A model generated the notes under the pieces. That model was given only the letters and a program-made list of their open reading frames with translations. It did no database searches and was not told the origin of the DNA. The translations under genes were made by a program, and so were the position numbers. A stretch of 64,000 bases of DNA, taken from positions 64,001 to 128,000 of the IMG/VR virus record IMGVR_UViG_3300045988_167206. The stretch is one strand, 5' to 3'. The stretch comes from a virus. Shown here piece by piece: positions 1 through 64,000 of this stretch. Within the stretch, counting starts at the first letter, position 1, and each line of letters opens with the position of its first letter.

Positions 1-281
1 GTAGTAGTTACTTCGAATAATTTTGTATAATATCCAGTGCCTGTATTCTCGGAAAGAATATATTTATGTTTAAAATCAGATTTATTATTTAACTGAACAT
101 CCATTGCATATGTTAAGTCGCTCCATTTACTAGATCCGTCACCAACTTTATATCTTCCTTTGTTGTTTCCATTAGAAGTATAAGCGCATTCGCCTGTAAG
201 CAAAATAGGATTTTTAGAGATCCAATTAGCTTCTGTATCGCACCTATTTTTAATTCGAGTATTTAATGTGTTATTTGCCAT
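1..281 (-). CDS. tail fibre protein, N-terminal part only (gene runs off the left edge)
   Basis: ATG at 281-279 is preceded by GAGGAGGTG (286-294 on minus). Hand translation gives MANNTLNTRIKNRCDTEANWISKNPILLTGECAYTSNGNNKGRYKVGDGSSKWSDLTYAM... This parallels the N-terminus of the 773-aa fibre (MATKTLNTRISLKTDTTTNW...KFGDGVKTFKELTYATM). Confidence 0.6.
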   Translation of the reverse strand, partial: MANNTLNTRIKNRCDTEANWISKNPILLTGECAYTSNGNNKGRYKVGDGSSKWSDLTYAMDVQLNNKSDFKHKYILSENTGTGYYTKLFEVTT

Positions 282-324
282 TTTACACCTCCTCATTTAT
301 TCAAAAAATTGTATTCATTAACAT

Positions 325-360
325 TAAAAACTATAGCAGCCTTATGAAAACTGCTATAGT
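325..360 (-). terminator. Rho-independent terminator downstream of the 773-aa fibre gene
   Basis: 10-bp stem ACTATAGCAG/CTGCTATAGT (330-339 / 351-360), followed on the minus strand by TTTTT. Confidence 0.6.
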
Positions 361-492
361 TGGCTTTGTAAATCTATTCATCAGATATCTTAAGGATTAT
401 TGATTTTCAGATTCAATTTCATTTATAAATACATTTTCTAAATCAGAAACTAATAATTCCTCTAGACTAGAAACCTGACTTTTATTCGACAG

Positions 493-2814
493 TTATTCAG
501 CTCCACCGCAATTTAAAATAAGCGTATTCGCACCATTAATAATTGCGTCTGTACTTACAGAAGCTACGGTTGCGTTAAGCGTTACATTTCCAGTTCCATC
601 AAAGTTTACAGCAGTTGCAGTTACTCCACCTGTGATAGAGAATGCTCTTGCTGTAGAAAGTTTAACGGCAGAGTTTGCAGCACCGCCTACAGAACTTGAA
701 CCAGCATAGCTATGAGTATGGTTACTTGCAGCAGCTCCAATAGAAGCAAGAGTGATATCGGCAGATCCATCAAAAGATGCGTTACCAATCTTTCTTGCGG
801 TTGCTAATTTGGTTGCTGTGGCTGCGTTTCCTGTACAAGCCTTTGCAGTCTCAGCAGTTGTTGCTGTAGCTGCGTTGCCGGTACATTTTGAAGCGGTAGC
901 AGCATTTCCAGTGATAGAAATCCCCCATGTTCCTGATGCGCCACTACCAGTCTTAGTTACTGTATAGCCAGTGTAGTTTGCAGAATCAAGGAGTGTTCTC
1001 CAGGTTTTATCGATTCCGCCTGCATTACCATATCTATGATTTAAACTTCCACCATGTTCAGCCCAGATTTGATGAATTTCTGAGCTGCCATATGCCATAT
1101 TAAATAAGAAACCATAACGAGAAGGCTGTCCATTAAGTTCACCCTCTATATTATAATAATGAACACTATTATTTTTGCTTGCCCAGTTTGCTACAGTATC
1201 GTCAGCAATGGTTTTAATAGTGTTTTCACCACATGCGTTAAAACTTGTATGTCCATGACTGGAATTTGCTTTTCCTGCAAGTTTAGTATCCATTTCAGAT
1301 TCAGTATAATAACGATCATCGTGTGTGTGGCCGTTATTAGATTTTCCATCTAATGCTGCCTGTAATCCTGTTACGTTTGCAATAGTATGTGTATGTGAAG
1401 ACGGTGCAAAAGTGGAAGGTTTTCCAGTTACTTTATCCCAGGCTACGGCATTTGCAGAAGCAGCTGAACCTGTAATGTTTGCAGTAATTGTATTTGACTT
1501 CGGATTATATTTTAATGCATCATTGTAATCTCTTTTGGTTTCTGTTGTATTATTTGAGAACCATACATGACGAGCGGCATCTACAGTAGTATCTGCGACT
1601 GTACCAGAAACATTTGTAGCCGTTCCTGCAGAACCTGCATATTTAACACTTTTATTTGCGTCAGCTGTATTATCTACGTTACCTAAACCAACTTGATCTT
1701 TTGTGTGAGTATGAGTGCTTGGTGTAAATGTAGATGGTCTACCGCTTACATTTCCCCATGTCACATAATCAGCTACAGCTTTTGAAGTTGGGAGTTTTGT
1801 AGAAGTGGATCCAGAAGCGATAGTAGAGTCAATCTGTTTTGTGGCTGCTTCACCTAGTGTAATTGAACCTGTTTTAGCAGATGTTGTAAGATTGGTTGTA
1901 GTTGTAGAATAATTAACTGTTGTTACAGCTTCATCACCAGAAGGAACTACAAGCCATTTTGGATCTTTTGCCATTGCAACTACTAAGTCGCCAATTTTTG
2001 CTGTTACATCAGCGGCAGTATAAGAATTATTAGCAGGTACAGTAATCTGAGTAATTACCTTATATGTGTCACCGACTACCGCAGATGTTGGAAGAGTAGT
2101 TGAGGTACCATTTGTACCAATAGTACCTTTAAATACCATTGCGTCAGAAGCAGCAATACTTGAAGAGATTTTGCTATCTACATACTGTTTGGTCGCAGGA
2201 TGTAAATTAGCTGTAGGGTCAGCATTAAGAGTTACGGCTCCAGTAAATGTGCCACCTGCTTTTGGCATTGCATTATCTGCTTTTGTACCTTGAGCGGCGG
2301 TTGCATAAGCATTTGAAGCTGTGTAAGCAGCAGATCCAAGACCTTTAATTGCGACATCTGTAGCTGCACCAGTTCCAGTTGTGACAGAGATTGTACCATT
2401 TTTAGAACCTGTGGCTACTTTTCTTACGGCATTTGTAGCAAGTGTACCCTGTGCGGCTGTTGCATAATTACTTGTATTTGTATAAGCAGCACTGCCAAGA
2501 CCTTTAACAGCAATATTATCTGTAGTTTTGCCATCAACAGTTAATTTTACAGTACCATTGTTTGTACCTGTTGCAAGTGATACAGACTGGACAGCTCCAT
2601 CTGTAATAAGAGTGTTAATTTCGGCCGGAGTCATTGTGGCATATGTTAATTCTTTAAAAGTTTTAACACCATCACCAAATTTAATTTTGTAATCACCGGA
2701 TTCTGTAATTTCAAGAGCGGCTTCACCTTTTAATAAAACTAAGGTAGAAGTGGCCCAATTTGTGGTTGTATCTGTTTTAAGTGAGATACGAGTGTTTAAT
2801 GTCTTTGTAGCCAT
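493..2814 (-). CDS. tail fibre protein (773 aa) with HxH repeats
   Basis: The N-terminal fibre-anchor motif is shared with the neighbouring fibre. It has duplicated [VI]KGLGSAAYT..YATAAQGT.A.NA modules and five S/T-H-x-H motifs (STHTHT, SSHTHT, NGHTHD, SSHGHT, SNHTHS). It also has TGNAATA repeats. These are typical of trimeric phage fibres. Confidence 0.8.
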   Translation of the reverse strand: MATKTLNTRISLKTDTTTNWATSTLVLLKGEAALEITESGDYKIKFGDGVKTFKELTYATMTPAEINTLITDGAVQSVSLATGTNNGTVKLTVDGKTTDNIAVKGLGSAAYTNTSNYATAAQGTLATNAVRKVATGSKNGTISVTTGTGAATDVAIKGLGSAAYTASNAYATAAQGTKADNAMPKAGGTFTGAVTLNADPTANLHPATKQYVDSKISSSIAASDAMVFKGTIGTNGTSTTLPTSAVVGDTYKVITQITVPANNSYTAADVTAKIGDLVVAMAKDPKWLVVPSGDEAVTTVNYSTTTTNLTTSAKTGSITLGEAATKQIDSTIASGSTSTKLPTSKAVADYVTWGNVSGRPSTFTPSTHTHTKDQVGLGNVDNTADANKSVKYAGSAGTATNVSGTVADTTVDAARHVWFSNNTTETKRDYNDALKYNPKSNTITANITGSAASANAVAWDKVTGKPSTFAPSSHTHTIANVTGLQAALDGKSNNGHTHDDRYYTESEMDTKLAGKANSSHGHTSFNACGENTIKTIADDTVANWASKNNSVHYYNIEGELNGQPSRYGFLFNMAYGSSEIHQIWAEHGGSLNHRYGNAGGIDKTWRTLLDSANYTGYTVTKTGSGASGTWGISITGNAATASKCTGNAATATTAETAKACTGNAATATKLATARKIGNASFDGSADITLASIGAAASNHTHSYAGSSSVGGAANSAVKLSTARAFSITGGVTATAVNFDGTGNVTLNATVASVSTDAIINGANTLILNCGGAE

Positions 2815-2819
2815 TTACA

Positions 2820-3077
2820 TCATCCTTTCGCACTACCGCACTGCATTGTATATTCCGCATTTGGATCAAATGCAAGAGGGTAGTATTTAATATTATTATC
2901 ATCCCATCGATAAATTGCGTTTGTGGTTGTATCGATATAGATAGCCTCTGGTTCACCTACCGATGGAAAAAGAGTGTAAGAAGCATATGGGTGTATCTGG
3001 CTTTTGCTGTCAATGTATGTCTTGATATAGTTTATGACTTCTTCAAGACCACGAAAGTTTAAAAACTGTTCTTTCAT
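2820..3077 (-). CDS. small fibre-associated protein (85 aa)
   Basis: Lies immediately upstream of the 773-aa fibre gene. Contains FPSVGEPEAIYIDTTTNAIYRWDDNN.KYY, a motif I associate with phage fibre N-terminal modules. Function not established. Confidence 0.4.
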   Translation of the reverse strand: MKEQFLNFRGLEEVINYIKTYIDSKSQIHPYASYTLFPSVGEPEAIYIDTTTNAIYRWDDNNIKYYPLAFDPNAEYTMQCGSAKG

Positions 3078-3112
3078 TACCCATCATGTCCTTTCTTTGT
3101 TATTTATTTACA

Positions 3113-3149
3113 TAAAAAAAATAGACACCTTGCAATAGTGTCTATTTTA
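3113..3149 (-). terminator. strong Rho-independent terminator after the rep-tubRZ operon
   Basis: Stem ATAGACAC/GTGTCTAT (3121-3128 / 3138-3145). The minus-strand hairpin is followed by a T8 run, and T4 follows it on the plus strand. Confidence 0.75.
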
Positions 3150-3173
3150 AACATACGCTTATAAAATTTAAGT

Positions 3174-3941
3174 TTAAAGATTTACGAGATTTGTGTAATG
3201 AGCATCTAGAGTCATCACTGAATTGTATAATGTCGAAATAATAAAACCTTTCGGATTACTAATTTGCTTATCATAATTACGCAGTACATTAACAACGTAC
3301 TGAATATGAAACATTTTAACTTTTAAAAATGATGATTTTACAATATCAACTGAAATATCATTTCCGTTGATAGAAATATATTTCATATTGCTACATAATA
3401 CTTCAACCATAACATCTACGATATTGTCAACAAGCTTTTGATCAATCGAACCAACAAACACTGCATCGTAATCTATGTTTGTTCGTATAGTATTAATACA
3501 TATAGTATTATTATTTAAAGTATTATTATATATGGATGATTTTCCACTTGTGGAAGAACCAGCGGGTGGAAAAGCCACATGTGGAAAATCACCATCTGGC
3601 TCTACAGAACCCACATGTTGAAAATCCACATGTGGATCATCGCACACTTCATATTCATAGTAGAAACGTTTTGTTTCAATATCTTGAAATTTATATTGGA
3701 TCAAATATCCATGATCTTTCAATTCCCTCCATGCACCACGAAAAGAAGTTTCACCATCCGTAGATTTGCTTAATAAAAAATCTTTGTACAATGTAAAGCC
3801 ATCTAATGTAAGATATGACTCTATAATGGCAAGTAGCCCTTTAGCTTTAAGGGACAGTGTTTCGTCCCTTAAAGCCACGTTGCTTACCTGGGCATAGTAG
3901 GTTCTTTTCTTTCTGATCATGCCAGATTTTTTATCAGCCAT
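3174..3941 (-). CDS. RepA_N-like plasmid replication initiator (255 aa)
   Basis: The N-terminus YAQVSNVALRDETLSLKAKGLLAIIESYL...WRELKDHGYLIQYK fits a RepA_N-type winged-helix pattern. The C-terminal ISNPKGFIISTLYNSVMTLDAHY resembles the conserved tail of clostridial plasmid/ICE initiators. The central part carries iteron-like DNA repeats. Assigned from memory; no HMM was run. Confidence 0.55.
   Translation of the reverse strand: MADKKSGMIRKKRTYYAQVSNVALRDETLSLKAKGLLAIIESYLTLDGFTLYKDFLLSKSTDGETSFRGAWRELKDHGYLIQYKFQDIETKRFYYEYEVCDDPHVDFQHVGSVEPDGDFPHVAFPPAGSSTSGKSSIYNNTLNNNTICINTIRTNIDYDAVFVGSIDQKLVDNIVDVMVEVLCSNMKYISINGNDISVDIVKSSFLKVKMFHIQYVVNVLRNYDKQISNPKGFIISTLYNSVMTLDAHYTNLVNL
3544..3637. 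repeat. four iteron-like repeats inside the rep coding sequence (candidate origin)
   Basis: CCACTTGTGGAA (3544), CCACATGTGGAA (3575), CCACATGTTGAA (3611) and CCACATGTGGAT (3626). The core CCACATGTGG is a perfect 10-bp palindrome. Confidence 0.6.
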
Positions 3942-3949
3942 TTTCTCAC

Positions 3950-5005
3950 CTACTTATTTTTCATTTGCATTAATCGTTCTCTAGCAGATAATGGTTTCTT
4001 TTCTGGTATGGATCCAGAAATACTAATAGAATAGTCATCTTTGAATAATGTTTGAGTTTGAGTAGATTTCAAATCTTCCTCTATTTTCTTTTTATCATCT
4101 TGAATAGATTCGTACAGTTTATTGATGGTAGTTGCAGGATATTGAAGGCCACTCATAAATATCAAATTTGTTTTAGTTTGATATCCAACAAATAAATCTC
4201 TCCAATATCCAAATTGAAGCTGCAGTTCTGTAGTGTTGATTGAAATAGTTTTTCTTGTGTTGGAACTCTTGATTCCACAATAATACAAAGGATTACGAGA
4301 TTCAATATCACAAAATATGTTGTCTGTAACTGCCTTCTTTAGATCTGCTGTAATGTCAGATTGGTTTGGCTTTCTTGAAAATGTGTTCAAAATCCCATAT
4401 CCTGAACATTCTAACATAGAACAGATTTCACTATAATCATAAATGCCGTCTATAGAAGTAGAAACATCGGAAACGAGAGAATAGACAACTTCAGCCAAAA
4501 TCTCATTACTTTTCGAATAATTAAGTTCCTTATTATTATCTACGATAAAAATAGTGTGCTTTGCAGTTTCAATTAATTCCCTCAATGCTTCATAAGCATT
4601 TGTTTTAGCCTGAAGCGATTCTGAAAAATTAGGTATTGTAACTACCGGGATCACAATCTTATTTAATTCGGATTCAATAAGCTCTGTTAATAAAGCGCAC
4701 ATTCCGGAAAATGTTCCTCCACCAATAGATCCAAATACAAAAATATATCTGCCAGTTAAATGGCGTTCAATATATTTCAATATGTCTTCATAATTATTTG
4801 CTAAATAATTTTTAGAAACATTTCTATCTTTGTGGCAGCCATTTGCACCTTCCAGATGATAATAATGAATATTATCTGTGCCTAGACTCTGCAGGTCTTC
4901 CAGTGCGCTATTAATATAAAAACTATTTACTCCATATTTTTTAAATGCAGCAACTTGATTCCCTCCGCAAGCACCAACACCGAGGAACGAAAAATTATTT
5001 TTCAT
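3950..5005 (-). CDS. tubZ: TubZ-like tubulin/FtsZ-family segregation GTPase (351 aa)
   Basis: FLGVGACGGNQ is a T1-type GxGxxGGN loop, and FGSIGGGTFSGM is a tubulin-signature-like GGGTxSG. GGAGGT lies 7 nt upstream of the ATG. The start overlaps the upstream 90-aa wHTH gene by 11 nt. Confidence 0.8.
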   Translation of the reverse strand: MKNNFSFLGVGACGGNQVAAFKKYGVNSFYINSALEDLQSLGTDNIHYYHLEGANGCHKDRNVSKNYLANNYEDILKYIERHLTGRYIFVFGSIGGGTFSGMCALLTELIESELNKIVIPVVTIPNFSESLQAKTNAYEALRELIETAKHTIFIVDNNKELNYSKSNEILAEVVYSLVSDVSTSIDGIYDYSEICSMLECSGYGILNTFSRKPNQSDITADLKKAVTDNIFCDIESRNPLYYCGIKSSNTRKTISINTTELQLQFGYWRDLFVGYQTKTNLIFMSGLQYPATTINKLYESIQDDKKKIEEDLKSTQTQTLFKDDYSISISGSIPEKKPLSARERLMQMKNK

Positions 5006-5267
5006 CTTGATTACCTCCGACTATTTCAATTCCAGATTTTGTAATGTAATACATTTTTTCTCTGCCATCGGTTCCAGATTGACAAATCAAATTATTTGCG
5101 ATCATGAAATTGATATGTTTCCAGACAGTGCTTCTGGTCACATTTGTAATTTCCATCTCTTTAATTGTTAATCCGAAAATAGCAGAAGTAGCACCACTTT
5201 TAAATAGAGTTGTCAAAATCAAATAATCAGTTCGGCTAAGTTCTGCAGAGTGCTTATCTGTTCTCAA
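4995..5267 (-). CDS. tubR: TubR-like winged-helix DNA-binding protein (90 aa)
   Basis: Small wHTH pattern (LTIKEMEITNVTRSTVWKHINFMIANNLI...GREKMYYITKSGIEIV). It is the first gene of the operon, directly upstream of and overlapping tubZ. TTG start with GAGGTG 6 nt upstream. Confidence 0.6.
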   Translation of the reverse strand: MRTDKHSAELSRTDYLILTTLFKSGATSAIFGLTIKEMEITNVTRSTVWKHINFMIANNLICQSGTDGREKMYYITKSGIEIVGGNQDEK

Positions 5268-5331
5268 AATTTCTCACCTCTTTCTAAGTATTCTTATAAG
5301 TTGATATGGTTTCACAAGTGTTCGTAATTAG

Positions 5332-5360
5332 ATTATAATTAATATTGTTCAAAAAGTCAA
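5332..5360 (-). promoter_or_regulatory. near-consensus sigma-A-type promoter for tubR-tubZ-rep
   Basis: On the minus strand: TTGACT (5360-5355), a 17-nt spacer, then TATAAT (5337-5332). This lies about 65 nt upstream of the tubR start. Confidence 0.6.
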
Positions 5361-5421
5361 CAAAATGATTAATATATAATCAAAAAGTTTAAAACAAAAA
5401 CAACTAATAAGAATATTAATA

Positions 5422-5430
5422 TGATATAAT
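5422..5430 (+). promoter_or_regulatory. extended -10 promoter candidate for the plus-strand HTH gene
   Basis: TGATATAAT (TG-n-TATAAT) about 24 nt upstream of the ATG at 5454. The -35 element is weak. Confidence 0.4.
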
Positions 5431-5453
5431 GTAAATACCAGAGGTGATGAAAT

Positions 5454-5657
5454 ATGAAGATATCATACGAGAATTTATTTTTATACTTTTTTAAGAATAA
5501 TATAAATATGCTTGAGGCATCTAAAAAAAGTGGTGTAAGCAGAAATACACTTATGAAAATGAAAAAAAACGAACCAGTTCATTTAAATGTTATTCTCGCG
5601 ATTTGCGAGGCATATGATTTGGATTTATTTGATGTGGTAGAAATAGTAAGAGAGTAG
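5454..5657 (+). CDS. small XRE/Cro-like HTH regulator (67 aa)
   Basis: MLEASKKSGVSRNTLMKMKKNEP is a classic helix-turn-helix. GAGGTGATGAAAT lies before the ATG. The gene is divergent from tubR. Confidence 0.65.
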   Translation: MKISYENLFLYFFKNNINMLEASKKSGVSRNTLMKMKKNEPVHLNVILAICEAYDLDLFDVVEIVRE

Positions 5658-5698
5658 AAGAATTATCTTATTAAGTTCTTCTGATTTACTATTTTTTT
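5656..5698 (+). terminator. weak terminator-like hairpin between convergent genes
   Basis: Stem AGAAGAA/TTCTTCT (5656-5662 / 5676-5682) with a 13-nt loop. The T7 run starts only 9 nt later. Confidence 0.3.
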
Positions 5699-5753
5699 AT
5701 CTGAATCTCATATTTTTGTTATTTAGATACTAGGAAAATTTTCTCCCACAGAT

Positions 5754-6827
5754 TTAATTTGTAGCAAACAGTCCTTTAATAGATGCTGATGGAATAGCTT
5801 CGTATCCTTCACCAACAAGTCCCTGAAGATTTTTAATAGCAGTAGCATTTGCTGCAATTTTAGGTTTTTCTGTTGCCATATCAGTTTCAAGAGTTTTGAC
5901 TTTTCCTTCAACTGTCGTTACTCTACCTGAAACAGCTGTAATATTATCTGCGTTTGTTTTATCAGCAGCTTCAAGTGTTGGAATTTTCTTTTCTAAAGTA
6001 TCAATTCTTCCAACTGCGGCTGTTAAATCTTTAGCTTTTGCATACTGACTCAAATCAGAATCAGCAAGAGCTTTTGATACATATTCTGCAATGTAACCTA
6101 CAATATCTTTAGATGTAGCTGTGTCTGGAAGAGTACCGATAAGAGTTTTCAGTTTAGTGATATCTTCTTTATTAGTCTTGATCTGGCTGTTCATTCCAGC
6201 AGCGTCAGATGCATGACTTGAAATCCAGTCAGAAATTTCCTTTAAAGTGTCATAGGCTTCTGGAGCACCATTAACAATAGAAGCAACAGCATCAGATACC
6301 GCTTTCTTTACAGAACCATCGCCAGTACCATTTAATGTTGCAATAGCTGTTGTATTCTTGTTTACTTCCGCTTTTAATGCAGTATCATCATAATGACCAG
6401 CTGTTACAGCTTCTTTAATATAAGATACTACATCTTTGGATTTTGCACCTGCTGGAATAGTACCAACATAAGTCATTACTTCACCTTTTGCTTTTGTAGC
6501 AGATCCTGCCACATCAAAATCTGTAACTGACTTTCCAGAATCAATTAAATTACCATTTGCATCAAGCCCCGCAAGGTGGCCATTAACCGCACCAGTTACT
6601 TTGTCAGCTTTTCCACCATCTTTAGGGAGAGTAATAGTAAACACAGCATCTTCGGTTGTAACAGGAGCAGTTTTTGTGTAAAAATACAGTGTAAATCCGT
6701 CAGTTGACTGAGAAACAGTCTTAATAGAGCTTTTTACTGCTTCAGATATCTTTGAGTCGATTTGCACATTATGAAGTGATAAAAACTCTGTAAGATTAGA
6801 AAGTGTAGCGAATTGTAATTTAGCCAT
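5754..6827 (-). CDS. tail fibre / fibre-like coiled-coil protein (357 aa from the preferred start)
   Basis: The preferred start is MAKLQF at 6827, with GGAGG 7 nt upstream; the ORF track starts 6 codons earlier. NGAPEAYDTLKEISDWI is a motif typical of phage fibres, and the sequence has long heptad-like segments. Confidence 0.65.
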   Translation of the reverse strand: MAKLQFATLSNLTEFLSLHNVQIDSKISEAVKSSIKTVSQSTDGFTLYFYTKTAPVTTEDAVFTITLPKDGGKADKVTGAVNGHLAGLDANGNLIDSGKSVTDFDVAGSATKAKGEVMTYVGTIPAGAKSKDVVSYIKEAVTAGHYDDTALKAEVNKNTTAIATLNGTGDGSVKKAVSDAVASIVNGAPEAYDTLKEISDWISSHASDAAGMNSQIKTNKEDITKLKTLIGTLPDTATSKDIVGYIAEYVSKALADSDLSQYAKAKDLTAAVGRIDTLEKKIPTLEAADKTNADNITAVSGRVTTVEGKVKTLETDMATEKPKIAANATAIKNLQGLVGEGYEAIPSASIKGLFATN

Positions 6828-6845
6828 AATAGCTTCCTCCTTCAA

Positions 6846-7715
6846 TTAGTTAAAAATATTTGTTAATTCTTCAGTGGAAATACCACTGATTTTTTTATCT
6901 AAAGCACTATCCAGTTTTGCATCTAATTGCTGATCAATAATATTTGATACAGTTTCCTGAATTGTTTCAAGGACAAATTTCTTTGCATTTTCAGCAGACA
7001 TATAATTTTGTTCGGCAATCCAGTTTTCAGTAATATATTTATCAGTACGATATGTTCCGTCTGTTTGCAAAAAATATAGAACAATTGAGGTTCCTTGCAT
7101 TTTTGTAACAGTCATTTTTCCATGTAGTTCTGGATCATGAGAAACAAAAAATAGAATATCTTCGGCAGAAGATTGAATAGCAGGTTTAGATTGGCTAATA
7201 ATATATTGGCCTTTAATTTTATATATACCATCTTCAAGAGATGAAATATAAACAGGAGCATTAAGTGAACCTATCAAATTTTCAATTGGTTTGTCAGATA
7301 ATTTATTATACGAAAGACTATTAATATAATCTACAACAGTATCTTTATCTTCAAGATTGCCAACAATATCATCGAGCAATTTTGTAACATCGACAGCTTT
7401 AATATATTGATCAAGTCCAATTGATGTTTTTACCTGTTCGATAATATGCTGTGCATCTTCATCTGTCATACTCATATCAAATGAATAGAGTAATTTTCCA
7501 TTGGAGTAAAACATAAAGTTTGATCCAACAAATTTAATATCCGTAATCTGATTGGTCCCATATATATAATGTATTTTGTTGTCTTGAGAAATCCAAGCCA
7601 GAGATTTTGTATCCTGAATAAAACACATGCCAGGATATTTTAATATTCCTCTATCAAGAGCTTTCTCAGCTATAGCTTTTGTTGAGGCAGAAAACCAAGA
7701 TGGGATTAATGCCAT
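6846..7715 (-). CDS. hypothetical tail/fibre-module protein (289 aa)
   Basis: Long ORF tightly packed between fibre genes. No motif recognised. Confidence 0.45.
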   Translation of the reverse strand: MALIPSWFSASTKAIAEKALDRGILKYPGMCFIQDTKSLAWISQDNKIHYIYGTNQITDIKFVGSNFMFYSNGKLLYSFDMSMTDEDAQHIIEQVKTSIGLDQYIKAVDVTKLLDDIVGNLEDKDTVVDYINSLSYNKLSDKPIENLIGSLNAPVYISSLEDGIYKIKGQYIISQSKPAIQSSAEDILFFVSHDPELHGKMTVTKMQGTSIVLYFLQTDGTYRTDKYITENWIAEQNYMSAENAKKFVLETIQETVSNIIDQQLDAKLDSALDKKISGISTEELTNIFN

Positions 7716-7722
7716 TTTGTGA

Positions 7723-7971
7723 TCACCTCGCTTTGCTTAATTCATCATATTCAAGTTTTGTAATTTCAATTATTTCATATTCATAGCTATCAGGCGGGAA
7801 ATCATATAGACCTTCAATGTGCCAGCCATGCATCCCGTCCGAACTAAGAATAGCTTCTGCTTCCTGAATATTACACAGAAGCAATAAGTTATTTTTTTCT
7901 TGATATTTTATATAGAAAATATTTTTAAGAATATCTATGATTTTATTATCTTTTAATACTTTATAATACAT
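7723..7971 (-). CDS. hypothetical protein (82 aa)
   Basis: ORF in the operon context downstream of the giant protein. No motif recognised. Confidence 0.4.
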   Translation of the reverse strand: MYYKVLKDNKIIDILKNIFYIKYQEKNNLLLLCNIQEAEAILSSDGMHGWHIEGLYDFPPDSYEYEIIEITKLEYDELSKAR

Positions 7972-8019
7972 TTGGCACCTCTTTAAATAGGCAAGGACAT
8001 TTCTGTCCTTACCTTAATA

Positions 8020-11000
8020 TTATCCTTCACATGAGATTGAGAACATAATAAGCACTCCGGCAGTCTGAGGATAATAGTATCCATTAATTCTACCTGGAGT
8101 ATCATCTCCACCGTCAACACCATATAACCATGTGCCAGGACTTTGATCAACATCAGCAGATCTTGTAGGATATGCTTCATAAATATTTGGAGTTGAAACT
8201 TTAGCTCTACGTCTCACAAAATCACTGGTCATGAAAGAAATAGTAGAATCCGTTTCTATAGAATATGGTTCGCCAGATATTGTTGGATCAATTTCATATA
8301 CAGAAGGAATATAGAAATAACATTCTGATGTAGATGTTGTTTTTGCTTTATCAGCATTATTAGCAATTACATTTACTTTCTTAATAAGAGATTTCCATAA
8401 AGGAGGAATTGCCTTTGGTAATCTGGTATTCAACCATGAGTTAAGCGAAGATTTAGCCCATCCACCGGAAATATTTCCATATGCACAGTTTGCACTTAGA
8501 AGGTTTTTGCCGATAAATGTAATGTTTGCTCTCTTAGTTGTATTATCGGATAGATAATATTCTTTGTACTTAGCAACCATCATTGGAATAGTCTCATGTA
8601 CCCAAGCAGCAATATCCTTGCATTCACCATCACCAAGATCTGCATACCACAGTTTAGCCCAATGAATCTTTCCTTTTGCATATTTCTCATATTCGCCATC
8701 ATCAGCTTTTGAACATCCAAATACAAGAGTAGATGGAATCACAGGGATTCTGATAGCAGAAAGAGTGGTGGTTGACACTTCATTACCAGTCAGATTTGAA
8801 CAATATATATAAGCTTGTTCGCTTCCGGCTTTATGTCGGATAACAACAAGCTCTCTATCTGCAATACCTGCTGGATTTGTACTCTTTGTTCCCCAGTTAA
8901 GGTTTACATTTGAGCTATACCATAATCTGAATCCGTTTGAACCATTAGACTGGAAGCATTGTGCAAGAGTTGCACCAGAAGTATTTCCTGCGTCAAATTC
9001 AAAATCGATTGCAAATGTGAAGTCTCGGTCAATATCCATAATGGTAGTATTAGTATCAATATAATTGGTACCATCAAATTCAGTCGTTTCAGATATGAAT
9101 TCTTTACTTTCCACATCGTCATAATTATAATCAACACCAAGTTTAAAGTTTAATGTATCTGCTTCTTTAGTCTTTTCTTTTTCAAGACTCATCTTCATCA
9201 TTGTGTAGAGTTCAACTTCAGAAAGATTTCCAAGATCTTTTCCATCAAAGTATCCTGTAGTATACTCACAGGAATCAAATACTGTATAAATCTTCTTATT
9301 TCCTGTAACAAGACCGGATTTATCCCATTCTTTGAAGAGATAATACTTAAATGCAGATTCTTCAGCTGTATATCTTGGAGTTTCTCCTTCATATTCAATA
9401 GTTGAACCAAATGGCCCAGTAGAAGACTGCAATACAGTTTCAGATGCATTTAGAGTTGGTTTCAGAATATATTCAACAGTATAATTACGAATAACTGGAT
9501 CATATACAGCAGTAATTACTCTATCCGCAAATATTTTGGTAAATGCAGAATCCCAACGTTTAAATACAAAGTCATTTTCAACTGTACTCGGAATAGTAGG
9601 AGTTTTAATAGGATTTAAACTTCTTGTAAGAGGATCTTCACCATCTGCTCCTTTATCAACATACTGAATATCTAATACTGTATGAGCTTCATCAGCATTA
9701 ACACATGTAATCTTATACTGTACGATTAAAGAATCGTAGGAGACCTCAAGATTAGACCAAATACCTTTTTGTTCATCTGTTCCGATATACTCTTTCAATT
9801 CCTGATCACGAATTACAGGGATGTGAATTGTTCCGGTGAGAACCGAATGATCTGTATTAAATTCGTTTTCATCTTTTCCGGAAAGTTTCGCTAGTACTTT
9901 TAAGATATCAGTATTATCCAAATTCCAATTAATACCTGTTACAGTTACAGTCTTCAAAGATTTAATAGCTTTTTTAATAATACTTAAAGCGTCAATTTTA
10001 GAGTTCCTACAAATAAAAGTTTCAAGATTTTCATAAGAAGGAATAACTAAATCAGTAAGATTCTGTAAATCTTTAAATGTAAGAGTATTAATTGTTGCAG
10101 GAAGATAAGCATGTGTAATTTTTCCATGTGTTGCAAATGATACAGAAGAAATGATTGTTCCTGAAGCATTTAATTTCAGAAGATTTTCACATGCAGAAAG
10201 GTTAATAGAACCGGTAAGATTTGGACAATTTTGAACATCAAGTTCTTCAAGGAGAACGTTATTACCCATATTCAGATTAGTTAAGAAAGAGTTTTGATAT
10301 CCTTCTGTATCATTACCAATAATAAGAGTTTTCAGTTTAGAAGCCTTTGAAAAATCATTATCATGGATGTAACATGCTGATAAGTTGTTTAAAGCCTGAA
10401 TTCTGGATGCACAGTAGATCAATACTGCAGTATCATCCATATTCGTAAGATTTGTGGTAATTTCATATTCCTGTCCAGCTTTTGCACGTACTTGAGTTGG
10501 ATTAGCTGAGTTACCGTATAATACAGATATATACATATCAGAATATGGAACAATTCTTAATGTGTAATCTGGTTTTACAACAGCTTCTTTAGGAGTGTTA
10601 CACCTGAACATAATCTGGTCAGATTTTACATCTGTATGTACAAATTTAGTTCCCATATATGCATGCTGATCACGTTCCCATTGTCTTCTTTGATATTTTT
10701 TACGCCCGTTCATCATTTCCTGAAGGAATCTAATAGTTCCCGCCTGGTATGTACGTAAATATAATCTTTCGTAATGAAGTCTCCACAATTCTTCCGGGAA
10801 CATTTCTTGCCATGTATCAAATTCATTGATAAGGTGAGTGTCGCTCCAACAGTTTGCATTTACTGACTGATATAGATTACGTAACTGTGGTTGCATTAAA
10901 TCACGAATACGGCACCATAATACACTTTCAGCGGCATTAAAGATATAACCAGAAGATGGATTTCTGTCTGTTTTATAGTCAGTATCTTCTTTACCATAGG

Positions 11001-14000
11001 ACATAGTAAGCTCTCCGCTATTATTTATTCCCAAGCCTGTATCGTTATCGTAATCCCAAAAGTCAAATCTATAACCATTATTTATTGCTGCTTTAGAATT
11101 GTCTATTATATAGTATTGCGCCTTCTCGCCTGCTTCGGCTGCTTCAGATGCACTCATATAATGTTTAGCCCAATGAGGAAAGACATTTTTGGCTCTATTG
11201 TCTATCATTGTATATCTCAATGTGAATAAATATAAATATTCAGCAGCTTCTTCGATCATCCAATCTCCAAGATGAGCAACAAAATCTTCATCAGAAGAAG
11301 TAATAACAAATTCATAAAAATCGCGCCAGATTTGACGGTTATTTGTACGAATCTTTTCCTTTACTTCATCTGTAGAAATAGCAGTGCCGTCTTTAGAATC
11401 CCCACAACAATCATAGCGGAATTCAAACGAACCATCCCAATTATTGTAAAGGTTATCGTAAGCGGTATTGCCTGTTTTCCATTCTGTCTTTGTAATTGGA
11501 TATTTTATTGTTCCATCTGGATTTATTACGCCTGTCTGGAATGCTGAGTTCGGGAGAGTATTATCAGAAATTTCAATACAGAACTCTTTCATGTCATCTG
11601 GGTCGTAGGCTCTTGTAACGTCAGTCTTCTTAGAATCACCCATATTACCTAGAGAATAAAAATGCCAATCAGTATCTTGGAATTCTCTATGAGTAGAAAC
11701 ATCAGGATCACTCTCCTTAAGGAAGATCACACAATTAACAAACTCCATAGAGTTCTTGACTTTCGGATCTTTTCTTGTTGCCGGATTTGAATAAGGAAGA
11801 TAGTCATTAAATCGTTTTTGAAGTAATGCATTATTAGTCATTTCAGAAGAGGCCACATTTACCTTAAAGTTCCACCAGTTATTAGGAATTGAATTTCTTG
11901 TAAGAGATATCTTACCTGTTCCGTCAATAGTTTTACTTCCATCGCCAAGTTCAAGTATTGTCTTATAATCTGGATCTAATGTGATTTTGCTATTAACCTG
12001 ATGTTCTCCATCAAAGCAGCAAATAACATCAATATTTCTTGCAGCAAAACCATATTCATTAGAAGTTGTACCTTGTCCAGCATGATAACAATTCGTGAAT
12101 TTCCAGTTATCAAGCACAGGATCACCATTTGTGTAAATACATTGCATTGATGTATTTTTTACAAAATCTTTTTTATCATTTGTAAAGTGTGGTGCTTCAA
12201 TTTTAATAATCCTTAAATCCGGACACGCTTTTGCAACTGATTCAGGAGTGAGAGAATTGTTTTCATCATAAATTTGATTACGCTCAAATCTAGCAATCAT
12301 GTCATCTGCATCTCTTGCATCTGCAATGAAATTAGCGAGAATATCTGTATCTGTTAGAGAAGCAGAATATGCTTTCATTCTATAAATATGCACATCGCAA
12401 TCATCACAACCAATTGTAATTGGAAGCGGTTCATACTGATACAATCTATGTACGTCATTATAGATCATAGGTCTGCCACCGACACCATCTTCATAAGTCA
12501 TTATAATAGATGTCGCACCATCAGTTTTAGTATCAAGAGCATTTATATTAAACTCGTATTCAATAATATCTTCTTCACTGTATGGAAAATATAAACTGCT
12601 TGTTGAAGAATAGATATTTGCTTCATGTACATTCATTTCAAGACCAACAGGATTTGCATCTTTTTTATTGATACAAGATAGGAAAGTAGCGGAAGCATCA
12701 CGAACATTTGTAGTTTTGAATACAACTTTAAATTCAGAACCAGTCTGTTTTGGATCAATTCCAAAAAGATTATAATTAATTTTAACAGTTGTTCCGGCTT
12801 TTACACAAAAGTATTGGTTTCCATCTTTATCAATCTGATATCCACCATTTGACCAGTCAAAATTATCGGATACTGTCATTGCGATATTTGAATGATTTTT
12901 ATCAGACCAAAGTCTGTTTGTATCACTATTTGAATATCCAGTTGGATTAAAATCAAATTCAAGATTTGCAGTTACAGGCTCAACATCAATATCCAGCTTC
13001 TCAATATTTGCTTTAAGAATCTTTGTAACTTTTCGGCAGGAGATAGTCAAATCATGACTTCCAACATCTGAAGATTTATAACTCCAAGTCTGTACGGTAC
13101 GATTAACAGATAATGTAGATACAGTATTTCCATTTACAGCTAATTTTACTGTTGCAGGATTGTGATCAGGATCATATACAACATATGGAATATTTGTAGC
13201 ATGATACTGCTGAGTGGTAAATTCCTGCATTGCACAACCAATAATAGGAGTTCTTTCATCTGGATTAACCCAGATAATATCTTTAATGATTGTAGATGAT
13301 TGAATAGCCTGGTTATTTACAGTAGCTGTCATATATACTTTCAGTAAATGTGCGCCGTGAGATTGTTTGGTTAAAACATAAGACAACTGTCTACCAGAAG
13401 CAGTGGTGTTTACTGAATCTAATTCAACACCGTCAAGAATAAAGTGTACTGTCTTATTAATATTTCCATAAGGGATATATCTGAATGAGACTTCATCAGA
13501 ATAGAAGAGTGTATCATCAAAAGAACTCTCTAATTTAAAATCAACAATTGTGATTGTCCAAGTTTTTGTTGAAAGAGTACCAACACTATCAGTGATTGAT
13601 AATCTGATAGAATTTGTACCTGTTTTAAGAAATTCTGTAAGATCAATACTATTTCTACCTTGACCTACTGTAAGAGTAGACACAGTTGTATTATCAACTT
13701 TCCATACAGCTGTACCAATACCTGTGGAATCACCAACATTATCAACTGATGACCAAGTATATTCAATCACAGCTTTATTGCCAAGTAGGAAAATAGCATC
13801 GGCCGGAGTAACACGTTCAATTGTCATTGTAGAAGTAGTAGTTCCGCCGCCGCCTCCACCTTGAATCGTAAATGTTTTAACGGTTTCTCCATTTTCTTTC
13901 CAATAGAAAATGTTATCAGCATAATCAACATCATATTCAGTAGATGCCGGATTTTCTTCTAACTTTTTAACTCTTCCCTCTAAATTATCAAAATTTGTTC

Positions 14001-15333
14001 CTAGGCTATCAACGGCTTCTTTATTTCCGTCAACAGTCTGTTTCATGTTGTTGACTGTATTAGTTGCTTGAGACACATCTTCCTTGAGCTGTGGAATTTC
14101 TGCTACAGATGTTTTCAGCTTTCCAATAGCATCTTCATTGGTTTTAATTTTAGTATCACGAACTGTATCAGCTTCGTTTATTTTATCTAGAGAAGATGTT
14201 AGAACGGTAATTTTCTGTCCATTCTCAGCCTGTTGCTTTTGAATAGACTGAATACTATTGTTAATAGGAGTGATATTAGCAGCTATCCATTCAGTAGAAG
14301 GATCAATTGAACCAAGTTCAACAGAAGTAATAGGTTCTTCAATTCCTTTCTGATAAAAACTCAAAACACCTTTTCCATCAGAAGTAGTGTATTTTGCCTG
14401 CAATTTAGATAGGCTGTCAATATCAATTACTGTGTGAGCAATTTCTTTTTTACTATCTTTATATAACAGAGTAAGAGTCTGATTTGCTTTTATATAAGAA
14501 ATATCAAGATTTGCCAATCCATCCATATTATCTATGGCATTTCTAAGCAAAGAAATAGAATCATTAATACTTTTTTCTTGTGTATCAATTTCTGTTTTAG
14601 TGTAATAATTTATTAGAGAAGATGTATTATTGATCTCATCTCTGATTTCACTCATAACAGATTCTTTGATGTTATTCAGCTTTTCATTGACTTCAGTAGC
14701 TGCATTTTTAGCTTCAGTAGCAGCTTTTTTTGCTTCCTTTGTGTATTCTATAACTTTCTTTTCAAAAGAAGTCATCCATCCAGAATCCGAAGGCTCGATT
14801 GCTCCATTAATATCAATACCCTGTAAAATATTAATTTTTCCATTAGGTCTCGTGCTCCATGCATAAATCAGATTATCAACTTGTCCTGTTGCACGAATTT
14901 CAAATATATATTCACCTGGTGATCTGGTAAGTTTATCATCAATTAACCACCCAAAACAAATATATTGACTATTACGTTTTACATTGACAATGGAATATTC
15001 TCCAGGAGTTCCACCAGTTAATTTATCACTATAACGAATACAAATCGTCATTTCGGATAAATCAATACCATCATAGTATCTTGGAATTTTGAATGGTATG
15101 TACTGACTGTTTGATTCTTGCGTAATATTGATCTGCGAAGAATCCATCGTAATATTTTTATTTTCATCTACAGTAGAATATTTTTCGTCATTATATTGGT
15201 TATATTGATCATAGCCGGATACAATCTCATAATCATCTCCTGCATATACAGCTACACCATTATCATCTGAAGCAAGCGTCATTGCTTCAAATGATGTAGC
15301 CATAGCTTTTCTTTTTGCGTCTTTAAATGACAT
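8020..15333 (-). CDS. giant multidomain tail/receptor-binding protein (2437 aa)
   Basis: Uninterrupted 7.3-kb ORF. By eye it contains these regions in order:
- a BppU-like N-terminal region
- a coiled coil
- a G6 linker followed by Ig-like repeats
- a CotH-like motif pair (IDNRAKNVFPHW ... FDFWDYDNDTGLG)
- a leucine-rich-repeat block (NLSACENLLKLNASG..., LTFKDLQNLTDLVI...)
- two Listeria-Bacteroides-type repeats (FVFKRWD, YLFKEWD)
- a LamG/ConA-like segment
- a C-terminal WAKSSLNSWLN motif. Confidence 0.8.
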   Translation of the reverse strand: MSFKDAKRKAMATSFEAMTLASDDNGVAVYAGDDYEIVSGYDQYNQYNDEKYSTVDENKNITMDSSQINITQESNSQYIPFKIPRYYDGIDLSEMTICIRYSDKLTGGTPGEYSIVNVKRNSQYICFGWLIDDKLTRSPGEYIFEIRATGQVDNLIYAWSTRPNGKINILQGIDINGAIEPSDSGWMTSFEKKVIEYTKEAKKAATEAKNAATEVNEKLNNIKESVMSEIRDEINNTSSLINYYTKTEIDTQEKSINDSISLLRNAIDNMDGLANLDISYIKANQTLTLLYKDSKKEIAHTVIDIDSLSKLQAKYTTSDGKGVLSFYQKGIEEPITSVELGSIDPSTEWIAANITPINNSIQSIQKQQAENGQKITVLTSSLDKINEADTVRDTKIKTNEDAIGKLKTSVAEIPQLKEDVSQATNTVNNMKQTVDGNKEAVDSLGTNFDNLEGRVKKLEENPASTEYDVDYADNIFYWKENGETVKTFTIQGGGGGGTTTSTMTIERVTPADAIFLLGNKAVIEYTWSSVDNVGDSTGIGTAVWKVDNTTVSTLTVGQGRNSIDLTEFLKTGTNSIRLSITDSVGTLSTKTWTITIVDFKLESSFDDTLFYSDEVSFRYIPYGNINKTVHFILDGVELDSVNTTASGRQLSYVLTKQSHGAHLLKVYMTATVNNQAIQSSTIIKDIIWVNPDERTPIIGCAMQEFTTQQYHATNIPYVVYDPDHNPATVKLAVNGNTVSTLSVNRTVQTWSYKSSDVGSHDLTISCRKVTKILKANIEKLDIDVEPVTANLEFDFNPTGYSNSDTNRLWSDKNHSNIAMTVSDNFDWSNGGYQIDKDGNQYFCVKAGTTVKINYNLFGIDPKQTGSEFKVVFKTTNVRDASATFLSCINKKDANPVGLEMNVHEANIYSSTSSLYFPYSEEDIIEYEFNINALDTKTDGATSIIMTYEDGVGGRPMIYNDVHRLYQYEPLPITIGCDDCDVHIYRMKAYSASLTDTDILANFIADARDADDMIARFERNQIYDENNSLTPESVAKACPDLRIIKIEAPHFTNDKKDFVKNTSMQCIYTNGDPVLDNWKFTNCYHAGQGTTSNEYGFAARNIDVICCFDGEHQVNSKITLDPDYKTILELGDGSKTIDGTGKISLTRNSIPNNWWNFKVNVASSEMTNNALLQKRFNDYLPYSNPATRKDPKVKNSMEFVNCVIFLKESDPDVSTHREFQDTDWHFYSLGNMGDSKKTDVTRAYDPDDMKEFCIEISDNTLPNSAFQTGVINPDGTIKYPITKTEWKTGNTAYDNLYNNWDGSFEFRYDCCGDSKDGTAISTDEVKEKIRTNNRQIWRDFYEFVITSSDEDFVAHLGDWMIEEAAEYLYLFTLRYTMIDNRAKNVFPHWAKHYMSASEAAEAGEKAQYYIIDNSKAAINNGYRFDFWDYDNDTGLGINNSGELTMSYGKEDTDYKTDRNPSSGYIFNAAESVLWCRIRDLMQPQLRNLYQSVNANCWSDTHLINEFDTWQEMFPEELWRLHYERLYLRTYQAGTIRFLQEMMNGRKKYQRRQWERDQHAYMGTKFVHTDVKSDQIMFRCNTPKEAVVKPDYTLRIVPYSDMYISVLYGNSANPTQVRAKAGQEYEITTNLTNMDDTAVLIYCASRIQALNNLSACYIHDNDFSKASKLKTLIIGNDTEGYQNSFLTNLNMGNNVLLEELDVQNCPNLTGSINLSACENLLKLNASGTIISSVSFATHGKITHAYLPATINTLTFKDLQNLTDLVIPSYENLETFICRNSKIDALSIIKKAIKSLKTVTVTGINWNLDNTDILKVLAKLSGKDENEFNTDHSVLTGTIHIPVIRDQELKEYIGTDEQKGIWSNLEVSYDSLIVQYKITCVNADEAHTVLDIQYVDKGADGEDPLTRSLNPIKTPTIPSTVENDFVFKRWDSAFTKIFADRVITAVYDPVIRNYTVEYILKPTLNASETVLQSSTGPFGSTIEYEGETPRYTAEESAFKYYLFKEWDKSGLVTGNKKIYTVFDSCEYTTGYFDGKDLGNLSEVELYTMMKMSLEKEKTKEADTLNFKLGVDYNYDDVESKEFISETTEFDGTNYIDTNTTIMDIDRDFTFAIDFEFDAGNTSGATLAQCFQSNGSNGFRLWYSSNVNLNWGTKSTNPAGIADRELVVIRHKAGSEQAYIYCSNLTGNEVSTTTLSAIRIPVIPSTLVFGCSKADDGEYEKYAKGKIHWAKLWYADLGDGECKDIAAWVHETIPMMVAKYKEYYLSDNTTKRANITFIGKNLLSANCAYGNISGGWAKSSLNSWLNTRLPKAIPPLWKSLIKKVNVIANNADKAKTTSTSECYFYIPSVYEIDPTISGEPYSIETDSTISFMTSDFVRRRAKVSTPNIYEAYPTRSADVDQSPGTWLYGVDGGDDTPGRINGYYYPQTAGVLIMFSISCEG

Positions 15334-15344
15334 TTGCTTCCTCC

Positions 15345-16067
15345 TTATTTCAATAATTTATCTAAATTGATCATCTGCATACTTGGCACTTGGTCAAGAT
15401 TTATAACACCATCCTGTACTCCGTCAGGATCTTTTCCTGTAAGATCTTCTGCAATAAGAGCAGAAAGATCATTAATTTCAATACCCTCTCCAGTATCTCT
15501 TCCATCTCTGTCAGTTAAAATAACTTTTTTATCATCAGTATTAATATGAATATCTTGAACCATTCTATTATAAGCATCTTCGGTCATAGACATCATATTT
15601 TTTTGAAGAGCTTCCATGACAAGCAGTCTTTGATCAATTTCATCAAGCATTTCATTTGGTTCAAATTTAGCAAAAGCAGCAAGAGGGGAAACATGGATGG
15701 TTCCAGACTGAGTTTTACGAACATAAGAAGTAGTAGAATCATCTTCGTTAGATACTAATTTAAGAAAGGTAAACGACACTTCAATATCACCGGCTTCAGC
15801 TGTTAAATGTGCTGATGCAGGAATCAAATATTGTATATAATCATTTTCATACATTAAGTTATTCGGAGTAAGTTGAATCATTTTAATTTTCCTAGTTATT
15901 GGAAGTACATATCTCATATATACCGTACAATCTGACATATCAATTTGTTCTCTATATAATTTTGCAACCACAATTTGTATATCATCCACATAACTACTTC
16001 GTTCAATAATTTTTTCTTTCACAGTAGTTATAACAGTATTTTCATCTGTAATTTTTAATGTGTACAT
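15345..16067 (-). CDS. hypothetical baseplate-module protein (240 aa), possibly with a BppU-like N-terminus
   Basis: Lies directly upstream of the giant protein. The N-terminal beta-rich pattern resembles the giant protein's N-terminus. Weak by-eye call. Confidence 0.4.
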   Translation of the reverse strand: MYTLKITDENTVITTVKEKIIERSSYVDDIQIVVAKLYREQIDMSDCTVYMRYVLPITRKIKMIQLTPNNLMYENDYIQYLIPASAHLTAEAGDIEVSFTFLKLVSNEDDSTTSYVRKTQSGTIHVSPLAAFAKFEPNEMLDEIDQRLLVMEALQKNMMSMTEDAYNRMVQDIHINTDDKKVILTDRDGRDTGEGIEINDLSALIAEDLTGKDPDGVQDGVINLDQVPSMQMINLDKLLK

Positions 16068-16090
16068 TGCATTCTCCTTTCTGCTTTTAT

Positions 16091-17050
16091 TTAAGGCGAT
16101 ATTATTGGCTGGTCCTTGGAATCTGCATCTGCAATTATGACAGAAAATTCATTTGTACTAATATACCCTGTGATCGGAGTAATATCTTCCCATTTTGACC
16201 ATTGTGAGCAAGTGGAATCTTGATAAAAAACGCGTCTAAATATATAATATTCTTGCCTAGAGATGGTATTACTATTATCATTAAGTGGGATAACATATAG
16301 AGTTTGAAAAATAAATATTCCATTAAAATTATCATCAGCAATCAATAGTTTTTTTACATCCCCATATTGAATTGAATTTGCAATATCTTTGGATTGAGGT
16401 CCATTTTGAATATCACCGTTAAAAGTTGCTGCATAATACCAGCCAGAAGAATGTTTATTGTCAGCATTATTAAGTATTTCATCAGAAAAAACATTCCAAT
16501 CAGTTATTAATTCTATACCTACACCAGAAATGCCTATTTTTTCCTGAAGTTCATAAATATTGCTCATAGCAGAATTTATATTTGTTTCATTGTTTTTTAT
16601 TAAAACTTTTATATTATTGATATTTTCTTGATGAGCAACTTTGGTTTCATAATTATCTATAATTGATTTATCTAATTTATTTTCTTCAAGTTTTTTTAAT
16701 CTGTTGCCGATATCAGTCTGTTTTTTTTCCCCTAATAAAACTGTCGTATCGTCTAAATCATCTAAAATTTGATTTTCATACAAAACTTTATAAAGAGCAT
16801 TAATTAAGGCTTCATGAGAAATATTAGTGTTGATTATTTGATTTAATTGCTCTCCAACAGCACCAGCATCAGCGATAGAACCTTTTGATTTAATCGGATC
16901 TAATATCATATCCAATGTAGGGCGATGAGAGAGTGTGCGATAATCAATTGGAGCATAACCGCCTTGAATTTGAACAACTTGTATACAGTTATTATCTGTA
17001 TTTATGTCTTCACCGCAATCGGTAGTATTATTTACTTCATTTTCAGCCAT
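16091..17050 (-). CDS. hypothetical tail-tip/receptor-binding candidate (319 aa from the preferred start)
   Basis: The preferred start is MAENEV at 17050, after GAAAGGAAAGGTG. Central coiled coil (LKKLEENKLDKS...). No family recognised. Confidence 0.45.
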   Translation of the reverse strand: MAENEVNNTTDCGEDINTDNNCIQVVQIQGGYAPIDYRTLSHRPTLDMILDPIKSKGSIADAGAVGEQLNQIINTNISHEALINALYKVLYENQILDDLDDTTVLLGEKKQTDIGNRLKKLEENKLDKSIIDNYETKVAHQENINNIKVLIKNNETNINSAMSNIYELQEKIGISGVGIELITDWNVFSDEILNNADNKHSSGWYYAATFNGDIQNGPQSKDIANSIQYGDVKKLLIADDNFNGIFIFQTLYVIPLNDNSNTISRQEYYIFRRVFYQDSTCSQWSKWEDITPITGYISTNEFSVIIADADSKDQPIISP

Positions 17051-17105
17051 TTTTTCACCTTTCCTTTCATATAAAGAAAAGGCCATATAAAATGACCTTT
17101 TCAAA

Positions 17106-17549
17106 TTATTTCATTTGCCATATTATTTTTCCAAAAATTTTATAATATGGCTTTATCTCAGGTTTATAACTAAATATGTGACAATCTATCCAATCCATTA
17201 ATGGGATTACCCATGCAGCTATAAACATCCATAATAATGAAAACGGCAAACATATCATTCCGTCAATATTGTATGGCATATTACGATAGTCCCAAATGTG
17301 ATAATTTGTATTGAAAATAATTCCAAATATATACTCAACAAAAGTTGCAAATATTGTGCATAAAATAAGCTGTAATAAAAAATCAACCTCATATGTAAAA
17401 ATATTATTTAAATAAATCATTGGAATTACACAAATGGATGCACAGAACATCATAGTAATATCCGATCTGCCTCTAAATAAAAGTTCTATACATACATAAA
17501 TATATCCCGAAAATGTTAGAAGCAATAAATATTTTATAAAATTCTTCAT
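17106..17549 (-). CDS. multi-pass membrane protein (147 aa), CmpB/DUF1113-like; holin candidate
   Basis: About four hydrophobic segments. FSGYIYVCIELLF... and HIWDYRNMPYNIDGMICLPFSLLW resemble the WDYS...G.I motif of that family. Confidence 0.5.
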   Translation of the reverse strand: MKNFIKYLLLLTFSGYIYVCIELLFRGRSDITMMFCASICVIPMIYLNNIFTYEVDFLLQLILCTIFATFVEYIFGIIFNTNYHIWDYRNMPYNIDGMICLPFSLLWMFIAAWVIPLMDWIDCHIFSYKPEIKPYYKIFGKIIWQMK

Positions 17550-17558
17550 AAAATCATC

Positions 17559-17966
17559 CTATTCTTGAATAATAGTTTCATTTTTTTTATCATGCTTAAC
17601 TAAAAAATCTTCAATAATAGCATATTGATTTGGTGTTGCTGTTTCACAATATGGCAACTCAAAATCATTTTTAGATATCTGAAATAAATTTACATCAATT
17701 TTTGCATTAGAGATAGGAGTGATTTCTTGAGTAAATTTTTCAATAGATTCAGAGTCATTTGGATCAATATAATAACCATCAGAATTTTTTTTTCCATATT
17801 TTTTAATCGCTGCATCAACAGCCTTTTGATAATCTTTTAAGTCATTTGATAAAATGCGGATGTTTTTATAAATTGCATAACCGGTTAAACCAACTGCTTC
17901 ATTTGTAAAACCAGGCTGATTAAGTGCATCAAATAAAATCTTAATTACTGTATTTGTCATTTCCAT
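17559..17966 (-). CDS. hypothetical protein (135 aa)
   Basis: ORF in an operon downstream of Tal. No motif recognised. Contains an A10 tract (about 17776-17785). Confidence 0.45.
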   Translation of the reverse strand: MEMTNTVIKILFDALNQPGFTNEAVGLTGYAIYKNIRILSNDLKDYQKAVDAAIKKYGKKNSDGYYIDPNDSESIEKFTQEITPISNAKIDVNLFQISKNDFELPYCETATPNQYAIIEDFLVKHDKKNETIIQE

Positions 17967-17981
17967 ATTATGATTCTCCTT

Positions 17982-20900
17982 TTATTCTGTTTGTAAATTT
18001 AATTTGTTCTGCAGATCATTGATTTGCGTTTGTAACAATTCGATTTTTTCTATTATTTCTGCATGAGTATGGCAATCTCGAATTTTTTCAGAAGCGGCAT
18101 CACTTATATTATTTATTTCGGATAGTGACGAAATATTTGTATCTCCAGTTAAAATAATATTATCTGCTTGAATTGAAATATCCGATGTGTTATTTGTGTA
18201 TTTTTTTAATCCAATACATGGATTTTCTAAAGAATACATTTGCAGTCGCAGTGTTTCATAAGAATCAGTCATAGCCGTTTCAAAAATAGTTAGTGGATTA
18301 TTAGTGTTGATTTTATACAAATTACATATAAATTCACCACCAGATAATTTAGTAAATGTAGAATTTAGTAAGTTTGCCGCATCAAAAGTAGTATTATAAA
18401 TGGTAATATCTTTGAAATTATCTTTTGAAAATAAAGAAGCAATGTTTTTAGGTGTGATAAATTTTTTACCAATTAAATCGGAAGTTAAATAGTTTTGATC
18501 AATGGCTTGAATAAAACCACATTTAAAATCTAACGAATTAAATTGCTCTTTATTAGAAGATAAAAATTGAGAAATAACATTATTTATATCTATATCAGAT
18601 ATAGATCCGCTAGAAGAAGTAACGGTATTAGATACTTTAGATGTAAAAAATGGATTTGAAAATAAACGTTGTACGACATCCGCGCTTATTACATAACTTG
18701 ATGAATCGGAAGATTTCTGAACTCCTTGTACAGATCCTCCATCATGATTACTTTGATTCATTGCAACATTTAATAAATTATTATAATCTACACGCCGAGA
18801 CTTGTATTGAATGCTATTTGAAAAAGTAATAGACATTTGCTCGTTTAAATCCATAGGATTATATTGTATTTTTATTACTCTTAATTTTACATAAATCTCA
18901 TCGTCTAGACCAAGATAGATATAATCATTTACGTTTAGTTTATCGTGATATAATTTAAACTCTGGCAGAGCATATATATTTTCAATTGTATCTGAATATG
19001 TATATTGCGGATGAGATTCGATATATAATTCTTCTTTTGCATCATTAAATAATTGAAAACTTTTTTCAACAGCAGTAGAAGTATCATCTATAGATGTTAT
19101 TATAATATTTTCATTAGAATAAGAAGCTTGTGTATATAAATGCTGAATAATCTGCTTTTCTTCATCTGTAAAAGGTTCAGATCCAGACAGTATATTATCA
19201 AAGTTTTTTTTACCCCAATTATCCAAATCAACATCGGCAATTAATTCTTTTCTTTTAGACAAACACCCGGATAGTCCATTACAATAACCAATAATATCCA
19301 ATTCAATATATTCAGGATTTCCATGATCGTCATTTTTTATTTTTCCATTTTCATCAAAAACTTTTACTTTTACTTTAAATGGATCAGTAATGGTGAATTC
19401 AAAATCAGCAGACTCTGGTTTTCTCCCTTCGCTTATATAGTCATATTCAGCTTGACGTTGATTTAATGCCGATTCTGCCCGCTTTTTTAATTCGATATAA
19501 TCGCAATAACTCTGATGCATTTGATATCCATATTCTTCTTTATATCCTGCACTTGTTATATATTTATATCCTTCACCAAAACCATTTTTTTTTAATTCAT
19601 CAATACAATTTTGGTAAGTATTAATTTTCACCTTTAATTCATCTATACCATAAAGCTTCCAATTAATCTCATATGCTTTTAACACAGTTTCTGGTTGGAT
19701 ATAATATCCAAATGTTGGATTAAATTCAGATATCTCAGTATTATCACCATTATATTTTTCTAACTGCATTCCACAGATTTTAACACCTAATCGAGCAGTA
19801 AAAGCAATATTAATCATATTACTATTAATTACTTTATCTGTTCCAGTTTTTATAATCCCTTTTACAAGCTGCCAAGTATTCGAAGTTTCATCTATAACAC
19901 TGTCCAAAACTATAAAATCATCTCCAATGTTTCCACAGTGTAATTGAAATTCTCCTCTAAAACCACTTGAAGATGGTGCGTCATACATAATATAGCAGCT
20001 CAAAATATAAGTTTCGCCTAACTCAATAGGGATTTTTCGCTGCGTTATTCCAAACCGGCCATGAGACGGATTATCTAACAGTGTTTTTGGTATAAAATGA
20101 ATACCTCTTGTAATACCACTAGGAAGACTGCTAGAATCAACATCAAATAATTCAAAATTATTAGCATATTCAGGATATAACATTTCCCAAGAAGTATTTA
20201 GAATTACTGGATTAGAATTCGAAAGTAAATTACCAGTTCCAGAAGGAAAAAATTTCCATTTTTCCATTTCTTCTTCTGTATAATGGTGATTTGATATACG
20301 ATATTGCATTGCAGCAGTAATTTCTGGAATGGTATAATTTTTAATAGATTGATACAAACTCCAATCTTCTTTATTTTTTTTTAATGCATTTATGTCGAAA
20401 TTATTATTATCATCTACATATAATGCTCTCAATCCCATAAGAATAGCAGAATTAGACGTGTAAGCAGATTGTAAAGTATCCATATCACAGTCGGTCCAAG
20501 TATTCTGCACAGAATCTATAGGAACTCTATTAGTCAATTCTGTCAGTTTTTCATTAATAGCATTATAACATTGAGAATAACGAACATATTCTAATCTATG
20601 ATCTTCTTTGTATTTTATATAAGCTCTGTATTTTTCTATAAGAGTATTATCCATGTAAGGCTCTCGTTCAAAATGAGAAAGATCAGTCATTACATTTGAT
20701 GCGTAATTAACTGCAGCTACATCATAGTCTTCTAAACCTTCTACATAAAATTGTGTTATGAGAGAGTCGTCTCTTGAAGTGGTAACATTATTTTGAATAT
20801 TTCTAAAACCTAAAAATATACCTGTATCAACACCAAGGGTTTCAGGACGATATACATTAATTGTCATATTGATAGTATCAAATTCAAAAACGCATCTACA

Positions 20901-21737
20901 TGCCTGAGCGACATCTTGAGTCAAAAAAGTATATACGGACTTATTGTCTACTTCATAATTGGTAACATAATTTGGAAGTATATTCCGATCACTATATGGT
21001 ACAAGACTATCTTCAGAATATGGATCTTTCCCAAAATCATTATTTGTTGAAGAATCTACATATCCAATATGCCAACCAACAATGTCTGCTCCAGAATGTT
21101 TTAAAATTAAATGTAGCAAACTTAAATCCTCAAGAGTTGGATCTACTTTTAATTCATCTTGATTGTAATAAAATTTAATTTGAAAAAACGTGTTATTTTC
21201 AAGTTCATCTTCAGCATCATATTCATCAAGTGCCGTTTTAATTTCATTATCTGTAGCAGATGGATGTTCTGTTATATATTTTTTTTTATAGTTGTTTTTT
21301 AATTTTTCAATCAGAAGATCCTTATGTGTTGTTTTGTACATCACCTCGTAAGAATCTTTTTCTCCGGTATTAATATTGAAGTCATTTAAGGAATATTGAG
21401 ACAACATAATCTCATAAGATTCAGCTGTAATATCTTTCGTTTCTTTGGTTCCATCATTATTTTTAGTAGGTGGATCCATTATTTTAAACCAAATACCATC
21501 ACAGTATAATTCCATTTTTTCTTCTAATTCATCGTATCCATTAGATAAAATAGATTCATCAATATATTTATTAACCGTAAATGATAACTCAGCGGTGTTA
21601 TTCGTATTTAACGAAAGAGAAACAGTAGAAGTATCAATTCCATTTAAAGCGCAAAAAATACGTTTTCCAGGTTTTGCCAAATAAATAATAGAAGGTTCTG
21701 TCCGTCCAAAAATATCATAAGTTTGTATTTTTTTCAT
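17982..21737 (-). CDS. tail-associated lysin/Tal-like minor structural protein (1251 aa)
   Basis: The N-terminus (YDIFGRTEPSIIYLAKPGKR...NNTAELSFTV...MELYCDGIWFKI) fits the siphophage tail-endopeptidase/minor structural N-terminal family. The position after Dit is as expected. There is a central CBM-like beta-rich block. Confidence 0.7.
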   Translation of the reverse strand: MKKIQTYDIFGRTEPSIIYLAKPGKRIFCALNGIDTSTVSLSLNTNNTAELSFTVNKYIDESILSNGYDELEEKMELYCDGIWFKIMDPPTKNNDGTKETKDITAESYEIMLSQYSLNDFNINTGEKDSYEVMYKTTHKDLLIEKLKNNYKKKYITEHPSATDNEIKTALDEYDAEDELENNTFFQIKFYYNQDELKVDPTLEDLSLLHLILKHSGADIVGWHIGYVDSSTNNDFGKDPYSEDSLVPYSDRNILPNYVTNYEVDNKSVYTFLTQDVAQACRCVFEFDTINMTINVYRPETLGVDTGIFLGFRNIQNNVTTSRDDSLITQFYVEGLEDYDVAAVNYASNVMTDLSHFEREPYMDNTLIEKYRAYIKYKEDHRLEYVRYSQCYNAINEKLTELTNRVPIDSVQNTWTDCDMDTLQSAYTSNSAILMGLRALYVDDNNNFDINALKKNKEDWSLYQSIKNYTIPEITAAMQYRISNHHYTEEEMEKWKFFPSGTGNLLSNSNPVILNTSWEMLYPEYANNFELFDVDSSSLPSGITRGIHFIPKTLLDNPSHGRFGITQRKIPIELGETYILSCYIMYDAPSSSGFRGEFQLHCGNIGDDFIVLDSVIDETSNTWQLVKGIIKTGTDKVINSNMINIAFTARLGVKICGMQLEKYNGDNTEISEFNPTFGYYIQPETVLKAYEINWKLYGIDELKVKINTYQNCIDELKKNGFGEGYKYITSAGYKEEYGYQMHQSYCDYIELKKRAESALNQRQAEYDYISEGRKPESADFEFTITDPFKVKVKVFDENGKIKNDDHGNPEYIELDIIGYCNGLSGCLSKRKELIADVDLDNWGKKNFDNILSGSEPFTDEEKQIIQHLYTQASYSNENIIITSIDDTSTAVEKSFQLFNDAKEELYIESHPQYTYSDTIENIYALPEFKLYHDKLNVNDYIYLGLDDEIYVKLRVIKIQYNPMDLNEQMSITFSNSIQYKSRRVDYNNLLNVAMNQSNHDGGSVQGVQKSSDSSSYVISADVVQRLFSNPFFTSKVSNTVTSSSGSISDIDINNVISQFLSSNKEQFNSLDFKCGFIQAIDQNYLTSDLIGKKFITPKNIASLFSKDNFKDITIYNTTFDAANLLNSTFTKLSGGEFICNLYKINTNNPLTIFETAMTDSYETLRLQMYSLENPCIGLKKYTNNTSDISIQADNIILTGDTNISSLSEINNISDAASEKIRDCHTHAEIIEKIELLQTQINDLQNKLNLQTE

Positions 21738-22759
21738 ACAAATGCACCTACTTTTCTAGGTTCACGCCATTGGATTGTAATAAAAGCCAATCCATTTGTC
21801 CAAATAATATTTTGTCCATATACTAATCTAGGCCAATAAATTTTTAAAATATCATTAGGATCAGAAATTCCTAAATCATCAAAAGTAATCTGTACTTCAT
21901 TTTTATAATTATCAAATTTATATATTTTTAAACGTTCACAATCTATATAAATACTATCTATTGTTTTAGGAGTTATAGTTAATTCTTTTAAGGGATTATC
22001 ACTTAAATTACATATGGTAATCTGTTCATTTGGTTTAACAGGCTCTATTTCAATAGTTGGATATACATATTCGCTACGGCAATCGGTCATATTATACAAA
22101 TATTTTGTTTTATTAAGATCATTTAGTTTTATTCCTGTAGATTCAACTGTATTTGATGTAATTTTTTCTGTTTGAAGAGAAGAGTAACCATAGGGACTAT
22201 CACAAGTGGCAGTACATATTAATTTAAACGGTTTCCCTATATTTTCTGTAGATATATCAGTAAAGGTTACAAAAAATTCAATATCTTCTTTATAATATTC
22301 ATTATTTAAGAATTTTAATTTTTTAGGAAATTGAGGAGAGGTCAACCATGCGTTTAATGCTTTAATATCATTAGAAGTAAAATAATCTTCAGCCTCTGTT
22401 GTTAAAACACCATTTGATAAATTTGCCGTATAATTTTTAGGAAATTTTAAAATACCATTATCAATTACCATATTATTTGAAATCATATCATATATTAATG
22501 TATTTTTAGATTTCTCTGTAATTGTTTCGGTTGCCTCTAAATATGGAAGTATACTTTTTTTACATGGATTTTTTATTAAAACAATATTAAAAGACAAATT
22601 TTCTTCATAAGTTGTACCAAAATGATTTTCTCTTGGTCGAAATTTATTTTTTTCTCCAAGTATTAATGAACGCGATTCTAATTGATCGTTTTCTTCAATA
22701 GATGCTATAATTACACCAAACTCTTCGGAATTATAACCATTAAATTCAAATTCTAACAT
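21734..22759 (-). CDS. distal tail protein (Dit)-like (341 aa)
   Basis: MLEFEFNGYNSEEFGVIIASIEE is the usual Dit/siphovirus tail-component opening. Lies directly after the tape-measure gene, and its stop overlaps the Tal start by 4 nt. Confidence 0.65.
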   Translation of the reverse strand: MLEFEFNGYNSEEFGVIIASIEENDQLESRSLILGEKNKFRPRENHFGTTYEENLSFNIVLIKNPCKKSILPYLEATETITEKSKNTLIYDMISNNMVIDNGILKFPKNYTANLSNGVLTTEAEDYFTSNDIKALNAWLTSPQFPKKLKFLNNEYYKEDIEFFVTFTDISTENIGKPFKLICTATCDSPYGYSSLQTEKITSNTVESTGIKLNDLNKTKYLYNMTDCRSEYVYPTIEIEPVKPNEQITICNLSDNPLKELTITPKTIDSIYIDCERLKIYKFDNYKNEVQITFDDLGISDPNDILKIYWPRLVYGQNIIWTNGLAFITIQWREPRKVGAFV

Positions 22760-22792
22760 TTATGCATTCTCACCTCTCTTTATTTTAATATA

Positions 22793-22825
22793 AGAATAAA
22801 AGAGGATGCTTTGACACATCCTCTT
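22793..22825 (-). terminator. terminator-like hairpin after the tape-measure gene
   Basis: 9-bp stem AAGAGGATG/CATCCTCTT (22800-22808 / 22817-22825), followed on minus by TTTATTCTT. Confidence 0.55.
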
Positions 22826-22837
22826 CCTGTATTCCAT

Positions 22838-25800
22838 TTACCTATTCCGTCCGGTCAGTTTCTTCCAGTCCTTTGACATTTTCTTTGTGAAATCATCAAA
22901 CATAATACCACTCAGTTGATGTGCAAGATTCTTTATATCCAACTCACTGTCAATTCTGTCTACATTCAGATTGATCTCTGGATTAAAAGTAATATTCTGG
23001 TTCTGTACAGATGGAACATTATTCAGTTTCGCTCCATTGTTTCCGGTCATCATGTCCGTAAATTCATTCATAGAAGCAATGGAAGGTTTCAGCAACTTGG
23101 TAAATTCTTCTGTCAGGACAGTTTCTCCCGGTCTGGCTCCGATAAATCCGGTGTCACCATTGCGGATAATCGCATCTCCAAGCATTGTACCCATATCAGC
23201 CGGGATAAGATTACGGACAACTCCACCCTTGGAAAATCCAAAAGTCTGTAACTGCTTGAGCAGGTTTGTCTTCTGAGTTCCTGTCCATTTGCTATAGTTA
23301 CCCGGATATTTCAGTCCCAGAATCTTGGCAGCACTCACTAATTGAGCACCTGTAACATCTTTGCCCTTTTTCTTAAAATGCTGTATAAGTTCATGGTTAT
23401 TTTTATAGTCCGCTGGCTTAAAGGTTTTATTCTTCAGGTTTTTATACCACTTTGTCAGTTGATTCTTCTTGATGGATTTCTGAATCTGCTCATTAAACTT
23501 CTTCTTATCATTCAAGTCTTTGTCAGACTTTCCAAGGATCAGACTGTCTTTGATTTCCTGACGTTCCCCATATGAGAACTTGTACCCTGATTTATTCAGT
23601 GCGTCATTTACCGTCTTAGCATATTTATCATAGTTTTTCTGACGTACTGTAACATTAAAGGTTACAGCCGCAGCAGAAGAGACTACTGGATGCACAGTAA
23701 CTGTAGTTTTACCTGATTTTTTGCCAGTTACAATAAAGCTGTTACCATTTTTCTGAGCAGTAGCAATTGAACTGTCTTTTACTGTAAGCGTAAAGTTCTT
23801 CAGATTATCAGTAGCAGCGTTCTTGTAGTTTACCTTTACTGTCTGTTTCTTTCCAACATATATGGTTGCACTCTTTGGGCTTAGTGAAAGTGCAAGTTTA
23901 GCACTATAGGATTTACCATTCTGGTCATAGCCAATATTATTAGAAGCCTTACCAGCACTTTCGGAATCCTTGAGTGCTCCACTAATAGCAGCATCCGCTT
24001 TGGAATCACTTGGAATGCCAGAAGTATCAACATTGGTGTAATTTCCCGGATGATTCTTTGCTTCATTCACGGTTTCGTTGGTAGAATTCTTAATTGTATT
24101 GGCATTCATCAGATCTTTGAACAGATCGGCAGTCTTATAACCAGTTTCATCAAGAATCTTACTGATCTCATCGAAGGTTTCCTTGTAAGAATTCTTGACT
24201 TCAGAGAGCATATCATTGATGACAGACTTCTGAAGATCTGTGTTGGACTTCAGAGACTTTAAGGTGTTATCCAGTGCATCATCTGCTTTTTCGGACAGAT
24301 CATCATATCCTTTGGATTCCATATCAAGCTGATGCTCATACTTGGTATCTGCAAGATCTTCTTCCTTGTCTTTCAGATCAGCCTTGAGTTTCGCTAACTT
24401 AGCCTGTGCAGCAGCGTTAGTGGTTCCTTCAAGGGCAGCAATCTGTGCTTTGAGTGCATTGATATCTTTGGTCTTATCCTTAATGGTCTTATCGTATTCA
24501 TAGTAATCCTTCTTATTGTCAAGAGCTTTCTTACGCTTATCGATATTCTCCTGAAGCAGATCATTTTCTTTGGTGATCTTATCTGAATACATATCAAGCA
24601 GATTCTGCTGGCTGGAATATAAAGACTTGGATGTCTGTTGAATCTGGTTTAAGGCATTTTCTGATCGTTCTTTGTACTCATCAGCTGTAACCATACCGTT
24701 TTTCTTTAATTTTTCAAGTAAATCAAGTTCAGCGGTACAGTCAGAAATCTTCTGTTTATACGCATCCATTTCCTTATTGATGAGAGAGATATTTGCAAGC
24801 CCGGTATCTGTAAATGATCCATCATCGTTATAAAACGTATCAGAATCCATCATATCACGAAGATTTCCATAATCTTCAATCAGATCATCCAGTTTATCCT
24901 GGGCTTCATCAAACTGTTTAAATCTGAGATCAACAATGGATTTCTTCAGTTCAGCATTACTGTTTGCAGTTTCCAAAATCTTCTTGTCAAGTTCTGCAAG
25001 CTGATCTGCATATTCCTGATATTCAGCAGATCCTGCATTGAGTGTTAGCATTTTTTGTTGTACAAGATTCTTCTGTTCCTGCAATGCATTGATGGTGTTA
25101 TTATTTGTGGTGATCGCATTTCGGTAATCAGTCTCAGTGATACCTTTTGCAAAATCACCTGTCTTCGCGTCATAATAACGGTTGGCATCCTTATAGTCTC
25201 TGTACGCTGACTGTTTTTCTGACGCACGAGTGTATTTATCAGTCTTATACTGAGCAGCATTTGCGGCAAGCTTATCTAACTGATTGGTCAATTCAGCTGT
25301 AGCCTTTTTACTGTCATTTAAAGCTGTTCTTAGCTCTTCCAGACCTGCAAGAGCTTCTTTGTAGAAAGTAGAATTCACTCCGTACTTCTTCTTGATCTGA
25401 TTAAGCTGTTTCTGATATTCTTTAATTTCGGATGTTATCAGATTTGTCTGAGTGTTCTGGTTGTTTCTCTGTTTTATAATATTCTGATAATAACCAGAAC
25501 CAACTCCCTGAGAATTTCCAGCTTCAGAAGCCCAATCATTTAAGCTGCTAAGAGTGTTATTCTGATTCTCATATACACTTCTCAGAGCATCATATTTATC
25601 AGTTACATTGTCAAGTCTCTGCTGATATAACTCTTTTTCTTGTGATTTCAGGTCTTGAATGGCTTTGTCACATTCTACGATCTTGTCATACCATTTCTGA
25701 TAGGCTTCGACTTTGGACTTGTCTGTTTCACTCAAGGATTGTATGTCTACGGTTCCATCCTGTACTTTCTTTTTAAGAGCAGCAGATAAACCAATCTTCT

Positions 25801-28800
25801 TGGCATAATTATCAGATGCACGAACATATAAATTACGCCCTTTAATATAATCCTCCATCAGTGTATTTGAATCATTTATTGCTTTTGTCAGATAATTATT
25901 TTTAGTAGAAAGGACAGTAGAATTTTCTGATTTTGACTGAGCAAGATCAATGCGATTCTCAAATCTAGTTACAAGTCTTTCGAACCAATCAACAACGTTT
26001 TTCCATGGATCTTCCCAGCTTTTAGAAGAAGATGAACTTCCTCCACCAGATCCACCTGAAGAACCAGAGTTTCCACCACCACCGGAATTATTATTTCCAG
26101 AAGATTTAGTAGAAGAGGATTTTTTTGAAGAAGTATCTTTAAAATTAAATCCAGTAAGAGCATAAGCGTTACAGCCTAAACTTCCAGTGGCATAAGCCCT
26201 TGCATTACTAGAAGTTTTTCCATGCTCTAGTAAATCTTTTGTCTGAGAAGCATTAAATATAATGTCTCCCTTTTTAAGATTTTCAAAATGTGGACCACCT
26301 GGAAGAAGTGACCATACTCCATCACGAACAATTGATTCCGTACCTACTTCATTTGTGAGAGCTGTTTCATTTTTGCCTAAAGCAACATTTCCTCCAGCGT
26401 GAGCAGAAGAGAGTGGTTTCAAGTTGAGCATATTGTATGCAGTGCCATCTGCATGAGCTATAGAAGTCATTGTACCAGAAGCACTAGCACCTTTTGGCGC
26501 ACCTTCTACCTTTGCATGATATACAACTATTCCACTTTTATTTGGAGGAGTCCATGATGCAATATTACTAGCATTAACAATATAATTCACAACCCCTGTT
26601 TTGTCCGGTGGTTTATATGCTTGAACATCACTGTCTTCAACCGTATATTTAGCTTTAGCATCTTTGTCCTCTGGTTTATAAGAATCAACCTCAGCACTAT
26701 CTTTTTTAATAGTGGCATTAACAGTTATTTGTTTGTTTTGACCATTTAATTCGTCCGCTTTTGCATTAATAGCATCAAGTTCTTCTTGGTTTTGTACATC
26801 ACAAGTAATTGTTACAGGTGTATTATCTGGAACAGATTCCATAGCAGAAGTAAGATCTTCAACCTGATCCTCGCCGGTTACAGAAACATCTACTGTGGCA
26901 GTTGTGCCTTGTGGAATAGAAGCTAATGAATTTTTTAAATCATCTGTGCCTCCGGAGGTAGAGAGATTCGCCTCAATAGTATAAGTACTTCCAGACAAAT
27001 TCTGTAAGTCAGCCGACGTTTCTTCTGCTTCTTCCTGTGCTTCTTCAAGGCTAGAAGTATCGACTTCAGGTTTAAGAACACCCAATCCTTCAAGAGCCTG
27101 TACAAGCTGGTCTTTTGTTAGGCCGGCCTGATCAGCAAGATTCTGCAATGCATCTTCGGCTTGTTCCATACCTTCAACATTATAAGCACCATCACCAAGT
27201 TGGATTCCTTCAAGATCAGCGGCTGTATATTGTTTCAGAGCATTGAAATCAGCTTCAGTTGCTTCTGCATTTGCTTCATGAGCCTGTTTTACAGCTTCAA
27301 GAGAATCGGCGTATTCTTTGGCAGCAGTTGGATCAGAAATTCCCATTTCCTCTGCGGTAAGAGGAGAGTCAAATGTTCCAATGCCCTTATCGTGAAGCAT
27401 CTGATTAAAAGCATCTTCGTCAACTTCGAACTCAGGAGTTAATTTAATTTTATTATCCTTAGCTAATTGCTGGATACGATCGTACAATCCTTGAGCATAC
27501 TCCTGTTGCGCCGGATCATCTTTAACCTGTTGGTATTCTTTTGCAAAATCATTGATTGTCTGTTTTACAGTATTCAGATTTTGCACTTCACGGTCAGTAG
27601 CACCATTTACATATGTATCAAGAGCAGTATTAGCATCATTGACTTGATTCTTTAAATCATCTACAACTTGTGCTTGCTGTTCAATCGCATATTGTGGTGC
27701 ACCATTGGCAACTAATTCAGAGTACTTTTCTTGGGCAGAAATAAGCTCGTTAGTCTTTTCCGTAACATTAGCCTGTCCTTCAGCTACAGATGTAATGTCT
27801 GTAACAACAGCACCCATATCGTCATAACGTCCAAGATAATCTCTAAATTGTTCTTCTCCCATTCCGAGAGTTTTTGCGGCATCAGCGGAATCAGTAAATG
27901 CCATTTGCCATTGTTTGGAACCATCTTCTAGAGTTTTATAAGTAGCTAAACCTTTTGATTTAAGAAGATCAAGAAATTTCAATGGTCCAGATGCATCGTC
28001 TGTATAATATGGTTTCCATTTATTATAGTTTTCAATGAAATTATCTTCATCGCTAAACCCATAAGGGGAGAAGTAAGCAGCACCTTCTTTAAAATCATCT
28101 GTACCGGTTTCACCGTTATCGTACATTTCTTTTAAAGATTCTAACTTACTCTTTGTTGCTTTATAATGATCTCCTGCATTTGGAGTACTTTCAGCGTTGG
28201 CAGCTCTTTGCCATTGACTGGTCTGTTCCTGCATATTTTTATACTGAGCCATGTATTCATTTTGAAGATTCTTAAGTTCTTCAAGTTTTTGTTTTTCTGA
28301 CTCAATAATATTGCCATTGGAATCATAGATTTTCTTCTCTTGATCAGCAATCTGAGATGCAAAATCTTTTGTGACCATTTCATTTTGAGCTTTAGAAAGT
28401 TCCTGGAATCTATCAGTATTTAACTGTAATCCCTTTGCAGATCTTGTAAACAATCCATTTATATCAGTTCCCTGAGCAGTAAGATCACTAAACTGAGTAA
28501 CAAGATTCTTCACGGAGTCACTTGTTAATCCAGTTTCACTATTTGTTTCTCCAATAGCAGTACTCAAAGCACTGGCCAGATTTGTAACATCAGTAATAGG
28601 AAGATTCTGGATTTCTTCAAGCCATCCGGCCTGAGAAGCTTTCATATTCTCTATGGACATTTGAGCAGACTGGATTTGATCCTGGTATCCTTTTATCTTC
28701 TCATTGTCTTCATCAGTAAGAGGAGAGATACCTTTACTTTCTCTGATTGTACGGATGTTATCCTGGTAATCTTTAATCTGTTTATTCAGATTTGAAATCT

Positions 28801-31134
28801 GAGCATTACCATTTTCAACAAGATTATTGTAATCCTGTGCAGTTGCTTTCTGGTTGAATGCAGATTTATTATTCATTAGAGTCTGCATATCTGAAGCGTC
28901 AGTCTGAAGTCTGGTCAAATCTTTTGAGAGATTTTCAAGATCCTGTTCGTTTGCATCAAGACGAACCTGAACCTCAGTATCCTCAATAGCAGACTTCCAT
29001 TCATCGTAAGAAGCATTTGCCATAGAAGGGTCAAGGGATAGTTTAAGAATAGCCTGCATAGCTATTTCATTATCACCATATTCCGACATGAGCTTATTCA
29101 TTGTGCTTACAGCAGAATCTTTAGCTACAGTGCCCTTAGCATTATCAAGAATATTGGTTCTTACTGTTTTTTTGATATCATCCGCAGACATATCAAATCC
29201 TGCAGTATTAATACCATCCAAAATACTCTGAATATATCTATCAGCTTGAGCTAATTCCTTCGGATCAGTCGTATCTTTTACAGCATCACGAATCTTTCCA
29301 ATAGCAGTAGAAGCTTTATCAGTAGCAAGTTTCTGTAATCCTTGCTGTAAATTATCTGTTTCAGTAGCTAATTCTGGGAATTGCTGAATAAGATCTGTGA
29401 TATCAGAACTTTTCATATCACCGGATTTCAGAGAATCCATAGCAGTTTTGATACTAGAGATACTTGACTGGAAATTATCTGTTACGGTATCAATGTCTGT
29501 TGCTGTGTCTTCAGTTGAATTTTTGAAGAGAGAAGAGAATGTTTTAGAGGCATCTTCGGAAGAAGCTTTAGATTCTTCCATTGCTTTATTCCAATTGGAA
29601 GTAAGTGTACCTATTCCCCAATCATTCTCTTCAGGATCAAGACCATTATTCTGGAGATAATTCCAGAAAGTTTCTATATCTTTATCTGATTTATCCTTAA
29701 AAAATGCATCAGCGATTGAGCCGCCAGAAGTACTCGGAAGTTTTGACATAAATGCAAAAGTATCTTTAAGATTTTCTTTTACACCTTCAATATTTAATGC
29801 TTCCGGATCAACTATAGCCATGATATAAGATGCCAAATCATCTGCTGATATTTTCTTATCTCCAAGTGCTGATTTGAGATCAGAATAATCTTTATTACTA
29901 TTCAGAACATCAAGAATTCCCTGGGAACCTTTAGATTTGCCAATGTCCTCAAGTTTTGTCTGTAAGTCTGCATAATCAGCGAGAGCAAAAAGATTGTTTA
30001 GTTTGTCCTCTGTGTCGGAAGATGAACCTATGAGATTTGAGTAATTATCAATAAGAGAATTAACCTGGTCAATGGTACCCTGGTATTTCTTATCAAGAAC
30101 TGTACCATCATCTTTAAGCATACTCTGTGACTGATCTGAGATGTTAGAAATCATTTCAGAGAGTTCTGATTTTTGATTATCAATACCTTCTTGCTGTTTT
30201 TCAAGAGTTTTATTTTCCTCTTCAGTAATTAGGTCTATATTACCGCCATGACCTTTTTTGATATTTTCATAGGCGGTATCATATCTATCCTGAAGATGCT
30301 GGATATAATCCATTTTTGCCTGAGCTTCATCAAGATCATTAACATATACTTTGGCTTGAGGATTATAATTTCCGCTACCGTCAGAGAAATAATCCTGCTG
30401 CATAGATTTCTTATTTAGATCTTTTTGTGCAGCATTTGCCTCAGCAGTCTTAGCACTGTCGGCTAATCTTTGTTTCAATGATACTTGAGCACCAAGAAGT
30501 TCATTTTGATCTTGAAGATTATTTAATTCTTGACTCTCTTCTAGTGATCTGTTTTCTTTTACTCGAAGCTCTTGAATACGATCTTGGTTAGTTTCGTATG
30601 CAGATTGTGCGGTTTCAAGATCAGATTGAGCTGTTTCATTTTTTTTCTGAGCTTTTTGGTATTTCTTTGTGGTGGTTGCTTTTGTAAGATCAAATTGGTT
30701 GTCAAGACCTTTCCATGCTAATGTACCAACCCCAATAGCACCTGCAATTCCAAGAATAGGTAAAAGAGGTTTAATGAATGCTAATAAACCAGAGCCTGTA
30801 TCTTTTAGAGATCCTAATAAACCTGCACCTATGGCTACATCTCCAACTTTACCGGCTCCTCCGGCGGTATAACCGATTTTAGCCATCATGTCTTCGGTAA
30901 TATTTTCTTTACCAAACGCTTTAACCATAGCTTGATACGCAACACCAGAGTCTAAATTTTTTCCATATTTGGTTATCCAATTTACACCTTTACTTGCATT
31001 ACCAGATGCGGCTAATGCAGTTGCTAAACTAACAACATCTTCTCTGGTAGAAACACCATTAAATAAACGTGTTGCATTATTGAATTTTCCGATTTTCTTT
31101 AATGACACTGTTGAGTAAATATGATACAATAAAT
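22838..31134 (-). CDS. tape-measure protein, third coding block (open frame of about 2765 codons)
   Basis: The frame is open from 31134, after an in-frame TAA at 31135-31137. There is no SD and no ATG near its 5' end.
- It opens with Gly-rich hydrophobic TMP-like segments (GAGLLGSLKDTGSGLLAFIKPLLPILGIAGAIGVGTLAWKG).
- More than 2 kb of coiled coil follows.
- It also has a Ser/Gly linker, a Big_2-like Ig domain and two copies of a TMP C-terminal-type motif. Confidence 0.7.
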
Positions 31135-31161
31135 TTATTTAATATAGGAAGGAAGATGTTT

Positions 31162-31710
31162 ATGGCTCTTATAACTTGTCCAGAATGTGGTCAAAAAATT
31201 AGTGATAAGTCTCCTGCATGCATCCATTGCGGATATCCTTTACAAGAAATAAAAAAATATGAAACTATATGGAATGGCCATGACATATCTAAAATTAATG
31301 AATATTTAGATAGTCTTAATGCTAATGAAAAGCAAGATTTTATTTTGTTCTGTGAATATATAGAAGATCGTAATAAACCATTGGTCGATCCAACAAAAAA
31401 AAATACAAATAAACCATTTCAAGGAGAATATTATAATAAATTTTATGATTTTATGGCAGAGCTAGGATATTATTATAAAATATCAAATGATGATGCCGGT
31501 AAATTCATCTTAGATTATTTACGCAGCAAAAATTATACCTCTCCTCAACCATCAACTCAAACCAATCAAGTCCGTTGTCCAAAGTGTGGCTCTACATCAA
31601 TCACAACAGAGAAGAGAGGATTCGACCTTATGTGGGGATTCCTGGGATCTGAATGGGTTACATACAATGTATGCCAGAAGTGTGGATACAGGTGGAAGAT
31701 TGGAAGATAG
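31162..31710 (+). CDS. double zinc-ribbon protein (about 182 aa)
   Basis: The preferred start is MALITCPECGQKISDKSPACIHCG at 31162, after TAGGAAGG. The C-terminal ribbon is RCPKCGS...CQKCGYRW. It lies on the opposite strand to all flanking genes. Confidence 0.6.
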   Translation: MALITCPECGQKISDKSPACIHCGYPLQEIKKYETIWNGHDISKINEYLDSLNANEKQDFILFCEYIEDRNKPLVDPTKKNTNKPFQGEYYNKFYDFMAELGYYYKISNDDAGKFILDYLRSKNYTSPQPSTQTNQVRCPKCGSTSITTEKRGFDLMWGFLGSEWVTYNVCQKCGYRWKIGR

Positions 31711-31730
31711 AGAGATAGGAGAGAAATATT

Positions 31731-33014
31731 ATGGGAAGTCATATATGGGGTAATATATATCTGTATTGTTGGGAAAATAAAATTGATTTTCGACAGGTAT
31801 TCAACAAGCTTTTGAATACTGAGCTGGAAGCATATAAAGAGGGTTGCGAACAATTCTTGGTTCCTTATACATACAATAAAAATAGTCAATTTAACAGAAG
31901 AAAGCTTGTTGGGTCTACATTAGAGCTTGATGTGGATGTATTAACTTCACATTTTCACATTCCTATTGAAGAAATTTTTAATCCGCGTAATTATCTAGAA
32001 AGATTAATAAAATTAATGAAAACAGTTTCGTATGATTGTAGATCAGATGCAGAATATGAATTTTTCCATTATAAAGACAAATCTCTGCAATTTCGTATTA
32101 AGTATGAAACAATTTACAATGAAAATTATGAAATCGGGGCTAATATTCCTGTTGAGTATCGTTTTTCCAAATATTATAATGAAGCTACTCATTCGTTCCA
32201 TTATCGTATTATATTAAATCCGAATTTTCTCCTATCATTTTCTTGTACATCAGGAGATATCAGTATGGCATTTTACAATCTCAATGATTATGTTAATTTC
32301 GAATTAATCTGTTTATACGATGGGGATGCTGATATTATCGCAAATTATTTTAAAGAAACATCAAAATATGATGTTTTTACAGAATATAAATATAAAGAGA
32401 AAGTTGCAGATAACGGAATTACGTGGATTTCCCGTACTGATGAAATTCTTTCAGAGATATCCAGTGATGACTATCGGATCATTGACTTCAAATGTATTGT
32501 TGTAAAATCTGCAATACGTAAATGTGATAATGAAGAACATCATACTAAAATTATAAATGGCATTTTCTTTACAATATCAAGAAAAACTGGAAATGTTAAA
32601 TACACAATAATTCCTTTAGTATATTGCCAAGAATGTAATGTTTATTTTATGTATGATTTTGAATATAATAGTTTATGTATGCAAGGAAGACCTCTTTGCA
32701 AAATCTATAATCACCTACATAAATCTGGTTCAGCAGATATATTTTCACAGTTAAATACAGAGTCTATTTTTAAAGTATGCGGTTATACGGTTGATGTAAA
32801 TGAGGGGTTATCAGATAAGGCTAGACATAATCTTTTGGACTTCCTTATTAATAGAAAAATTGTAACAGTATTGCAAACATTAAATTTTCTACAGTGGCTC
32901 ATCAACAGTAGAAAAAATAACTTAAATATGTATAATGCTGTACAAAAATGGGAGAATGATTTTTCTTATATAAATGAAAAGTATAATTCTTCACAAAATG
33001 TTATTGTTGTATAA
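31731..33014 (+). CDS. hypothetical protein (427 aa)
   Basis: GGAGAG lies 8 nt before the ATG. Has a Cys/His cluster (CDNEEHH...CQEC) and a helical C-terminus (LSDKARHNLLDFLINRKI...AVQKWENDFSYI). No family recognised. Confidence 0.6.
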   Translation: MGSHIWGNIYLYCWENKIDFRQVFNKLLNTELEAYKEGCEQFLVPYTYNKNSQFNRRKLVGSTLELDVDVLTSHFHIPIEEIFNPRNYLERLIKLMKTVSYDCRSDAEYEFFHYKDKSLQFRIKYETIYNENYEIGANIPVEYRFSKYYNEATHSFHYRIILNPNFLLSFSCTSGDISMAFYNLNDYVNFELICLYDGDADIIANYFKETSKYDVFTEYKYKEKVADNGITWISRTDEILSEISSDDYRIIDFKCIVVKSAIRKCDNEEHHTKIINGIFFTISRKTGNVKYTIIPLVYCQECNVYFMYDFEYNSLCMQGRPLCKIYNHLHKSGSADIFSQLNTESIFKVCGYTVDVNEGLSDKARHNLLDFLINRKIVTVLQTLNFLQWLINSRKNNLNMYNAVQKWENDFSYINEKYNSSQNVIVV

Positions 33015-33135
33015 TGCAATTATACATAAAATAATTATTTTGACTGTTTATTTGTTTTATTAGGCTTCACAAAAATACCATGACATTTTATTTTGTCTGA
33101 TTTTATAATTTGTGATTTTTCTTTACTGGTAAACA

Positions 33136-33597
33136 TCAAATCCAGTTTACGTTCCATGATACTACCTCCTCGAATGTGAAATCTGGGAATACCTTTTTAA
33201 CTATCATAAAAGTTAATATTTTAGCCTTTGTTTCGTCTTTTTCTTGAAAATAATAATGTACAAGTTCTTCTATAAAAATAAAAAGTTTCATTTTGTCATT
33301 ACATTGTTCAATTTTTTCTATTGCATATATAATTAATTGAAAACATCTTCCATAAGCTATGGACATATTCTCTTTTATAGAAAAACTACCGTCTCTTGTA
33401 AAAATTAAATTTACAGATAAAAAATTGTTTGGATCAATTTCTTTTTCATATAGCACTTTACTTAAGACTTCAAGCCCTTTTGTAAATAAATTAGCTGTTT
33501 GTTCTGGCATTGGATATAAAGCATTCATAAAGATGCAATTATTAAAATAAGGCGGTGCAACAGGTGCAAAAGATTGTACAGAATTTTCTAAAATCAT
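33136..33597 (-). CDS. hypothetical ORF inside the second intervening region (153 aa)
   Basis: Starts right after the structured 5' part, with AAAGGAG 6 nt upstream of the ATG. This is the same layout as the ORFs in the first intron. No nuclease motif recognised. Confidence 0.5.
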   Translation of the reverse strand: MILENSVQSFAPVAPPYFNNCIFMNALYPMPEQTANLFTKGLEVLSKVLYEKEIDPNNFLSVNLIFTRDGSFSIKENMSIAYGRCFQLIIYAIEKIEQCNDKMKLFIFIEELVHYYFQEKDETKAKILTFMIVKKVFPDFTFEEVVSWNVNWI

Positions 33598-34047
33598 AAT
33601 ATGTGCTCCTTTATGGAATTTACTTAATCATATCATAAAAGAGCTAAATAATAAATAATTTTCTCTTCGTTTACAGCAGAAGAGTAGTGCTGAGTGGGGT
33701 TCACCACTATTACAGTGGAACATTCATTAAAAGCATATGTATTAATTCGGACCATACATATACTCTGAGGAAGGGTGCTCTCTCTACACTTCCTGATTAT
33801 TCATATGCTTCCCTCACCATAACTTGCGTTATTGCTGCTAGTGTATCACATATTACTAAAACGTTAATCAGGTTGGTACATGCGTTACTCACAGGCTTGC
33901 GCCTACTTCACTGTAAACAGAATAGTGAGCTTCGATGTTTTAATCCTCTATTTATTTATAGCCGCTAATCTCCATACATTGATATAATCTTTATATAGAT
34001 AGGCTCATTATTAAAATCGGAAAAATAATTGTAACCCTGAATTTGGG

Positions 34048-34422
34048 TTAACCTACGGCTTTTGTAATACCACCGGCGTTTAAGAATTTTAATCCAGCCA
34101 TAGTAGCATTTTTTACGGTCATGGCACCAAAAATTGCAGTAATTAGTGCCGGGATTGGTCCTAAAGTTTTTTCAAGTCCAGTGAATCCTTCAGTTAAGCT
34201 ATGTACGAAATCTAAGGCTCCACCAACTTGATCTGACTGATAAAAGTTAAGCCAGAACTCATCCATCTGAGTTTTAATAGCTTGTACTTTACCACTAAAC
34301 GATTCCATGTATTTCTCTTGGTTTGCTTCTGCATTACCTTGAGTAGTGGTAGCTTCTTCAGCTAAACTCATGGAATCTGTGAATGCGTCCAATATGTTCT
34401 TGAATTTTGAAGTTTGTCTTGT
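34048..34422 (-). CDS. tape-measure protein, second coding block (about 124 codons)
   Basis: The frame is open from 34422, after a TAG at 34423-34425. It reads TRQTSKFKNILDAFTDS...LGPIPALITAIFGAMTVKNATMAGLKF. This is the expected continuation of the TMP core that breaks off at 36005. There is no SD or ATG at its 5' end. Confidence 0.6.
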   Translation of the reverse strand, partial: TRQTSKFKNILDAFTDSMSLAEEATTTQGNAEANQEKYMESFSGKVQAIKTQMDEFWLNFYQSDQVGGALDFVHSLTEGFTGLEKTLGPIPALITAIFGAMTVKNATMAGLKFLNAGGITKAVG

Positions 34423-34478
34423 CTAACTTGTTAAGCATGGTTCGCAACACCATACTGATATTGTTAATTTATCTCCTT

Positions 34479-35393
34479 TTATATTTCTATTAAGGCTCCA
34501 TATTTAATAAAACCTTCAAACAATATATCTTCAATATAAATTTGATCCCAAAATGGAATACGAATTAAATGAATTTTATTATCTTTACAATATTGAGTCT
34601 TTATATTGTCTCGTTTCTTTGTATTTATCATATTGCTATAAGCCTCTTCGTGTGCCATTGTGTTACCTAATGTTACTGGCATATAATGAAATTCTCCATC
34701 ATATTCAATTGCAATATTAGAATCAGGTAAGTAATAATCAAACGGCAGAGGGTTTTTATCTCTACAATCAGAGAATCTTTTTTGTGGTTCGTATTTAATT
34801 CCCCATTTATCTAAAATATCTCCAATCATACTTTCATAATATGTTTTTTTACAATAAGGACAACCAGGACATTTTGATAACGTATATCCTTCTTTAACCT
34901 GGACACCTTTATCTTTATGTACGTTACATATATATTTTACATATGTATATCCATTTTCATGATAATGAGAAACATAGGTAAAATTGTGTTTTTCACATTC
35001 TTCTTTCCAATGATCGACATTGAATATTTTATTTTTCAGTGTACGTTCTCTACCACAATAATAGCACCCTCTATCACGCAGAAATTCGCATAATTTAATT
35101 TCTTGAATACCTTTATCCTTATGTTTTGTACAGATATATTTCATTTTAGTTGTGTAATTTTTGTATTCCTTATCAATTAATTCATATCCTCTATCAGAAA
35201 ATAATTTATTTACTTCATCATAAGTATATTTTTTAGTATTATGAATTACTTTCTTTTCACGAATTAACCCCATACGTCTTCTTTTGGTTATTATTGCACC
35301 TTTAGTAGTTCCGATATTTTTTGCTAATTCATCATCAAATTGTATTTTCCAATTTTCTTTTAAATAGTTTTCTTTATCAGATGTCCATTTCAT
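34479..35393 (-). CDS. homing-endonuclease-like protein (304 aa): HTH, two zinc-ribbon modules and a PD-(D/E)xK-like C-terminus
   Basis: - N-terminal W..ENYLKENW...LAKNIGTTKGAIITKRRRMGL is an HTH.
- There are duplicated modules: YICTKHKDKGIQ...CYYCGR and YICNVHKDKGVQ...CPGCPYCKK.
- The C-terminal PLPFDYYLPDSNIAIEYDGEFHY is typical of Vsr/DUF559-type endonuclease folds. Confidence 0.6.
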   Translation of the reverse strand: MKWTSDKENYLKENWKIQFDDELAKNIGTTKGAIITKRRRMGLIREKKVIHNTKKYTYDEVNKLFSDRGYELIDKEYKNYTTKMKYICTKHKDKGIQEIKLCEFLRDRGCYYCGRERTLKNKIFNVDHWKEECEKHNFTYVSHYHENGYTYVKYICNVHKDKGVQVKEGYTLSKCPGCPYCKKTYYESMIGDILDKWGIKYEPQKRFSDCRDKNPLPFDYYLPDSNIAIEYDGEFHYMPVTLGNTMAHEEAYSNMINTKKRDNIKTQYCKDNKIHLIRIPFWDQIYIEDILFEGFIKYGALIEI

Positions 35394-35414
35394 GTATTAT
35401 CACTCCATTTATTA

Positions 35415-35609
35415 TCAATTTTTTGTATAAAAAATCGCCAATGCTTCAAATAACTTTGACGTTTTTGTATATTTGTATGTAGTTACTTCATTTATCACTT
35501 TTATAAATGAAGGTTGTATACCAACACTCCATAAATACTCTTTTTCAGGAGTATATTGAGTGGAATATTCTTTATCAAATTTTTTCATAAATTTATTTAA
35601 AATTAACAA
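35415..35609 (-). CDS. small ORF (64 aa) at the 5' end of the intron ORF region
   Basis: TTG start, or an internal ATG at codon 8. Ends 21 nt before the endonuclease-like ORF. It could be a detached N-terminal piece. Confidence 0.3.
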   Translation of the reverse strand: MLILNKFMKKFDKEYSTQYTPEKEYLWSVGIQPSFIKVINEVTTYKYTKTSKLFEALAIFYTKN

Positions 35610-36004
35610 TATCCTTATACTTTCATATAAGTACAGACTATTTCTTCACCTACCGACCTTTACGGTTTAGGGTGTCCTTTTCCATTTAACGGGTTTTCAC
35701 CGACTTCATTAGCGATTAAGCCGTACTTCTATTGATTTGGATATTCAGGATTCCCACCTTTATTTTATAGCTCAATAAGAACATTTCCAAATCCCGACAT
35801 GGGAATAGTCGTTGAATGTTCACCCTCGTCTCAAGTACCATATGATCTATGGAATACGTTAGGGTGCTTCACTGCATGAACAGCCAATCCTTACGTTGTC
35901 AAACCTTCATAATCTAGTTTCCTGATTATTGTGGTGTAAGGCTCTAAGGCATTACCTGCAATTAAAATCATTCCAGTATGAATTTCTTCATACACAGTCC
36001 AACA

Positions 36005-39000
36005 TTAGGCTGCTACATCAAATGCGATTTTTGCTTGCTGTGCATCAGTCAAATCATTCCATTTGGATTTCAGTTCGGATAATACAGTGATAATACCACG
36101 ATCTGATCCGTCTGGATTATAGACATCAACACCTACTGAATGTAAAGAAGCAGAAGCATTTGATAAATCTTCATTACTTACCTCATCTGCATATTGAGGC
36201 ATTTTACCGACTTTTGTGGTTCTCGTGATAATCGTTTTAATTGCATTACCAATTGAACTTCCATCTTCACGGGTTCTTTCAGCTACTTTTGCAGAAATCG
36301 CAGCTAACTGCTCATATGACATTCCTGCATCAAAAGCAACCTGACCTGATGCCTGAACAGCATCTGTCATTACTTTTATACCTTTAGCGTAATCCATACC
36401 CACGTTTGCTGAAATCTTATCCAATACGTCTACTACATGCATAGAAGCATCAGCGGCAGAAGTGGATCCATCTTCTAACATATGGAACTGCTGTAAGATA
36501 CCCTGTACCTGGTCAGCAGCAGTAGAAGCGTCAACACCACTTAAGTTACTCAAGATAGCAGTCGGTTTTGCAGTTTCCTGAATTTCTTTCGAAGTGGTAT
36601 TCATATTTGCATAGATCTGATAAATGTCCATTGTATTATCAAGAGACATAGAGAGATCTTTTGCCATGTCAACTGCAGAACTACCTAAATTCTGTAATTG
36701 ACTTTGTGACATATCCATTGTATAACTAATGGTTGTCAGTGCTTTATTATAATCCATAAATGTATTAAAGCCTTGTTTCATCTCATTAATGGCTTTATGC
36801 ATTATCTGAATGTTTCCAACATAAGATGTAATATCACCAATAGCACCTTTAAAGTTTCCAGATACTAATCCTTTAAGTCCCTGACTAAATGAAGAAAATC
36901 CAGTAGAAGTCTTAGTGGTATTTTGATACATAACACGAAGACTATCATTGGCTTTTTCAATGTTTCCAGTGAGTTTTACAACGTCTCCAGATGCAGTCTC
37001 AAAATTCATTGTGACTTTTCCGGTTGCATCATTTACAGACTGTGATATTTTATTGGTTAATCCAATTGAAGCAGCATAATCGGTCAATGCCTTTGAAGCA
37101 TCAGCAGTATCTTTGATCTGATGTGCCGTATTCTCAATCATTGTACCTTTACTTGTGGTTTTATTGAGTCCATCAGAAGTCTTTCCAAATTTTTCCATTG
37201 AAGCTACAAGCTCATCAATTCCTTTACTATATGCTTCAATGTCTTTTTGACCTTTTGTGCTATTCTTAAATGTATCATTAAGCTCTTCATACCTTGAATG
37301 AAAACCATCTAATTTTGCTTGGTAAAAACCTGTTTTATCCCCAATGTTTGTATATTTAATTAATTTCTCATGTGCTTGAAAATAATCCAAATCTTTTACG
37401 CCAAGGCCATTTTGGTAATAATCTTTATATGCTTCCGTTTGGTTACGTAACTCAAGCATACGTGAAACATAATCATTTACAGAAATAGATCCATTTTTAA
37501 ATTCTGTGGTAGCAGTATCAAGACCACTAGACAAAGAAGAAAATTGTGACTTAAAACTTTCAGATGCTCTTCCAGCATTTTGAATCTTGGAAACAAAAGA
37601 ATCAATATCTTTAGATAAAGAAGCAAAATTAGAATTTATAGTATTATTTTTATTTATGTTAGATTGTGAAATGAGATCTTGCATTTGAGTATCTGCATAA
37701 TCTTTTCCATAGATTTGAGAAACTTCTTTATACATATTCTCATAACTTTGTTTTGCTCTTGCTTGAGCAGCAGATAATAACATATGTTCTTGCTGAGAGT
37801 ATTTATCCGATGTAGAAAGTCCGATCAATTCTTTTTCAGTTTTAGCCTGAAGAGAATATTGTTCTTTCATATCATCAACTAAATTTTTATGATATTTACT
37901 TTCAGCGGCCTGAGCAGAAGTATAAGCCTTTGCATATTCGTCTGCTTTTTTTGCATTTAATATATTATTATTATTATTTTTGTCATTTTCATATGTATTT
38001 TTATAAAAAGATTCGACTTCTGTTTTTAATGCAGAAACTCTTTTTTTAGCTTCTTCAAATCGTTGAGCTACAGCAGTATCAGTGGAATTAATCTTGTATT
38101 CACTTTGTGCATTAACTAAATCTGCCTGTGCTTGTTTTAGCTCTTTAACTTTAGCGATAGCTGAATCATATTGTGACGTAAAATCAGCAGTTTTTTGTTT
38201 GAGCACATCTTGTTGAAAAGCATCATAAACATTTTGTTCAGCTTGGCCAAGTTTGCTTTTCTGTGTGTTAAAAGCATTTACACGATCTTCACCAAGAATA
38301 CCTTTGTTTTTCTCAATAAACTCATCAATATCTCCTAAACTTTTCTGCTTCTGATCTATTTCTTTTCGAATATTATTAATTAAATCATTAGAAGTACCTT
38401 TAGATTTAGCAGAAGATAACTCTTTATTTTTCTTTTCAAGTTCAGAAAGACCAGACATTAAATCTTCATACTGAGAAATAATTTGATCTGAAATTTTATT
38501 TTGAGAATAGTTTCTTAATGATGCATTAGATTTTTCTGCTTTTCGCATCGCCTCGTCAAATTCATCAATATCTTTTCCTTGAGATTCAAGCAAGGTTTTA
38601 TTCTTAGATATAAAATCGCTTATTTTAAAAGCGTTTGCAGTTTTTTCTAATGAAATTTTTTGATCTTTTAAATCTCTTAAATCACTTTGTAATTTTGTTC
38701 TATCTATGCCAGTATTAGATTTATCATCTAATTGTTTTTGTATATCAAGAATTTCTTTATTAACCTGGTTAAGTTTTTGAGCTTGTTTAACAGCTGTAGT
38801 ATATTGTCCTACGATAGACTGCGTTTTCTGCTTTTGAGTTGCCTCACGTTCCTCCTGATAGGCCTTTTTATTAGCATTAACAGCGATATTATTTTGATCA
38901 CGAAGTTTGGCCCAATTTGGTTTCATCCGTTCAGCAACTTGCTGTCTATATTGTGTCATACTATAATCTGAAGTAGGATCTTGATCATAAGCTCGTGCGA

Positions 39001-40957
39001 CGCTATCATGTTCTTGCTGCTGAATTTGTAATCTTTGAATCTCAGATTTTAAATTAGCTATTTTCCCGGAATCTCTTTGAGATTGTGGTTTTGTCATTTC
39101 AGCATATAATTTTTGTCTGTTAGATACTAAGGCAGCGGTAGTTTTAGCTGAATCCTGCTCTAAAGTTTCAAATTTAATACCAGTCCCAATTGTTGCACTC
39201 CAGGTGTTATTTGCCTGACTATAAGTTTGAGTCAAAGTATGAACTTTTCGATTTACATCTTTATATACTTTTGTAATTTTTTGACCATTACTAGCTGTTT
39301 TTTCGGCCAGTAATTGCATATCATCGAAGTTAGGAGTTCCTGGTACTGAAGGTAAAGTAGGATTTCCTGATGTTGGAGGAGTTGTTGGGAAAGTCGGAAT
39401 ATTTGAATTTTTTGAAGAATTAGATGCGACCGGTGTAGCAGGTATAGCTTTCAATCTTGGACCACGAGAAACTTTATATGCTAATTTTTCTTGTTTAGTA
39501 GCATCTTCCTGTGTGCGAGTTGTATCTTGCACAGCAATACCAAGTCTTTCGGCAGAATCAGCCATCTTATCCATATTTTCTGTGGTATTTCCTACAGTAG
39601 AAGCCACTACATTATTTATGTGATCTGTAGCTGTGTTAATAGTGTCTGCAGCTTTTTCTGCTTTTTTGGCTTGGGCAGTAGGAGATTTTTTACTATGGGT
39701 ACTTTTTTTAGAAGTCTGATTAGATTGGATAGCAGGTGTTTCTACAACTGGATTTCTAATAGCTTCTTCTAGACGAGGATAAGCTTCAGACCAAAATTTA
39801 CCATTTTCAGGATCATCTGATAAAGTTTGAATAGCAGTATCTAAATTTTTTAATTGCTCGCCTGATAGTCCGGTTCCACCTTTATTTTTATATACAACAA
39901 AATTTCTGAATAATTTTGCCAGCATAGTAGTGCTAAAATCATAAATACTTTTATCTCCACTTAAAACTTTTTCAAAATCTTTTTTTAAGATAGAAGAAGC
40001 TTCATCTGCTGTTACTGACGAGATATTTTTTAACATTTTATCTCTAGCACTAGATAAACTTTTATTTCCAGTTGTATTAAAGGCTTTGTCAGCTTTAATT
40101 TTCTGAGTAGCTTTACTTGTTTCAGTAGCAATAGTATTAATTCCATTCTGCATATTACTTATAGCAGCCTGAACCATATCTTCACTACCACTTTCAATAG
40201 CAGCCTGTAATGAATCAAGATCAAAAGCAGAAGCTATATAAGATTTAGAATCTTCTACAGAACTTTCTAATGTTTTACCTATTCCGATCAAGTTTTTATT
40301 ACCAGGTCTGGTTATATGGCTATCTTCTGGAATAGAATCTTTCATTTTACCAAAAAGAGCTTTGATATTTTTCTGATTTTGTTCATAAGTCAAAAGAAGT
40401 TTTTCCTGAGCTTTTACAGCTTGAATATAAGCAGCCATATCTGTAAAATCAGCGGTGTTAAGAGGTTGTGCATTTTCTTGCTGTGCTAACGCCCATTTTG
40501 TAGCTCTTGAATATTCATAGCGTTTTCTATATAATGCTTTATATTCATCAGAATCAACAGCCAGGGTTTTTGGCATTCCGTCACGAACACCTTTTATTTC
40601 ATTTGCATTTAATCTATATAAATTTGCCGGCAAAGTCTGAAAACTTGCATCATACCCACTTTTAACCGCTTTATTAATTATACTTTCTACTTGTTTGGCT
40701 TGAGCTGTAATTGCTTTTTTAGTAGAAGCAGAAAGAGAAGATTTACCAGTTGCTTCTATAATAGCTGGAATTTTTACAGTTGTCTTTTGTAATTTATCTA
40801 ATGCAGAAGTATCTGTCTTTAATTCAGCAGTTATTGTAGATTTCTTTCCGTCTAATTCATCAGCAGTGTTTTTTAATTCTAATAATTTTTCAATTGCTCT
40901 ATCAACAGCAGCGTCAGCATCAACGCCTACACGAACTCGTTTATCATATCCACTCAT
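36005..40957 (-). CDS. tape-measure protein, first coding block (about 1650 codons)
   Basis: The preferred ATG is at 40957, after AGGTGA; the track starts at a GTG at 40966. A long coiled coil comes first, then a TP901-type TMP core (MDYNKALTTISYTMDMSQSQLQNLGSSAVDMAKDL...TAILSNLSGVDASTAADQVQGILQQF...). The block ends abruptly at ...LTDAQQAKIAFDVAA followed by UAA. Confidence 0.8.
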   Translation of the reverse strand: MSGYDKRVRVGVDADAAVDRAIEKLLELKNTADELDGKKSTITAELKTDTSALDKLQKTTVKIPAIIEATGKSSLSASTKKAITAQAKQVESIINKAVKSGYDASFQTLPANLYRLNANEIKGVRDGMPKTLAVDSDEYKALYRKRYEYSRATKWALAQQENAQPLNTADFTDMAAYIQAVKAQEKLLLTYEQNQKNIKALFGKMKDSIPEDSHITRPGNKNLIGIGKTLESSVEDSKSYIASAFDLDSLQAAIESGSEDMVQAAISNMQNGINTIATETSKATQKIKADKAFNTTGNKSLSSARDKMLKNISSVTADEASSILKKDFEKVLSGDKSIYDFSTTMLAKLFRNFVVYKNKGGTGLSGEQLKNLDTAIQTLSDDPENGKFWSEAYPRLEEAIRNPVVETPAIQSNQTSKKSTHSKKSPTAQAKKAEKAADTINTATDHINNVVASTVGNTTENMDKMADSAERLGIAVQDTTRTQEDATKQEKLAYKVSRGPRLKAIPATPVASNSSKNSNIPTFPTTPPTSGNPTLPSVPGTPNFDDMQLLAEKTASNGQKITKVYKDVNRKVHTLTQTYSQANNTWSATIGTGIKFETLEQDSAKTTAALVSNRQKLYAEMTKPQSQRDSGKIANLKSEIQRLQIQQQEHDSVARAYDQDPTSDYSMTQYRQQVAERMKPNWAKLRDQNNIAVNANKKAYQEEREATQKQKTQSIVGQYTTAVKQAQKLNQVNKEILDIQKQLDDKSNTGIDRTKLQSDLRDLKDQKISLEKTANAFKISDFISKNKTLLESQGKDIDEFDEAMRKAEKSNASLRNYSQNKISDQIISQYEDLMSGLSELEKKNKELSSAKSKGTSNDLINNIRKEIDQKQKSLGDIDEFIEKNKGILGEDRVNAFNTQKSKLGQAEQNVYDAFQQDVLKQKTADFTSQYDSAIAKVKELKQAQADLVNAQSEYKINSTDTAVAQRFEEAKKRVSALKTEVESFYKNTYENDKNNNNNILNAKKADEYAKAYTSAQAAESKYHKNLVDDMKEQYSLQAKTEKELIGLSTSDKYSQQEHMLLSAAQARAKQSYENMYKEVSQIYGKDYADTQMQDLISQSNINKNNTINSNFASLSKDIDSFVSKIQNAGRASESFKSQFSSLSSGLDTATTEFKNGSISVNDYVSRMLELRNQTEAYKDYYQNGLGVKDLDYFQAHEKLIKYTNIGDKTGFYQAKLDGFHSRYEELNDTFKNSTKGQKDIEAYSKGIDELVASMEKFGKTSDGLNKTTSKGTMIENTAHQIKDTADASKALTDYAASIGLTNKISQSVNDATGKVTMNFETASGDVVKLTGNIEKANDSLRVMYQNTTKTSTGFSSFSQGLKGLVSGNFKGAIGDITSYVGNIQIMHKAINEMKQGFNTFMDYNKALTTISYTMDMSQSQLQNLGSSAVDMAKDLSMSLDNTMDIYQIYANMNTTSKEIQETAKPTAILSNLSGVDASTAADQVQGILQQFHMLEDGSTSAADASMHVVDVLDKISANVGMDYAKGIKVMTDAVQASGQVAFDAGMSYEQLAAISAKVAERTREDGSSIGNAIKTIITRTTKVGKMPQYADEVSNEDLSNASASLHSVGVDVYNPDGSDRGIITVLSELKSKWNDLTDAQQAKIAFDVAA

Positions 40958-40971
40958 ATTAATCACCTACT

Positions 40972-41526
40972 TTATATATTTTGTAAAATTAAATCTCTAA
41001 AAAGATTCGCACACATTTCTTTATAATCAGATCCTTCTAAATATGCATCCACTCTAGGATCCACCATTTCAATTACAGATTGAGTTTTTATAGCAGGACT
41101 ACCCCATTTTGTATAAGCACTTATACCTGAGTTTGGTGTCGGCCATCTATATAAAAAAGATCCAGGAGAAGGATGCCCTGGACCACCGTTAGCTCCACCA
41201 TGATATCCTTCTGCAAAAAACATATGATCAAAAATATATTCGGGCGAAACACGATGTGTATCATCAATTAATGAAGCATCGGAATGCAATAGAATAAATT
41301 CACCGGACGCTTTTATTTTGTATGCATTCGCCATAGACCATGTACGAGAATAATATTTCGGTGAATATGAAGTATAATAAGCTTTTATGCACTCATCAAA
41401 AATATTTTTAAATTCATTTGCTACTATAGGAGCAACTTGTTCAGCAACTTGTTTTTCGAATTTTGGAATATCATTTTTAATTTTTCTTAAAGCTTTGATA
41501 ATTGCTTCAATTGAATATGCTCCCAT
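40972..41526 (-). CDS. hypothetical protein upstream of TMP (184 aa)
   Basis: ORF whose stop lies 5 nt upstream of the track TMP start (GTG at 40966). No motif recognised. Confidence 0.45.
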   Translation of the reverse strand: MGAYSIEAIIKALRKIKNDIPKFEKQVAEQVAPIVANEFKNIFDECIKAYYTSYSPKYYSRTWSMANAYKIKASGEFILLHSDASLIDDTHRVSPEYIFDHMFFAEGYHGGANGGPGHPSPGSFLYRWPTPNSGISAYTKWGSPAIKTQSVIEMVDPRVDAYLEGSDYKEMCANLFRDLILQNI

Positions 41527-41590
41527 ATAGCACCTCCATAAATTTTATTTATTCTTCATTTTCTTTTACATATTTTAGTAATTCTTGGAT

Positions 41591-42112
41591 TCATTCATTT
41601 GCAAATGCGCCAATAGTACTAGCGAATGCATTTACATATTTGGAAATGTAAGCATCTGTTGTTTTATTTTCTTCCATATAATTATCAATAAGCAAACCAT
41701 TAATACCTAAAAGCTCATCAAGCTCACTTTTTCCAATGATTTCCCAAATCATATTCATAATATTTCTCTGACGTAACATATCATAATCATCAAAAGCAGT
41801 GGTTTCGCTCGGATCTGTTTTTGTAACATTGATTTTTGTATATAAGATAAGAGTAGTAGTAACCATATTCACTTTAGAAAGAAAATAATCAATATGTGCT
41901 ACGCCAGTTGGAGATTCTACAATTGATTTTTCTAACATTGTCTGAAGCACGATTTTCTTTTCAAGAACAGGACAATAATTTCGGGTAATAATACCTTTAA
42001 GCATTTGTCTTTTTGCATCTTCTGTTTTTGCCATATCAAATCTACGACAAAATTCTTTTACGTCAATTTTTCTTTCTACATCATTTTTCTTCTCGGCTTT
42101 ATTTTCGCTCAT
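41591..42112 (-). CDS. putative tail assembly chaperone (173 aa)
   Basis: The call rests on position (upstream of TMP), size and acidic/helical composition. No slippery-site frameshift partner was found. Confidence 0.35.
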   Translation of the reverse strand: MSENKAEKKNDVERKIDVKEFCRRFDMAKTEDAKRQMLKGIITRNYCPVLEKKIVLQTMLEKSIVESPTGVAHIDYFLSKVNMVTTTLILYTKINVTKTDPSETTAFDDYDMLRQRNIMNMIWEIIGKSELDELLGINGLLIDNYMEENKTTDAYISKYVNAFASTIGAFANE

Positions 42113-42126
42113 AACAAAATCTCCTT

Positions 42127-42693
42127 TTATTCCTTATATTTAGAGCAAATCATATCAGCAATCTCTTCTTGTACGCGACCTTCTTTAGCTTTATGTAGAA
42201 GAGAGCAGTTTCGTTTATATCTTTTACATGATTTGCATTTATCTTCAAATTCATTTAGATCTTTCTGGCTGTCAAAGATGCCAGTAAAATCAGTCTTATA
42301 AATCGTATATTCAATTCTTGGATTTTCTGAATCGTATAATACTTTAATTACACGTTCACAAGCCATATTATCATCAACCCAGATAACACCGGAATCAGTA
42401 ATAGCATCAAATGCCACTTTCCAATAATTATTTGTATCCATATCAATTCTTGGAAAATAAAAAACAGCATCTACATAATAGTGCTGCATAGGATCCGGAT
42501 CAGTTATCCAGTTTTGTTCAATTGCCTGTTGTTTAACATATTCAATAAATTCTTTTTGGAACTTTTTTGCTTCAGCAGTCTTATAACTCATTGCCATAGC
42601 GCGCCCGTTTTTTGTGACGGTGCGATATGCTAGATAATGGTTCACTGAAACAAAATTTGTGACGGTTAATTTTAATGTCTGAGTATTACACAT
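42127..42693 (-). CDS. rusA: RusA-like Holliday-junction resolvase (188 aa from the preferred start)
   Basis: VSVNHYLAYR...TAEAKKFQKEF...FYFPRIDMDTNNYWKVAFDAITDSGVIWVDDNMACE fits the RusA pattern (D.DN..K...D.L...gv..DD). There is an extra Cys-rich C-terminal tail. The preferred ATG is at 42693. Confidence 0.65.
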   Translation of the reverse strand: MCNTQTLKLTVTNFVSVNHYLAYRTVTKNGRAMAMSYKTAEAKKFQKEFIEYVKQQAIEQNWITDPDPMQHYYVDAVFYFPRIDMDTNNYWKVAFDAITDSGVIWVDDNMACERVIKVLYDSENPRIEYTIYKTDFTGIFDSQKDLNEFEDKCKSCKRYKRNCSLLHKAKEGRVQEEIADMICSKYKE

Positions 42694-43081
42694 AAAAATT
42701 ACCTTTAAGGGTAAAAGATATTTCAGTAGGACAATCAAAAGCATTTTCTATCCTAAAACTATCAATTGATGCATTTGCATTATATTTTAATATTGTTGTT
42801 TCTGAAATGTTATTTAAATTACAAAGTTCTTTGGTACAATCGTAAACAAGTAATACTTCTTTAATTAATATCCTGGTATCAAAATACTTTTTTAATATTG
42901 GATAAAATTTATACGATCGGATAGAAATATAACTTGTGTCATTATCATTTAAATCTAAATCACTAGAAATAATCACATCAATTTTATAAACTTTTTCATC
43001 GATAAATTTAATATGTAATTCTTTTAAATTTGATATATACCATCCATCAATAATTTCGTTTTCCATATAATCATTCTCCAT
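42686..43081 (-). CDS. hypothetical protein (131 aa)
   Basis: ORF whose stop overlaps the rusA start by 8 nt. No motif recognised. Confidence 0.45.
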   Translation of the reverse strand: MENDYMENEIIDGWYISNLKELHIKFIDEKVYKIDVIISSDLDLNDNDTSYISIRSYKFYPILKKYFDTRILIKEVLLVYDCTKELCNLNNISETTILKYNANASIDSFRIENAFDCPTEISFTLKGNFYV

Positions 43082-43094
43082 TTATTCCTTATAT

Positions 43095-43361
43095 TTATAA
43101 TGTTTTCACTAGCTCATAACTGATAACCAGCGGAATGATTACTAACTCAGATCCAGTATCACCGGTGTCCTGAATGTAATTATTGAGCATTATTCTGGCT
43201 ATTTTACTTGAATGAGCCTTCGTAGCATCAGTTACATCTGTAGTGAACGAATATTCAATTTTCTGTAATTTCTTTTTTAAGTACATAGGCTTACCTGAAA
43301 CAGCAGTGCCTAATACATATTTTAATTCTTGTTTTTCTAATATTTTTTCAATGTTATCCAT
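43095..43361 (-). CDS. hypothetical protein (88 aa)
   Basis: ORF in tight operon spacing. No motif recognised. Confidence 0.4.
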   Translation of the reverse strand: MDNIEKILEKQELKYVLGTAVSGKPMYLKKKLQKIEYSFTTDVTDATKAHSSKIARIMLNNYIQDTGDTGSELVIIPLVISYELVKTL

Positions 43362-43364
43362 AAC

Positions 43365-43601
43365 TTACTCCAATGTATGCTCAAGCCATTTTTGATAAAG
43401 ATCCTGAGTTTCTTCTTTAAGAAAAATATTTACAATAATATCTTTTCCATCCTTATCAACACTAGAATAGATGTCAATAGGATATACATTATGTTTGATA
43501 TATAAATCTCTTTGCTTTGGATTTACAATTCTGATTATTTCATCGATCGTATACGGACGATATTTTAAATTCGGGTTTATAATATCTTTGTTTTTATTCA
43601 T
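43365..43601 (-). CDS. hypothetical protein (78 aa)
   Basis: ORF in tight operon spacing. No motif recognised. Confidence 0.4.
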   Translation of the reverse strand: MNKNKDIINPNLKYRPYTIDEIIRIVNPKQRDLYIKHNVYPIDIYSSVDKDGKDIIVNIFLKEETQDLYQKWLEHTLE

Positions 43602-43704
43602 ATTCCTTATTCTCCAGAGTGAAAAAAGGGATACAACTCGAATGGTTTATTCCTTTCTGAGTTATACCCCTTTAATAAAAATCACCATTCAAAATTCAAA
43701 TTAA

Positions 43705-44163
43705 TTATTTTTTTTTACCTATATATTTCATACATTTTGGCTGCTTAATAGCAGTATTCATCACCGGATCAGAAACTTTATTTTCAACGTCTGGATCTGA
43801 TGTTGTATCGTTAACAACTGATTCAGCTAACTTGATTATATCCTCTGACACAGGAGTAACTGTTACAACTGAATCAATCATATCAAGATTGGAAGTTTCT
43901 TCTGACATGATAGTATTAATGCAGGCTTGATTGAATTCACTGTATGTATCTGTTTTGGTTAAATCACATTTTTCAAGAAGTTCTTTAGCTTCTTTTTTAG
44001 TTTTATGTTTCATATTATAACTAGATAATGTATAAAAAATATCTTTGCAATTTTCGCTGCAATAACATGCCATCCAACGAGGCAAGTGATCGAATTCAGC
44101 GCAGCCACTGCAATAAGAATATTTCTTTCCACATAAAATACATGTTTTATTGTCTCTTACCAT
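43705..44163 (-). CDS. Cys-rich zinc-finger protein (152 aa from the preferred start)
   Basis: ATG at 44163 follows AAAGGAGG. The N-terminus CILCGKKYSYCSGCAEF...CYCSENC has 8 Cys. Confidence 0.5.
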   Translation of the reverse strand: MVRDNKTCILCGKKYSYCSGCAEFDHLPRWMACYCSENCKDIFYTLSSYNMKHKTKKEAKELLEKCDLTKTDTYSEFNQACINTIMSEETSNLDMIDSVVTVTPVSEDIIKLAESVVNDTTSDPDVENKVSDPVMNTAIKQPKCMKYIGKKK

Positions 44164-44251
44164 ATTTGCCTCCTTTAATTTGATGGTAATAAAATCAGTC
44201 GGTACGATTTGACTCGTACCGACCATAAAATAAATTATTTAATAAGAAAGA

Positions 44252-45058
44252 TTATTCATCTTCCTCATCATCTTCTGCATAATAAATTTCATACAGAGTT
44301 TTCTCAGCAGAGCAGTAGTCCATCTGCATAGATCCAGAATACTGAAGCTGTCCATCTGTTGTTAAAGAGATTTCGATTTCCGGAGAAACCTGGAATGACG
44401 GAATCACAATATATGCTGCACGAAGTACGTCAACTTCACATGGGTCTACAACAAGTGCTTTAAGAGTAAGTTTAACAGTTGATGGGAATTTATCTCCTCT
44501 GTTAACAATTCTAGCACCTGTGTCAGCTTTTACTTTTCTTTCAAATTTGATAATAAAATTACCATCTTCAACTGTAGGAAGCGTAACAACACCTTCTGAA
44601 TATGAAAATGTGCTCTCTTTTGCAGCTGTGTCTTTAGTATAATTAGTACCTTTTGTACCATTTGTACTAAATGCACTTACTTTGATGGAATCAGCATCGA
44701 TATCTGCTGTTTCGCCAAGCTTAACAGTAGCATTTTTTTCTGTGTTCTGAGAAGCAGTAATAATTTTTGGCATATAGAGGTTGCCATCTGCACTTGTAAC
44801 AGATCCCTCACCAGCAGCTGCTGCTGCGATATTAAGATTGATCATTGCGTTATTTGCAGTAAGCTCTCCAGATTTTGCTTTCCAGAAACGTTTGATTAGA
44901 GTACCCTGATTGTCAACCGCATCTGTAGAATCAGCTGTGATGTTTACAGAAACATCCTGAAGCTGTGTCAAAACATATAATGGAGTTCCACTTTTCTTTT
45001 CTTCAGCGAATGCATACTGTACTCTATCAACAATAATGTCACCTAAATTAAATCCCAT
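44252..45058 (-). CDS. major tail protein candidate (268 aa)
   Basis: Lies between the connector genes and the TMP. It is beta-rich with an acidic C-terminal tail (AEDDEEDE). The N-terminal pattern LTQLQDVSVNITADSTDAVDNQGTLIK...ELTANNAM resembles siphophage tube proteins. No sheath gene was seen. Confidence 0.55.
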   Translation of the reverse strand: MGFNLGDIIVDRVQYAFAEEKKSGTPLYVLTQLQDVSVNITADSTDAVDNQGTLIKRFWKAKSGELTANNAMINLNIAAAAAGEGSVTSADGNLYMPKIITASQNTEKNATVKLGETADIDADSIKVSAFSTNGTKGTNYTKDTAAKESTFSYSEGVVTLPTVEDGNFIIKFERKVKADTGARIVNRGDKFPSTVKLTLKALVVDPCEVDVLRAAYIVIPSFQVSPEIEISLTTDGQLQYSGSMQMDYCSAEKTLYEIYYAEDDEEDE

Positions 45059-45112
45059 TATGATTTTCCTCCTTTAGAATTTTTAGAAATGTGTTAGAAA
45101 TGTATAAAAAGA

Positions 45113-45886
45113 CTAATTCTTATGAGATAGATCTCTCATGAAATTAAAGTCATCTTTATTAATTTTGGATGCGTCAATAAATCCGCTATAGATACCTTTA
45201 AGTAAGGCAGTAGAAGATTCATAAATTTGAAGTCTTTGTACACTGTCCATAAATTCGACAATGCCAACTTCTTTTAATTCATTTTTTTTATACTTAAAAC
45301 CGGGATGATTTAAACACGAAGAAATGAGTGGTAGAAGAGTAGACTTGTATTTATCATTTTTATGGAGTTCATAATTTTGACGATCTTCCCAGATTATAGA
45401 TTTTTTTGTCGCCTTACCTTTGGCTTTCTCAGTTTTTGGGAATATATTGAACATAGTTTTAAGATATAATGCCAGGGCTTGATAAGTAGATTCATCAATT
45501 AGATAATCCTGATCATTATTATATAGAAAGAAGTACGGATCACCGTCTTCAGTTTTATCTTGATATAATTTAAATAATTGGAAATCCAAATCACCGAATA
45601 GCAATTTGGTTGAGTCTTGAGTTAACGTTGGAGCTAACATGCAGAATAGATTAAAATCAGAAAGTTTATTCCAGTCAATACCCATATTCCATAATTGTAA
45701 TCTGTACATAGTTGGATTAGCAATTAAGGTATTCAGTCCAGAATATACTTTTTTTTCACCTTCATGAATAATGTCACCTATAGTGGGCTGAAAAATAGTA
45801 ATATCATTTGCAGATTCAGAAGGAATACTGAATGGTTCTCCAAAATATAATTGAAGAGCATCAACTTCAAACTCTGAAGTTGTCAT
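45113..45886 (-). CDS. hypothetical head-tail joining/tail-completion candidate (257 aa from the preferred start)
   Basis: The preferred ATG is at 45886, after GGAAGGA. The call is based on position only. Confidence 0.4.
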   Translation of the reverse strand: MTTSEFEVDALQLYFGEPFSIPSESANDITIFQPTIGDIIHEGEKKVYSGLNTLIANPTMYRLQLWNMGIDWNKLSDFNLFCMLAPTLTQDSTKLLFGDLDFQLFKLYQDKTEDGDPYFFLYNNDQDYLIDESTYQALALYLKTMFNIFPKTEKAKGKATKKSIIWEDRQNYELHKNDKYKSTLLPLISSCLNHPGFKYKKNELKEVGIVEFMDSVQRLQIYESSTALLKGIYSGFIDASKINKDDFNFMRDLSHKN

Positions 45887-46475
45887 ATTTATTATTCCTT
45901 CCTGCATAAATACCATTTGGACATTCAATCTTAAATTTTAAAGTCCTGCAATAATAACGAGTGTCAACAATATCTCCAAAATCAGCGATACATTTAAGCT
46001 GCTTGCCAAAAGCATTGGTCCAACATAAAAGATCTTTTACGATATAACTTAATAAATCAGTTCTCATAATTTCATATTCTGTTTCTACATCGTCTTCATG
46101 CACCAGACACATAACTTCGATGATCTGATTTTTAATAGATTCATTTACGTATGATACGCTATCATCATTGATATCAAACATGATAAAATTTAAAACTTCC
46201 TTATTAATACCGTTTAACTTTAGCATAGGGATAATTTGTTTTTTATCAACTCGTTTATTGTATTCTAAAATAAGATTTCGTTCCTCCAGCTCTTGCTCTG
46301 TAGGATGTTCTTTATCCGCAAATTTATTTAAAGGCCGTTTATCCTTTTTCCCTAGTATTTCGTTTAAATCAGGATCTGCCTCAAAGATTTCTTGGAGTTT
46401 ATTTTTTTTATAAATAATATCATTATTCTTTTTATCCTCAAGATCTCTTTTTATATTAAAAATATCTCTAATCAT
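45867..46475 (-). CDS. hypothetical structural-module protein (202 aa from the preferred start)
   Basis: The preferred start is MIRDIF at 46475, with GGAGGTG upstream. It overlaps the stop of the preceding gene. Confidence 0.4.
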   Translation of the reverse strand: MIRDIFNIKRDLEDKKNNDIIYKKNKLQEIFEADPDLNEILGKKDKRPLNKFADKEHPTEQELEERNLILEYNKRVDKKQIIPMLKLNGINKEVLNFIMFDINDDSVSYVNESIKNQIIEVMCLVHEDDVETEYEIMRTDLLSYIVKDLLCWTNAFGKQLKCIADFGDIVDTRYYCRTLKFKIECPNGIYAGRNNKYDNFRV

Positions 46476-47682
46476 CGTCAACCACCTCCAGTACAATTGA
46501 TGACATATTATCACCATTATTATCTGTAGCAGAAAGAGTAAATCGTTTTCCAATTAAGCTCTTTGCTTTCCCTGGCTTAATCGATATAGACACATTATCT
46601 AACACAGTCATTTTCATTAACTTATTATAATAGGAAGTTTCTCTTTCAGAATACTCATTATTTTCATCAATAATATGTAAATTCCATTCAGATGTCATAT
46701 CCGAATAAGGGAGAGTGTACTCAAAATAAGAATTCTTTCCTATATATAATACTTGTCGTGATCTATCAATTAAAGGTTCTAATTCGCCATCATCATTTAA
46801 TGTCATCCACTGAATATGTGAATTTGTCTTCATCATTTGAGGATGCTGAATAGTTTCTGTTTTTTGATCTCCGGATTCTGTGTAATAATCACAGATACGT
46901 AGCTGAATGTTATCTGTTTTATTATTTAGCTCATCCTGTTTAATGGATAGTTTAATAATTCCAGATGGGTTTAAATCGATTATTTTTGTTACCTGATATA
47001 CTTTCGGATCAAAAATATTATTTGTAAGCATAAAACGTTGTTCATGCATAATAGTTCTGGTATCTCCTAATTTTAAGGTATACATATCATTTCCGTATGC
47101 GTAATATAGATCAGGCACCCAAGCAGCAGTCAAATTATCAAGCGAAGAACTTAATTCATCGGTCCACTTACCAGAAGTGTAGGAATTTGCTGATCTATTC
47201 GCACCCCAACAGGAATATAATTCATTTTTATAAATCCATTGAAATTTCCAATTACATTTTAAAATATTATATCTAACATAAGCGGCAGCGTCATCTCTAC
47301 CAACAATGAACCATAATTGTGTTATTCGTTCATTTGGAAGAGAGAATGGATTATCAAGTTCGTGCCCGGATATATTAATATCAAAGTCAGTATCATCAGG
47401 AACAAACACATAGCTTCCAATTGGATAATGAACTTTAGGCCGAAATTGTAAATAATAATCCACTGCGTCTTTAAGAATAGATAGTTTGGAATGACGTTGA
47501 TATTTAGCATCTTCCCATTTCCATCCATCGCGAGTTAATATGTAAACTCTTTTATATTGTGCATCAGCAGTAAAAGTAGAATTTATTATCATATCAGATT
47601 GAGTTCTTTTTATTTGTGCTAAATTACCGCCTTGTGATGCCAAGTGACTTTTATACATATCAGCAGTAATCATTAAACTCAA
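46468..47682 (-). CDS. hypothetical structural protein (404 aa)
   Basis: Long ORF with a 4-nt overlap with the upstream gene. No motif recognised. Confidence 0.5.
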   Translation of the reverse strand: MSLMITADMYKSHLASQGGNLAQIKRTQSDMIINSTFTADAQYKRVYILTRDGWKWEDAKYQRHSKLSILKDAVDYYLQFRPKVHYPIGSYVFVPDDTDFDINISGHELDNPFSLPNERITQLWFIVGRDDAAAYVRYNILKCNWKFQWIYKNELYSCWGANRSANSYTSGKWTDELSSSLDNLTAAWVPDLYYAYGNDMYTLKLGDTRTIMHEQRFMLTNNIFDPKVYQVTKIIDLNPSGIIKLSIKQDELNNKTDNIQLRICDYYTESGDQKTETIQHPQMMKTNSHIQWMTLNDDGELEPLIDRSRQVLYIGKNSYFEYTLPYSDMTSEWNLHIIDENNEYSERETSYYNKLMKMTVLDNVSISIKPGKAKSLIGKRFTLSATDNNGDNMSSIVLEVVDDD

Positions 47683-48011
47683 CTCCTTGAATTGATTTTA
47701 TCTACTTCATGATGAGCGTCTAATATTAATTTTCTGTATGATTGATAGTCAAAATCCTCGTCTTGATGAGCTTCATCCCAGGCCGCTTGTAATAGGCTCA
47801 TAATAGTAATGATTTCAACAGGATAATCAAGTATTTTATTAAGACCATCAATACGTAACATCAAATTAATAAAATATTTGTCAAAGTCAACATTAAATTC
47901 ATCTTTTGTTTTTGGGTCTTTATATAAGAGCAACCAAAACAAATCTTTGTGCAATTTTACTTTATAGTCTTCGAATTGTTTGTCATCAAAATGTCCATAT
48001 ATTGTTTTCAT
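47679..48011 (-). CDS. hypothetical head-tail connector candidate (110 aa)
   Basis: Size and position downstream of the capsid gene, with overlapping start/stop. Confidence 0.4.
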   Translation of the reverse strand: MKTIYGHFDDKQFEDYKVKLHKDLFWLLLYKDPKTKDEFNVDFDKYFINLMLRIDGLNKILDYPVEIITIMSLLQAAWDEAHQDEDFDYQSYRKLILDAHHEVDKINSRS

Positions 48012-48475
48012 TATGATTCACCATCCAAATAACTATTCCAAATATAACCTCTGTCTCTTATAAGGTTTCGCTGTTCTCTGACAAGACTATCTCTTAAGTC
48101 TTTTAATGTGCTTAGATGAGCAGCCTGTGAAAAGAATTTTTCTTCAGATGATCCAAAAATCTGTGATATATTATTCAGATTATTAATTTTAGGAGTGATC
48201 CATTCAATGACCAATCCAATGCCAACTACATCAGTAATTAGTTCTTTATCAAAATCATCATCTACTGAATATTTCATAGTGTAATCAAATTGCTGAATTT
48301 CATCATGAAATTTGGTACTGGTAAATAATCTGTAAATATACGGTTTATGAATAGCCGAATGCATCCAATCGCACAAAAATACATTCAGATCGTCATCTCT
48401 TAAGTCTAAAAGATCATATGCAGAGGCTTTTAAACGAAACTTAGAATAAATTTCTTCATAATTTAATGAAGGCAT
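48011..48475 (-). CDS. head-tail adaptor candidate (154 aa)
   Basis: The call rests on position. The N-terminal LNYEEIYSKFRLKASAYDLLDL..DDL resembles gp6-type connector openings. Weak. Confidence 0.4.
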   Translation of the reverse strand: MPSLNYEEIYSKFRLKASAYDLLDLRDDDLNVFLCDWMHSAIHKPYIYRLFTSTKFHDEIQQFDYTMKYSVDDDFDKELITDVVGIGLVIEWITPKINNLNNISQIFGSSEEKFFSQAAHLSTLKDLRDSLVREQRNLIRDRGYIWNSYLDGES

Positions 48476-48493
48476 AAAACACCTCCAAACAAA

Positions 48494-49066
48494 TTAATTA
48501 AACAATCCAGTCATAACAGTCATGTCTGTATCAAAGATTTCATCAAGAATTTTGATTTTCTTGACACTATCAAGTCTTCCATCGCTTACCATTTTTGAGG
48601 CGAGATGACTAATAGAAGTCTGAGCACCTTCAGGAAGTGAGAGAATAGTAGCTTTCATACTTGCTGGATCAAGATCAAGAATTACATCTTCAAGCTCACC
48701 AACAGAATAAAGAGATTCATAAAGCTTTTTAATCTGTGGATAGTGTTCAATCATCTCAGAATCTTCAATTACAAAAAGAGGACGCATAATATATCCATTG
48801 TGAGAACGAATAGCAGCAAGTAAATCCTGATACTCAACTTCAACAACATCACCGGCATCAACCCATTCGTAAAGAATGCTTGATTTAAGACCTGACATAT
48901 AAAGTCCACCCTGTGTAATGGATTTACATGGAATTCCATCAGTAGGAGAGTAAACCTTCTCAACTTTCTTTTCTTCTTTAATGCTTTCTTTTTCTACAGT
49001 AACATTATCTGTATTAACTGGTTCTGTTTTGGTATTTACATTTTTGGTTTTCATAGCGGTAGCCAT
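48494..49066 (-). CDS. hypothetical head-associated protein (190 aa)
   Basis: First ORF after the capsid gene. No motif recognised. Confidence 0.45.
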   Translation of the reverse strand: MATAMKTKNVNTKTEPVNTDNVTVEKESIKEEKKVEKVYSPTDGIPCKSITQGGLYMSGLKSSILYEWVDAGDVVEVEYQDLLAAIRSHNGYIMRPLFVIEDSEMIEHYPQIKKLYESLYSVGELEDVILDLDPASMKATILSLPEGAQTSISHLASKMVSDGRLDSVKKIKILDEIFDTDMTVMTGLFN

Positions 49067-49085
49067 TTTATTTTCTCCTTTTATT

Positions 49086-49117
49086 CAAATGCGGTATACC
49101 AATAAAGATATACCGCA
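49086..49117 (-). terminator. attenuator-like hairpin after the capsid gene
   Basis: 9-bp stem TGCGGTATA/TATACCGCA (49090-49098 / 49109-49117). Only TTT follows on minus. Confidence 0.45.
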
Positions 49118-49159
49118 TATTCTATATAAGTTAATCAAAACTAACTAAATGGCCTAAAA

Positions 49160-50296
49160 TTAGGCGATTGTCCATTCTCCGAAGTAGCGTCCAAGCTGAC
49201 ATCCAACACCCATAGCTCTCTGTACTTCGTATTTCATCGTATCATCCATACGTGCAGCTTTCTCTGTTACTTCAGTAATTTCTGTTTCACCAACATCAAC
49301 AAATTTGATAAATTTATCTTCAACCTGTGGCATGAAGAATAATTTCTTTGGATCCAGAAGTTTCTTTGAAGTATCGTTCAGAGCGAATCTCTGAGGAAGT
49401 TCAAATAAAGTATACGGTCCATAATAACCAAGTCTTCCCATTGTAGCCATATCTCTTTTCTGATCATCTGAAATCCAATTAATATCAATCAGATTAGAGA
49501 ACTGCTGAAGACCTGTTCTGGTTCCCATAATTACAACCTGTGCTCCATCATTAGCCATAGATACATCTTCAAGAAGAGTATCAATTTTATCTTTCATATC
49601 TTTAGTGATAGCACCTGTTCCACGGAACTGAGCCGGGAGTTTCTTTCCAGCATTCATCATTTCAGCAAAAATATCATTCTGAATTTTTCTTACGAAAGCA
49701 GCGGCGCACTGATCGGTAAGTTTTGCCCAATCATATCTTCCTGCAAGATATAAATCAATATCAGCACCAACAGCAATACCATAAACAGATGTGGTTACTG
49801 TATAGCTTTCTCCAGAACCAAGTCTCTGGAGTGTAAAATCATGATGATCACCCGAAATTTTAGTAACTGACAGGATAACTTTATCATCTGTCCAGAATTC
49901 CTGAGAATCACCACGAGCAAGGTTTCTCTGTTCTACGTAATTATTAAAGAATTCAGATTCTTTAAAACCTGTCTCAACCTTAATATCAATTTCTTCTTCC
50001 ATAACTTCAAACAGTTCCATACCATGTCTCTTCATAGCACGATCTCTTTGACGTTTAGTAGATTTTTCATCTAATCCCATAATAGCAAATACAAATTTAC
50101 GAACTGCATTTTCAGCATCTTTCTTAGGAATTCTATTTCCTTCTTCATCAAAAATCTCATTCGGATTATGATTTAACTCATATGTAAGTCTTTTGAATCC
50201 TTCAAAATTTTCCTCTGGTGTTACACCATCTTCGCATAAATCTGTAAATACTTTCTTTGTATGTTCACTTAAATCATTAAAACAAATTTTATTCAT
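49160..50296 (-). CDS. major capsid protein candidate (378 aa)
   Basis: Size and position (portal, then protease/scaffold, then a small protein, then this gene). It is followed by a stem-loop. The family was not identified by eye. Confidence 0.6.
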   Translation of the reverse strand: MNKICFNDLSEHTKKVFTDLCEDGVTPEENFEGFKRLTYELNHNPNEIFDEEGNRIPKKDAENAVRKFVFAIMGLDEKSTKRQRDRAMKRHGMELFEVMEEEIDIKVETGFKESEFFNNYVEQRNLARGDSQEFWTDDKVILSVTKISGDHHDFTLQRLGSGESYTVTTSVYGIAVGADIDLYLAGRYDWAKLTDQCAAAFVRKIQNDIFAEMMNAGKKLPAQFRGTGAITKDMKDKIDTLLEDVSMANDGAQVVIMGTRTGLQQFSNLIDINWISDDQKRDMATMGRLGYYGPYTLFELPQRFALNDTSKKLLDPKKLFFMPQVEDKFIKFVDVGETEITEVTEKAARMDDTMKYEVQRAMGVGCQLGRYFGEWTIA

Positions 50297-50314
50297 TATT
50301 TATTCACCCCTTCC

Positions 50315-50779
50315 TTATTCGCTAATCTTTAGCTTTCTATTTTCACAAGTTACAGTTTTTTCGGCTTCAGGAGTACCGGTAAATCCTTCTGCGGATACTT
50401 CGAAAACATCACCTGTATGAAGAGCATATCCACGAACAGTATCACCTTTTGCATTATAGAAATTTGATTCTTTTTTCCATGTGTTTGTCCAATCTTCAGC
50501 AATAAATGCCTGCATATAAACAAACAGAGCATCTCCTGGCTCAACAACCTCTACGTACCAATTTCCATTTGCAGCCTGCTTCTGAATTTTTCCTTCAAAT
50601 TCAGTTACGGTTCCTTCCTCGTATAAATCAAGATCAAGGAATTTTCCTTTAGCAACTAACTGACCATTATCTGTATCATTTTTTAGCTCAATATTATAAA
50701 TGTGCTCTCCACCCTGCTGTGCAACAAGCTTAGATGGAAACGCAATAGCATGTTTTTCAATTGCATATTTAATAGCCAT
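50315..50779 (-). CDS. hypothetical head protein (154 aa; decoration or scaffold accessory)
   Basis: Lies immediately upstream of the capsid gene. No motif recognised. Confidence 0.4.
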   Translation of the reverse strand: MAIKYAIEKHAIAFPSKLVAQQGGEHIYNIELKNDTDNGQLVAKGKFLDLDLYEEGTVTEFEGKIQKQAANGNWYVEVVEPGDALFVYMQAFIAEDWTNTWKKESNFYNAKGDTVRGYALHTGDVFEVSAEGFTGTPEAEKTVTCENRKLKISE

Positions 50780-50809
50780 TTTTTTTAGCTCCTTTCATAT
50801 TTTTAGGCA

Positions 50810-50837
50810 TAAAAATAAGATCAGAATTTCTGATCTT
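50810..50837 (-). terminator. terminator-like hairpin after the 516-aa gene
   Basis: 9-bp stem AAGATCAGA/TCTGATCTT (50817-50825 / 50829-50837), then ATTTTTAT on minus. Confidence 0.55.
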
Positions 50838-50885
50838 AAATAAAGTTAAATAAAACTAACTCAACAATATAAAAATTACTTATTT

Positions 50886-52436
50886 TTATTTGACAGAAAA
50901 TAAAGAACCGAATTTATTCTTTTTCTGTGTAGATTTAACATTTGCAAGACCAACTTTTGCAGCTGGTTTCTTTGTATTAACTGGTTCTTCAATTGCAGAA
51001 AAGTTAAGTTTTCCAGCTTTTGCGTAAGACAAAAGAATACCATCTAATTTTTCTTTTAACTCATCTACTGTAAATTCCTTATGATCGTTCATAAGAGTAG
51101 TGAATTCTTCAGTCTCTTTGATTCCTTTATAGTCATCTATTGCAAATAAAGCATCCTTATTTGCATCTTCCTCAGCCTTTTCGTATTTCTGCAGTTTCTC
51201 AGAAATAGCAGCATAATTTGAACGCATACTCTGAAGTTCAGAATACTCAGAATCCGTTAAAAGTTCACGATGAAGATTATATCTTTCACCATCAAAAGCA
51301 ACATTATCACCATCTTTTGTATAGTTCTGTCCGTAGATTTTATCTCCATCCCAATTTTCATATGTAAAATGAGAGTCATATACTGAATTAATAAAATACC
51401 ATTCATTATCAGCTTCTTCATAAGAATCAAGAAGAGTATAAAGCGCATAACGAATATCACTATGAGATAACTCAAAAGATTTTACAAAATTCTCTGGTTC
51501 CTGTTCTGGATTATTTTCTTCGAATGCTTTAGCAAAAGCAGATTCCAGTTCTTCATCTGATAGATCTTTATATTCAAATGTAACATCTTCTACGGTTTTA
51601 CCGTATTTCTGTAAAAGTTCTTCAAATTTATTCACCTGATTCTCCTCCTTTCCTTCAGCATTATTTATATTGAAATTAGAGAGAGTAGTGTTAATTTTCT
51701 CTAATGTTTCAACCAATTTAGAATTAATATCAAAATCTACATACATAGAATTTTTCTTAGAATCAAAATCAGCAAGCTGAACATTACTTCCGGCCATACC
51801 TGGTCCAACATTTTCATTAAGAAGAGTAAGCCCACCTACATAATAATCATCAAGGTTTAATACTTTATCTTTGGCATTAAATGACAACTCGCGAATACTT
51901 AATTCAACACTACAATCAACTTTTTCTCTTCGTTCCATAATATCGACAGCATCCTGGCAATATCCTTCCCAAAGATAACCTTGAATCATAGCTCTGTTTA
52001 CACCGGCTTCTTTATCATATTCAATACTATAATCTTTCTTAATTACACCAACTGGACGTTCCTGATAGATAAATGTTTCATTTCCGTCTTCATCTGTCTC
52101 GACAGTAAAATCATGGGATCCGAAATCTTTGTTTCCGTCAGCATTTTCAATAATGTTAGCCAAGATTGGTCTATATGGAATCGATTGAGTATTTTCCTCA
52201 AAGACATCTTCATTAATATTAGATTTATTTAAATTTACATGATCGTGATAGGCAGCTGCGACAAATGGCTTTAAGCCTTCTGTATGCTTATTATCATCAG
52301 ATTCTCCAAATGTAGCTACGGCAGGCATCTGAACACAAATTTCTGCGTTTGATTCTTTACTGCTAAATTTTGCAAAATTATTTTGTATACAAAATTCAAT
52401 TAAATCGTCAATAGTTAAATATTTCTTTTTAATCAT
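50886..52436 (-). CDS. putative prohead protease/scaffolding fusion (516 aa)
   Basis: Lies between the portal and capsid genes. The N-terminal third has an XkdF/prohead-protease-like look (FGSHDF...PVGVI...CSVELSIRELSF). The C-terminal two thirds are acidic and helical, like a scaffold. Weak by-eye call. Confidence 0.4.
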   Translation of the reverse strand: MIKKKYLTIDDLIEFCIQNNFAKFSSKESNAEICVQMPAVATFGESDDNKHTEGLKPFVAAAYHDHVNLNKSNINEDVFEENTQSIPYRPILANIIENADGNKDFGSHDFTVETDEDGNETFIYQERPVGVIKKDYSIEYDKEAGVNRAMIQGYLWEGYCQDAVDIMERREKVDCSVELSIRELSFNAKDKVLNLDDYYVGGLTLLNENVGPGMAGSNVQLADFDSKKNSMYVDFDINSKLVETLEKINTTLSNFNINNAEGKEENQVNKFEELLQKYGKTVEDVTFEYKDLSDEELESAFAKAFEENNPEQEPENFVKSFELSHSDIRYALYTLLDSYEEADNEWYFINSVYDSHFTYENWDGDKIYGQNYTKDGDNVAFDGERYNLHRELLTDSEYSELQSMRSNYAAISEKLQKYEKAEEDANKDALFAIDDYKGIKETEEFTTLMNDHKEFTVDELKEKLDGILLSYAKAGKLNFSAIEEPVNTKKPAAKVGLANVKSTQKKNKFGSLFSVK

Positions 52437-52456
52437 AGTTCCTCCTTTCTTTGAGT

Positions 52457-52486
52457 ATAAAAATACTCCTCAAATAGAAGAGGAGT
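52457..52486 (-). terminator. terminator-like hairpin
   Basis: Stem ACTCCTC/GAGGAGT (52465-52471 / 52480-52486), then ATTTTTAT on minus. Confidence 0.55.
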
Positions 52487-52488
52487 GA

Positions 52489-52677
52489 TTAAATACATAA
52501 AGTATTTGTATATACAAGGCCACTTAAATTATTAAATAGCATCTTGGCATCATTTAAAAAAATCCATTGATCTCCATCTTGTTTTAATAATTTAAAACCA
52601 GTTTTTAATAAGAGATCTGCGGATTCATCATTTTTAGTAATTATAAATTTTGATTCATTATTTATCATATAATTCAT
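52489..52677 (-). CDS. hypothetical protein (62 aa)
   Basis: Short ORF 5 nt downstream of the portal gene. Confidence 0.35.
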   Translation of the reverse strand: MNYMINNESKFIITKNDESADLLLKTGFKLLKQDGDQWIFLNDAKMLFNNLSGLVYTNTLCI

Positions 52678-52682
52678 CCATC

Positions 52683-54266
52683 CTAATTTTTCTTATCTTG
52701 TTTATCTCTACTTGCTTCGCCATCGTCAGTAATACTCGAATCATCTTTTGTAGGTGCACCTCCAGTATCTGAAGAGCCAGACTGAGTATATGATGTTTGA
52801 AGAGGAACTAAAAGTCCTGATAGTCTAAGAACTTGCTCTTCTAAGAAATTAAGTGCAAGAGTATCTTTTTCAGAAAATTGATTTAAAGTATTATAAGCCA
52901 ATTTTGTCGGAAGTCCGTTTTGTGCACCAACCAATAATTCTTGTTTGAATTCACCTTTTGTGTAGGCACTCACTTCAAAAAATTTAACTTTGGCAGGAGT
53001 GGATACCCAATATGTTAAAAAGCGATTGACCCATCCCTGGGTCTCCGGCAATAACATTGAAATTGCCATTTCTGTATCAGCTTTTACCGCAGCTGAAAAT
53101 GCTGTGGTTCCAGAAATGCTTGCACTGTTTAATATTTGTGCACCACCAGAACTATTAAATAAAGTTTCTGTGGATTTTGCTATTTTATTTGTATCGGTAG
53201 CTTTGTCGTTATTAAATGAAATTTGATCAAGTTTACCAGGAATAATGGCAGCGGAAGTATATTCAGGTAAAGCCTCGCTGATCATCCTATTAAAGTACTC
53301 AATAACAATATCTGGTGTAATTTTCCAATCATCAACGTTATCACTGCCAGTAATCGTTTCAAGCTCTAACCAAATCATTTTGTAAATGTCTTGCTGATCT
53401 GCAATTGCCTGTAAATCATCAAGATCAATAAGATTAATAATTCCAGAAAGTAATCCAGAAAATGGAGGAACAACAGTTTCCCAATCTTCAGCTCTGGCTT
53501 TTAAGCATACCGCATATTCATCTGGCATAGGTTGCCATTTTCCATTTGTTGTATCGTTTTCATATGCGCGATACATTGATTGGAATGGTTCTCCCCATAA
53601 TTCAAGGACAGTCTGCCTTGATCTAAAATAACTCATATCCATTGAGAAAGCATAATCTCCAGTATTATAAGCTCCGGAAATTTTACAATAATCAGGATCA
53701 AGTGGGAGAATAAATAATCCTTGATCCTCATCATAAAATGCACATCCATAAAATACATCTTCACGGAAGCATACCATATAAGCTTTTAACATTTCATATT
53801 GAAGATGCATCTTATCAAGAATATTAAGTGTATCCTGGTAAGATGATAACATAGCATTGGCATCGCCACCATTTACTAAATCATAATCTGGGATAACTGA
53901 ACGAGCGTCCAAACAGAACATATTTGCATTATAAGCAATCAATCTGTAATAAGCATGACATCTATAATACAAATACCTAGAAAGATTTCGAAGGTTCTTT
54001 TCATTTGAACCGATATTTTTAAGATAAGTTCTGAGACTATCCTTACTGAATGCAGTAATAGTAGTAGTGCTTGTCTTAGTAACATCTCTAAGTCCTCGTG
54101 CACCCTCCATTGCAGCAGCATAATTTTCAATATCTCTATGATTTTTTGAGTACCAATCTTTAATTTCAGCAATTGAACTTTGCTGAGTAGGTGCCGGGTC
54201 CAACTTTTTAGCTGTTGGAACCTTGCTATTAGCACTAATTCGTCTTCTTTTCATTCTTTGTGCCAA
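52683..54266 (-). CDS. portal protein candidate (527 aa)
   Basis: Size and position directly after the large terminase, with an acidic C-terminal tail. The family was not verified. Confidence 0.65.
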   Translation of the reverse strand: MAQRMKRRRISANSKVPTAKKLDPAPTQQSSIAEIKDWYSKNHRDIENYAAAMEGARGLRDVTKTSTTTITAFSKDSLRTYLKNIGSNEKNLRNLSRYLYYRCHAYYRLIAYNANMFCLDARSVIPDYDLVNGGDANAMLSSYQDTLNILDKMHLQYEMLKAYMVCFREDVFYGCAFYDEDQGLFILPLDPDYCKISGAYNTGDYAFSMDMSYFRSRQTVLELWGEPFQSMYRAYENDTTNGKWQPMPDEYAVCLKARAEDWETVVPPFSGLLSGIINLIDLDDLQAIADQQDIYKMIWLELETITGSDNVDDWKITPDIVIEYFNRMISEALPEYTSAAIIPGKLDQISFNNDKATDTNKIAKSTETLFNSSGGAQILNSASISGTTAFSAAVKADTEMAISMLLPETQGWVNRFLTYWVSTPAKVKFFEVSAYTKGEFKQELLVGAQNGLPTKLAYNTLNQFSEKDTLALNFLEEQVLRLSGLLVPLQTSYTQSGSSDTGGAPTKDDSSITDDGEASRDKQDKKN

Positions 54267-54286
54267 AGATTCAGCACCTCCTTCGT

Positions 54287-56341
54287 TTAATCATCAAACA
54301 TAGATCCAATTCGTCCTTTACGAATAGTAAGAAGCTGCACTAGAGATTTGTCAGCAGTTGGACGTTTCTTATTCGTAATAAATTTTCTACGCTCACATTG
54401 AAGAGCATAAGAGCACATTGCTGTTACATAAGCTCTATCATCATGAAGCTTAGTACGTTTTTCCGGACATAATTCAAAAGAGTCTTTTCCAGACTCTCGT
54501 TTAATACGGATCATATTTACAAGTTCTTCTTTTGTAGCATCAATACTAGCAAGTGATTTTTGTTCTTGCCAGCTTAATTTTTCTATTTTACTTTTTACAT
54601 TTTGTAAATTATTCAAATCCTTCTGAACATTATAATCAATGTCCTCTGGACTCATTTTTTGTTTTTTATATTTAGCTTCAAGCTCTTTTTTAGCCTTATC
54701 ATACTTATCTTTGTCGATATCAAAAATAGTAAGATAATCTTTTCCATCATAATCTGCCGTAAACCCAATTTTATCCTGATTCATCAACTCAATCATTGCT
54801 TCATACATTTCTGATTTATATTGAGTAGGAGACATAAGATGAATTTTATTTACTGCATTTGGGAATTTTTTAACATATTCTTCAGAATATTCTTTATCAA
54901 TTAAACCACGATGTTTTTTTCCATCTTTACCTTTCCAGTCAGGCATAAGATAATCTGCAATATTTACACCTGCTCCACCAGATCCAGCATCAATATAAAT
55001 TCCTAAAATATTGCTATAGGAGTCATCGCCGCCTTGATTATAATCAAGAATAACTTCTTTTAAATAATCAACTTGATCAGGAGTCTGCATAGGTGTTTTT
55101 CGCTTAGTTTCAATATCAATGAGATTAATACAATTTAATAATTTCATTTTGTATTCTGAATCACCATTTTGATCTTTATCTACGTATATTTCTGCTACTA
55201 AAATAACAGAATTATCTCGACTACGAGCAGGGTCATAAGCTATAACAATTTTTCTCTGTCCGGTATCATTATACAAAATAGGTCTTCTTATCTCAGAATT
55301 CCTTGCAATAACACCTCTTCGAATAATAGCATTTGCTCCAGCGTCAGAAGTGAACTCACAGTAATATTCTCTACGAGCTTTTTCAGGATTTGAACGCATA
55401 GCTGCCTCGACTGTAGATTTCGTAAGAAGCGGAGCCATAACTTGGCCACGAATTGTAGGTCTGAATGCAACTTCACAATCAATATGAGCGACAAAATAAT
55501 CTGGATCGCCCATAAGCTGCCTTTTACTAAAATCTCTATATAACTTATAAAATTCTGTATCTGTAGAAGAAGCAGAAGAGATATAAAATAATTGGTTTGG
55601 AATATTCGATGGAATACATCTTAGACGGTTTATATCAATAGAATTACCATCACGGTCTTTACCAGATTTGAAACTTTTATTAACAATTGCGAATGCGCCG
55701 TAAGTCTGAAGCATTTCATCAGAAAGCCATCCACATTCATCAAAGATTACATTACCACGCATTCCTCTTTTTTTATCAATATTACTATTAAGTGTTTGAG
55801 TAAATGCGCCATTATATAAGCTATATGAAAATCCATTAGAAGAGTGGCTAAATCCATCTCCGGCAGCATTCTTTATTTCAATTTCTGCCTTAAATATATA
55901 ACCTGTAGAACCAAGCATGGTATCAATATTATCATTCGCAATTCTTTCAAGTGTCGTAAAGGTTTGTTCAGCCTGCGATCCCGATCCTGAAGCAATGTAT
56001 GTCCAATAGTTATTAAATAGCATATCTTTGGCCATTACCATAATATCTATTAGTGTAGATTTTCCAAATCCACGGGTACAAACCAATAATACATTTGGAC
56101 AATTCCAAGATCGTTGAATAATCCATGCCTGAGAATCTAACAATTCAATATTAAAAAAATCATTTATAAAACGTACTGGATTACATTGATAATATTTTTG
56201 GAGATTTGCAATTTTTATAAAGCCTTCCAGTTTTCTGGACGACATTGGATAAACTCCAGGTTTTACAAAAATCTTATCTCCTTGTTCGCAATAATCAAGT
56301 TTCGGAAGCCGGTTCATCCGTCTCGGATCCATCATCGGCAT
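54287..56341 (-). CDS. terL: terminase large subunit (684 aa)
   Basis: Walker A is CTRGFGKST and Walker B is GNVIFDECGW. A C-terminal nuclease-like region follows (IVIAYDPA...IYIDAGSGGAG...HDDRAY). The start may be the ATG at 56335, which has better spacing from GAGGT. Confidence 0.85.
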   Translation of the reverse strand: MPMMDPRRMNRLPKLDYCEQGDKIFVKPGVYPMSSRKLEGFIKIANLQKYYQCNPVRFINDFFNIELLDSQAWIIQRSWNCPNVLLVCTRGFGKSTLIDIMVMAKDMLFNNYWTYIASGSGSQAEQTFTTLERIANDNIDTMLGSTGYIFKAEIEIKNAAGDGFSHSSNGFSYSLYNGAFTQTLNSNIDKKRGMRGNVIFDECGWLSDEMLQTYGAFAIVNKSFKSGKDRDGNSIDINRLRCIPSNIPNQLFYISSASSTDTEFYKLYRDFSKRQLMGDPDYFVAHIDCEVAFRPTIRGQVMAPLLTKSTVEAAMRSNPEKARREYYCEFTSDAGANAIIRRGVIARNSEIRRPILYNDTGQRKIVIAYDPARSRDNSVILVAEIYVDKDQNGDSEYKMKLLNCINLIDIETKRKTPMQTPDQVDYLKEVILDYNQGGDDSYSNILGIYIDAGSGGAGVNIADYLMPDWKGKDGKKHRGLIDKEYSEEYVKKFPNAVNKIHLMSPTQYKSEMYEAMIELMNQDKIGFTADYDGKDYLTIFDIDKDKYDKAKKELEAKYKKQKMSPEDIDYNVQKDLNNLQNVKSKIEKLSWQEQKSLASIDATKEELVNMIRIKRESGKDSFELCPEKRTKLHDDRAYVTAMCSYALQCERRKFITNKKRPTADKSLVQLLTIRKGRIGSMFDD

Positions 56342-57596
56342 CTACCTCATCTTCTAGTGACCCAAAGCAAGAATATAAGTCATTTAGATCAACTAAATCT
56401 GTAGGTTTAATCAATCCTTCTTCTTGCATATAATCTTTGAGATCAATATTTTCACGTAATAAAATACGTGAAATTTCTTTATAATTATCTAAATCAGTAC
56501 GTAAATTTGTGATCATTTGTCGCTGTTCTGCAACCATATCAGACCATTCAGATTCATCTAGACGTAATGCCTTTAATATAGAAGCATTACTCATATCCAT
56601 TACTTGTTGCATGCCTCGACAAGTTCCAATATCAAATCCGTTAACCTCACCTTCGCGAAGATTTAAGTCTTTTATTTTTTTGATTTTTCCGGTCCATGTA
56701 TTTTCGCCCTTTTTGGCATTTTTATTATTCTTTAAAGAAATACAGCTTTCAGCTGCCAAATCTTTTATAATAGTAGTTAGATCTTTTTTACTTTGCTGTA
56801 GGGATTTTATTGTAGCAGAATTATTTTTTAATTTATGAATATCAGACATATATGTAGAAATAGCATTGTCAATTTTAGACTGCTGAAGAAATGCTCGCAC
56901 AATAGAAATAGCAGAAGCAGTACGCATCATATCATCATTGGCATCTTCACTTGAATCAAGAAGTCCAAGTAATTGAGAATATAAAAACGGCTGATCAGAA
57001 ATAGCTTCTTTTTCGAATGGATCATAGCCAAGCAATCGAACTACATCATTTTTATTTTTCGTAAAACTACTATATGTATCCTGATTTTCACGACCTTTTA
57101 CCACATCGTCTGTAGTTTTTTCATCTTCATATACAATTTTTTCTTTGAATAAGTCAGAATCAGAAAATGTGTATCCGATATATTGTGGCATCGAAACATT
57201 TTTTATATACGAAGTCCAAGCATTTGTTTTGGATTTTCCTGTGATAGAATTTTCTGATTCTTGAATACTAGAATTGTAAAGACTTTCATAGAATGGTTTA
57301 TTTAGATATCTGAGAGCTTGAATAATAGATTCTTTTGTTGGTTCATGTTCTTCACCATTAACATCAATTCGTAATGCAATTTTTCTTGCACAATCCATGC
57401 AAATTGGAGAACATCCTGATTCACATAACGGATCGGTATTTTTATAAAATTTATCTTTTTTTTTAGGTTTTCCACATAGAAAACACCAAGCAGTGTTTTC
57501 TTTATAATTATTATTTTCGATTTCTAATTCTTTAATTCGGTTTCTCATTTGGGTCGGAGTCATCTTGACTTGCCCAGTTTCTTTTGTTGCTGCCAT
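56295..57596 (-). CDS. zinc-finger protein upstream of terL (433 aa); possible small terminase/packaging accessory
   Basis: The call rests on position and the overlap with terL. The N-terminus has a coiled coil plus CFLCGK...CESGCSPICMDC. Function is inferred from synteny only. Confidence 0.3.
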   Translation of the reverse strand: MAATKETGQVKMTPTQMRNRIKELEIENNNYKENTAWCFLCGKPKKKDKFYKNTDPLCESGCSPICMDCARKIALRIDVNGEEHEPTKESIIQALRYLNKPFYESLYNSSIQESENSITGKSKTNAWTSYIKNVSMPQYIGYTFSDSDLFKEKIVYEDEKTTDDVVKGRENQDTYSSFTKNKNDVVRLLGYDPFEKEAISDQPFLYSQLLGLLDSSEDANDDMMRTASAISIVRAFLQQSKIDNAISTYMSDIHKLKNNSATIKSLQQSKKDLTTIIKDLAAESCISLKNNKNAKKGENTWTGKIKKIKDLNLREGEVNGFDIGTCRGMQQVMDMSNASILKALRLDESEWSDMVAEQRQMITNLRTDLDNYKEISRILLRENIDLKDYMQEEGLIKPTDLVDLNDLYSCFGSLEDEVDADDGSETDEPASET

Positions 57597-57620
57597 AACA
57601 ACTCCTCCTTGTATTCGTAA

Positions 57621-57695
57621 TGGATATAGTAGGACTCGAACCTACAAAAGCCTGATCCTAAGTCAGGTGCGTCTGCCAAATTGCGCCATACATCC
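57621..57695 (-). tRNA. tRNA with anticodon UAG (Leu-type) but a short variable arm
   Basis: Hand-folded cloverleaf:
- acceptor stem GGATGTA/TATATCC
- anticodon arm CCTGA-CTTAGGA-TCAGG
- 5-nt variable loop
- T arm GTAGG-TTCGAGT-CCTAC
- A73 discriminator, and no encoded CCA. Confidence 0.7.
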
Positions 57696-57700
57696 AGAGA

Positions 57701-57720
57701 AGGACAGTAAAGACTGTCCT
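57701..57720 (-). terminator. stem-loop between the phosphoesterase gene and the tRNA (terminator or processing hairpin)
   Basis: 8-bp stem AGGACAGT/ACTGTCCT with a 4-nt loop. The U-tract is poor. Confidence 0.3.
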
Positions 57721-57769
57721 GTAAAGAAATGTATAATATAAGCAGCAACGCCACTCGTATTATTTAAAT

Positions 57770-58957
57770 TTAATTTAATTTATATTTATGTTCGTCAACA
57801 ATACCATCGGTTTTATCAAATACAAACATTGATGCACCGGCATTAGCTGTTTTTCCAAGAGTCTCACTATATGGATTAAGTCCAATTATAGATCGAACAC
57901 TTATTGCTTCTGAATTTACTCCACCTTCTTCTGAAAATGAAGAGTGCCAATGTCCACTAAATAAATAATCAAATGGTACTTTATACATTTTTGATAAAGA
58001 TTTTAACTTGTCATTTAACTGCTTAGTCTCAAAATGTCCACCAATACAAGTGTGGCAAGCAAGTTGCGAATAAGCTAATCCTGTTGGATTTTCAATAATA
58101 GTGATATTATCATTGCCTTTTAATCTAGCTTTAATTAAGGTAAGCATGGATTTACTCATATCCTCATCCTTAAATGCGTCTTTTGGCTGCCCAACTAAGC
58201 GTAGCTGATTATGATTTGACCTTTTTACCATCTGAAATTTGATAATTACATGTTTACTTAATTCATTGAGCCATTCTGAAATAAAATTTGCATACAAAAT
58301 AGAAGAGTCGATAACTCCATATTTTAGAGTCATAAGCTGTGAATTAGCCCTTAAAATTCCTTCTAAAGCATCACCAAGATCCCAAATATGTAAAACCTTA
58401 ATATCGTCTTTATCAATTTGCTCTACTACTTTATAATATAATTCCCACATTCGTTGCTCAAAAATTTCAGGGCTATATTTATTAAGTGTATACCCGTAAA
58501 TATCTTTAATATCAAATTCAACGCCATAATGTGCGTCAGAAATAACTAATAAATAATCTTTACTGGTTACAAAAGGTTTAGTGATTATATTTTTAGGTAA
58601 TGTAACAGGTTTAATTTTTTCAATCGCTTCAACAATTTTTTCCGTAATTAATTCATCACGAGAGTATTCTCGTAACCATTTATTAAATTCTAATTTTTCA
58701 CTCTGAAGTTTAATGCGTTCTTTTTTAATAGCTAATTCTTCAGGTAAAGTTGAAATAGAAGAGGATGGGACAATATCCCATCCTGCATCTACATATTCTA
58801 ATAATAATTTTGATCCTTTTCGTACAGTATCACGGTGTTCTGTTTCTCCAAGTGCATCTGCTCTAAAATCAGTTATATCTTGCCATTCAATTGAAGGATC
58901 TATTTGTTTACGCTTAATTAAATCAAGCTGTTGCTGTAAAAATTGATTGTTATCCAT
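57770..58957 (-). CDS. calcineurin-like metallophosphoesterase (395 aa)
   Basis: Ordered motifs are present: ISDAHYG (D-x-H), WDLGDALEG (GD-x-x-E), RSNHNQ (GNH-like), GGHFE and SGHWHS (GH-x-H). Confidence 0.7.
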   Translation of the reverse strand: MDNNQFLQQQLDLIKRKQIDPSIEWQDITDFRADALGETEHRDTVRKGSKLLLEYVDAGWDIVPSSSISTLPEELAIKKERIKLQSEKLEFNKWLREYSRDELITEKIVEAIEKIKPVTLPKNIITKPFVTSKDYLLVISDAHYGVEFDIKDIYGYTLNKYSPEIFEQRMWELYYKVVEQIDKDDIKVLHIWDLGDALEGILRANSQLMTLKYGVIDSSILYANFISEWLNELSKHVIIKFQMVKRSNHNQLRLVGQPKDAFKDEDMSKSMLTLIKARLKGNDNITIIENPTGLAYSQLACHTCIGGHFETKQLNDKLKSLSKMYKVPFDYLFSGHWHSSFSEEGGVNSEAISVRSIIGLNPYSETLGKTANAGASMFVFDKTDGIVDEHKYKLN

Positions 58958-58965
58958 ATTTCTCC

Positions 58966-59187
58966 TTAAAGTTTCATTCCATCGGTTGCAGATCCAGAGA
59001 TTTCATCCAGATCAATAGTTTCTTCTGTTTTAGTAGTAGTAGATAAGTCAAAAGGCATATCTCCATAAGCCTTTTTAAAAATTTCATTGATGTCGATAAT
59101 TTCACCTGTACTATCAACAAGCTGATCATCTACCACATGTAGTCCTTTAAGTTTTCCATCGTATTTTACAGTTTTTTTTAATTCCAT
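58966..59187 (-). CDS. hypothetical protein (73 aa from the preferred start)
   Basis: The preferred ATG is at 59187, after AAAGGAG. Confidence 0.4.
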   Translation of the reverse strand: MELKKTVKYDGKLKGLHVVDDQLVDSTGEIIDINEIFKKAYGDMPFDLSTTTKTEETIDLDEISGSATDGMKL

Positions 59188-59269
59188 TATTTTTCTCCTT
59201 TTATTCCTTGACATATTGAAATAATCAATATAAAATGTTATTAGTGAAAGTTTACAATAAAATGTCTTA

Positions 59270-59872
59270 TTAAAGAATATCGTCTAATTCAAGATCCTGG
59301 CCAATAATTCCATCGACAATTCCACGTTCTTTAGCTTCTTCAGCAAACATATAATATTCACGATCCTTAATTTCTTCAAGAAATTCTGCAGTCATATTTG
59401 AATGTTCGATCATAAACTTATTCATACGCTCTTCAAGTGTGTCATAGAATTTCTGAATATCTTTTCCTTTATTTGAAGAGCTGATGTATCCTGTTTGTCC
59501 ATCATGATGAAGAACTACGGTTCCCGGGAAACAATATCTTTTATGTCCAGCTGCTAAAATATAACAAGCCATAGAAGCACACCTTGCAAAACCTATTGTT
59601 ACAATAGGTGTTTTAGACGTACAGATAGTACCTAATACCTGATAACCACATACGACATCACCGCCGCAGGAATTAATATATATATAAATTTTTTTTCGTT
59701 TACTAATAGGAATATCTTTATCTTCTTTATTCCATTTCATAATCATAAGACATACATTTTCAATGACATTATCATCGATATCCTCATTCAAAATGATTTT
59801 ACGTTCATTTAAATGTTCTTTTATAATAGCATCATAAATGCAATCATCATCTTTTAATGTAAATAATTCCAT
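59270..59872 (-). CDS. clpP: ClpP-family serine protease (200 aa from the preferred start)
   Basis: YINSCGGDV, the catalytic-Ser context ARCASMACYILAAG, and His in VVLHHDGQ. The C-terminal KDREYYMFAEEAKERGIVDGI parallels the ClpP RD..f.sA.EA...GliD. The preferred ATG is at 59872, after GGAGAAAA. Confidence 0.75.
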   Translation of the reverse strand: MELFTLKDDDCIYDAIIKEHLNERKIILNEDIDDNVIENVCLMIMKWNKEDKDIPISKRKKIYIYINSCGGDVVCGYQVLGTICTSKTPIVTIGFARCASMACYILAAGHKRYCFPGTVVLHHDGQTGYISSSNKGKDIQKFYDTLEERMNKFMIEHSNMTAEFLEEIKDREYYMFAEEAKERGIVDGIIGQDLELDDIL

Positions 59873-59903
59873 TTTATTTTCTCCATGTTTTCCTAAATAT
59901 ATT

Positions 59904-61349
59904 TTATAATGCAACAACCATATCTTTAACAGAAGCGACTACTTTAAATGTTTTATCTTCTTTTGATATGGCATCTTTCAAATCTTTTTTTAAACTATTT
60001 TTTGCTACTTCAGATCCATGTACTAAAATCAATTTTTCTGTATTAATTTTAGATCCATATGTAATAAGTTCATTTCGATTTGCATGACTTGAAAATGTTC
60101 CAAGCGATATACAATCTGCTTTATTTTCAACACCATCTCCACTGATCTTTATAATTTTGTTTTCCTTATAGTTTTTTATTCTATAAGACAAATAAGAGTT
60201 GTCGGATCCAGTGTATCCACTAAAAATAACCATACTATTTTCATCGCTGAGATATTCATGTAAATAAGATAAAATACGTCCGTTTGTACAAAATCCAGAA
60301 CTACTTAATATAATTTTAGGCCGATGATCTTTTACAATTGCCAAAGAGTCTTCTTTTTCACGAATAAAATGAACTTTATTCCATCCTACAACTTTATTCC
60401 ATAGTTTTAACTCTTCTTCAGATAAAAGAGTAGAGTATAAGTCACAAATATCACATGATAATATAGAATCAACTATAATATCGTAATTAAATGAAATATC
60501 ATGATAGATATTGTACAAATTAGTAAGAATTTCTTGAGTCCTACTAAAACTAAAGCATGGCATAATAACAGATCCACCACGTTCAGTTACGGTATCAATC
60601 GCAGTTTTTAAATGATCCAAATCGAATTTTCGAGTCTTTTTATTTATTCGTCCTGGTTCTCCATATGTAGATTCCATAATTGTAATTTTGTTAAAATCTG
60701 TTGGAATTTCTGTATTATGAACATAATGATTTTTGGTATTTAAAGAACCAATATCAGAAGTGTATAAAATAGATTTTGAAACACCATTTTGATCTCGAAG
60801 CGTAAGCTGAAGCTGTCTAGCTCCAACACAATGACTATTCTCATACCATTTAAAAGAAACAATATCGTCAAGAATATACTGTATATGTAACTCATCATAT
60901 TCAACAATATATTTCAAAGTATTCATAACATCATTTTCTTCATAGATAGGAGAGTAGTTTCGTTTATATTTAAATGATAAGGCGTTTGCTTCACTAAATA
61001 AAATAAAAGCACAGTTATAAAGTAAAGGCTTCATAAGTTGTGCAGTAGCGTGTGAAGCGATAATTTTTCCAGTAAATCCTTCTTTAACTAATCTTGGTAG
61101 CAACCCAATATGATCAACATGAGTATGGCCAACAAACACATAATCAATTTCAGAAGGCTTAAAAGGAAATTTGGCAGAGTTTATATTATATGATTCAAGA
61201 TAATTGTTATTTTGGTAAAGACCGCATTCCAATAAAATCTTTTTTCCATTAAACTTAATATAAATACAACTGCCGGTAACATCGTTGGCATTTTGTCCAA
61301 TTAAATAAATGCCATCGTCTTTTTTCTTTTTGCTGATATCCAACACCAA
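59904..61349 (-). CDS. MBL-fold beta-CASP nuclease (481 aa)
   Basis: VGHTHVDHIG is the H-x-H-x-DH motif. It has later His/Asp motifs (ENSHCVG, SDIG, a C-terminal FSSHAN), and its length and architecture fit RNase J/CPSF-type enzymes. TTG start. Confidence 0.7.
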   Translation of the reverse strand: MVLDISKKKKDDGIYLIGQNANDVTGSCIYIKFNGKKILLECGLYQNNNYLESYNINSAKFPFKPSEIDYVFVGHTHVDHIGLLPRLVKEGFTGKIIASHATAQLMKPLLYNCAFILFSEANALSFKYKRNYSPIYEENDVMNTLKYIVEYDELHIQYILDDIVSFKWYENSHCVGARQLQLTLRDQNGVSKSILYTSDIGSLNTKNHYVHNTEIPTDFNKITIMESTYGEPGRINKKTRKFDLDHLKTAIDTVTERGGSVIMPCFSFSRTQEILTNLYNIYHDISFNYDIIVDSILSCDICDLYSTLLSEEELKLWNKVVGWNKVHFIREKEDSLAIVKDHRPKIILSSSGFCTNGRILSYLHEYLSDENSMVIFSGYTGSDNSYLSYRIKNYKENKIIKISGDGVENKADCISLGTFSSHANRNELITYGSKINTEKLILVHGSEVAKNSLKKDLKDAISKEDKTFKVVASVKDMVVAL

Positions 61350-61371
61350 CTTTCAGTATATTTAACATATA

Positions 61372-61584
61372 TTAAAAACGAAAATCTTGTTTGTTTTTGC
61401 TTTTATAAAGATCAGTCTGGTGTCTGGATTTTCTATAATCATTTAGAAGCTGCACACTTCTATATCGAGTAGTTAACCAGTATTTCTTTCCTCTACTTTT
61501 ATGAGTTTTACTTGTAACGTGTACATCGAATCCTCGTCCTTTTGAACGTAGATATTCTGCTTCTTTTGAAGTAATAGTAATCAA
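61372..61584 (-). CDS. small basic protein (70 aa)
   Basis: TTG start after GAGGAA. Lys/Arg-rich. No family recognised. Confidence 0.4.
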   Translation of the reverse strand: MITITSKEAEYLRSKGRGFDVHVTSKTHKSRGKKYWLTTRYRSVQLLNDYRKSRHQTDLYKSKNKQDFRF

Positions 61585-61629
61585 ATTTATTTCCTCACTT
61601 TTAAATTATTTCTCCAATCAGGAGATAAT

Positions 61630-61711
61630 GGGAAGTGATGGAGTTGAACCACCCGAGTCTTTCGACAACAGATTTACAGTCTGCCCCGCTACCCCTACGG
61701 TATAACTTCCC
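61630..61711 (-). tRNA. tRNA-Tyr (GTA)
   Basis: Acceptor stem GGGAAGT/ACTTCCC, anticodon arm GCAGA-CTGTAAA-TCTGT, a long variable arm, and T arm GGTGG-TTCAACT-CCATC. Confidence 0.8.
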
Positions 61712-61734
61712 TTGTTTTCTTTACTTTTTCATCT

Positions 61735-61859
61735 TGGCTGAGGATTTGTGCCCTCCAACCAAAGATATAGTCTGTGTACTTTAGACTGCCATTTACTTTA
61801 CACTCTAAATGGTCAAAACGTAACCGAGGCTGCTGGCGCGACCAGTGCATGTCAGTTAA
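61735..61859 (-). ncRNA. unassigned hairpin-rich spacer between tRNA-Trp and tRNA-Tyr (degenerate tRNA or small RNA?)
   Basis: Four consecutive stem-loops on minus: CTGG-TCGCG-CCAG, CCATTTA-(10 nt)-TAAATGG, AGTCT-(9 nt)-AGACT, and the T-arm-like GAGG-GCACAAAT-CCTC. No acceptor stem could be paired. Confidence 0.25.
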
Positions 61860-61931
61860 CACACCCTCAAGGACTCGAACCCTGTTCTACGGTTTTGGAG
61901 ACCGTCATAATACCACATATACCAAAGGTGC
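61860..61931 (-). tRNA. tRNA-Trp (CCA)
   Basis: Anticodon arm ACGGT-CTCCAAA-ACCGT and T arm CAGGG-TTCGAGT-CCTTG. The acceptor stem GCACCTT/AGGGTGT has two G-U pairs. The D arm is AT-rich and weak. Confidence 0.7.
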
Positions 61932-61941
61932 AAAAAAATAA

Positions 61942-62023
61942 CGCCGTGCACACGATTCGAACGTGCAAGTCCTTTCAGACCAACAGTTTTCAAGACTGCT
62001 CCCTCACCACCCGGACACACGGC
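61942..62023 (-). tRNA. tRNA-Ser (TGA)
   Basis: Acceptor stem GCCGTGT/GCACGGC, anticodon arm GCAGT-CTTGAAA-ACTGT, a long variable arm, and a TTCGAAT T-loop. Confidence 0.8.
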
Positions 62024-62030
62024 ATAATAA

Positions 62031-62103
62031 AGCTGAAATAGAGACTTGAACTCTAAACCTGCTGATTACAAATCAGCTGCTCTGCCAATTGAGCTATTCC
62101 AGC
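62031..62103 (-). tRNA. tRNA-Thr (TGT)
   Basis: Canonical cloverleaf: acceptor stem GCTGGAA/TTTCAGC, D arm GCTC-AATTGGC-AGAGC, anticodon arm GCTGA-TTTGTAA-TCAGC, and T arm TAGAG-TTCAAGT-CTCTA. Confidence 0.85.
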
Positions 62104-62169
62104 AAAATCCGTCTTTCCGGATTGTCAGACCGAGATACCAGTCATTTACTAATTAAATTTTAAACTTGC

Positions 62170-62198
62170 TTGACAAAAATATCCAATAATGGTATTAT
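62170..62198 (+). promoter_or_regulatory. consensus sigma-A-type promoter (plus strand)
   Basis: TTGACA (62170-62175), a 17-nt spacer, then TATTAT (62193-62198). Confidence 0.65.
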
Positions 62199-62360
62199 CC
62201 CATTCGTTAGAGGTCGAGAATCCCAAAAGGATTCATAGGAAGATAGTGCAAACTGGACTCCGTGGTAAACCAAGCAATATACAACGGTTATTATACGGCC
62301 GCCTTTATGGGCAGATTTTAGCTCATGTGCCTCCAATCGGTAGGAGAGGAGGTTTTTACT
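62199..62360 (+). promoter_or_regulatory. structured 5' leader of the small-peptide gene with a possible SD-sequestering helix
   Basis: Several hairpins, for example GAAUCC-CAAAA-GGAUUC. CCUCC (about 62331) can pair with the SD GGAGG (about 62347-62352). Confidence 0.4.
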
Positions 62361-62441
62361 ATGAATGATTATATTACATATATTATTCTAGGACTTGATG
62401 CACTCGTATGGGTGCTGAAGGTTATTAAAACATTTTGTTAA
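62361..62441 (+). CDS. 26-aa hydrophobic peptide (MNDYITYIILGLDALVWVLKVIKTFC)
   Basis: ATG lies 8 nt after GGAGAGGAGG. It has a single predicted TM helix and its own promoter and terminator. It was not in the ORF track because it is under 60 aa. Confidence 0.5.
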   Translation: MNDYITYIILGLDALVWVLKVIKTFC

Positions 62442-62500
62442 TTTCTTGTTGTTGAGCTTGGCGGGATAATAATTCCATTATTGGATTAATCATAGTAGTA

Positions 62501-62538
62501 GAAGCTGCATCCTGCAGCTTCTTTCTTTGTGTTTTTTG
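62501..62538 (+). terminator. Rho-independent terminator (plus strand)
   Basis: 9-bp stem GAAGCTGCA/TGCAGCTTC (62501-62509 / 62513-62521), followed by TTTCTTTGTGTTTTTTG. Confidence 0.75.
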
Positions 62539-62540
62539 AT

Positions 62541-62787
62541 ATGCTCCCAATCTAAAAGACCTGAGGTCTCCCAGGAAGGATTTTCACCTTCGAGTTCCCA
62601 GCATGGTGGGCGGTAACTGTTCATATCTTTAACGCAAAGCAGAGTATTCGAAACTCAATCCAATAAAGGATCGCATGACTTAGCAGGTCAGCTCCGTGCC
62701 TCACGGATTTACTTTGCAATTTTAAAGGAGAGGGAGGATAAAACCTCCCCAGAAAAAAGAAAGAGGTAGTAACTATAACAAATCAAC
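62541..62787 (-). ncRNA. unassigned structured non-coding region (strand uncertain)
   Basis: No ORF, and relatively GC-rich. Many hairpins: AGACC-UGA-GGUCU, CCCA-GCAUGG-UGGG, GAGU-AUUCGAA-ACUC, CCGUG-CCU-CACGG and GGGAGG-AUAAAA-CCUCCC. An extended -10 TGTTATAGT sits on minus at 62780-62772. Confidence 0.3.
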
Positions 62788-62815
62788 AAAAAAATATTGA
62801 GTGTAAAACACTCAG
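62788..62815 (-). terminator. Rho-independent terminator after the first tRNA sub-cluster
   Basis: Stem TGAGTG/CACTCA (62798-62803 / 62809-62814), followed on minus by ATATTTTTTTG. Confidence 0.75.
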
Positions 62816-62901
62816 TGCTATCTGTGGGACTCGAACCCACACTTCGTGTTTCAGAAACAGGATTTTAAGTCCTGTGCGCCTGCCAGTTACGCCAAGATAG
62901 C
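62816..62901 (-). tRNA. tRNA-Leu (TAA)
   Basis: Acceptor stem GCTATCT/AGATAGC, anticodon arm CAGGA-CTTAAAA-TCCTG, a long variable arm, T arm GTGGG-TTCGAGT-CCCAC, and A73. Confidence 0.85.
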
Positions 62902-62912
62902 ATTTATTTATA

Positions 62913-62985
62913 AGCACTATATGAGAGTCGAACTCATATCATCTGATTGGAAGTCAGATATCATGTTCCGTTAAACCAATAGTGC
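62913..62985 (-). tRNA. tRNA-Gly (TCC)
   Basis: Acceptor stem GCACTAT/ATAGTGC, anticodon arm TCTGA-CTTCCAA-TCAGA, and T arm ATGAG-TTCGACT-CTCAT. Confidence 0.8.
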
Positions 62986-63139
62986 ATCGGCAGGGAAGCG
63001 GAATTCTGCCTTCTAATTCTCTTATTACCTACTAAATTATAAAGAGCCATGGTTTTATAAAATTTCGGATCCTCTGTAGAAAGAGGATAACATTCTTTAT
63101 AATTACTCATTCTGAGATTATACTTAGTACTTCCCCAAA

Positions 63140-63210
63140 TAGCGGAGGCTGGATTTGAACCAACGTCTCTAGAGCATGAATCTAGCAAGGAACCGCTCCT
63201 CTACTCCGCG
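63140..63210 (-). tRNA. tRNA with CAT anticodon (Met / Ile2 / initiator not resolved)
   Basis: Anticodon arm CTAGA-TTCATGC-TCTAG and T arm GTTGG-TTCAAAT-CCAGC. The acceptor stem CGCGGAG/CTCCGCT has a C1-U72 mismatch. Position 37 is G. Confidence 0.7.
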
Positions 63211-63389
63211 TTATTCGTATATTTATGGTAGAACTATATCTATGTCGTCTTACAACATACAGCATGTTCACTTATTGCCTACTAAAGATTTCGTACTTAA
63301 ACCCGATCAGGAATATAATAAAATCACTCGGTTAACACATGCAATTATATTCCGTGTACCTATCTACACCAAACTTTCAGGCACCATAG

Positions 63390-63463
63390 TTGGAATGACG
63401 GGATTTGAACCCACAACGTCTTGGTCCCAAACCAAGCGGACTGCCAAGTTGTCCTACATTCCA
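63390..63463 (-). tRNA. tRNA-Pro (TGG)
   Basis: Acceptor stem TGGAATG/CATTCCA, D stem GGAC/GTCC, anticodon arm CTTGG-TTTGGGA-CCAAG, and a TTCAAAT T-loop. Confidence 0.8.
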
Positions 63464-63471
63464 AAATTAAG

Positions 63472-63544
63472 CTCTCCCAGCAGGACTCGAACCTGCGACA
63501 CAACGGTTAACGGCCGTTTGCTCTACCAACTGAGCTATAAGAGA
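63472..63544 (-). tRNA. tRNA-Asn (GTT)
   Basis: D arm GCTC-AGTTGGTA-GAGC, anticodon arm AACGG-CCGTTAA-CCGTT (C rather than U at position 33), and T arm GCAGG-TTCGAGT-CCTGC. Confidence 0.75.
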
Positions 63545-63552
63545 ATGTAATC

Positions 63553-63575
63553 AGGGTAGGAAAGTATCCTACCCT
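63553..63575 (-). terminator. stem-loop between the HU gene and the tRNA array (no U-tract)
   Basis: 9-bp stem AGGGTAGGA/TCCTACCCT with a 5-nt loop, 8 nt after the HU stop. Confidence 0.35.
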
Positions 63576-63583
63576 ATATTTAG

Positions 63584-63859
63584 TTACGCATTTACTGCTT
63601 CTTTGATCTGTTTTCCAAATTTACATCTTACAGCATTTTTAGCATCGACCATTACAGTTTCACCTGTTCTTGGATTACGAGCTGTACGAGCATCCTTATG
63701 TACTGTAGAAAGTGTAACGCCATCCATCAGTTTAACCTCATCGCCTTTTACAAGTGTATCAAATGTAACTGCCTGGATAGCTTCCATAACGGACTTAATA
63801 TCCTTCTGTGTAAATCCTGTCTTTGTTGCAACTTCTTTAATCATTTCTACTTTGTTCAT
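63584..63859 (-). CDS. hup: HU/IHF-family DNA-binding protein (91 aa)
   Basis: MNKVEMIKEVATKTGFTQKDIKSVMEAI...ARTARNPRTGETVMVDAKNAVRCKFGKQIKEAVN matches the HU fold signature throughout (R.GRNP.TGE...I). Confidence 0.9.
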   Translation of the reverse strand: MNKVEMIKEVATKTGFTQKDIKSVMEAIQAVTFDTLVKGDEVKLMDGVTLSTVHKDARTARNPRTGETVMVDAKNAVRCKFGKQIKEAVNA

Positions 63860-63903
63860 TATAAATTTCTCCTTTTATTCATTAAAAATATAGTATTTTG
63901 TGT

Positions 63904-63932
63904 ATAATAAAAGCGGTGCATAAAACACCGCT
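63904..63932 (-). terminator. Rho-independent terminator upstream of the HU gene
   Basis: Stem AGCGGTG/CACCGCT (63912-63918 / 63926-63932), followed on minus by TTTATTAT. Confidence 0.6.
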
Positions 63933-63949
63933 GATATTGACGAGTTTAT

Positions 63950-64000
63950 TTAGTTGAAAATATTATTTGCGATCTCAGCTCCACGATCACCAAGAATTTC
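63950..64000 (-). CDS. 3' end of an unidentified gene (16 codons visible)
   Basis: The open frame ...EILGDRGAEIANNIFN ends at a TAA (63952-63950) and is followed by a terminator. It is too short to assign. Confidence 0.3.
   Translation of the reverse strand, partial: EILGDRGAEIANNIFN

Follow-up and report, generated by a model that had tools for sequence, protein, structure and literature searches.

The minus-strand operon tubR-tubZ-rep at 5267–3174 of the window (the whole 64-kb stretch of DNA that was analysed) is best read as a fusion of two parts, a type III (TubR-TubZ-tubC) DNA-positioning system and the cassette with the replication origin of an integrative, SPbeta-like temperate phage from gut Clostridia, and we give this reading a probability of roughly 0.6. 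On this reading, the cassette would replicate and position the excised or infecting circular phage genome, resembling the AlpAC system of prophage CGP3.

The phage is an integrative, SPbeta-like temperate phage, and its host probably belongs to the gut Clostridia. Pfam YonJ_CC and YonG_N match at 57770–58957 and 56295–57596, an HU-like (YonN) gene lies at 63584–63859, and the portal protein is 26–31% identical to portals of SPbeta-like and other large Firmicutes phages. The relationship to the SPbeta-like temperate siphoviruses is distant: megablast of 25 kb against GenBank phages gave no match. The clade is abundant in human-gut metagenomes. The phage genome measures at least about 127 kb, of which our analysis covers about half; the other half may encode a further initiator or partition system.

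The operon and its tubRZ genes

The three genes form a single tight operon. According to the ORF list, tubR and tubZ overlap by 11 nt and tubZ is separated from rep by 8 nt, and a Shine-Dalgarno sequence precedes each gene. The features of the region are as follows.

493–2814, strand not given: tail-fibre-like gene (Pfam PTR and Mtd_N, tail PHROGs).
3118–3148, minus strand: intrinsic terminator closing the operon; 12-bp stem, then a T run.
3174–3941, minus strand: rep, predicted 255-aa initiator of the TP901-1 Rep type (BLASTP, PHROGs, Pfam).
3486–3533, no strand: AT-rich repeats beside the iterons, two 18-nt copies 30 bp apart; candidate DNA-unwinding element.
3542–3637, no strand: four copies of an iteron whose palindromic core is CCAC(A/T)TGTGG, within the linker-coding DNA of rep; candidate origin.
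3950–5005, minus strand: tubZ, predicted 351-aa GTPase of the tubulin/FtsZ family (Pfam, PDB, conserved loops).
4995–5267, minus strand: tubR, predicted 90-aa winged-helix centromere-binding adaptor with a TTG start (c-st TubR homology).
5262–5331, minus strand: 10-bp-phased array of GAAC/GAAA type, about 7 units (autocorrelation); candidate tubC and operator.
5332–5362, minus strand: sigma-70-type promoter, TGTTGACT-17-TATAAT, 11 of 12 consensus positions.
5454–5657, plus strand: divergent 67-aa Cro/C1-type HTH gene, candidate operon regulator (Pfam HTH_26, E = 5.6e-8).
5754–6845, strand not given: tail-fibre-like gene (tail-fibre PHROG).

The first-pass annotation had described a three-gene operon between tail-fibre genes, with a promoter and a strong terminator of its own, and we found all of these features where it had placed them. 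The promoter (TTGACT-17-TATAAT, 5360–5332) is near consensus, in an AT-rich region where promoter-like matches show no excess (17 found against 17.4 expected from shuffles), and TGTTGAC-17-TATAAT stays invariant amid diverged flanking DNA in all relatives with TubZ identities as low as 65%. Both hexamers are unchanged in the eight aligned relatives. The terminator is a hairpin with a T run at 3148–3118, and its position is taken by non-homologous hairpins in two related loci (L012 and L015). These observations support a transcription unit that is complete in itself and is surrounded by fibre genes. Among the relatives, synonymous substitutions approach saturation, and tubR (dN/dS = 0.08–0.30), tubZ (0.07–0.12) and rep (0.15–0.20) are all under purifying selection.

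By sequence homology, the 351-aa protein is TubZ, a clear homologue of c-st TubZ. It matches Pfam Tubulin (E = 2.4e-15, 57.8 bits, cut-off 33) and Tubulin_2 (34.1 bits, cut-off 27), and its residues 1–310 match the c-st TubZ structures 4xcq (E = 2.6e-25) and 3v3t (E = 1.3e-24); tblastn gave 27% identity to the TubZ proteins of c-st (over 310 aa) and D-1873. Bacillus-plasmid TubZ was not closer than c-st TubZ in the searches run. The two loops on which the protein had been called a tubulin/FtsZ-like GTPase, the T1 loop GVGACGGN and the G-box (T4) GGGTFSG, are invariant across relatives including c-st, as are D190 and E193 of the T7-region DxxE motif. In TubZ proteins, a specific C-terminal domain and a flexible tail make the contact to TubR-tubC. 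Here the C-terminal LSAREKLM tail is conserved across relatives, Pfam TubZ_C_3 reaches 22.6 bits, below its cut-off of 27, and the c-st alignment extends to residue 310.

The small winged-helix protein is TubR, again a clear homologue of its c-st counterpart as judged by sequence comparison. Its best PDB match is c-st TubR (6tey), with E = 0.022 for the single sequence and E = 1.2e-7 for the family profile, for which the second-best match stands at 0.027. Pairwise comparison with CST190 gave E = 3e-6 and 26% identity, and the hhalign probability against c-st TubR is 96%. The gene is translationally coupled to tubZ, and the two are conserved together even at 30% identity.

The leader carries a phased array that starts at the -10 box, reaches into the first codons of tubR and became visible only once relatives were aligned; it comprises 7–9 GAAC-type units. 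Its autocorrelation is 0.47–0.57 at lag 10 against about 0.2–0.38 at other lags, the lag-10 signal has p <= 0.0005 against shuffles in seven of seven relatives, and nearly all [GT]AA[AC] motifs fall in one phase. The iterons of c-st tubC are TTGAC and A/TGAA (PMC6009700), and the array, being of the same motif class, is a candidate tubC. Two points count against this assignment: the array lies downstream of the -10 box, whereas tubC lies upstream of the promoter in described systems, and part of it coincides with the ribosome-binding site and the start codon, both of which are under constraints of their own. A repeat search for multi-copy iterons upstream of the promoter gave weak two-copy families only.

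The operon resembles the c-st TubZRC system (TubR CST190, TubZ CST189, tubC and the TubY protein CST188) in the order tubR then tubZ, in the probable Clostridia host and large tailed phage as carrier, and in the promoter-near repeats of TTGAC/(A/T)GAA-type motifs. In c-st, however, the repeats form split blocks upstream of the promoter instead of a 10-bp-phased array between the -10 box and the start codon, and the third gene encodes the MerR-type TubY, whereas here it encodes a Rep initiator with a candidate intragenic origin. Further, c-st persists as a plasmid, and the phage described here is integrative. A TubY-type modulator downstream of tubZ is found in c-st and several Bacillus plasmids and is not universal. 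We rejected the possibility that Rep is a TubY protein (best E = 4.3, to CST188; no MerR-type domain in Pfam).

NCBIfam places the divergent 67-aa HTH protein near VanU, with a score short of the curated cut-off (E = 2.6e-11), and its divergent position is kept in all relatives. A distant rep homologue that lacks tubRZ is likewise paired with a divergent HTH gene (L057). Three distant tubRZ loci were examined, and two of them (L021 and L022) have an XRE-type (repressor-type) HTH gene of 232–234 aa upstream of tubRZ on the opposite strand.

Rep and the candidate replication origin

The third protein of the operon is supported, by sequence similarity, as a replication initiator related to TP901-1 Rep. 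It comprises a DnaD-like winged helix, a disordered linker and a C-terminal DUF6017 domain (Pfam, E = 8.5e-21). BLASTP gave 31% identity over 218 aa (E = 4e-22) to TP901-1 REP, annotated in its record as 'replication protein, experimental', and the protein matches PHROGs 4707, 428 and 186, with replication-initiation and DnaD-like loader PHROGs at E = 1e-13 to 1e-7. The AlphaFold2 model has a mean pLDDT of 76, with values below 50 in the linker. For its N-terminal domain, Foldseek returned RctB domain 1 with a probability of 0.99, primosomal DnaB with 0.92 and the N-terminal domain of DnaD with 0.85, all at weak E-values of 0.1–0.4; model and structure search together point to an N-terminal winged helix of the DnaD type (DDBH1). 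Sequence searches of the PDB with the single sequence and a 44-sequence profile gave chance-level matches only (E = 0.1 or worse), NCBIfam gave none, and a literature search found no papers on DUF6017. The protein had been annotated as a RepA_N-like initiator. The assignment as an initiator holds through the match to TP901-1 REP, and the RepA_N part has to be dropped, as Pfam gives DUF6017 only, with no match to RepA_N (PF06970) at E <= 0.1.

The linker-coding DNA of rep contains the candidate origin. With at most one mismatch, every match to CCACWTGTGG in the 64-kb window lies at 3542–3637; at up to two mismatches there are 18 matches, against 7.1 ± 2.6 in shuffles. In related phage loci, exact iterons occur in the rep linker only, apart from one stray copy elsewhere in a distant locus (L023). 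Two of these loci (L016 and L018) carry 15-bp tandem AATAATAATACTATA-type repeats beside the iterons, and A-rich repeats of 15 bp are found at the corresponding position within TP901-1 rep. In RepA_N plasmid initiators, the origin iterons also lie in the central part of the rep gene. We consider this common intragenic-origin layout to be analogous and no sign of family membership.

The likeness to Rep (ORF13) of the temperate lactococcal phage TP901-1 extends to a similar length, an integrative carrier, A/T-rich 15-bp intragenic repeats and an acidic, proline-containing linker (PDSDFPDVAFP against PDGDFPHVAFP). The two differ in setting, TP901-1 rep standing in a conventional early operon after ssb and the gene described here behind a tubRZ pair, as well as in the iteron sequence and in the C-terminal domain, which here is Pfam DUF6017.

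Attachment sites and setting of the cassette

As the first-pass annotation had observed, no integrase is visible in the 64 kb: tblastn with two related integrases gave no match in the window, and a PHROG scan of almost all of its ORFs of at least 200 aa found none; for the two ORFs outside that scan (255 and 202 aa), other scans showed no recombinase. The window is 100% identical, over the parts compared, to contig k119_99331 (126,640 bp), which carries a 390-aa tyrosine integrase and an attP site just past the holin gene, 6.3–7.9 kb to the left of window position 1. In three independent scaffolds of 118–312 kb, phage copies are joined to a full-length host ygiQ gene (attR junctions), where GC content jumps from 0.33 to 0.52. 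One of these copies is 99.95% identical to the window phage over 13 kb, and the other two belong to the same or a closely related phage. The empty attB locus was also recovered, with housekeeping genes around it, and is identical to attP over about 325 bp, which form the last 107 codons of ygiQ. The three-way alignment is as expected for Campbell-type integration. We rejected an origin of the host-joined scaffolds as chimeras, given three independent scaffolds and an empty attB; chimerism of all three is unlikely because of the exact 325-bp identity of attB and attP and the clean three-way alignment.

Further copies point the same way. The isolate Ruminococcus sp. AM36-2AA carries an 81% relative within a 499-kb scaffold, and a sister metagenome contig passes from phage DNA into host-like DNA. 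We set aside a role of the sister-phage tyrosine recombinase as a Cre-like dimer resolvase, because the enzyme at the orthologous position in the window phage has attP, attB and attR. ARAGORN detected no tRNA-type att sites in the fetched loci. In one of them (L020), a truncated tRNA-like 5' half past the holin gene was seen by eye.

The placement amid the fibre cluster, which had been remarked upon as unusual, is real. In sister phages, the four-gene unit of HTH gene, tubR, tubZ and rep lies where the late and early regions meet and directly adjoins the integrase gene, which follows rep, whereas in the clade of the window phage a block of fibre and lysis genes of about 9.7 kb separates cassette and integrase.

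Proposed role of the cassette in the phage life cycle

We infer the following course of events from homology, operon structure, the repeat arrays, purifying selection and the integrase with its att sites. In the free circular genome, after infection or excision, host RNA polymerase would fire the conserved sigma-70-type promoter. Using its DnaD-like winged helix, Rep would bind the CCACWTGTGG iterons within rep itself, open the adjacent AT-rich repeats and recruit a helicase through the DUF6017 domain. TubR would coat the 10-bp-phased GAAC array over promoter and leader and thereby repress the operon; the TubR-array complex may be captured by treadmilling TubZ filaments via the conserved TubZ C-terminal tail, and the filaments would then move or separate phage genomes during replication. 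TubR, the divergent HTH protein or both presumably keep the operon repressed while the prophage is integrated.

A precedent for this course is the integrated 187-kb prophage CGP3 of Corynebacterium glutamicum, whose AlpAC system comes on early after induction and without which the excised phage DNA does not replicate efficiently (PMC4446434). Both carriers are large integrated prophages, and both systems pair a DNA adaptor with a cytomotive filament, in CGP3 as a two-gene operon. AlpA binds the upstream promoter region of its own operon, and the candidate TubR site likewise overlaps promoter and leader. AlpC, however, follows type II logic as an actin-like protein that is not homologous to TubZ, the AlpAC operon lacks a fused initiator, and action on excised circular phage DNA was demonstrated by experiment for AlpAC (PMC4446434), whereas for the cassette it is proposed by analogy. 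Replication and TubRZ are linked physically and functionally in the Bacillus tubRZ (repX) replicons pXO1, pBtoxis and pBsph, in which TubR represses the operon (PMC6009700). These replicons are plasmids and have no separate Rep of the type found here.

Some evidence counts against a role on the excised genome, and it bears on the strongest alternative, a facultative dual lifestyle in which integration at ygiQ is normal and the cassette also allows a low-copy, actively segregated plasmid prophage. Such a state could arise where the host offers no usable attB, prior to integration, or as a carrier state. The closest characterised TubRZ system, that of c-st, serves a plasmid prophage, which it stabilises (PMC6009700). 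The operon combines an initiator, an origin, TubR, TubZ and a candidate centromere under a host-type promoter and appears autoregulated. A promoter and terminator of its own within a late region is the classic layout of a prophage-expressed gene, and this layout would fit plasmid-type maintenance. In addition, attP-form contigs of 126 kb and 200 kb were assembled from stool metagenomes, and the distant rep homologue with its divergent HTH gene (L057) adjoins a resolvase on a small element. Virions or induced cells would, however, yield attP-form contigs just as readily, the long contigs include no fewer integrated than attP-form copies (three against two), and the nearest characterised relative of Rep is that of the integrative phage TP901-1 and no plasmid maintenance protein. 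We regard a dual lifestyle as unlikely, while giving it more weight than any other alternative.

A role like that of PhuZ, in which a TubZ spindle would position replication factories or capsids during lytic growth, with TubR as a mere repressor and the array as its operator, seems improbable. The phage is large, TubZ has a weak PHROG match to PhuZ (E = 1.7e-7), and PhuZ of phiKZ-like jumbo phages is likewise a phage tubulin that aids replication and positioning of phage DNA; deletion of PhuZ, like that of AlpC, lowers phage DNA replication (PMC4446434). PhuZ is nevertheless a far more distant match than c-st TubZ (E about 1e-25), and the best PHROG of the TubZ described here is phrog_17961 (no assigned function; E = 1.4e-25). 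PhuZ phages are strictly lytic and nucleus-forming and have neither TubR nor a centromere, whereas here tubR is coupled to tubZ and conserved together with it, and the C-terminal tail of TubZ is conserved.

The first-pass annotation had concluded from the missing integrase and the plasmid-like replication and partition cassette that the element is an obligate extrachromosomal phage-plasmid without integration functions, like c-st, P1 and N15, and had named an integrase and integration junctions elsewhere in the genome as evidence to the contrary. Precisely these were found: the phage has an integrase and attP on its own contig just outside the window, three ygiQ attR scaffolds and an empty attB, in place of the extrachromosomal, non-integrating prophage that defines a phage-plasmid. 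The att junctions refute the obligate phage-plasmid, to which we attach very little probability, and since an integrase is present and the phage inserts into ygiQ, the operon is no proof of plasmid life. Least credible is the view of the cassette as an inert leftover of a captured plasmid that no longer has any function, as the setting among unrelated late genes and a tubZ split into two ORFs in one relative (L019) are outweighed by dN/dS values of 0.07–0.30 for all three genes across a deep clade, conservation of the promoter and both repeat arrays, and an identical TubZ protein in 73 data blocks.

TubZRC systems have been studied as stabilisers of plasmids or plasmid prophages. Our full-text literature searches found no description of TubZRC in an integrating phage, and a search for TubZ together with 'phage-plasmid' returned nothing relevant; in the IME8 paper, tubZ is a PCR marker for plasmid p1593 and nothing more. 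Partition and replication genes in a partial contig without an integrase are insufficient for calling a phage-plasmid; here the integrase lies 6–8 kb outside the window. The occurrence of a relative in the cultured isolate Ruminococcus sp. AM36-2AA opens the question to experiment. The presence, in an integrative phage, of a conserved tubRZ pair joined to the origin cassette of the phage itself suggests a role other than plasmid stabilisation: like AlpAC in CGP3, cytomotive filaments may act in ordinary temperate phages while the genome is free and circular. Another possibility is that some gut phages hedge, either integrating or being carried as plasmids. If so, the cassette would be complete and working, each lineage could choose between insertion into ygiQ and a stable, actively segregated episome, the phage would be an integrase-positive phage-plasmid hybrid, and a whole clade of gut Clostridia phages of about 130–180 kb would share this facultative lifestyle.

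Integration at the host ygiQ gene

ENA contig k119_99331 (126,640 bp) matched the window with 100% identity over the parts that were readable, covering 12.8–13.1 kb at the left end and 10.4 kb at the right end. Beyond the left end of the window, this contig carries fibre genes, a GH25/CHAP endolysin, a holin, a spacer of ~0.4 kb, a 321-bp copy of the 3' part of ygiQ (a YgiQ-type radical-SAM gene) and, on the strand opposite to the preceding genes, a tyrosine integrase of 390 aa. Counted from window position 1, the attP-int region spans roughly −6.3 to −7.9 kb (L024:19162-20718 and L032:19425-20258 on the fetched loci). Within attP, ~325 bp reproduce exactly the 3'-terminal part of the host ygiQ, corresponding to the last 107 codons, and integration therefore rebuilds this gene. 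An identity block of this size is unusually long for an att core. The ygiQ fragment is bordered by AATGGTGTCA-type direct repeats, which are likely integrase arm sites.

Host junctions were found on three independent scaffolds of 312, 255 and 118 kb (L034, L036 and L033), the first with a 99.95% identical phage and the other two each with a further copy of either that phage or a close relative. In all three, the holin-side arm passes into a full-length 635-aa ygiQ and the GC content changes from 0.33 to 0.52; many further contigs end inside the stretch common to attP and ygiQ. The integrated form occurs in metagenome ERZ28577358 and the attP form in ERZ19694111. The empty attB was also recovered, with ygiQ among genes for peptidase M23, relA/spoT, pseudouridine synthase, signal peptidase, recU, hisZ and hisG. 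In a three-way alignment, attB and attP match exactly for about 325 bp up to the ygiQ stop codon, and one side of attR is identical to the host and the other to the phage. This is the pattern of a Campbell-type insertion. The first-pass annotation had proposed a phage-plasmid from the absence of an integrase in the window; with integrase and attP on the window's own contig, three ygiQ-joined scaffolds and an empty attB, this inference fails, on the very evidence that the annotation had named against it.

The nearest named relatives of ygiQ belong to Blautia and Lachnoclostridium. A TubZ with 81% identity is encoded on scaffold 1 (499 kb) of Ruminococcus sp. AM36-2AA; IMG/VR lists the same DNA as a 177-kb provirus. 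A sister metagenome contig changes from phage DNA (GC 0.3) to host-like genes for membrane proteins (GC 0.45), with a truncated tRNA-like fragment in between, and this lineage therefore uses another integration site. Where phage DNA gives way to host DNA in the AM36-2AA locus (L020:20900-20960), ~1 kb beyond the holin, there is a truncated tRNA-like 5' half. Inspected by eye, it looks like tRNA-Arg CCG; ARAGORN did not call it. It possibly marks where the 81% relative has its att site.

The tubR-tubZ-rep operon and its control signals

Features of the operon and the candidate origin (window coordinates)
5454–5657, divergent from the operon: HTH gene, Cro/C1-type, 67 aa
5360–5332, minus: promoter TTGACT-17-TATAAT, 11/12 positions in a consensus scan
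4995–5267, minus: tubR, 90 aa, TTG start
3950–5005, minus: tubZ, 351 aa
3174–3941, minus: rep, 255 aa
3542–3637, inside rep: four CCAC(A/T)TGTGG(A)AA iterons, candidate origin
3486–3533: AT-rich repeats adjoining the iterons
3148–3118, minus: terminator with a 12-bp stem, from a consensus scan

The three minus-strand ORFs form an operon with its own promoter and terminator, as first annotated, and the genes on both sides are indeed tail-fibre-like. tubR and tubZ overlap by 11 nt, tubZ and rep are separated by 8 nt, and a Shine-Dalgarno sequence precedes all three genes. The AT-rich stretch around the operon shows no general excess of promoter-like matches. The operon promoter itself is unchanged in 8 relatives despite diverged intergenic DNA around it, and the terminator position is occupied in relatives by non-homologous hairpins.

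The assignment of the 351-aa protein as a tubulin/FtsZ-like GTPase is well supported by sequence comparison: it scores 57.8 bits against the Tubulin model of Pfam, above the cut-off of 33, and the closest solved structures are two of TubZ from c-st, the plasmid-prophage of Clostridium botulinum (E=2.6e-25 and 1.3e-24, residues 1–310). Among GenBank phages, TubZ matches were limited to c-st, D-1873 and Bacillus phage G, and the exact protein was found in 73 data blocks of public assemblies. Relatives conserve the nucleotide loops, a T7-region DxxE and an LSAREKLM tail at the C-terminus. In relative L019 (9986-11040), tubZ is broken into ORFs of 106 and 248 aa, owing to either a frameshift or a sequencing error. 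For the small winged-helix protein, a single-sequence PDB search gave a weak top match to c-st TubR (6tey, E=0.022), and pairwise comparison with c-st CST190 gave E=3e-6. A profile of 8 family members matched 6tey with E=1.2e-7 (next match 0.027), with an hhalign probability of 96%, which upholds its identification as TubR.

The reading of the 255-aa protein as RepA_N-like did not hold, since Pfam gives DUF6017 alone, in the C-terminal half. The N-terminal half matches PHROGs for phage replication initiators and DnaD-like proteins, and Rep shares 31% identity across 218 aa (E=4e-22) with REP from TP901-1, an integrative lactococcal phage; the GenBank record gives that gene as 'replication protein, experimental'. 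An AlphaFold2 model (44-sequence alignment, mean pLDDT 76) predicts a winged-helix domain, a disordered linker (residues 106–143, pLDDT<50) and a helical C-terminal domain. High-probability Foldseek matches of the N-terminal domain, all with weak E-values, were to RctB domain 1, primosomal DnaB and the DnaD N-terminal domain. Rep is unrelated to c-st TubY, which was thus ruled out as its identity.

All iteron matches with up to one mismatch in the 64-kb window fall within the same 96-bp stretch. Among related phage loci the exact motif occurs in the rep linker only, apart from a single stray copy elsewhere in the distant locus L023, and the array survives in relatives with nearly saturated synonymous sites. 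In TP901-1 rep, the corresponding position holds A-rich repeats of 15 bp. The candidate origin thus has the layout of an origin inside the initiator gene, also known for lambda O and RepA_N plasmids.

From the −10 box to the first tubR codons, each phage carries 7 to 9 GAAC/GAAA/TAAC units phased at 10 bp (autocorrelation 0.47–0.57 at lag 10 and about 0.2–0.38 at the remaining lags; in 7/7 sequences tested, p≤0.0005 relative to shuffles). For tubC of c-st, published footprinting defined the TubR iterons as TTGAC and A/TGAA, with the promoter covered by TubR (PMC6009700), and both motifs are also visible upstream of c-st tubR. Because of these shared motifs, we regard the phased array as a candidate tubC and operator. 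It sits downstream of the −10 box, an atypical place, and its 3' end runs over the ribosome-binding site. Within the tubR leader, ACACTTGTGAAA (5310–5321, minus) copies the rep-linker iteron with 2 mismatches; Rep might additionally contact the operon's own control region here, or the match might be due to chance.

Carrier genome and history of the cassette

SPbeta-type genes (window coordinates)
56295–57596, minus: YonG_N
57770–58957, minus: YonJ_CC
59270–59917, minus: ClpP-like protease
59904–61349, minus: metallo-beta-lactamase/beta-CASP nuclease
63584–63859, minus: HU-like DNA-binding protein

The Pfam matches YonG_N and YonJ_CC, the HU-like gene and distant portal matches place the phage among SPbeta-like large temperate siphoviruses. 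Ten tRNA genes lie on the minus strand at 57620–57696 and 61629–63544 (Leu-TAG, Tyr, Trp, Ser, Thr, Leu-TAA, Gly, Met, Pro and Asn), of which nine are arrayed upstream of the packaging genes and the tenth separates the YonG-like gene from the YonJ-like one. Bro-N and Thg1-like genes follow past the right edge (L045, a fetched locus). The tail-gene region contains genes for an HNH/homing endonuclease (34479–35393, minus) and a RusA-like Holliday-junction resolvase (42127–42744, minus). Two giant minus-strand ORFs are present, one of 2763 aa (22838–31129) with no PHROG match at all and one of 2437 aa (8020–15333) with PHROG matches of unknown function only. The long minus-strand late operon is broken by a plus-strand island of two genes (31102–33014). 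Their products are a zinc-ribbon-like protein of 202 aa and a protein of 427 aa that matched nothing in PHROG or NCBIfam; the island could be a moron or a defence/counter-defence gene.

The mid-fibre placement of the cassette, initially noted as unusual, is real in the window clade, where about 9.7 kb of fibre and lysis genes separate rep and int. In L014-L019, relatives with 65–69% TubZ identity, the order is HTH, tubR, tubZ and rep, then directly an opposite-strand tyrosine integrase, followed by dUTPase and small early genes; the integrases of this clade share only 24–89% identity. We therefore assign the cassette to the lysogeny/replication border of the genome, and its embedding among fibre genes is a lineage-specific, though conserved, rearrangement. 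Distant rep homologues without tubRZ are still paired with a divergent HTH_26 gene, and distant tubRZ pairs (30% identity) occur without a rep of this type, with an XRE/CI-like gene upstream on the opposite strand in 2/3 loci examined. This distribution suggests an insertion of tubRZ between rep and a promoter under regulator control.

Beside the cassette, between a 357-aa gene and the HTH gene (window equivalent about 5660–5750), some strains carry extra ORFs of 50+88 aa or 69+517+71 aa (seen across L007, L011, L036 and L033). Phages that are otherwise near-identical or closely related differ in the length of the downstream fibre protein (493–2814), which has 720, 725, 773, 778 or 942 aa.

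Function of the operon

The dN/dS values of tubR, tubZ and rep (0.07–0.30) indicate purifying selection on all three genes, so the cassette is in use. Since the phage integrates, lysogeny does not require plasmid maintenance. We consider it probable (about 0.6) that the operon replicates the free circular genome: it would fire on the circle, replication would start at the internal origin, and TubR-tubC-TubZ would position or separate the genome copies. This reading is favoured because the phage integrates, because the nearest characterised relative of Rep serves replication in an integrative phage, and because there is a precedent in CGP3, an integrated Corynebacterium glutamicum prophage. Its actin-based adaptor-filament pair is induced early, and excised phage DNA does not replicate efficiently without the pair (PMC4446434).

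A facultative plasmid state, less likely but still plausible, would fit the host-type promoter and own terminator, the seemingly autoregulated operon and the stabilisation of a plasmid prophage by the closest TubRZ relative. A PhuZ-like role independent of a centromere is improbable. An obligate phage-plasmid is very improbable given the recovered integrase, attP, host junctions and attB, and an inert remnant, at odds with the selection on all three genes, is the least credible.

Full-text literature searches returned no description of TubZ in an integrative phage. The parts of the cassette are homologues of known parts, but their combination and carrier are new: tubRZ fused to a TP901-1-type rep/ori cassette, without TubY and with a 10-bp-phased leader array, in a clade of integrating, SPbeta-like gut phages.

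Follow-up and report, generated by a model that had tools for sequence, protein, structure and literature searches.

A probable divergent group I-type intron carrying antisense genes in the tape-measure gene of a gut phage

The tape-measure protein (TMP) gene of the virus analysed here is interrupted by almost three kilobases of DNA containing genes on the opposite strand, which raises the question of whether the gene is truly split or whether the insert is removed from its transcript. The window, i.e., the whole stretch of DNA that was analysed (64,000 nucleotides, positions 64,001 to 128,000 of IMG/VR record IMGVR_UViG_3300045988_167206), carries the TMP gene on its minus strand. Sequence comparison points to a single cis-spliced group I-type intron extending from 34050 to 31106 (minus strand) in the TMP gene of a temperate phage of gut Lachnospiraceae/Ruminococcus, a reading to which we give a probability of about 80%. 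The segment is called intron 2 below, as an ordinary group I intron lies upstream in the same gene.

The interruption itself was confirmed. Its limits, originally placed at 34047 and 31135, were corrected to 34050 and 31106, giving a length of 2,945 nt. The middle TMP block, exon 2 (34051–34422, minus strand, 125 codons, TRQTSKF...ITKAVG), ended as predicted with the codon GGU (34053–34051) followed by UAA (34050–34048). This in-frame UAA forms the first three bases of intron 2, and the terminal G at 31106 is the last base. Exon 3 (22838–31105, minus strand, 2,755 codons plus the stop) starts with UCA at 31105; the TMP frame had been thought to resume at 31134, but the open frame that precedes 31105 belongs to the intron. 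When GGU is joined to UCA, a single TMP ORF of 4,532 amino acids is obtained, open throughout (..ITKAVG-SLKKIGKF.., a hyphen marking the junction here and below). The predicted spliced RNA would read ...GCCGUAGGU joined to UCAUUAAAG..., and the junction peptide of the product would be ..ITKAVGSLKKIGK... The boundaries are established by their conservation, the motifs GGU-U(A/G)(A/G) and G-UCA being invariant in all relatives. In these, exon 2 always ended with ..(A/V)VG and a stop codon, and the frame resumed at G-UCAUUAA (UCACUUA in clade D). Clades W, B, and C shared the opening of exon 3, UCAUUAA(A/G)NAAAAUCG, at the nucleotide level. The G preceding UCA was found in every clade despite different upstream sequences (GUG, UAG, AUG).

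The sequence just ahead of exon 3 differed between clades in a way that bears on its translation. In clade B (L002, L003, L012, L013, and L015), an in-frame TAG was located directly before the conserved exon 3 codons SLSKIGNLKKA and there was no start codon; gene callers placed the start of the ORF 11–26 codons further downstream. Independent translation therefore fails to explain the third TMP block in this clade. Just ahead of exon 3, both the window and clade C have an in-frame GUG or AUG, from which translation could start independently. No Shine–Dalgarno (SD) sequence was seen before exon 3 in any clade.

Intron 2 was present in every relative found, with a length ranging from 1.6 to 4.6 kb, and all 51 viral contigs possessed the insert. 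The original prediction had proposed a comparison with relatives lacking the insertion; two viral and two metagenome scans, yielding about 110 contigs, provided no intron-less allele. Similarly, no junction-spanning protein was found in a collection of 5.8 billion proteins, and no DNA relative of intron 2 in the phage records of GenBank. The Enterocloster phage PMBT24 possesses a distantly related, uninterrupted TMP, but its identity of approximately 29% is too low to locate the junction. The prophage hosts were Ruminococcus sp. AM36-2AA, Frisingicoccus, and Lachnospiraceae. In clade D, a second copy of the intron was present in tandem, the only extra copy seen, which hints at past mobility of intron 2. 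In one distant relative, the corresponding gap contained a copy of IS66, and in one relative an integrase was located beside a truncated TMP gene. As the homologue of exon 3 in L004 and L005 is broken into several ORFs, their arrangement was considered more likely to reflect a decayed prophage than trans-splicing.

The first 390 nt or so of intron 2 folded into helices P1 to P9 in canonical order, and the covariation model assigned to positions 34050–33664 (minus strand) a ribozyme core made of the P1 loop hairpin, the guide sequences, and P2 to P9.1. The core was about 75% conserved, on a par with the flanking coding DNA. The covarying helices were demonstrated in two alignments. In the first (A7, 16 sequences from five clades), 96.4% of the cells were paired, with 33 compensatory pairs against 3–5 in slid controls. 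In the second (A3, 31 sequences), 99.1% were paired, with 18 compensatory pairs against 0–2 in the controls. The single-sequence folding z-score was only −1.68, so that the evidence for structure is comparative. The invariant G.U pairs indicate that the structured strand is the TMP sense strand. The 350 nt following exon 2 had been described as ORF-free; mechanical ORFs of 40 amino acids (minus strand) and 93 amino acids (plus strand) do exist, and the conservation of the region was RNA-like, not protein-like.

The P4–P5 domain (33938–33878) contained P4 (33938–33933/33884–33878), P5 (33929–33925/33892–33888), P5a (33920–33911), and P5b (33904–33893, with a GNRA loop), and compensatory changes were observed in all four helices. 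It was followed by an extended P6 domain (33877–33786) composed of P6, P6a, P6b, and P6c, the last with a GNRA loop. P6 was CCUGAUUA/UAAUCAGG in the window and CCAUACU/AGUAUGG in L043, and P6b and P6c covaried too. P7 was formed by GAGCA (33780–33776) and UGUUC (33722–33718), with three compensatory versions (GAGCA/UGUUC, GCGCA/UGUGC, and GUGCA/UGUAC). A P7-like pair had been suggested at 33927–33922 and 33710–33705, but it was rejected, as in the covariation-backed model the first segment overlaps the P5 5' strand and the second overlaps P9. The P8 hairpin (33766–33730), in which variation was one-sided only, was followed by J8/7 (UAAUGAA, 33729–33723) and directly by the P7 3' strand. The proposed P3 strands, GAGGA (33948–33944) and UCCUC (33771–33767), would form a pseudoknot with P7. 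They are complementary and invariant in all 16–31 sequences, so that they give no covariation signal either way, and RNAalifold favoured a nested alternative, UUC/GAA. Helices that covary were preferred to the candidates first considered for P3 (AUUAAAA/UUUUAAU) and P7 (AGAGUA/UACUCU). The resulting order, P3-P4-P5-P6-P7-P3'-P8-P7', is that of canonical group I introns.

The most informative pairings involved the exons. The P1 strand of exon 2, UAGGU (34055–34051), paired with the internal guide sequence (IGS) GCCUA (34004–34000). The splice-site U at 34051 faced G 34004 at the junction, both invariant, and the helix covaried, with UAGAU/GUCUA in clade D (a compensatory change from G-C to A-U) and a change from A-U to G.U in clade B. 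A second guide, CGGCU (33964–33960), located after P2, was complementary to exon nucleotides −10 to −6 (AGCCG, 34060–34056) and existed in four covarying versions (AGCCG/CGGCU, UGCCG/CGGCA, AGUCG/CGACU, and AAACC/GGUUU). In four clades, P1 and this extra guide both covaried with the exon. The P10 guide UAAUGA (34010–34005), which directly adjoins the IGS on its 5' side, was complementary to the start of exon 3, UCAUUA (31105–31100). In clade D, read by eye, UAAGUG(G) stood opposite UCACUUA, a single independent change. The remote 3' end was matched by P9.0, of which the 5' strand, CACUGU (33717–33712), came directly after P7, and the 3' strand, ACAGUG (31111–31106), consisted of the last six nucleotides of the intron including the terminal G. 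In P9.0, which spanned 1.2–4.2 kb across the relatives, 96.7% of the cells paired and five of the six pairs showed compensatory changes, as compared with 20–60% pairing in slid controls. Three fully complementary versions were seen in three clades: CACUGU/ACAGUG, CUAUAG/CUAUAG, and CAUGAG/CUCAUG. An extended P9.0 was sought by eye in clade D, where it reached at most 2 bp in L043 and was not found for copy 1 of L122.

Group I introns are recognised by a U at the end of the 5' exon paired with a G of the IGS, a terminal omega G, the P10 and P9.0 pairings, the P3 to P8 order, and a P3/P7 pseudoknot. The splice-site U.G in P1, the terminal G, P10, P9.0, and the helix order were all found here, and intron 2 is most likely a divergent member of this type; splicing, catalysis, and the use of a G cofactor by the core are what we infer from these features. 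A covariance-model scan had been suggested in the original prediction. Rfam was searched at the gathering score and at E<=10 on the 64 kb window and on subsegments of 5.4 kb and 423 nt, and the group I model RF00028 had no match at E<=10 to intron 2 (423 nt of the window) or to the clade D copy (520 nt). The same settings detected intron 1 (34423–36007, minus strand; 38.2 bits, E 2.5e-8). A different intron that occupies this TMP site in other phages, and whose R/S elements looked canonical by eye, was missed by RF00028 too. The ends of intron 2 (UAACCC...CAGUG) and the lack of a reverse-transcriptase domain in the Pfam search did not fit a group II intron, for which GUGYG...AY ends, a domain V, and a reverse-transcriptase ORF are expected.

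The two introns of the window differed in their behaviour. Homing group I introns encode LAGLIDADG, GIY-YIG, HNH, His-Cys, or PD-(D/E)xK endonucleases and are distributed sporadically, with empty sites in relatives. Intron 1 contained such an ORF (34479–35393), matching the endonuclease families phrog_559 and phrog_9084, and its empty site (FDVAA-TRQ) was seen in relatives, in which exon 2 runs on from exon 1 uninterrupted; both intron 1 and a GIY-YIG intron of the relatives were sporadic, some genomes lacking them. In intron 2, no homing endonuclease was found among the three ORFs with Pfam, PHROGs, NCBIfam, and PADLOC, nor a nuclease among the predicted folds, and a sporadic distribution was not observed, all relatives found carrying it at the same site. 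The same four databases revealed no transposase in the insert of the window; in IStrons, the region separating the ribozyme from the 3' splice site has ORFs for transposases of the IS200/IS605 or IS607 type. The string GAUUUUAAU..GAGCCU, reported as common to both introns, indeed occurred exactly twice in the window (34018–34001 and 35969–35939) against a shuffle expectation of 0.02 for a pattern picked after the fact. A common meaning did not hold, and functional homology was rejected: the string corresponded to J3/4-P4 in intron 1 according to the Rfam alignment, and to the linker, P10 guide, and IGS in intron 2.

The interior of intron 2 was occupied by one sense ORF and two antisense genes, all three anticipated in the original prediction. 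The sense ORF (33136–33597, minus strand, 153 amino acids) was located directly after the core, was preceded by a good SD (AAAGGAG), matched phrog_33355 (function unknown), and was confined to the window's own clade. The larger antisense gene (31731–33014, plus strand, 427 amino acids) had 17 homologue clusters, none of which bore a functional name. No function was obtained for it from Pfam, PHROG, PADLOC, or NCBIfam, and Foldseek found no PDB fold matching its AF2 model (pLDDT 77). The other antisense gene (plus strand, ATG at 31156 or 31162, ending at 31710) encoded two zinc ribbons (Pfam Zn_ribbon_3 and Zn_Ribbon_1) and belonged to a family of 590 clusters. The searches for cargo function, including AF2 and Foldseek, recovered generic zinc ribbons only, with a weak TFIIS/Rpb9-like two-ribbon layout (E 0.006). 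The zinc-ribbon gene adjoined the 3' splice site in every clade, D included. A promoter scan placed a promoter-like site at 31102–31130 on the plus strand (ATGACA, 17 nt, TG-n-TACAAT), with a −35 box straddling the 3' splice junction and an extended −10 within the last 30 nt of the intron. The conservation of this motif is established, as 20 of the 23 distinct 3' tails contain TGnTAn(A/T)AT. Elsewhere, the cargo was variable and included SocA/Panacea-domain proteins, a NUMOD-domain protein, and the IS66 element.

Could the gene instead be truly split, giving two TMP polypeptides (blocks 1 and 2, and block 3), with the structured RNA acting as a 3' UTR, terminator, or regulatory element and the antisense genes representing an ordinary inserted cassette? 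Such a split would agree with the stop codon seen in every relative, the missing contiguous allele, the silence of Rfam, the GUG or AUG ahead of exon 3 in the window and clade C, and a terminator-like hairpin (34050–34032) which, at the very start of the intron and followed by a U-run, received a weak terminator score. However, a UTR element has no reason to covary with exon nucleotides −10 to −1, nor with six nucleotides ending exactly where the frame resumes, 1.2–4.2 kb away; clade B displays TAG where a start codon would be needed, and no clade offers an SD. We therefore regard the split as improbable. Of the two readings entertained in the original prediction, the intron is favoured by the covarying exon pairings, the remote P9.0, the invariant splice-site U and G, and the situation in clade B.

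About as improbable is a self-splicing or processing ribozyme of a new class, only resembling the group I layout. The lack of an RF00028 match when intron 1 is matched by the same search, the bipartite exon binding, a P1 capped by a hairpin instead of a loop, and a P3 too invariant to gain support from covariation would all suit a new class, but the U.G at the 5' site, the terminal G, P10 beside the IGS, P9.0 after P7, and the helix order are hallmarks of group I. Very unlikely, finally, is excision of the 2.9 kb cassette from the phage DNA before late expression, in the manner of the skin element or of gene-interrupting prophage-like elements. The hosts are lysogens and the integrase adjoining the truncated TMP gene of one relative would be compatible with it, but the insert of the window encodes no recombinase recognised by Pfam, PHROGs, PADLOC, or NCBIfam, direct reading of the sequence showed both boundaries to be free of direct and inverted repeats, all 51 viral contigs retain the insert, and the RNA covariation would be left unexplained.

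We propose the following model for a group I-type intron 2. The late TMP transcript would read through the whole 2.9 kb, and its first 390 nt or so would adopt the catalytic core P1 to P9. The core would grip ten nucleotides of exon 2 by means of two guides, the IGS, with the usual U.G at the splice site, and the extra guide after P2. After cleavage at the 5' site, the distant 3' end would be recruited by the 5–6 bp P9.0 beside P7 and by P10, the terminal G 31106 would dock, and the exons would be ligated, giving the 4,532 amino acid protein. The UAA, as first codon of the intron, would halt ribosomes on unspliced RNA. Between its core and its 3' end, the intron would provide a cargo bay for the sense ORF and the two antisense genes, the latter driven by the extended −10 promoter at the end of the intron. 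With a promoter of their own, the antisense genes would not have to rely on late transcription and could be active in the lysogen, for instance, although this timing and the role of the cargo are inferred.

The group I intron of phage T4 nrdD (sunY) reportedly has a remote 3' splice junction, a description said to go back to Michel et al. in 1992. It resembles intron 2 in having the catalytic core at its 5' end, an ORF downstream, and a far 3' splice site recruited by P9.0 and P10, whereas the insert described here is approximately three times longer, has two antisense genes with a promoter of their own among its three genes, lacks a homing endonuclease, and has a P9.0 of 5–6 bp and an extra exon-binding guide. 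IStrons, which are group I ribozymes fused to an IS element, reach 2.6 kb in Clostridia and their phages and similarly possess a 5' ribozyme with protein-coding cargo that follows the P9 domain and precedes the 3' splice site (PMC4227781). Their ribozymes are of type IA2 with P7.1 and P7.2 (PMC4227781), two helices absent from the core of intron 2. In addition, the cargo of the window is devoid of a transposase, and intron 2 occupies one fixed site in one gene, the tandem in clade D being its sole extra copy. Group I introns are known at several positions in the TMP genes of Bacillus cereus-group prophages (PMC2504315). The host gene is of the same kind, with three positions here, but intron 2 is present in every relative found, carries antisense genes, and is missed by Rfam. 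In eukaryotes, nuclear rDNA group I introns carry antisense His-Cys homing-endonuclease genes, likewise on the strand opposite the ribozyme (PMC9548176). Here, however, the antisense products are a zinc-ribbon protein and one of unknown function without a nuclease signature, and the host is a phage protein-coding gene. The giant ND5-717 group I intron of corallimorpharian mitochondria, reported to be removed by back-splicing, contains housekeeping mitochondrial genes and has likewise become a container for ordinary genes (PMC6545197).

As a tentative extension, the TMP introns of this lineage might be fixed safe harbours for accessory genes. The zinc-ribbon gene, the promoter, and the 3' splice site would then form one conserved module, possibly with a new intron-associated protein keeping the intron in place, the variable neighbours would be expressed from the prophage without harming an essential late gene, and the ribozyme, with its bipartite exon-binding site, would represent a group I subclass not described so far.

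Phage introns are usually viewed as small selfish elements with at most one homing endonuclease gene on the same strand. Intron 2 departs from this view by its presence in all the relatives found in a large group of human-gut prophages, its length, its independently promoted antisense genes, and its variable cargo. A cultured host of the clade B version exists (the Ruminococcus strain AM36-2AA), which makes the prediction directly testable. If splicing is confirmed, current covariance models overlook an entire family of group I-like introns in phages, and gene callers consequently split these TMP genes into two or three false genes. Intron 2 would then be a natural case of a ribozyme reaching a 3' splice site kilobases away by means of a long P9.0, and would show that an essential structural gene can host accessory genes by way of an intron serving as a neutral platform for their insertion.

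The tape-measure gene (TMP) occupied the minus strand of the window in three blocks. Block 1 (40966..36008) ended in ..AFDVAA, block 2 (34422..34051) ended in ..ITKAVG followed by a UAA at 34050-34048, and the long open frame of block 3 ran from about 31138 to 22838. The gap separating block 2 from block 3 contained three ORFs: one of 153 aa in the TMP orientation (33597..33136, minus) and, on the plus strand, a zinc-ribbon-domain ORF (31102/31156/31162..31710) and a 427-aa ORF (31731..33014). This ORF map bore out the layout of the original prediction, a split TMP with one same-strand ORF and two opposite-strand genes. A junction-spanning protein query matched 35 relatives, each corresponding to block 2 or block 3 alone, and no protein covering both blocks was found among them. 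All block-2 proteins of the relatives had the C-terminus ..(A/V)VG and all block-3 proteins the N-terminus (M)SL(K/S)KIG. The DNA of the relatives was sorted into clades W (that of the window), W', B, C and D. All clades had an exon 2 ending in GGU or GAU and followed by a stop codon, and a frame that resumed at G|UCA; the G was invariant and the two bases preceding it varied (GUG, UAG, AUG). An in-frame TAG immediately preceded UCA in clade B, where no start codon was available; gene callers started 11–26 codons downstream, missing conserved codons. Because these boundaries are kept in all clades, the interruption corresponds to 34050..31106 (2,945 nt). The interruption first placed at 34047-31135 is thus real with shifted limits, exon 3 starting at 31105 and not at 31134. 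In relatives its length ranged from 1,587 to 4,633 nt.

Joining the three exons produced a single ORF of 4,532 aa. With tape measures scaling at about 1.5 Å of tail length per residue, the putative spliced product (window 22838-40966) would predict a tail of approximately 0.7 micrometre. Elsewhere in the window, ten clustered tRNA genes (Leu x2, Tyr, Trp, Ser, Thr, Gly, Met, Pro, Asn) were present on the minus strand at 57620-63544.

The approximately 390 nt located 3' of the stop codon were about 75% conserved, equal to the adjoining coding sequence. Helices of this core, obtained with RNAalifold on 31 sequences and then assigned by hand, came in the sequence that is canonical for group I introns: P1, P2, P3, P4, P5, P6, P7, P3', P8, P7', P9. 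In the core model, P5 carried P5a and a GNRA-capped P5b, and P6 carried P6a-c, also GNRA-capped. In core alignment A3, 99.1% of the cells were paired with 18 compensatory pairs (0–2 in slid controls); with W' and D added (A7), pairing was 96.4% with 33 compensatory pairs (3–5 in slid controls). P7 existed in three compensatory versions (GAGCA/UGUUC, GCGCA/UGUGC and GUGCA/UGUAC). Invariant G.U pairs assign the structure to the TMP sense strand. The putative P3 (GAGGA/UCCUC), a helix that would create the hallmark pseudoknot, showed no variation in any sequence. The first 19 intron bases (34032-34050, minus) formed a hairpin followed by a U-rich run, with a weak intrinsic terminator score; this hairpin, kept in all clades, could attenuate read-through into intron 2.

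Complementarity to both exons was observed. In P1, the last five bases of exon 2, UAGGU, pair with GCCUA (34004-34000), with a U.G at the junction; in clade D the helix is UAGAU/GUCUA. An extra guide located after P2 pairs with the five exon 2 bases upstream of UAGGU in four covarying versions (AGCCG/CGGCU, UGCCG/CGGCA, AGUCG/CGACU and AAACC/GGUUU). To our knowledge, a bipartite exon-binding site of this kind has not been described in any group I intron. The P10 guide UAAUGA, immediately 5' of the internal guide sequence, is complementary to the six bases with which exon 3 begins, and both strands are altered in clade D (UAAGUG(G) with UCACUUA). Directly after P7, the P9.0 strand CACUGU (33717-33712) is complementary to the last six intron bases, ACAGUG (31111-31106), its versions being CUAUAG/CUAUAG in clade B and CAUGAG/CUCAUG in clade C. 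For P9.0, 96.7% of the cells were paired, with compensatory change in five of the six pairs (ten distinct combinations), compared to 20–60% pairing in slid controls. Its strands are separated by 1.2–4.2 kb depending on the relative; by linking the remote 3' end with the core, P9.0 identifies the entire interval as one intron. A similar arrangement is found in the sunY/nrdD intron of T4, with its remote 3' splice junction.

The Rfam group I model (RF00028) matched intron 1 (34423-36007, minus) at 38.2 bits (E 2.5e-8), with classical P/Q/R/S elements, but gave no match at E<=10 for intron 2, either in the window or in the clade D copy, hence the label "divergent group I-type". Most of the testable defining features are present, and we consider it probable (about 0.8) that intron 2 is a divergent group I-type intron. 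Between an intron with antisense cargo and a true gene split, the two readings initially offered, the former is supported by the covariation, by P9.0 and by clade B. The synthesis of two separate polypeptides, with the structured RNA acting as a UTR element, appears unlikely, as it would explain neither the covariation with exon bases, nor a P9.0 ending exactly where the frame resumes, nor the missing start codon of clade B. Removal of the insert by a ribozyme of another type would fit both the failure of the Rfam model and the invariance of P3, which deprives that helix of covariation support; we nevertheless regard it as improbable. Excision at the DNA level is very improbable: the insert holds no recombinase, its boundaries are devoid of repeats, and the RNA evidence would stay unexplained.

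Intron 1, a standard group I intron, holds a 304-aa endonuclease-like ORF (phrog_559, phrog_9084), and the exon upstream of it has C instead of U as its last base (GCC|UAAUG). It is missing from P0005 and similar relatives' proteins, which read ..FDVAATRQTSKF.. with an exact empty site (FDVAA|TRQ). Part of its core was 75% identical to an unannotated stretch in Staphylococcus phage CF5. Close relatives (contigs L006-L016, e.g., L006 6846-8000) were devoid of intron 1 and showed another TMP interruption about 230 codons upstream, where the window TMP is uninterrupted. It contained a 268-aa ORF with a Pfam GIY-YIG match in L012-L015; no Pfam match was on record for L006-L011. This TMP family has at least three intron positions, two sporadic and one occupied in every relative.

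Variant arrangements were also observed. Clade D contigs L122 (1-3408) and L102 contained the same ribozyme twice in tandem, about 3 kb apart, each copy preceded by an exon ending in ..NLD. The 3' exon of the upstream copy had just 7 codons (SLKNIAL*) and was followed by an ORF of 195 aa that has an SD and an ATG and extends to the second intron. The arrangement suggests a duplication of the intron with its flanks, or past mobility. In the independent contigs L004 (5590-8010) and L005, the 3' half of the ribozyme alone, from the P6c loop on, was present, along with exon 3 and the zinc-ribbon gene. An unrelated Beta-CASP gene was joined to this segment, whose exon 3 homologue was fragmented into several ORFs. 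A decayed prophage is the probable origin; an intron split in two and spliced in trans is conceivable. More distant phages (L129-L131; L129 5890-9302) showed the same layout of TMP N-part, structured RNA, cargo, antisense zinc-ribbon gene and TMP C-part. Their ribozyme differed from that of intron 2, with canonical-looking R/S elements (GAGACUG...CAGUCC) and no match in an Rfam search, and their cargo consisted of SocA_Panacea-domain proteins, a NUMOD1 protein or an IS66 element. In L002 (4595-8987) and L003, a gene for a tyrosine integrase and another of 630 aa adjoined a TMP whose start corresponds to residue ~1330, on a 130-kb contig with bacterial genes; this marks either a truncated prophage or an integration boundary inside the TMP gene.

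Prophage TMP genes have been described that contain group I introns, with several insertion sites in one gene (PMC2504315). The ribozyme-first, cargo-last architecture of intron 2 is like that of IStrons (PMC4227781) and of T4 sunY. Nuclear rDNA group I introns hold antisense genes that are homing endonucleases (PMC9548176), and coral mitochondria possess a giant intron laden with cargo (PMC6545197). New in intron 2 are the non-endonuclease antisense genes with their own promoter inside a phage intron, the presence in every relative found, the long P9.0 helix, the second exon guide and the escape from standard models.

The antisense zinc-ribbon gene adjoined the 3' splice site in all clades. 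Among clades W, B and C its proteins shared 42–44% identity, the two ribbons being conserved and the helical middle variable; in clade D the gene was of the same type, and the two ribbons were again present. An extended -10 motif, TGnTAn(A/T)AT, was found on the antisense strand in 20 of the 23 distinct 3' tails, 8–17 nt inside the intron end and followed by an SD and ATG. In the window it reads TGATACAAT (31122-31130, plus), and a -35-like ATGACA (31102-31107, plus) spans the splice junction. The remaining cargo differed by clade, small ORFs in B and C replacing the 153-aa and 427-aa ORFs of W. The G+C content of the cargo was 28.5%, against about 36% for core and exons. No nuclease, transposase or defence family was matched by the cargo, and its AF2 models gave no significant PDB fold match. 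The zinc-ribbon family comprises 590 clusters and holds the same position in TMP gaps of more distant phages, alongside SocA/Panacea-domain proteins, a NUMOD-domain protein or an IS66 element; it was also seen as a free-standing gene next to toxin-antitoxin genes, close to the end of a prophage. Intron 2 was present in Ruminococcus sp. AM36-2AA, Frisingicoccus and Lachnospiraceae genomes. Its presence in bacterial genomes implies that the phages are temperate, and it is plausible that the antisense genes are expressed from the prophage.

What the first reader, a model, noticed from the sequence alone, without database searches (positions are those of the whole stretch)
34423..36006. Group I intron-like element with a homing-endonuclease-like ORF inside the tape-measure gene
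The 395 nt after the first TMP block carry recognisable group I core-like elements:
- a GAAA-capped hairpin (GUAUGAA-GAAA-UUCAUAC)
- a P4-like CACCC/GGGUG pair flanking a small hairpin
- UUCAACGACUA...AUGUCGGG, which resembles the conserved R element (Tetrahymena has UUCACAGACUAAAUGUCGG)
- AAGAAAUAGUC, which resembles the S element (AAGAUAUAGUC)

GACUA/UAGUC can form P7. The core is followed by a 304-aa ORF with an HTH, duplicated zinc ribbons and an ...FDYYLP..IAIEYDGEFHY nuclease-like end. A 55-nt tail then ends in ...UUAG just before the resuming TMP frame.

A candidate P1 is CAGCCU / GGACUG, with a U-G wobble at the U of the GCC-UAA boundary. I could not reconcile P1, P10 and the reading frame by eye, so the exact splice sites are unresolved.
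Basis: partly seen in the sequence, partly recalled or inferred. Interest (0 to 1): 0.7.

Follow-up and report, generated by a model that had tools for sequence, protein, structure and literature searches.

The report
Mobile group I intron in tail gene
A 1,585-base self-splicing-type (group I) intron carrying its own DNA-cutting "homing" enzyme interrupts the tail tape-measure gene of a human-gut phage; this is a real but ordinary kind of selfish element, already known from tape-measure genes of other phages.

Summary
The finding holds. On the minus strand, window 36007..34423 (1,585 nt) is a precise insertion into a tape-measure (TMP) gene. Twenty-three related phage contigs carry the same gene uninterrupted, and the closest one differs from the window by exactly this block.

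The first ~400 nt and last ~130 nt fold as a group I ribozyme with IA2-type P7.1/P7.2. Across 10 relatives, 93% of cells pair and 52 of 86 pairs show two-sided changes. Rfam RF00028 matches full length (38.2 bits, E=2.5e-8, below the 50-bit cut-off), but only when the core is searched alone.

The P9.1 loop holds two ORFs:
- The 304-aa endonuclease, whose C-terminal domain has the Vsr / I-Bth0305I (EDxHD) fold.

- The "P4-like" CACCC/GGGUG helix is P6.
- The 5' splice site follows C (GCAGCC|UAAUG), one base before the proposed U·G.

Group I introns at several TMP sites are already documented (Bacillus cereus-group prophages), so this is a new member of a known kind.

Unexplained points are the C-G pair at the 5' splice site, the role of the 57-aa protein, and a weak P3 in this copy. 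Splicing itself was not tested.

The parts
36008..40966 (-). TMP exon 1. The ORF is listed from GTG at 40966; the true start was not examined. It ends ...AKIAFDVAA (GCA GCC), and the in-frame TAA that follows is the first three intron bases.
   Evidence: ORF list. Pfam PF10145 PhageMin_Tail at aa 1431-1649, E=2e-18. Colinear with uninterrupted homologues.
34423..36007 (-). Whole group I intron, 1,585 nt: U1 = 36007, terminal (omega) G = 34423.
   Evidence: blastn against the intron-less relative L034 leaves exactly this block unmatched. Junction GCAGCC|ACAAGA matches the empty sites GCAGCC|ACACGT and GCAGCG|ACAAGA. Length checked.
35995..36012 (-). P1: exon CAGCC (36012..36008) plus intron U1, loop AAUGUU, and internal guide GGACUG (36000..35995). 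The UGU just 5' of the guide can pair with exon-2 ACA (P10).
   Evidence: The P1 hairpin covaries across the family: CAGGCAA/UUGCCUG, GAGGCUA/UAGCCUC, CAGGUG/UGCCUG, CUGGUA/UACCAG, UGGACA/UGUCCA, CAGCU/GGCUG. In the window it has a C x A mismatch or a bulged A.
35976..35993 (-). P2 hairpin GUAUGAA-GAAA-UUCAUAC.
   Evidence: 7 pairs, 100% of cells paired, 6 of 7 pairs with two-sided changes (helix 2).
35821..35970 (-). P3 5' strand (UGAUUU, 35970..35965) and the P4-P6 domain.
- P4: AUUGCA/UGCAGU.
- P5: AAUGCC/GGC(U)GUU.
- P5a: CCUUAC/GUAAGG.
- P5b: AUAAUC/GAUUAU, inside the invariant 29-mer.
- P6: CACCCU/AGGGUG.
- P6a: CCAUA/UAUGG.
   Evidence: Helices 3-8. P5b C-G to U-A compensation. Coordinates. 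P3 pairing tested (5/6 in the window, 6/6 in the closest relatives).
35806..35816 (-). R element UUCAACGACUA: J6/7 plus the P7 5' strand GACUA.
   Evidence: P7 GACUA/UAGUC is kept as GAUCA/UGAUC in L013 (double compensation) and as GGCCA/UGGUC in L100. Aligned to the RF00028 consensus.
35690..35804 (-). Peripheral hairpins between P7 and P3': P7.1 (UCCC-AUGUC-GGGA), P7.2 (AUUUGGA...UCCAAAU with an inner AGG/CCU hairpin), and two further small hairpins (GCUU/AAGU; CGG-UGAAAAC-CCG).
   Evidence: Helices 10-14; 7 of 7 P7.2 pairs have two-sided changes. The minimal relative L019 keeps only P7.1 and P7.2.
35636..35687 (-). Candidate P3 3' strand AAAUGG (35687..35682), P8 (CCU..ACCG/CGGU.AGG, 35671..35649), and the S element AAGAAAUAGUC (35646..35636: J8/7 plus the P7 3' strand).
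   Evidence: (helix 15). L029 shows a C-G to U-A compensation in P8 (read from the alignment).
35614..35631 (-). P9 hairpin CUUAUA-UGAAAG-UAUAAG.
   Evidence: Helix 16. Stems differ with compensation among relatives.
35600..35613 (-). P9.1 5' strand GAUAUUGUUAAUUU.
   Evidence: Perfect 14-bp complement to 34470..34457. Relatives have 12-15 bp stems of entirely different sequence at the same place.
35415..35588 (-). Intron ORF 1: 57 aa (MKKFDKEYSTQY...), DUF5659-fold protein of unknown function.
   Evidence: - 821 database clusters at E<=1e-3, 72-100% identical among those listed, nearly all ~57 aa.
- Always lies between an intron core and an endonuclease gene.
- AlphaFold2 model pLDDT 91.
- Foldseek BFVD top hits are DUF5659 proteins, TM 0.83-0.88, E 5e-4 to 8e-4.
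- No Pfam hit by sequence.
34479..35393 (-). Intron ORF 2: 304-aa homing endonuclease. It has an N-terminal GcrA-like HTH, two C..H...C..C zinc modules, and a C-terminal Vsr-like (EDxHD-type) nuclease domain with FDYYLP...IEYDGEFH...RD..K.
   Evidence: - PHROG 559 at 3.3e-41 and PHROG 9084 at 6.1e-25.
- 294 homologues.
- Invariant D219, E230, D232, H236, D262, K265 and the Cys/His sets.
- AlphaFold2 pLDDT 90.
- Foldseek PDB: 1cw0 Vsr and 3r3p I-Bth0305I rank 1 and 2.
- Relatives hit PvuRts1I-like_N, DUF2726, DUF559 and RAP.
34457..34470 (-). P9.1 3' strand AAAUUAACAAUAUC. It closes the ~1.13-kb loop that holds both ORFs.
34423..34455 (-). P9.2 hairpin GUAUGGU-GUUGCGA-ACCAUGC (34455..34435) and the 3' terminal segment UUAACAAGUUAG, ending in omega-G at 34423.
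   Evidence: The loop GUUGCGA is conserved. Stems covary: AUGGU/ACCAU, ACGAU/AUCGU, ACGAAU/AUUCGU, GACAAUG/CAUUGUC, AUGUAGU/ACUACAU, UUGGAU/AUCCGA.
34048..34422 (-). TMP exon 2: 124 codons plus stop (TRQTSKFKNILDAF...GGITKAVG*).
   Evidence: It is 74-89% identical to the corresponding part of uninterrupted TMPs. Against L034, 37 synonymous and 15 non-synonymous codon differences. No start codon at its 5' end.

Best explanation
Window 36007..34423 (minus strand) is a mobile group I intron of the phage IA2 type, inserted at a codon boundary (Ala|Thr) near the C-terminal end of the PhageMin_Tail domain of the tape-measure gene.

**Splicing (inferred).**
- After transcription of the late operon, the RNA folds into P1-P9. 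The ~1.13-kb P9.1 loop carrying the two ORFs is held out of the way by a 14-bp stem.
- An exogenous guanosine attacks after GCAGCC.
- The freed exon end, held on the internal guide GGACUG, then attacks after the terminal G of ...AAGUUAG.
- This joins ...FDVAA to TRQTSKF... and gives a 1,777-aa TMP.

**Homing (inferred).**
- The 304-aa product is a Vsr-like (EDxHD-type) homing endonuclease with HTH and zinc-module DNA-binding parts.
- In a mixed infection it would cut intron-less TMP alleles near the insertion site.
- Recombinational repair would then copy the intron in.

**Shown here:** the exact insertion boundaries, the conserved and covarying ribozyme fold, the nuclease fold, the presence/absence polymorphism, and the occupation of several neighbouring sites by related introns.

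**Inferred:** splicing, the cleavage target, and any role of the 57-aa protein.
For: **RNA**
- RF00028 matches full length at 36018..35614: 38.2 bits, E=2.5e-8.
- On 10 distinct family members, 93.0% of cells pair, against 80.6% when shuffled and 30-39% when slid. 52 of 86 pairs have changes on both sides; 0 of 500 shuffles reach this.
- P7 is compensated twice: GAUCA/UGAUC in L013 and GGCCA/UGGUC in L100.
- P9.1 and P9.2 stems are all different in sequence but always paired.
- ORF-less (L013, ~550 nt) and minimal (L019) members keep the same core.
- The core has partial similarity to the intron position between endolysin fragments in Staphylococcus phage CF5, and to regions beside homing-endonuclease genes in Bacillus phages AR9 and PBS1.

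**Insertion**
- 23 of 51 related TMP loci are uninterrupted.
- L034 (89% aa identity) differs from the window by exactly 1,585 bp.
- Empty sites read GCAGCC|ACACGT and GCAGCG|ACAAGA.
- L052/L053 are exact empty sites for the L014-type intron 7 nt downstream.
- Exon 2 has no start codon at its 5' end and shows 37 synonymous against 15 non-synonymous codon changes versus L034.

**Protein:**

**Precedent:** IA2 and IA1 introns at three TMP sites in Bacillus cereus-group prophages, with P1 adapted to each site (PMC2504315).
Against: - The Rfam score is below the curated 50-bit cut-off. The hit is lost in larger searches, and relatives L013, L019 and L022 give no Rfam hit.
- The last exon base is C, paired with G, instead of the near-universal U·G wobble.
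- P1 in the window has a C x A mismatch or a bulged A.
- The best P3 candidate has a G·G mismatch that the closest relatives lack. This copy could therefore splice less well than its relatives.
- The endonuclease has no sequence-level match to any solved Vsr-like structure, and the Foldseek E-values are modest (4e-3 and 8e-3).
- No transcript or biochemical data were available.
Confidence: 0.9

Rival explanations
1. Decayed, non-splicing intron remnant. The ribozyme of this particular copy is crippled, so the TMP is made as a truncated exon-1 product ending at the TAA at 36007..36005, or the phage is defective.
For: - The window copy has a G·G mismatch in the best P3 candidate where L029, L003 and L014 have a C-G pair.
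- There is a mismatch or bulge in P1 and a C-G pair at the splice site.
- The Rfam score is sub-threshold.
Against: - All other helices are intact in the window. It was the reference row for a structure with 93% pairing.
- Both intron ORFs are full length. The endonuclease keeps all family-invariant residues.
- Exon 2 is intact, in frame and under purifying selection.
- The same P1 with C at -1 is shared by at least 11 other contigs of this insertion type, so it is not a private lesion.
Confidence: 0.06
2. Free-standing homing-endonuclease cassette that split the TMP gene into two separately translated genes, as in endonuclease-split genes of T-even-like phages, with no RNA splicing.
For: - Gene callers on related contigs annotate exon 1, the two ORFs and a 114-aa 'exon 2' as separate genes.
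- Free-standing endonucleases are common in phages (my own knowledge).
Against: - About 530 nt of non-coding sequence around the ORFs is conserved and covaries as a group I fold. A free-standing cassette does not need this.
- An ORF-less member of the family exists (L013).
- Exon 2 begins directly at the junction, with no start codon or ribosome-binding site.
- The insertion is base-exact at a codon boundary.
Confidence: 0.03
3. Another kind of intervening element: an intein, a group II intron, or read-through by stop-codon recoding or translational bypass.
For: - Gut phages are known to recode stop codons (10.1101/2021.08.26.457843, listed).
- The gene is interrupted by an in-frame TAA.
Against: - The endonuclease ORF is not in frame with, or fused to, the host protein, so this is not an intein.
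- There is no reverse transcriptase and no group II Rfam hit.
- The 10 tRNAs in the window include no suppressor.
- The intervening 1,585 nt is absent from homologues, so it is not read through.
Confidence: 0.01

Closest known systems
Group I introns TMP-IVS1/IVS2 (IA2) and IVS3 (IA1) in tape-measure genes of Bacillus cereus-group prophages (Tourasse & Kolstø 2008, PMC2504315)
   Same: - Same host gene class.
- Same ribozyme class.
- Several nearby insertion sites in a conserved part of the TMP.
- Closely related cores whose P1/internal guide differs according to the site.
- Present or absent among related phages.
   Different: - No detectable sequence relationship was established here.
- The host is an uncultured ~90-180 kb gut phage lineage.
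- The encoded endonuclease is Vsr-like, and there is an extra 57-aa ORF.
- The last exon base is C.
Phage T4 nrdD (sunY) intron with I-TevII (IA2)
   Same: From my own knowledge of the T4 intron: IA2 core with P7.1/P7.2, the ORF placed 3' of the catalytic core in the P9.1 region, and a terminal P9.2 hairpin just before the 3' splice site. The window shows the same layout.
   Different: - The T4 sequence was not compared here.
- Different host gene.
- I-TevII is a GIY-YIG enzyme.
- The window intron has an elaborated P5a/P5b arm and extra hairpins after P7.2.
I-Bth0305I, prototype of the EDxHD (Vsr-like) homing endonucleases, in the recA group I intron of Bacillus phage 0305phi8-36 (PMC3239194; PDB 3R3P)
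   Same: - Intron-encoded in a phage of a Gram-positive host.
- C-terminal Vsr-like nuclease fold: Foldseek rank 2, TM 0.69 on the target.
- Conserved acidic/His residues with Vsr-like spacing: E187, D219, D232, H236, D262.
- N-terminal DNA-binding region with an HTH.
   Different: - No sequence-level match.
- The N-terminal part here is a GcrA-like HTH plus two DUF723/treble-clef-like zinc modules, rather than NUMOD motifs.
- Residue equivalence was not verified by superposition.
Group I introns of Herelleviridae (Staphylococcus Twort/K-like lysin-gene introns) and of Bacillus phages AR9/PBS1
   Same: These are the only cultured-phage sequences with blastn similarity to the core, 75-82% over 57-122 nt. 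The matches lie between endolysin fragments or beside annotated homing endonucleases.
   Different: The similarity covers only parts of the core, and the host genes and endonucleases differ.

Membership tests
Group I intron (Rfam RF00028 Intron_gpI) | Covariance-model match at or above the curated gathering score (50 bits) | tested here: inconclusive
   Full-length match (model 1-253) of 38.2 bits, E=2.5e-8, when 35590..36040 is searched alone. Nothing is found at gathering threshold or in larger searches, and nothing for relatives L013, L019 and L022. The cut-off is a curation threshold, not a property of the RNA.
Group I intron | Conserved core: P3-P9 with the P3/P7 pseudoknot topology, R and S consensus elements, and P7 forming the guanosine-binding helix | tested here: met
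   - R is UUCAACGACUA and S is AAGAAAUAGUC.
- 16 helices in canonical order show 93% pairing and 52 of 86 pairs with two-sided changes.
- P7 is compensated in L013 and L100.
- P3 covaries 6/6 in six relatives, but is only 5/6 in the window, at a shifted 3' site.
Group I intron | P1: the 5' exon end pairs with an internal guide sequence near the intron 5' end | tested here: met
   The P1 hairpin is present in every member, and its sequence follows the exon at each insertion site.
Group I intron | U at the last exon position in a U·G wobble. This is very highly conserved but not absolute: natural C·G exceptions exist (Hur & Waring 1995, title seen). | tested here: not met
   The last exon base is C, paired with G, in the window and in the L003, L014, L001 and L008 types. 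It is U·G in relatives L007 and L100 and U-A in L022.
Group I intron | Terminal G (omega-G) at the 3' end, with removal restoring the host reading frame | tested here: met
   The intron ends ...AAGUUAG at 34423. The ligated sequence GCAGCC|ACAAGA equals the uninterrupted alleles.
Group I intron | Guanosine-dependent self-splicing | not testable with these tools
   Needs in vitro transcription and splicing, or RNA data.
Subgroup IA2 | P7.1 and P7.2 hairpins between the P7 5' strand and P3' | tested here: met
   Helices 10 and 11 (3/3 and 7/7 pairs with two-sided changes). The minimal member L019 retains exactly these two. Subgroup-specific covariance models were not available.
EDxHD / Vsr-like homing endonucleases | Vsr-like nuclease fold | tested here: met
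   Foldseek against PDB with a pLDDT-90 model gives 1cw0 Vsr (E 4.4e-3, prob 1.00) and 3r3p I-Bth0305I (E 8.4e-3, prob 1.00, TM 0.69) as ranks 1 and 2, followed by RAP-domain proteins and AbaSI. Family members hit the Pfam Vsr-like families PvuRts1I-like_N, DUF559, DUF2726 and RAP.
EDxHD / Vsr-like homing endonucleases | Composite catalytic motif E...D...x...H...D | tested here: inconclusive
   E187, D219, D232, H236 and D262 are invariant in 36 homologues, with spacing like Vsr E25/D51/H64/H69/D97. No residue-level superposition or sequence alignment to 3R3P or 1VSR could be obtained.
EDxHD / Vsr-like homing endonucleases | Site-specific cleavage of the intron-less allele next to the insertion site | not testable with these tools
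   Only indirect support: occupied and empty alleles coexist among close relatives.
DUF5659 (PF18903), for the 57-aa ORF | Match to the Pfam model | tested here: not met
   The window ORF and two orthologues have no Pfam hit. The small ORF at the same position in L022 does match (1.6e-5). The profile comparison of the two is weak (hhalign prob 34%, E 4e-4).
DUF5659 (PF18903), for the 57-aa ORF | Same fold as DUF5659 proteins | tested here: met
   AlphaFold2 pLDDT 91. The best Foldseek BFVD matches are DUF5659 proteins with TM 0.83-0.88 and rmsd 0.8-1.6 A. Nothing significant in PDB.
Intein | Intervening protein in frame with and fused to the host protein | tested here: not met
   Exon 1 runs into TAA at once. 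The ORFs have their own starts and lie 419 and 614 nt into the element.

The most novel reading that the evidence does not exclude
This gut-phage intron lineage may depart from textbook group I behaviour in two linked ways.

1. It routinely uses a Watson-Crick C-G pair (or U-A) instead of the U·G wobble at the 5' splice site.
2. It carries a third, strongly conserved component: a 57-aa DUF5659-fold protein encoded first in the P9.1 loop, which travels with two unrelated endonuclease families.

The most novel reading not excluded is that this small protein is a functional intron factor. It could be a splicing cofactor that compensates for the non-wobble splice site, or a helper or regulator of homing. 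That would give DUF5659 its first function.
Probability: 0.2. Interest if true: 0.55.

Novelty: new member of a known kind. Interest (0 to 1): 0.3.

Why it matters
**Annotation.** The TMP of this phage, and of dozens of related gut-phage contigs, should be joined across 36008/34422 into one 1,777-aa protein. It should not be called as a truncated TMP plus three or four hypothetical genes.

**Method.** Rfam's group I model with default filters missed a bona fide intron in a 64-kb and even a 2-kb search. Intron counts in phage metagenomes based on such scans are therefore underestimates.

**Biology.** The case adds a well-populated example of one ribozyme lineage hopping between at least five sites within about 30 codons of a tape-measure gene, and into other giant genes, while exchanging endonuclease cargo. 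It also supplies natural variants of the splice-site pair (C-G, U·G, U-A) and a conserved small intron protein. Both are cheap to test. None of this changes current understanding of group I introns.

Tried and rejected
- **Rfam at scale.** The search at gathering threshold on the whole window and at E<=10 on 34200-36300 found no intron. Only the 451-nt search did. Rfam on relatives L013, L016, L019 and L022 found nothing.
Rejected. No 3' site ending in G restores the frame, and the empty sites place the boundary after the C.
- **Rfam's own P3 assignment (GAUU/AAUC inside a hairpin loop).** Rejected. That loop is missing in L019 and does not covary. Replaced by the sites tested.
- **IS607-like transposon for the plus-strand ORFs at 31102-33014.** Rejected. 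They are a zinc-ribbon protein and a protein with no family match.
- **A second intervening sequence after exon 2.** Rejected. Uninterrupted homologues also end at ...VG*.
- **The 57-aa protein as a maturase compensating for the C-G splice site.** Weakened. C-G introns of the L003, L014 and L008 types lack it, while the U·G intron L007 has it.
- **Sequence searches of the endonuclease against PDB** (single sequence, profile, C-terminal domain alone) gave nothing useful. Only the fold comparison did.
- **Stop-codon recoding.** No suppressor tRNA in the window.
- **Other introns in the window.** A regular-expression scan for R...S element pairs found only this one. This is a weak test.
- **Hur & Waring 1995.** The paper could not be read. 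Only its title was seen.

Full report
**1. What is at the coordinates**

All genes in this part of the window are on the minus strand.
- A 1,653-codon ORF (40966..36005) carries a PhageMin_Tail domain (PF10145, E=2e-18) at residues 1431-1649. It stops at a TAA directly after ...AFDVAA.
- Downstream come about 400 nt without a long ORF, a 64-codon ORF (57 codons from its ATG at 35588), a 304-codon ORF (35393..34479), and a 56-nt tail.
- An open frame then runs to 34048.

**2. The block is a precise insertion in a tape-measure gene**

A 181-aa query was built by joining the end of the first ORF to the downstream frame. It found 51 related loci in IMG/VR.
- In 23 loci the match is continuous.
- In the other loci it starts at residue 58 (window-type insertion site) or residue 60 (a site 7 nt downstream).
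- One locus is cut off.

The uninterrupted alleles read ...GATGTAGCAGCC|ACACGTCAGACA... or ...GTCGCAGCG|ACAAGACAAACA.... The window reads ...GATGTAGCAGCC[intron]ACAAGACAAACT....

blastn of the closest intron-less contig (L034, 89% aa identity) against the window aligns up to 36009 and resumes at 34423. This leaves 1,585 bp unmatched.

With the requirement for a terminal G, the intron is 36007..34423 and exon 2 is 34422..34048. A one-base shift to the left is equally compatible with the DNA comparison but would end the intron in A.

Three observations imply that exon 2 is translated as part of the TMP.
- It has no start codon at its 5' end.
- It differs from L034 at 37 synonymous against 15 non-synonymous codons.
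- It ends at the same ...VG* as the uninterrupted genes.

**3. The non-coding parts form a group I ribozyme**

Rfam results:
- Nothing was found at gathering threshold on the window, nor at E<=10 on 2.1 kb.
- When 35590..36040 was searched alone, RF00028 aligned over its full length (1-253) to 36018..35614: 38.2 bits, E=2.5e-8. The cut-off is 50 bits.
- Scaled to the whole window, this would still be about 4e-6.

Independent evidence comes from relatives.
- An invariant 29-mer of the P5b arm occurs in 32 IMG/VR contigs.
- It also occurs in GenBank record MT835469 from human faeces.
- Together these give 23 distinct cores.

I built ORF-deleted versions of 10 distinct members and wrote the structure on the window sequence. 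The pair count was as follows.

| Measure | Result |
|---|---|
| Pairs / helices | 86 / 16 |
| Cells paired | 93.0% |
| Cells paired, shuffled control | 80.6% |
| Cells paired, slid controls | 30-39% |
| Pairs with changes on both sides | 52 |
| Same, shuffle mean | 22.1 (0 of 500 shuffles reach 52) |

Helices that MAFFT aligns poorly were checked sequence by sequence.
- P1 follows the exon sequence at each insertion site.
- P9.1 is a 12-15 bp stem of completely different sequence in each type.
- P9.2 keeps the loop GUUGCGA on covarying stems.
- P7 (GACUA/UAGUC) becomes GAUCA/UGAUC in L013 and GGCCA/UGGUC in L100.
- P5b shows a C-G to U-A exchange.

The order of elements is: P1, P2, P3, P4, P5(a,b), P6(a), P7, P7.1, P7.2, extra hairpins, P3', P8, P7', P9, P9.1 (with the ORFs), P9.2, 3' splice site.

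This is the IA2 arrangement. To my knowledge the ORF placement matches the T4 nrdD/sunY intron. An ORF-less member (L013, ~550 nt) and a minimal member (L019) keep the same core.

The only similarities to cultured phages are partial matches to two kinds of site.
- The intron position between endolysin fragments of Staphylococcus phage CF5 (Twortvirinae).
- Regions beside homing-endonuclease genes in Bacillus phages AR9 and PBS1.

**4.

- CACCC/GGGUG with its inner hairpin is P6/P6a, not P4. P4 is AUUGCA/UGCAGU.
- AUGUCGGG after the R element is the P7.1 hairpin.
- CAGCCU/GGACUG is indeed P1, but the exon ends at the C. The U that can wobble with G is the first intron base.
- The tail is not a loose 55 nt. 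It contains the 3' strand of P9.1 and the P9.2 hairpin.

**5. The splice-site pair**

For the L014-type intron the boundary is unambiguous. The empty site L052/L053 is identical over 54 nt, and the inserted DNA begins with T and ends with G. The last exon base is therefore the C of GAGGC, paired with the G of GCCUC.

The window type (GCAGCC|) and the L001 and L008 types (CAGGC|) also end in C, by colinearity. Relatives L007 (CAGGU/GCCUG) and L100 (CAGCU/GGCUG) have the canonical U·G, and L022 has U-A.

Natural C·G exceptions have been reported (Hur & Waring 1995; only the title was seen). To my knowledge, C-G slows the first step in the Tetrahymena ribozyme.

In the window, P1 also has a C x A mismatch (or a bulged A). 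The best P3 candidate, UGAUUU/AAAUGG, has a G·G where L029, L003 and L014 have C-G. Six other members form P3 with the hexamer just 5' of P8, 6/6 with covariation.

This copy may therefore be a somewhat weaker ribozyme. I cannot tell without an experiment.

**6. The cargo**

*The 304-aa ORF*
- It matches PHROG 559 ('HNH endonuclease', 3.3e-41) and PHROG 9084 ('homing endonuclease', 6.1e-25).
- It has 294 homologues at E<=1e-5.
- In an alignment of 36, the invariant positions include two C..H...C..C sets and D219, E230, D232, G233, H236, D262 and K265.
- The N-terminus resembles the GcrA HTH weakly.
- An AlphaFold2 model (pLDDT 90) has E. coli Vsr (1cw0) and the I-Bth0305I catalytic domain (3r3p) as its two best PDB matches. 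RAP-domain proteins and AbaSI, which are also Vsr-like, follow.
- Family members hit the Vsr-like Pfam families.
- The spacing of the invariant acidic and His residues matches the EDxHD motif described for I-Bth0305I. Residue equivalence could not be verified.

*The 57-aa ORF*
- There are 821 clusters at E<=1e-3. Those listed are 72-100% identical, and nearly all are ~57 aa.
- In every context examined it lies between an intron core and an endonuclease gene. This holds in TMP genes (one of which has two such introns) and in other very large genes.
- Its model (pLDDT 91) has the DUF5659 fold: BFVD TM 0.83-0.88. Nothing significant in PDB.
- It accompanies either the Vsr-like enzyme (window, L001, L029) or an HNH-type enzyme (L007).
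- It is alone in L022 and absent from the L003, L014, L008 and L019 types. Its presence therefore does not track the C-G splice site.
- Its function is unknown.

**7. Mechanism**

Shown:
- exact boundaries
- ribozyme fold
- nuclease fold
- presence/absence polymorphism
- related introns at five or more sites within about 30 codons, each with P1 matching its site
- exchange of endonuclease type

Inferred:
- guanosine-initiated two-step splicing that joins ...FDVAA to TRQTSKF...
- homing through cleavage of empty alleles by the 304-aa enzyme during co-infection

**8. Comparison with what is known, and novelty**

- Group I introns at three sites of TMP genes, with related IA2 cores and site-adapted P1, were described in Bacillus cereus-group prophages (PMC2504315).
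- EDxHD endonucleases in phage group I introns are known (PMC3239194).
- Gut phages rich in group I introns have been reported, with splicing confirmed by metatranscriptomes (PMC12880540).

The element is therefore a new member of a known kind. The phage is an uncultured ~90-180 kb lineage. Its portal is 25-31% identical to those of large siphoviruses of Bacillota.

**Verdict**

- Confidence that this is a group I intron with a homing endonuclease: about 0.9.
- Interest: 0.3. The modest remaining curiosities are the non-wobble splice-site pair and the conserved DUF5659 protein.

Noticed in passing
window 35415-35588 (-): A conserved 57-aa DUF5659-fold ORF is the first gene in the intron's P9.1 loop. 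It has hundreds of near-identical database clusters and is always found between a group I core and an endonuclease gene. Its function is unknown.
   Followed up: yes
L090 (ENA ERZ28535870 NODE_227), 1-5525: A related phage has two tandem introns of this family in one TMP gene: exon | 58 aa + 331 aa | 146-aa exon | 57 aa + 312 aa | 114-aa exon.
   Followed up: partly
L095-L099 and L100-L104, around 3090-5200: The same intron architecture (~400-nt core, 57/65-aa ORF, endonuclease) splits other genes of gut phages, including a protein of more than 5,000 aa (>=2,791 + >=2,816 aa). L100 has a canonical U·G P1 (CAGCU/GGCUG) and a compensated P7 (GGCCA/UGGUC).
   Followed up: partly
window 31102-33014 (+): Two plus-strand ORFs sit inside the minus-strand late operon just after the TMP: a 202-aa zinc-ribbon protein and a 427-aa protein with no family match. 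Related phages carry a LytTR response regulator and a PemK toxin at this position, so it looks like a variable cargo slot. It is not an IS607-type element.
   Followed up: partly
window 493-2814 (-): A 773-aa tail protein has an Mtd_N (major tropism determinant N-terminal) domain and a phage tail repeat. It could be the target of a diversity-generating retroelement. No reverse transcriptase or template repeat was looked for.
   Followed up: no
window 8020-15333, 17982-21737, 22838-31129 (-): Three very large tail-region ORFs (2,437, 1,251 and 2,763 aa) follow the TMP. Only a Big_2 domain was recognised in the largest.
   Followed up: no
window 57620-63544 (-): A cluster of 10 tRNA genes (Leu x2, Tyr, Trp, Ser, Thr, Gly, Met, Pro, Asn) with no suppressor. 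Neighbouring genes include a ClpP protease (59270-59917), a beta-CASP/metallo-beta-lactamase nuclease (59904-61349; the Pfam Anti-Pycsar_Apyc1 family hits the product of a similar gene on other contigs) and an exonuclease (57770-58957).
   Followed up: partly
window 34200-36300 and whole window: With default or medium filters, Rfam/Infernal missed this intron completely. It appears only when about 450 nt are searched. This is relevant to any intron census made with such scans.
   Followed up: yes
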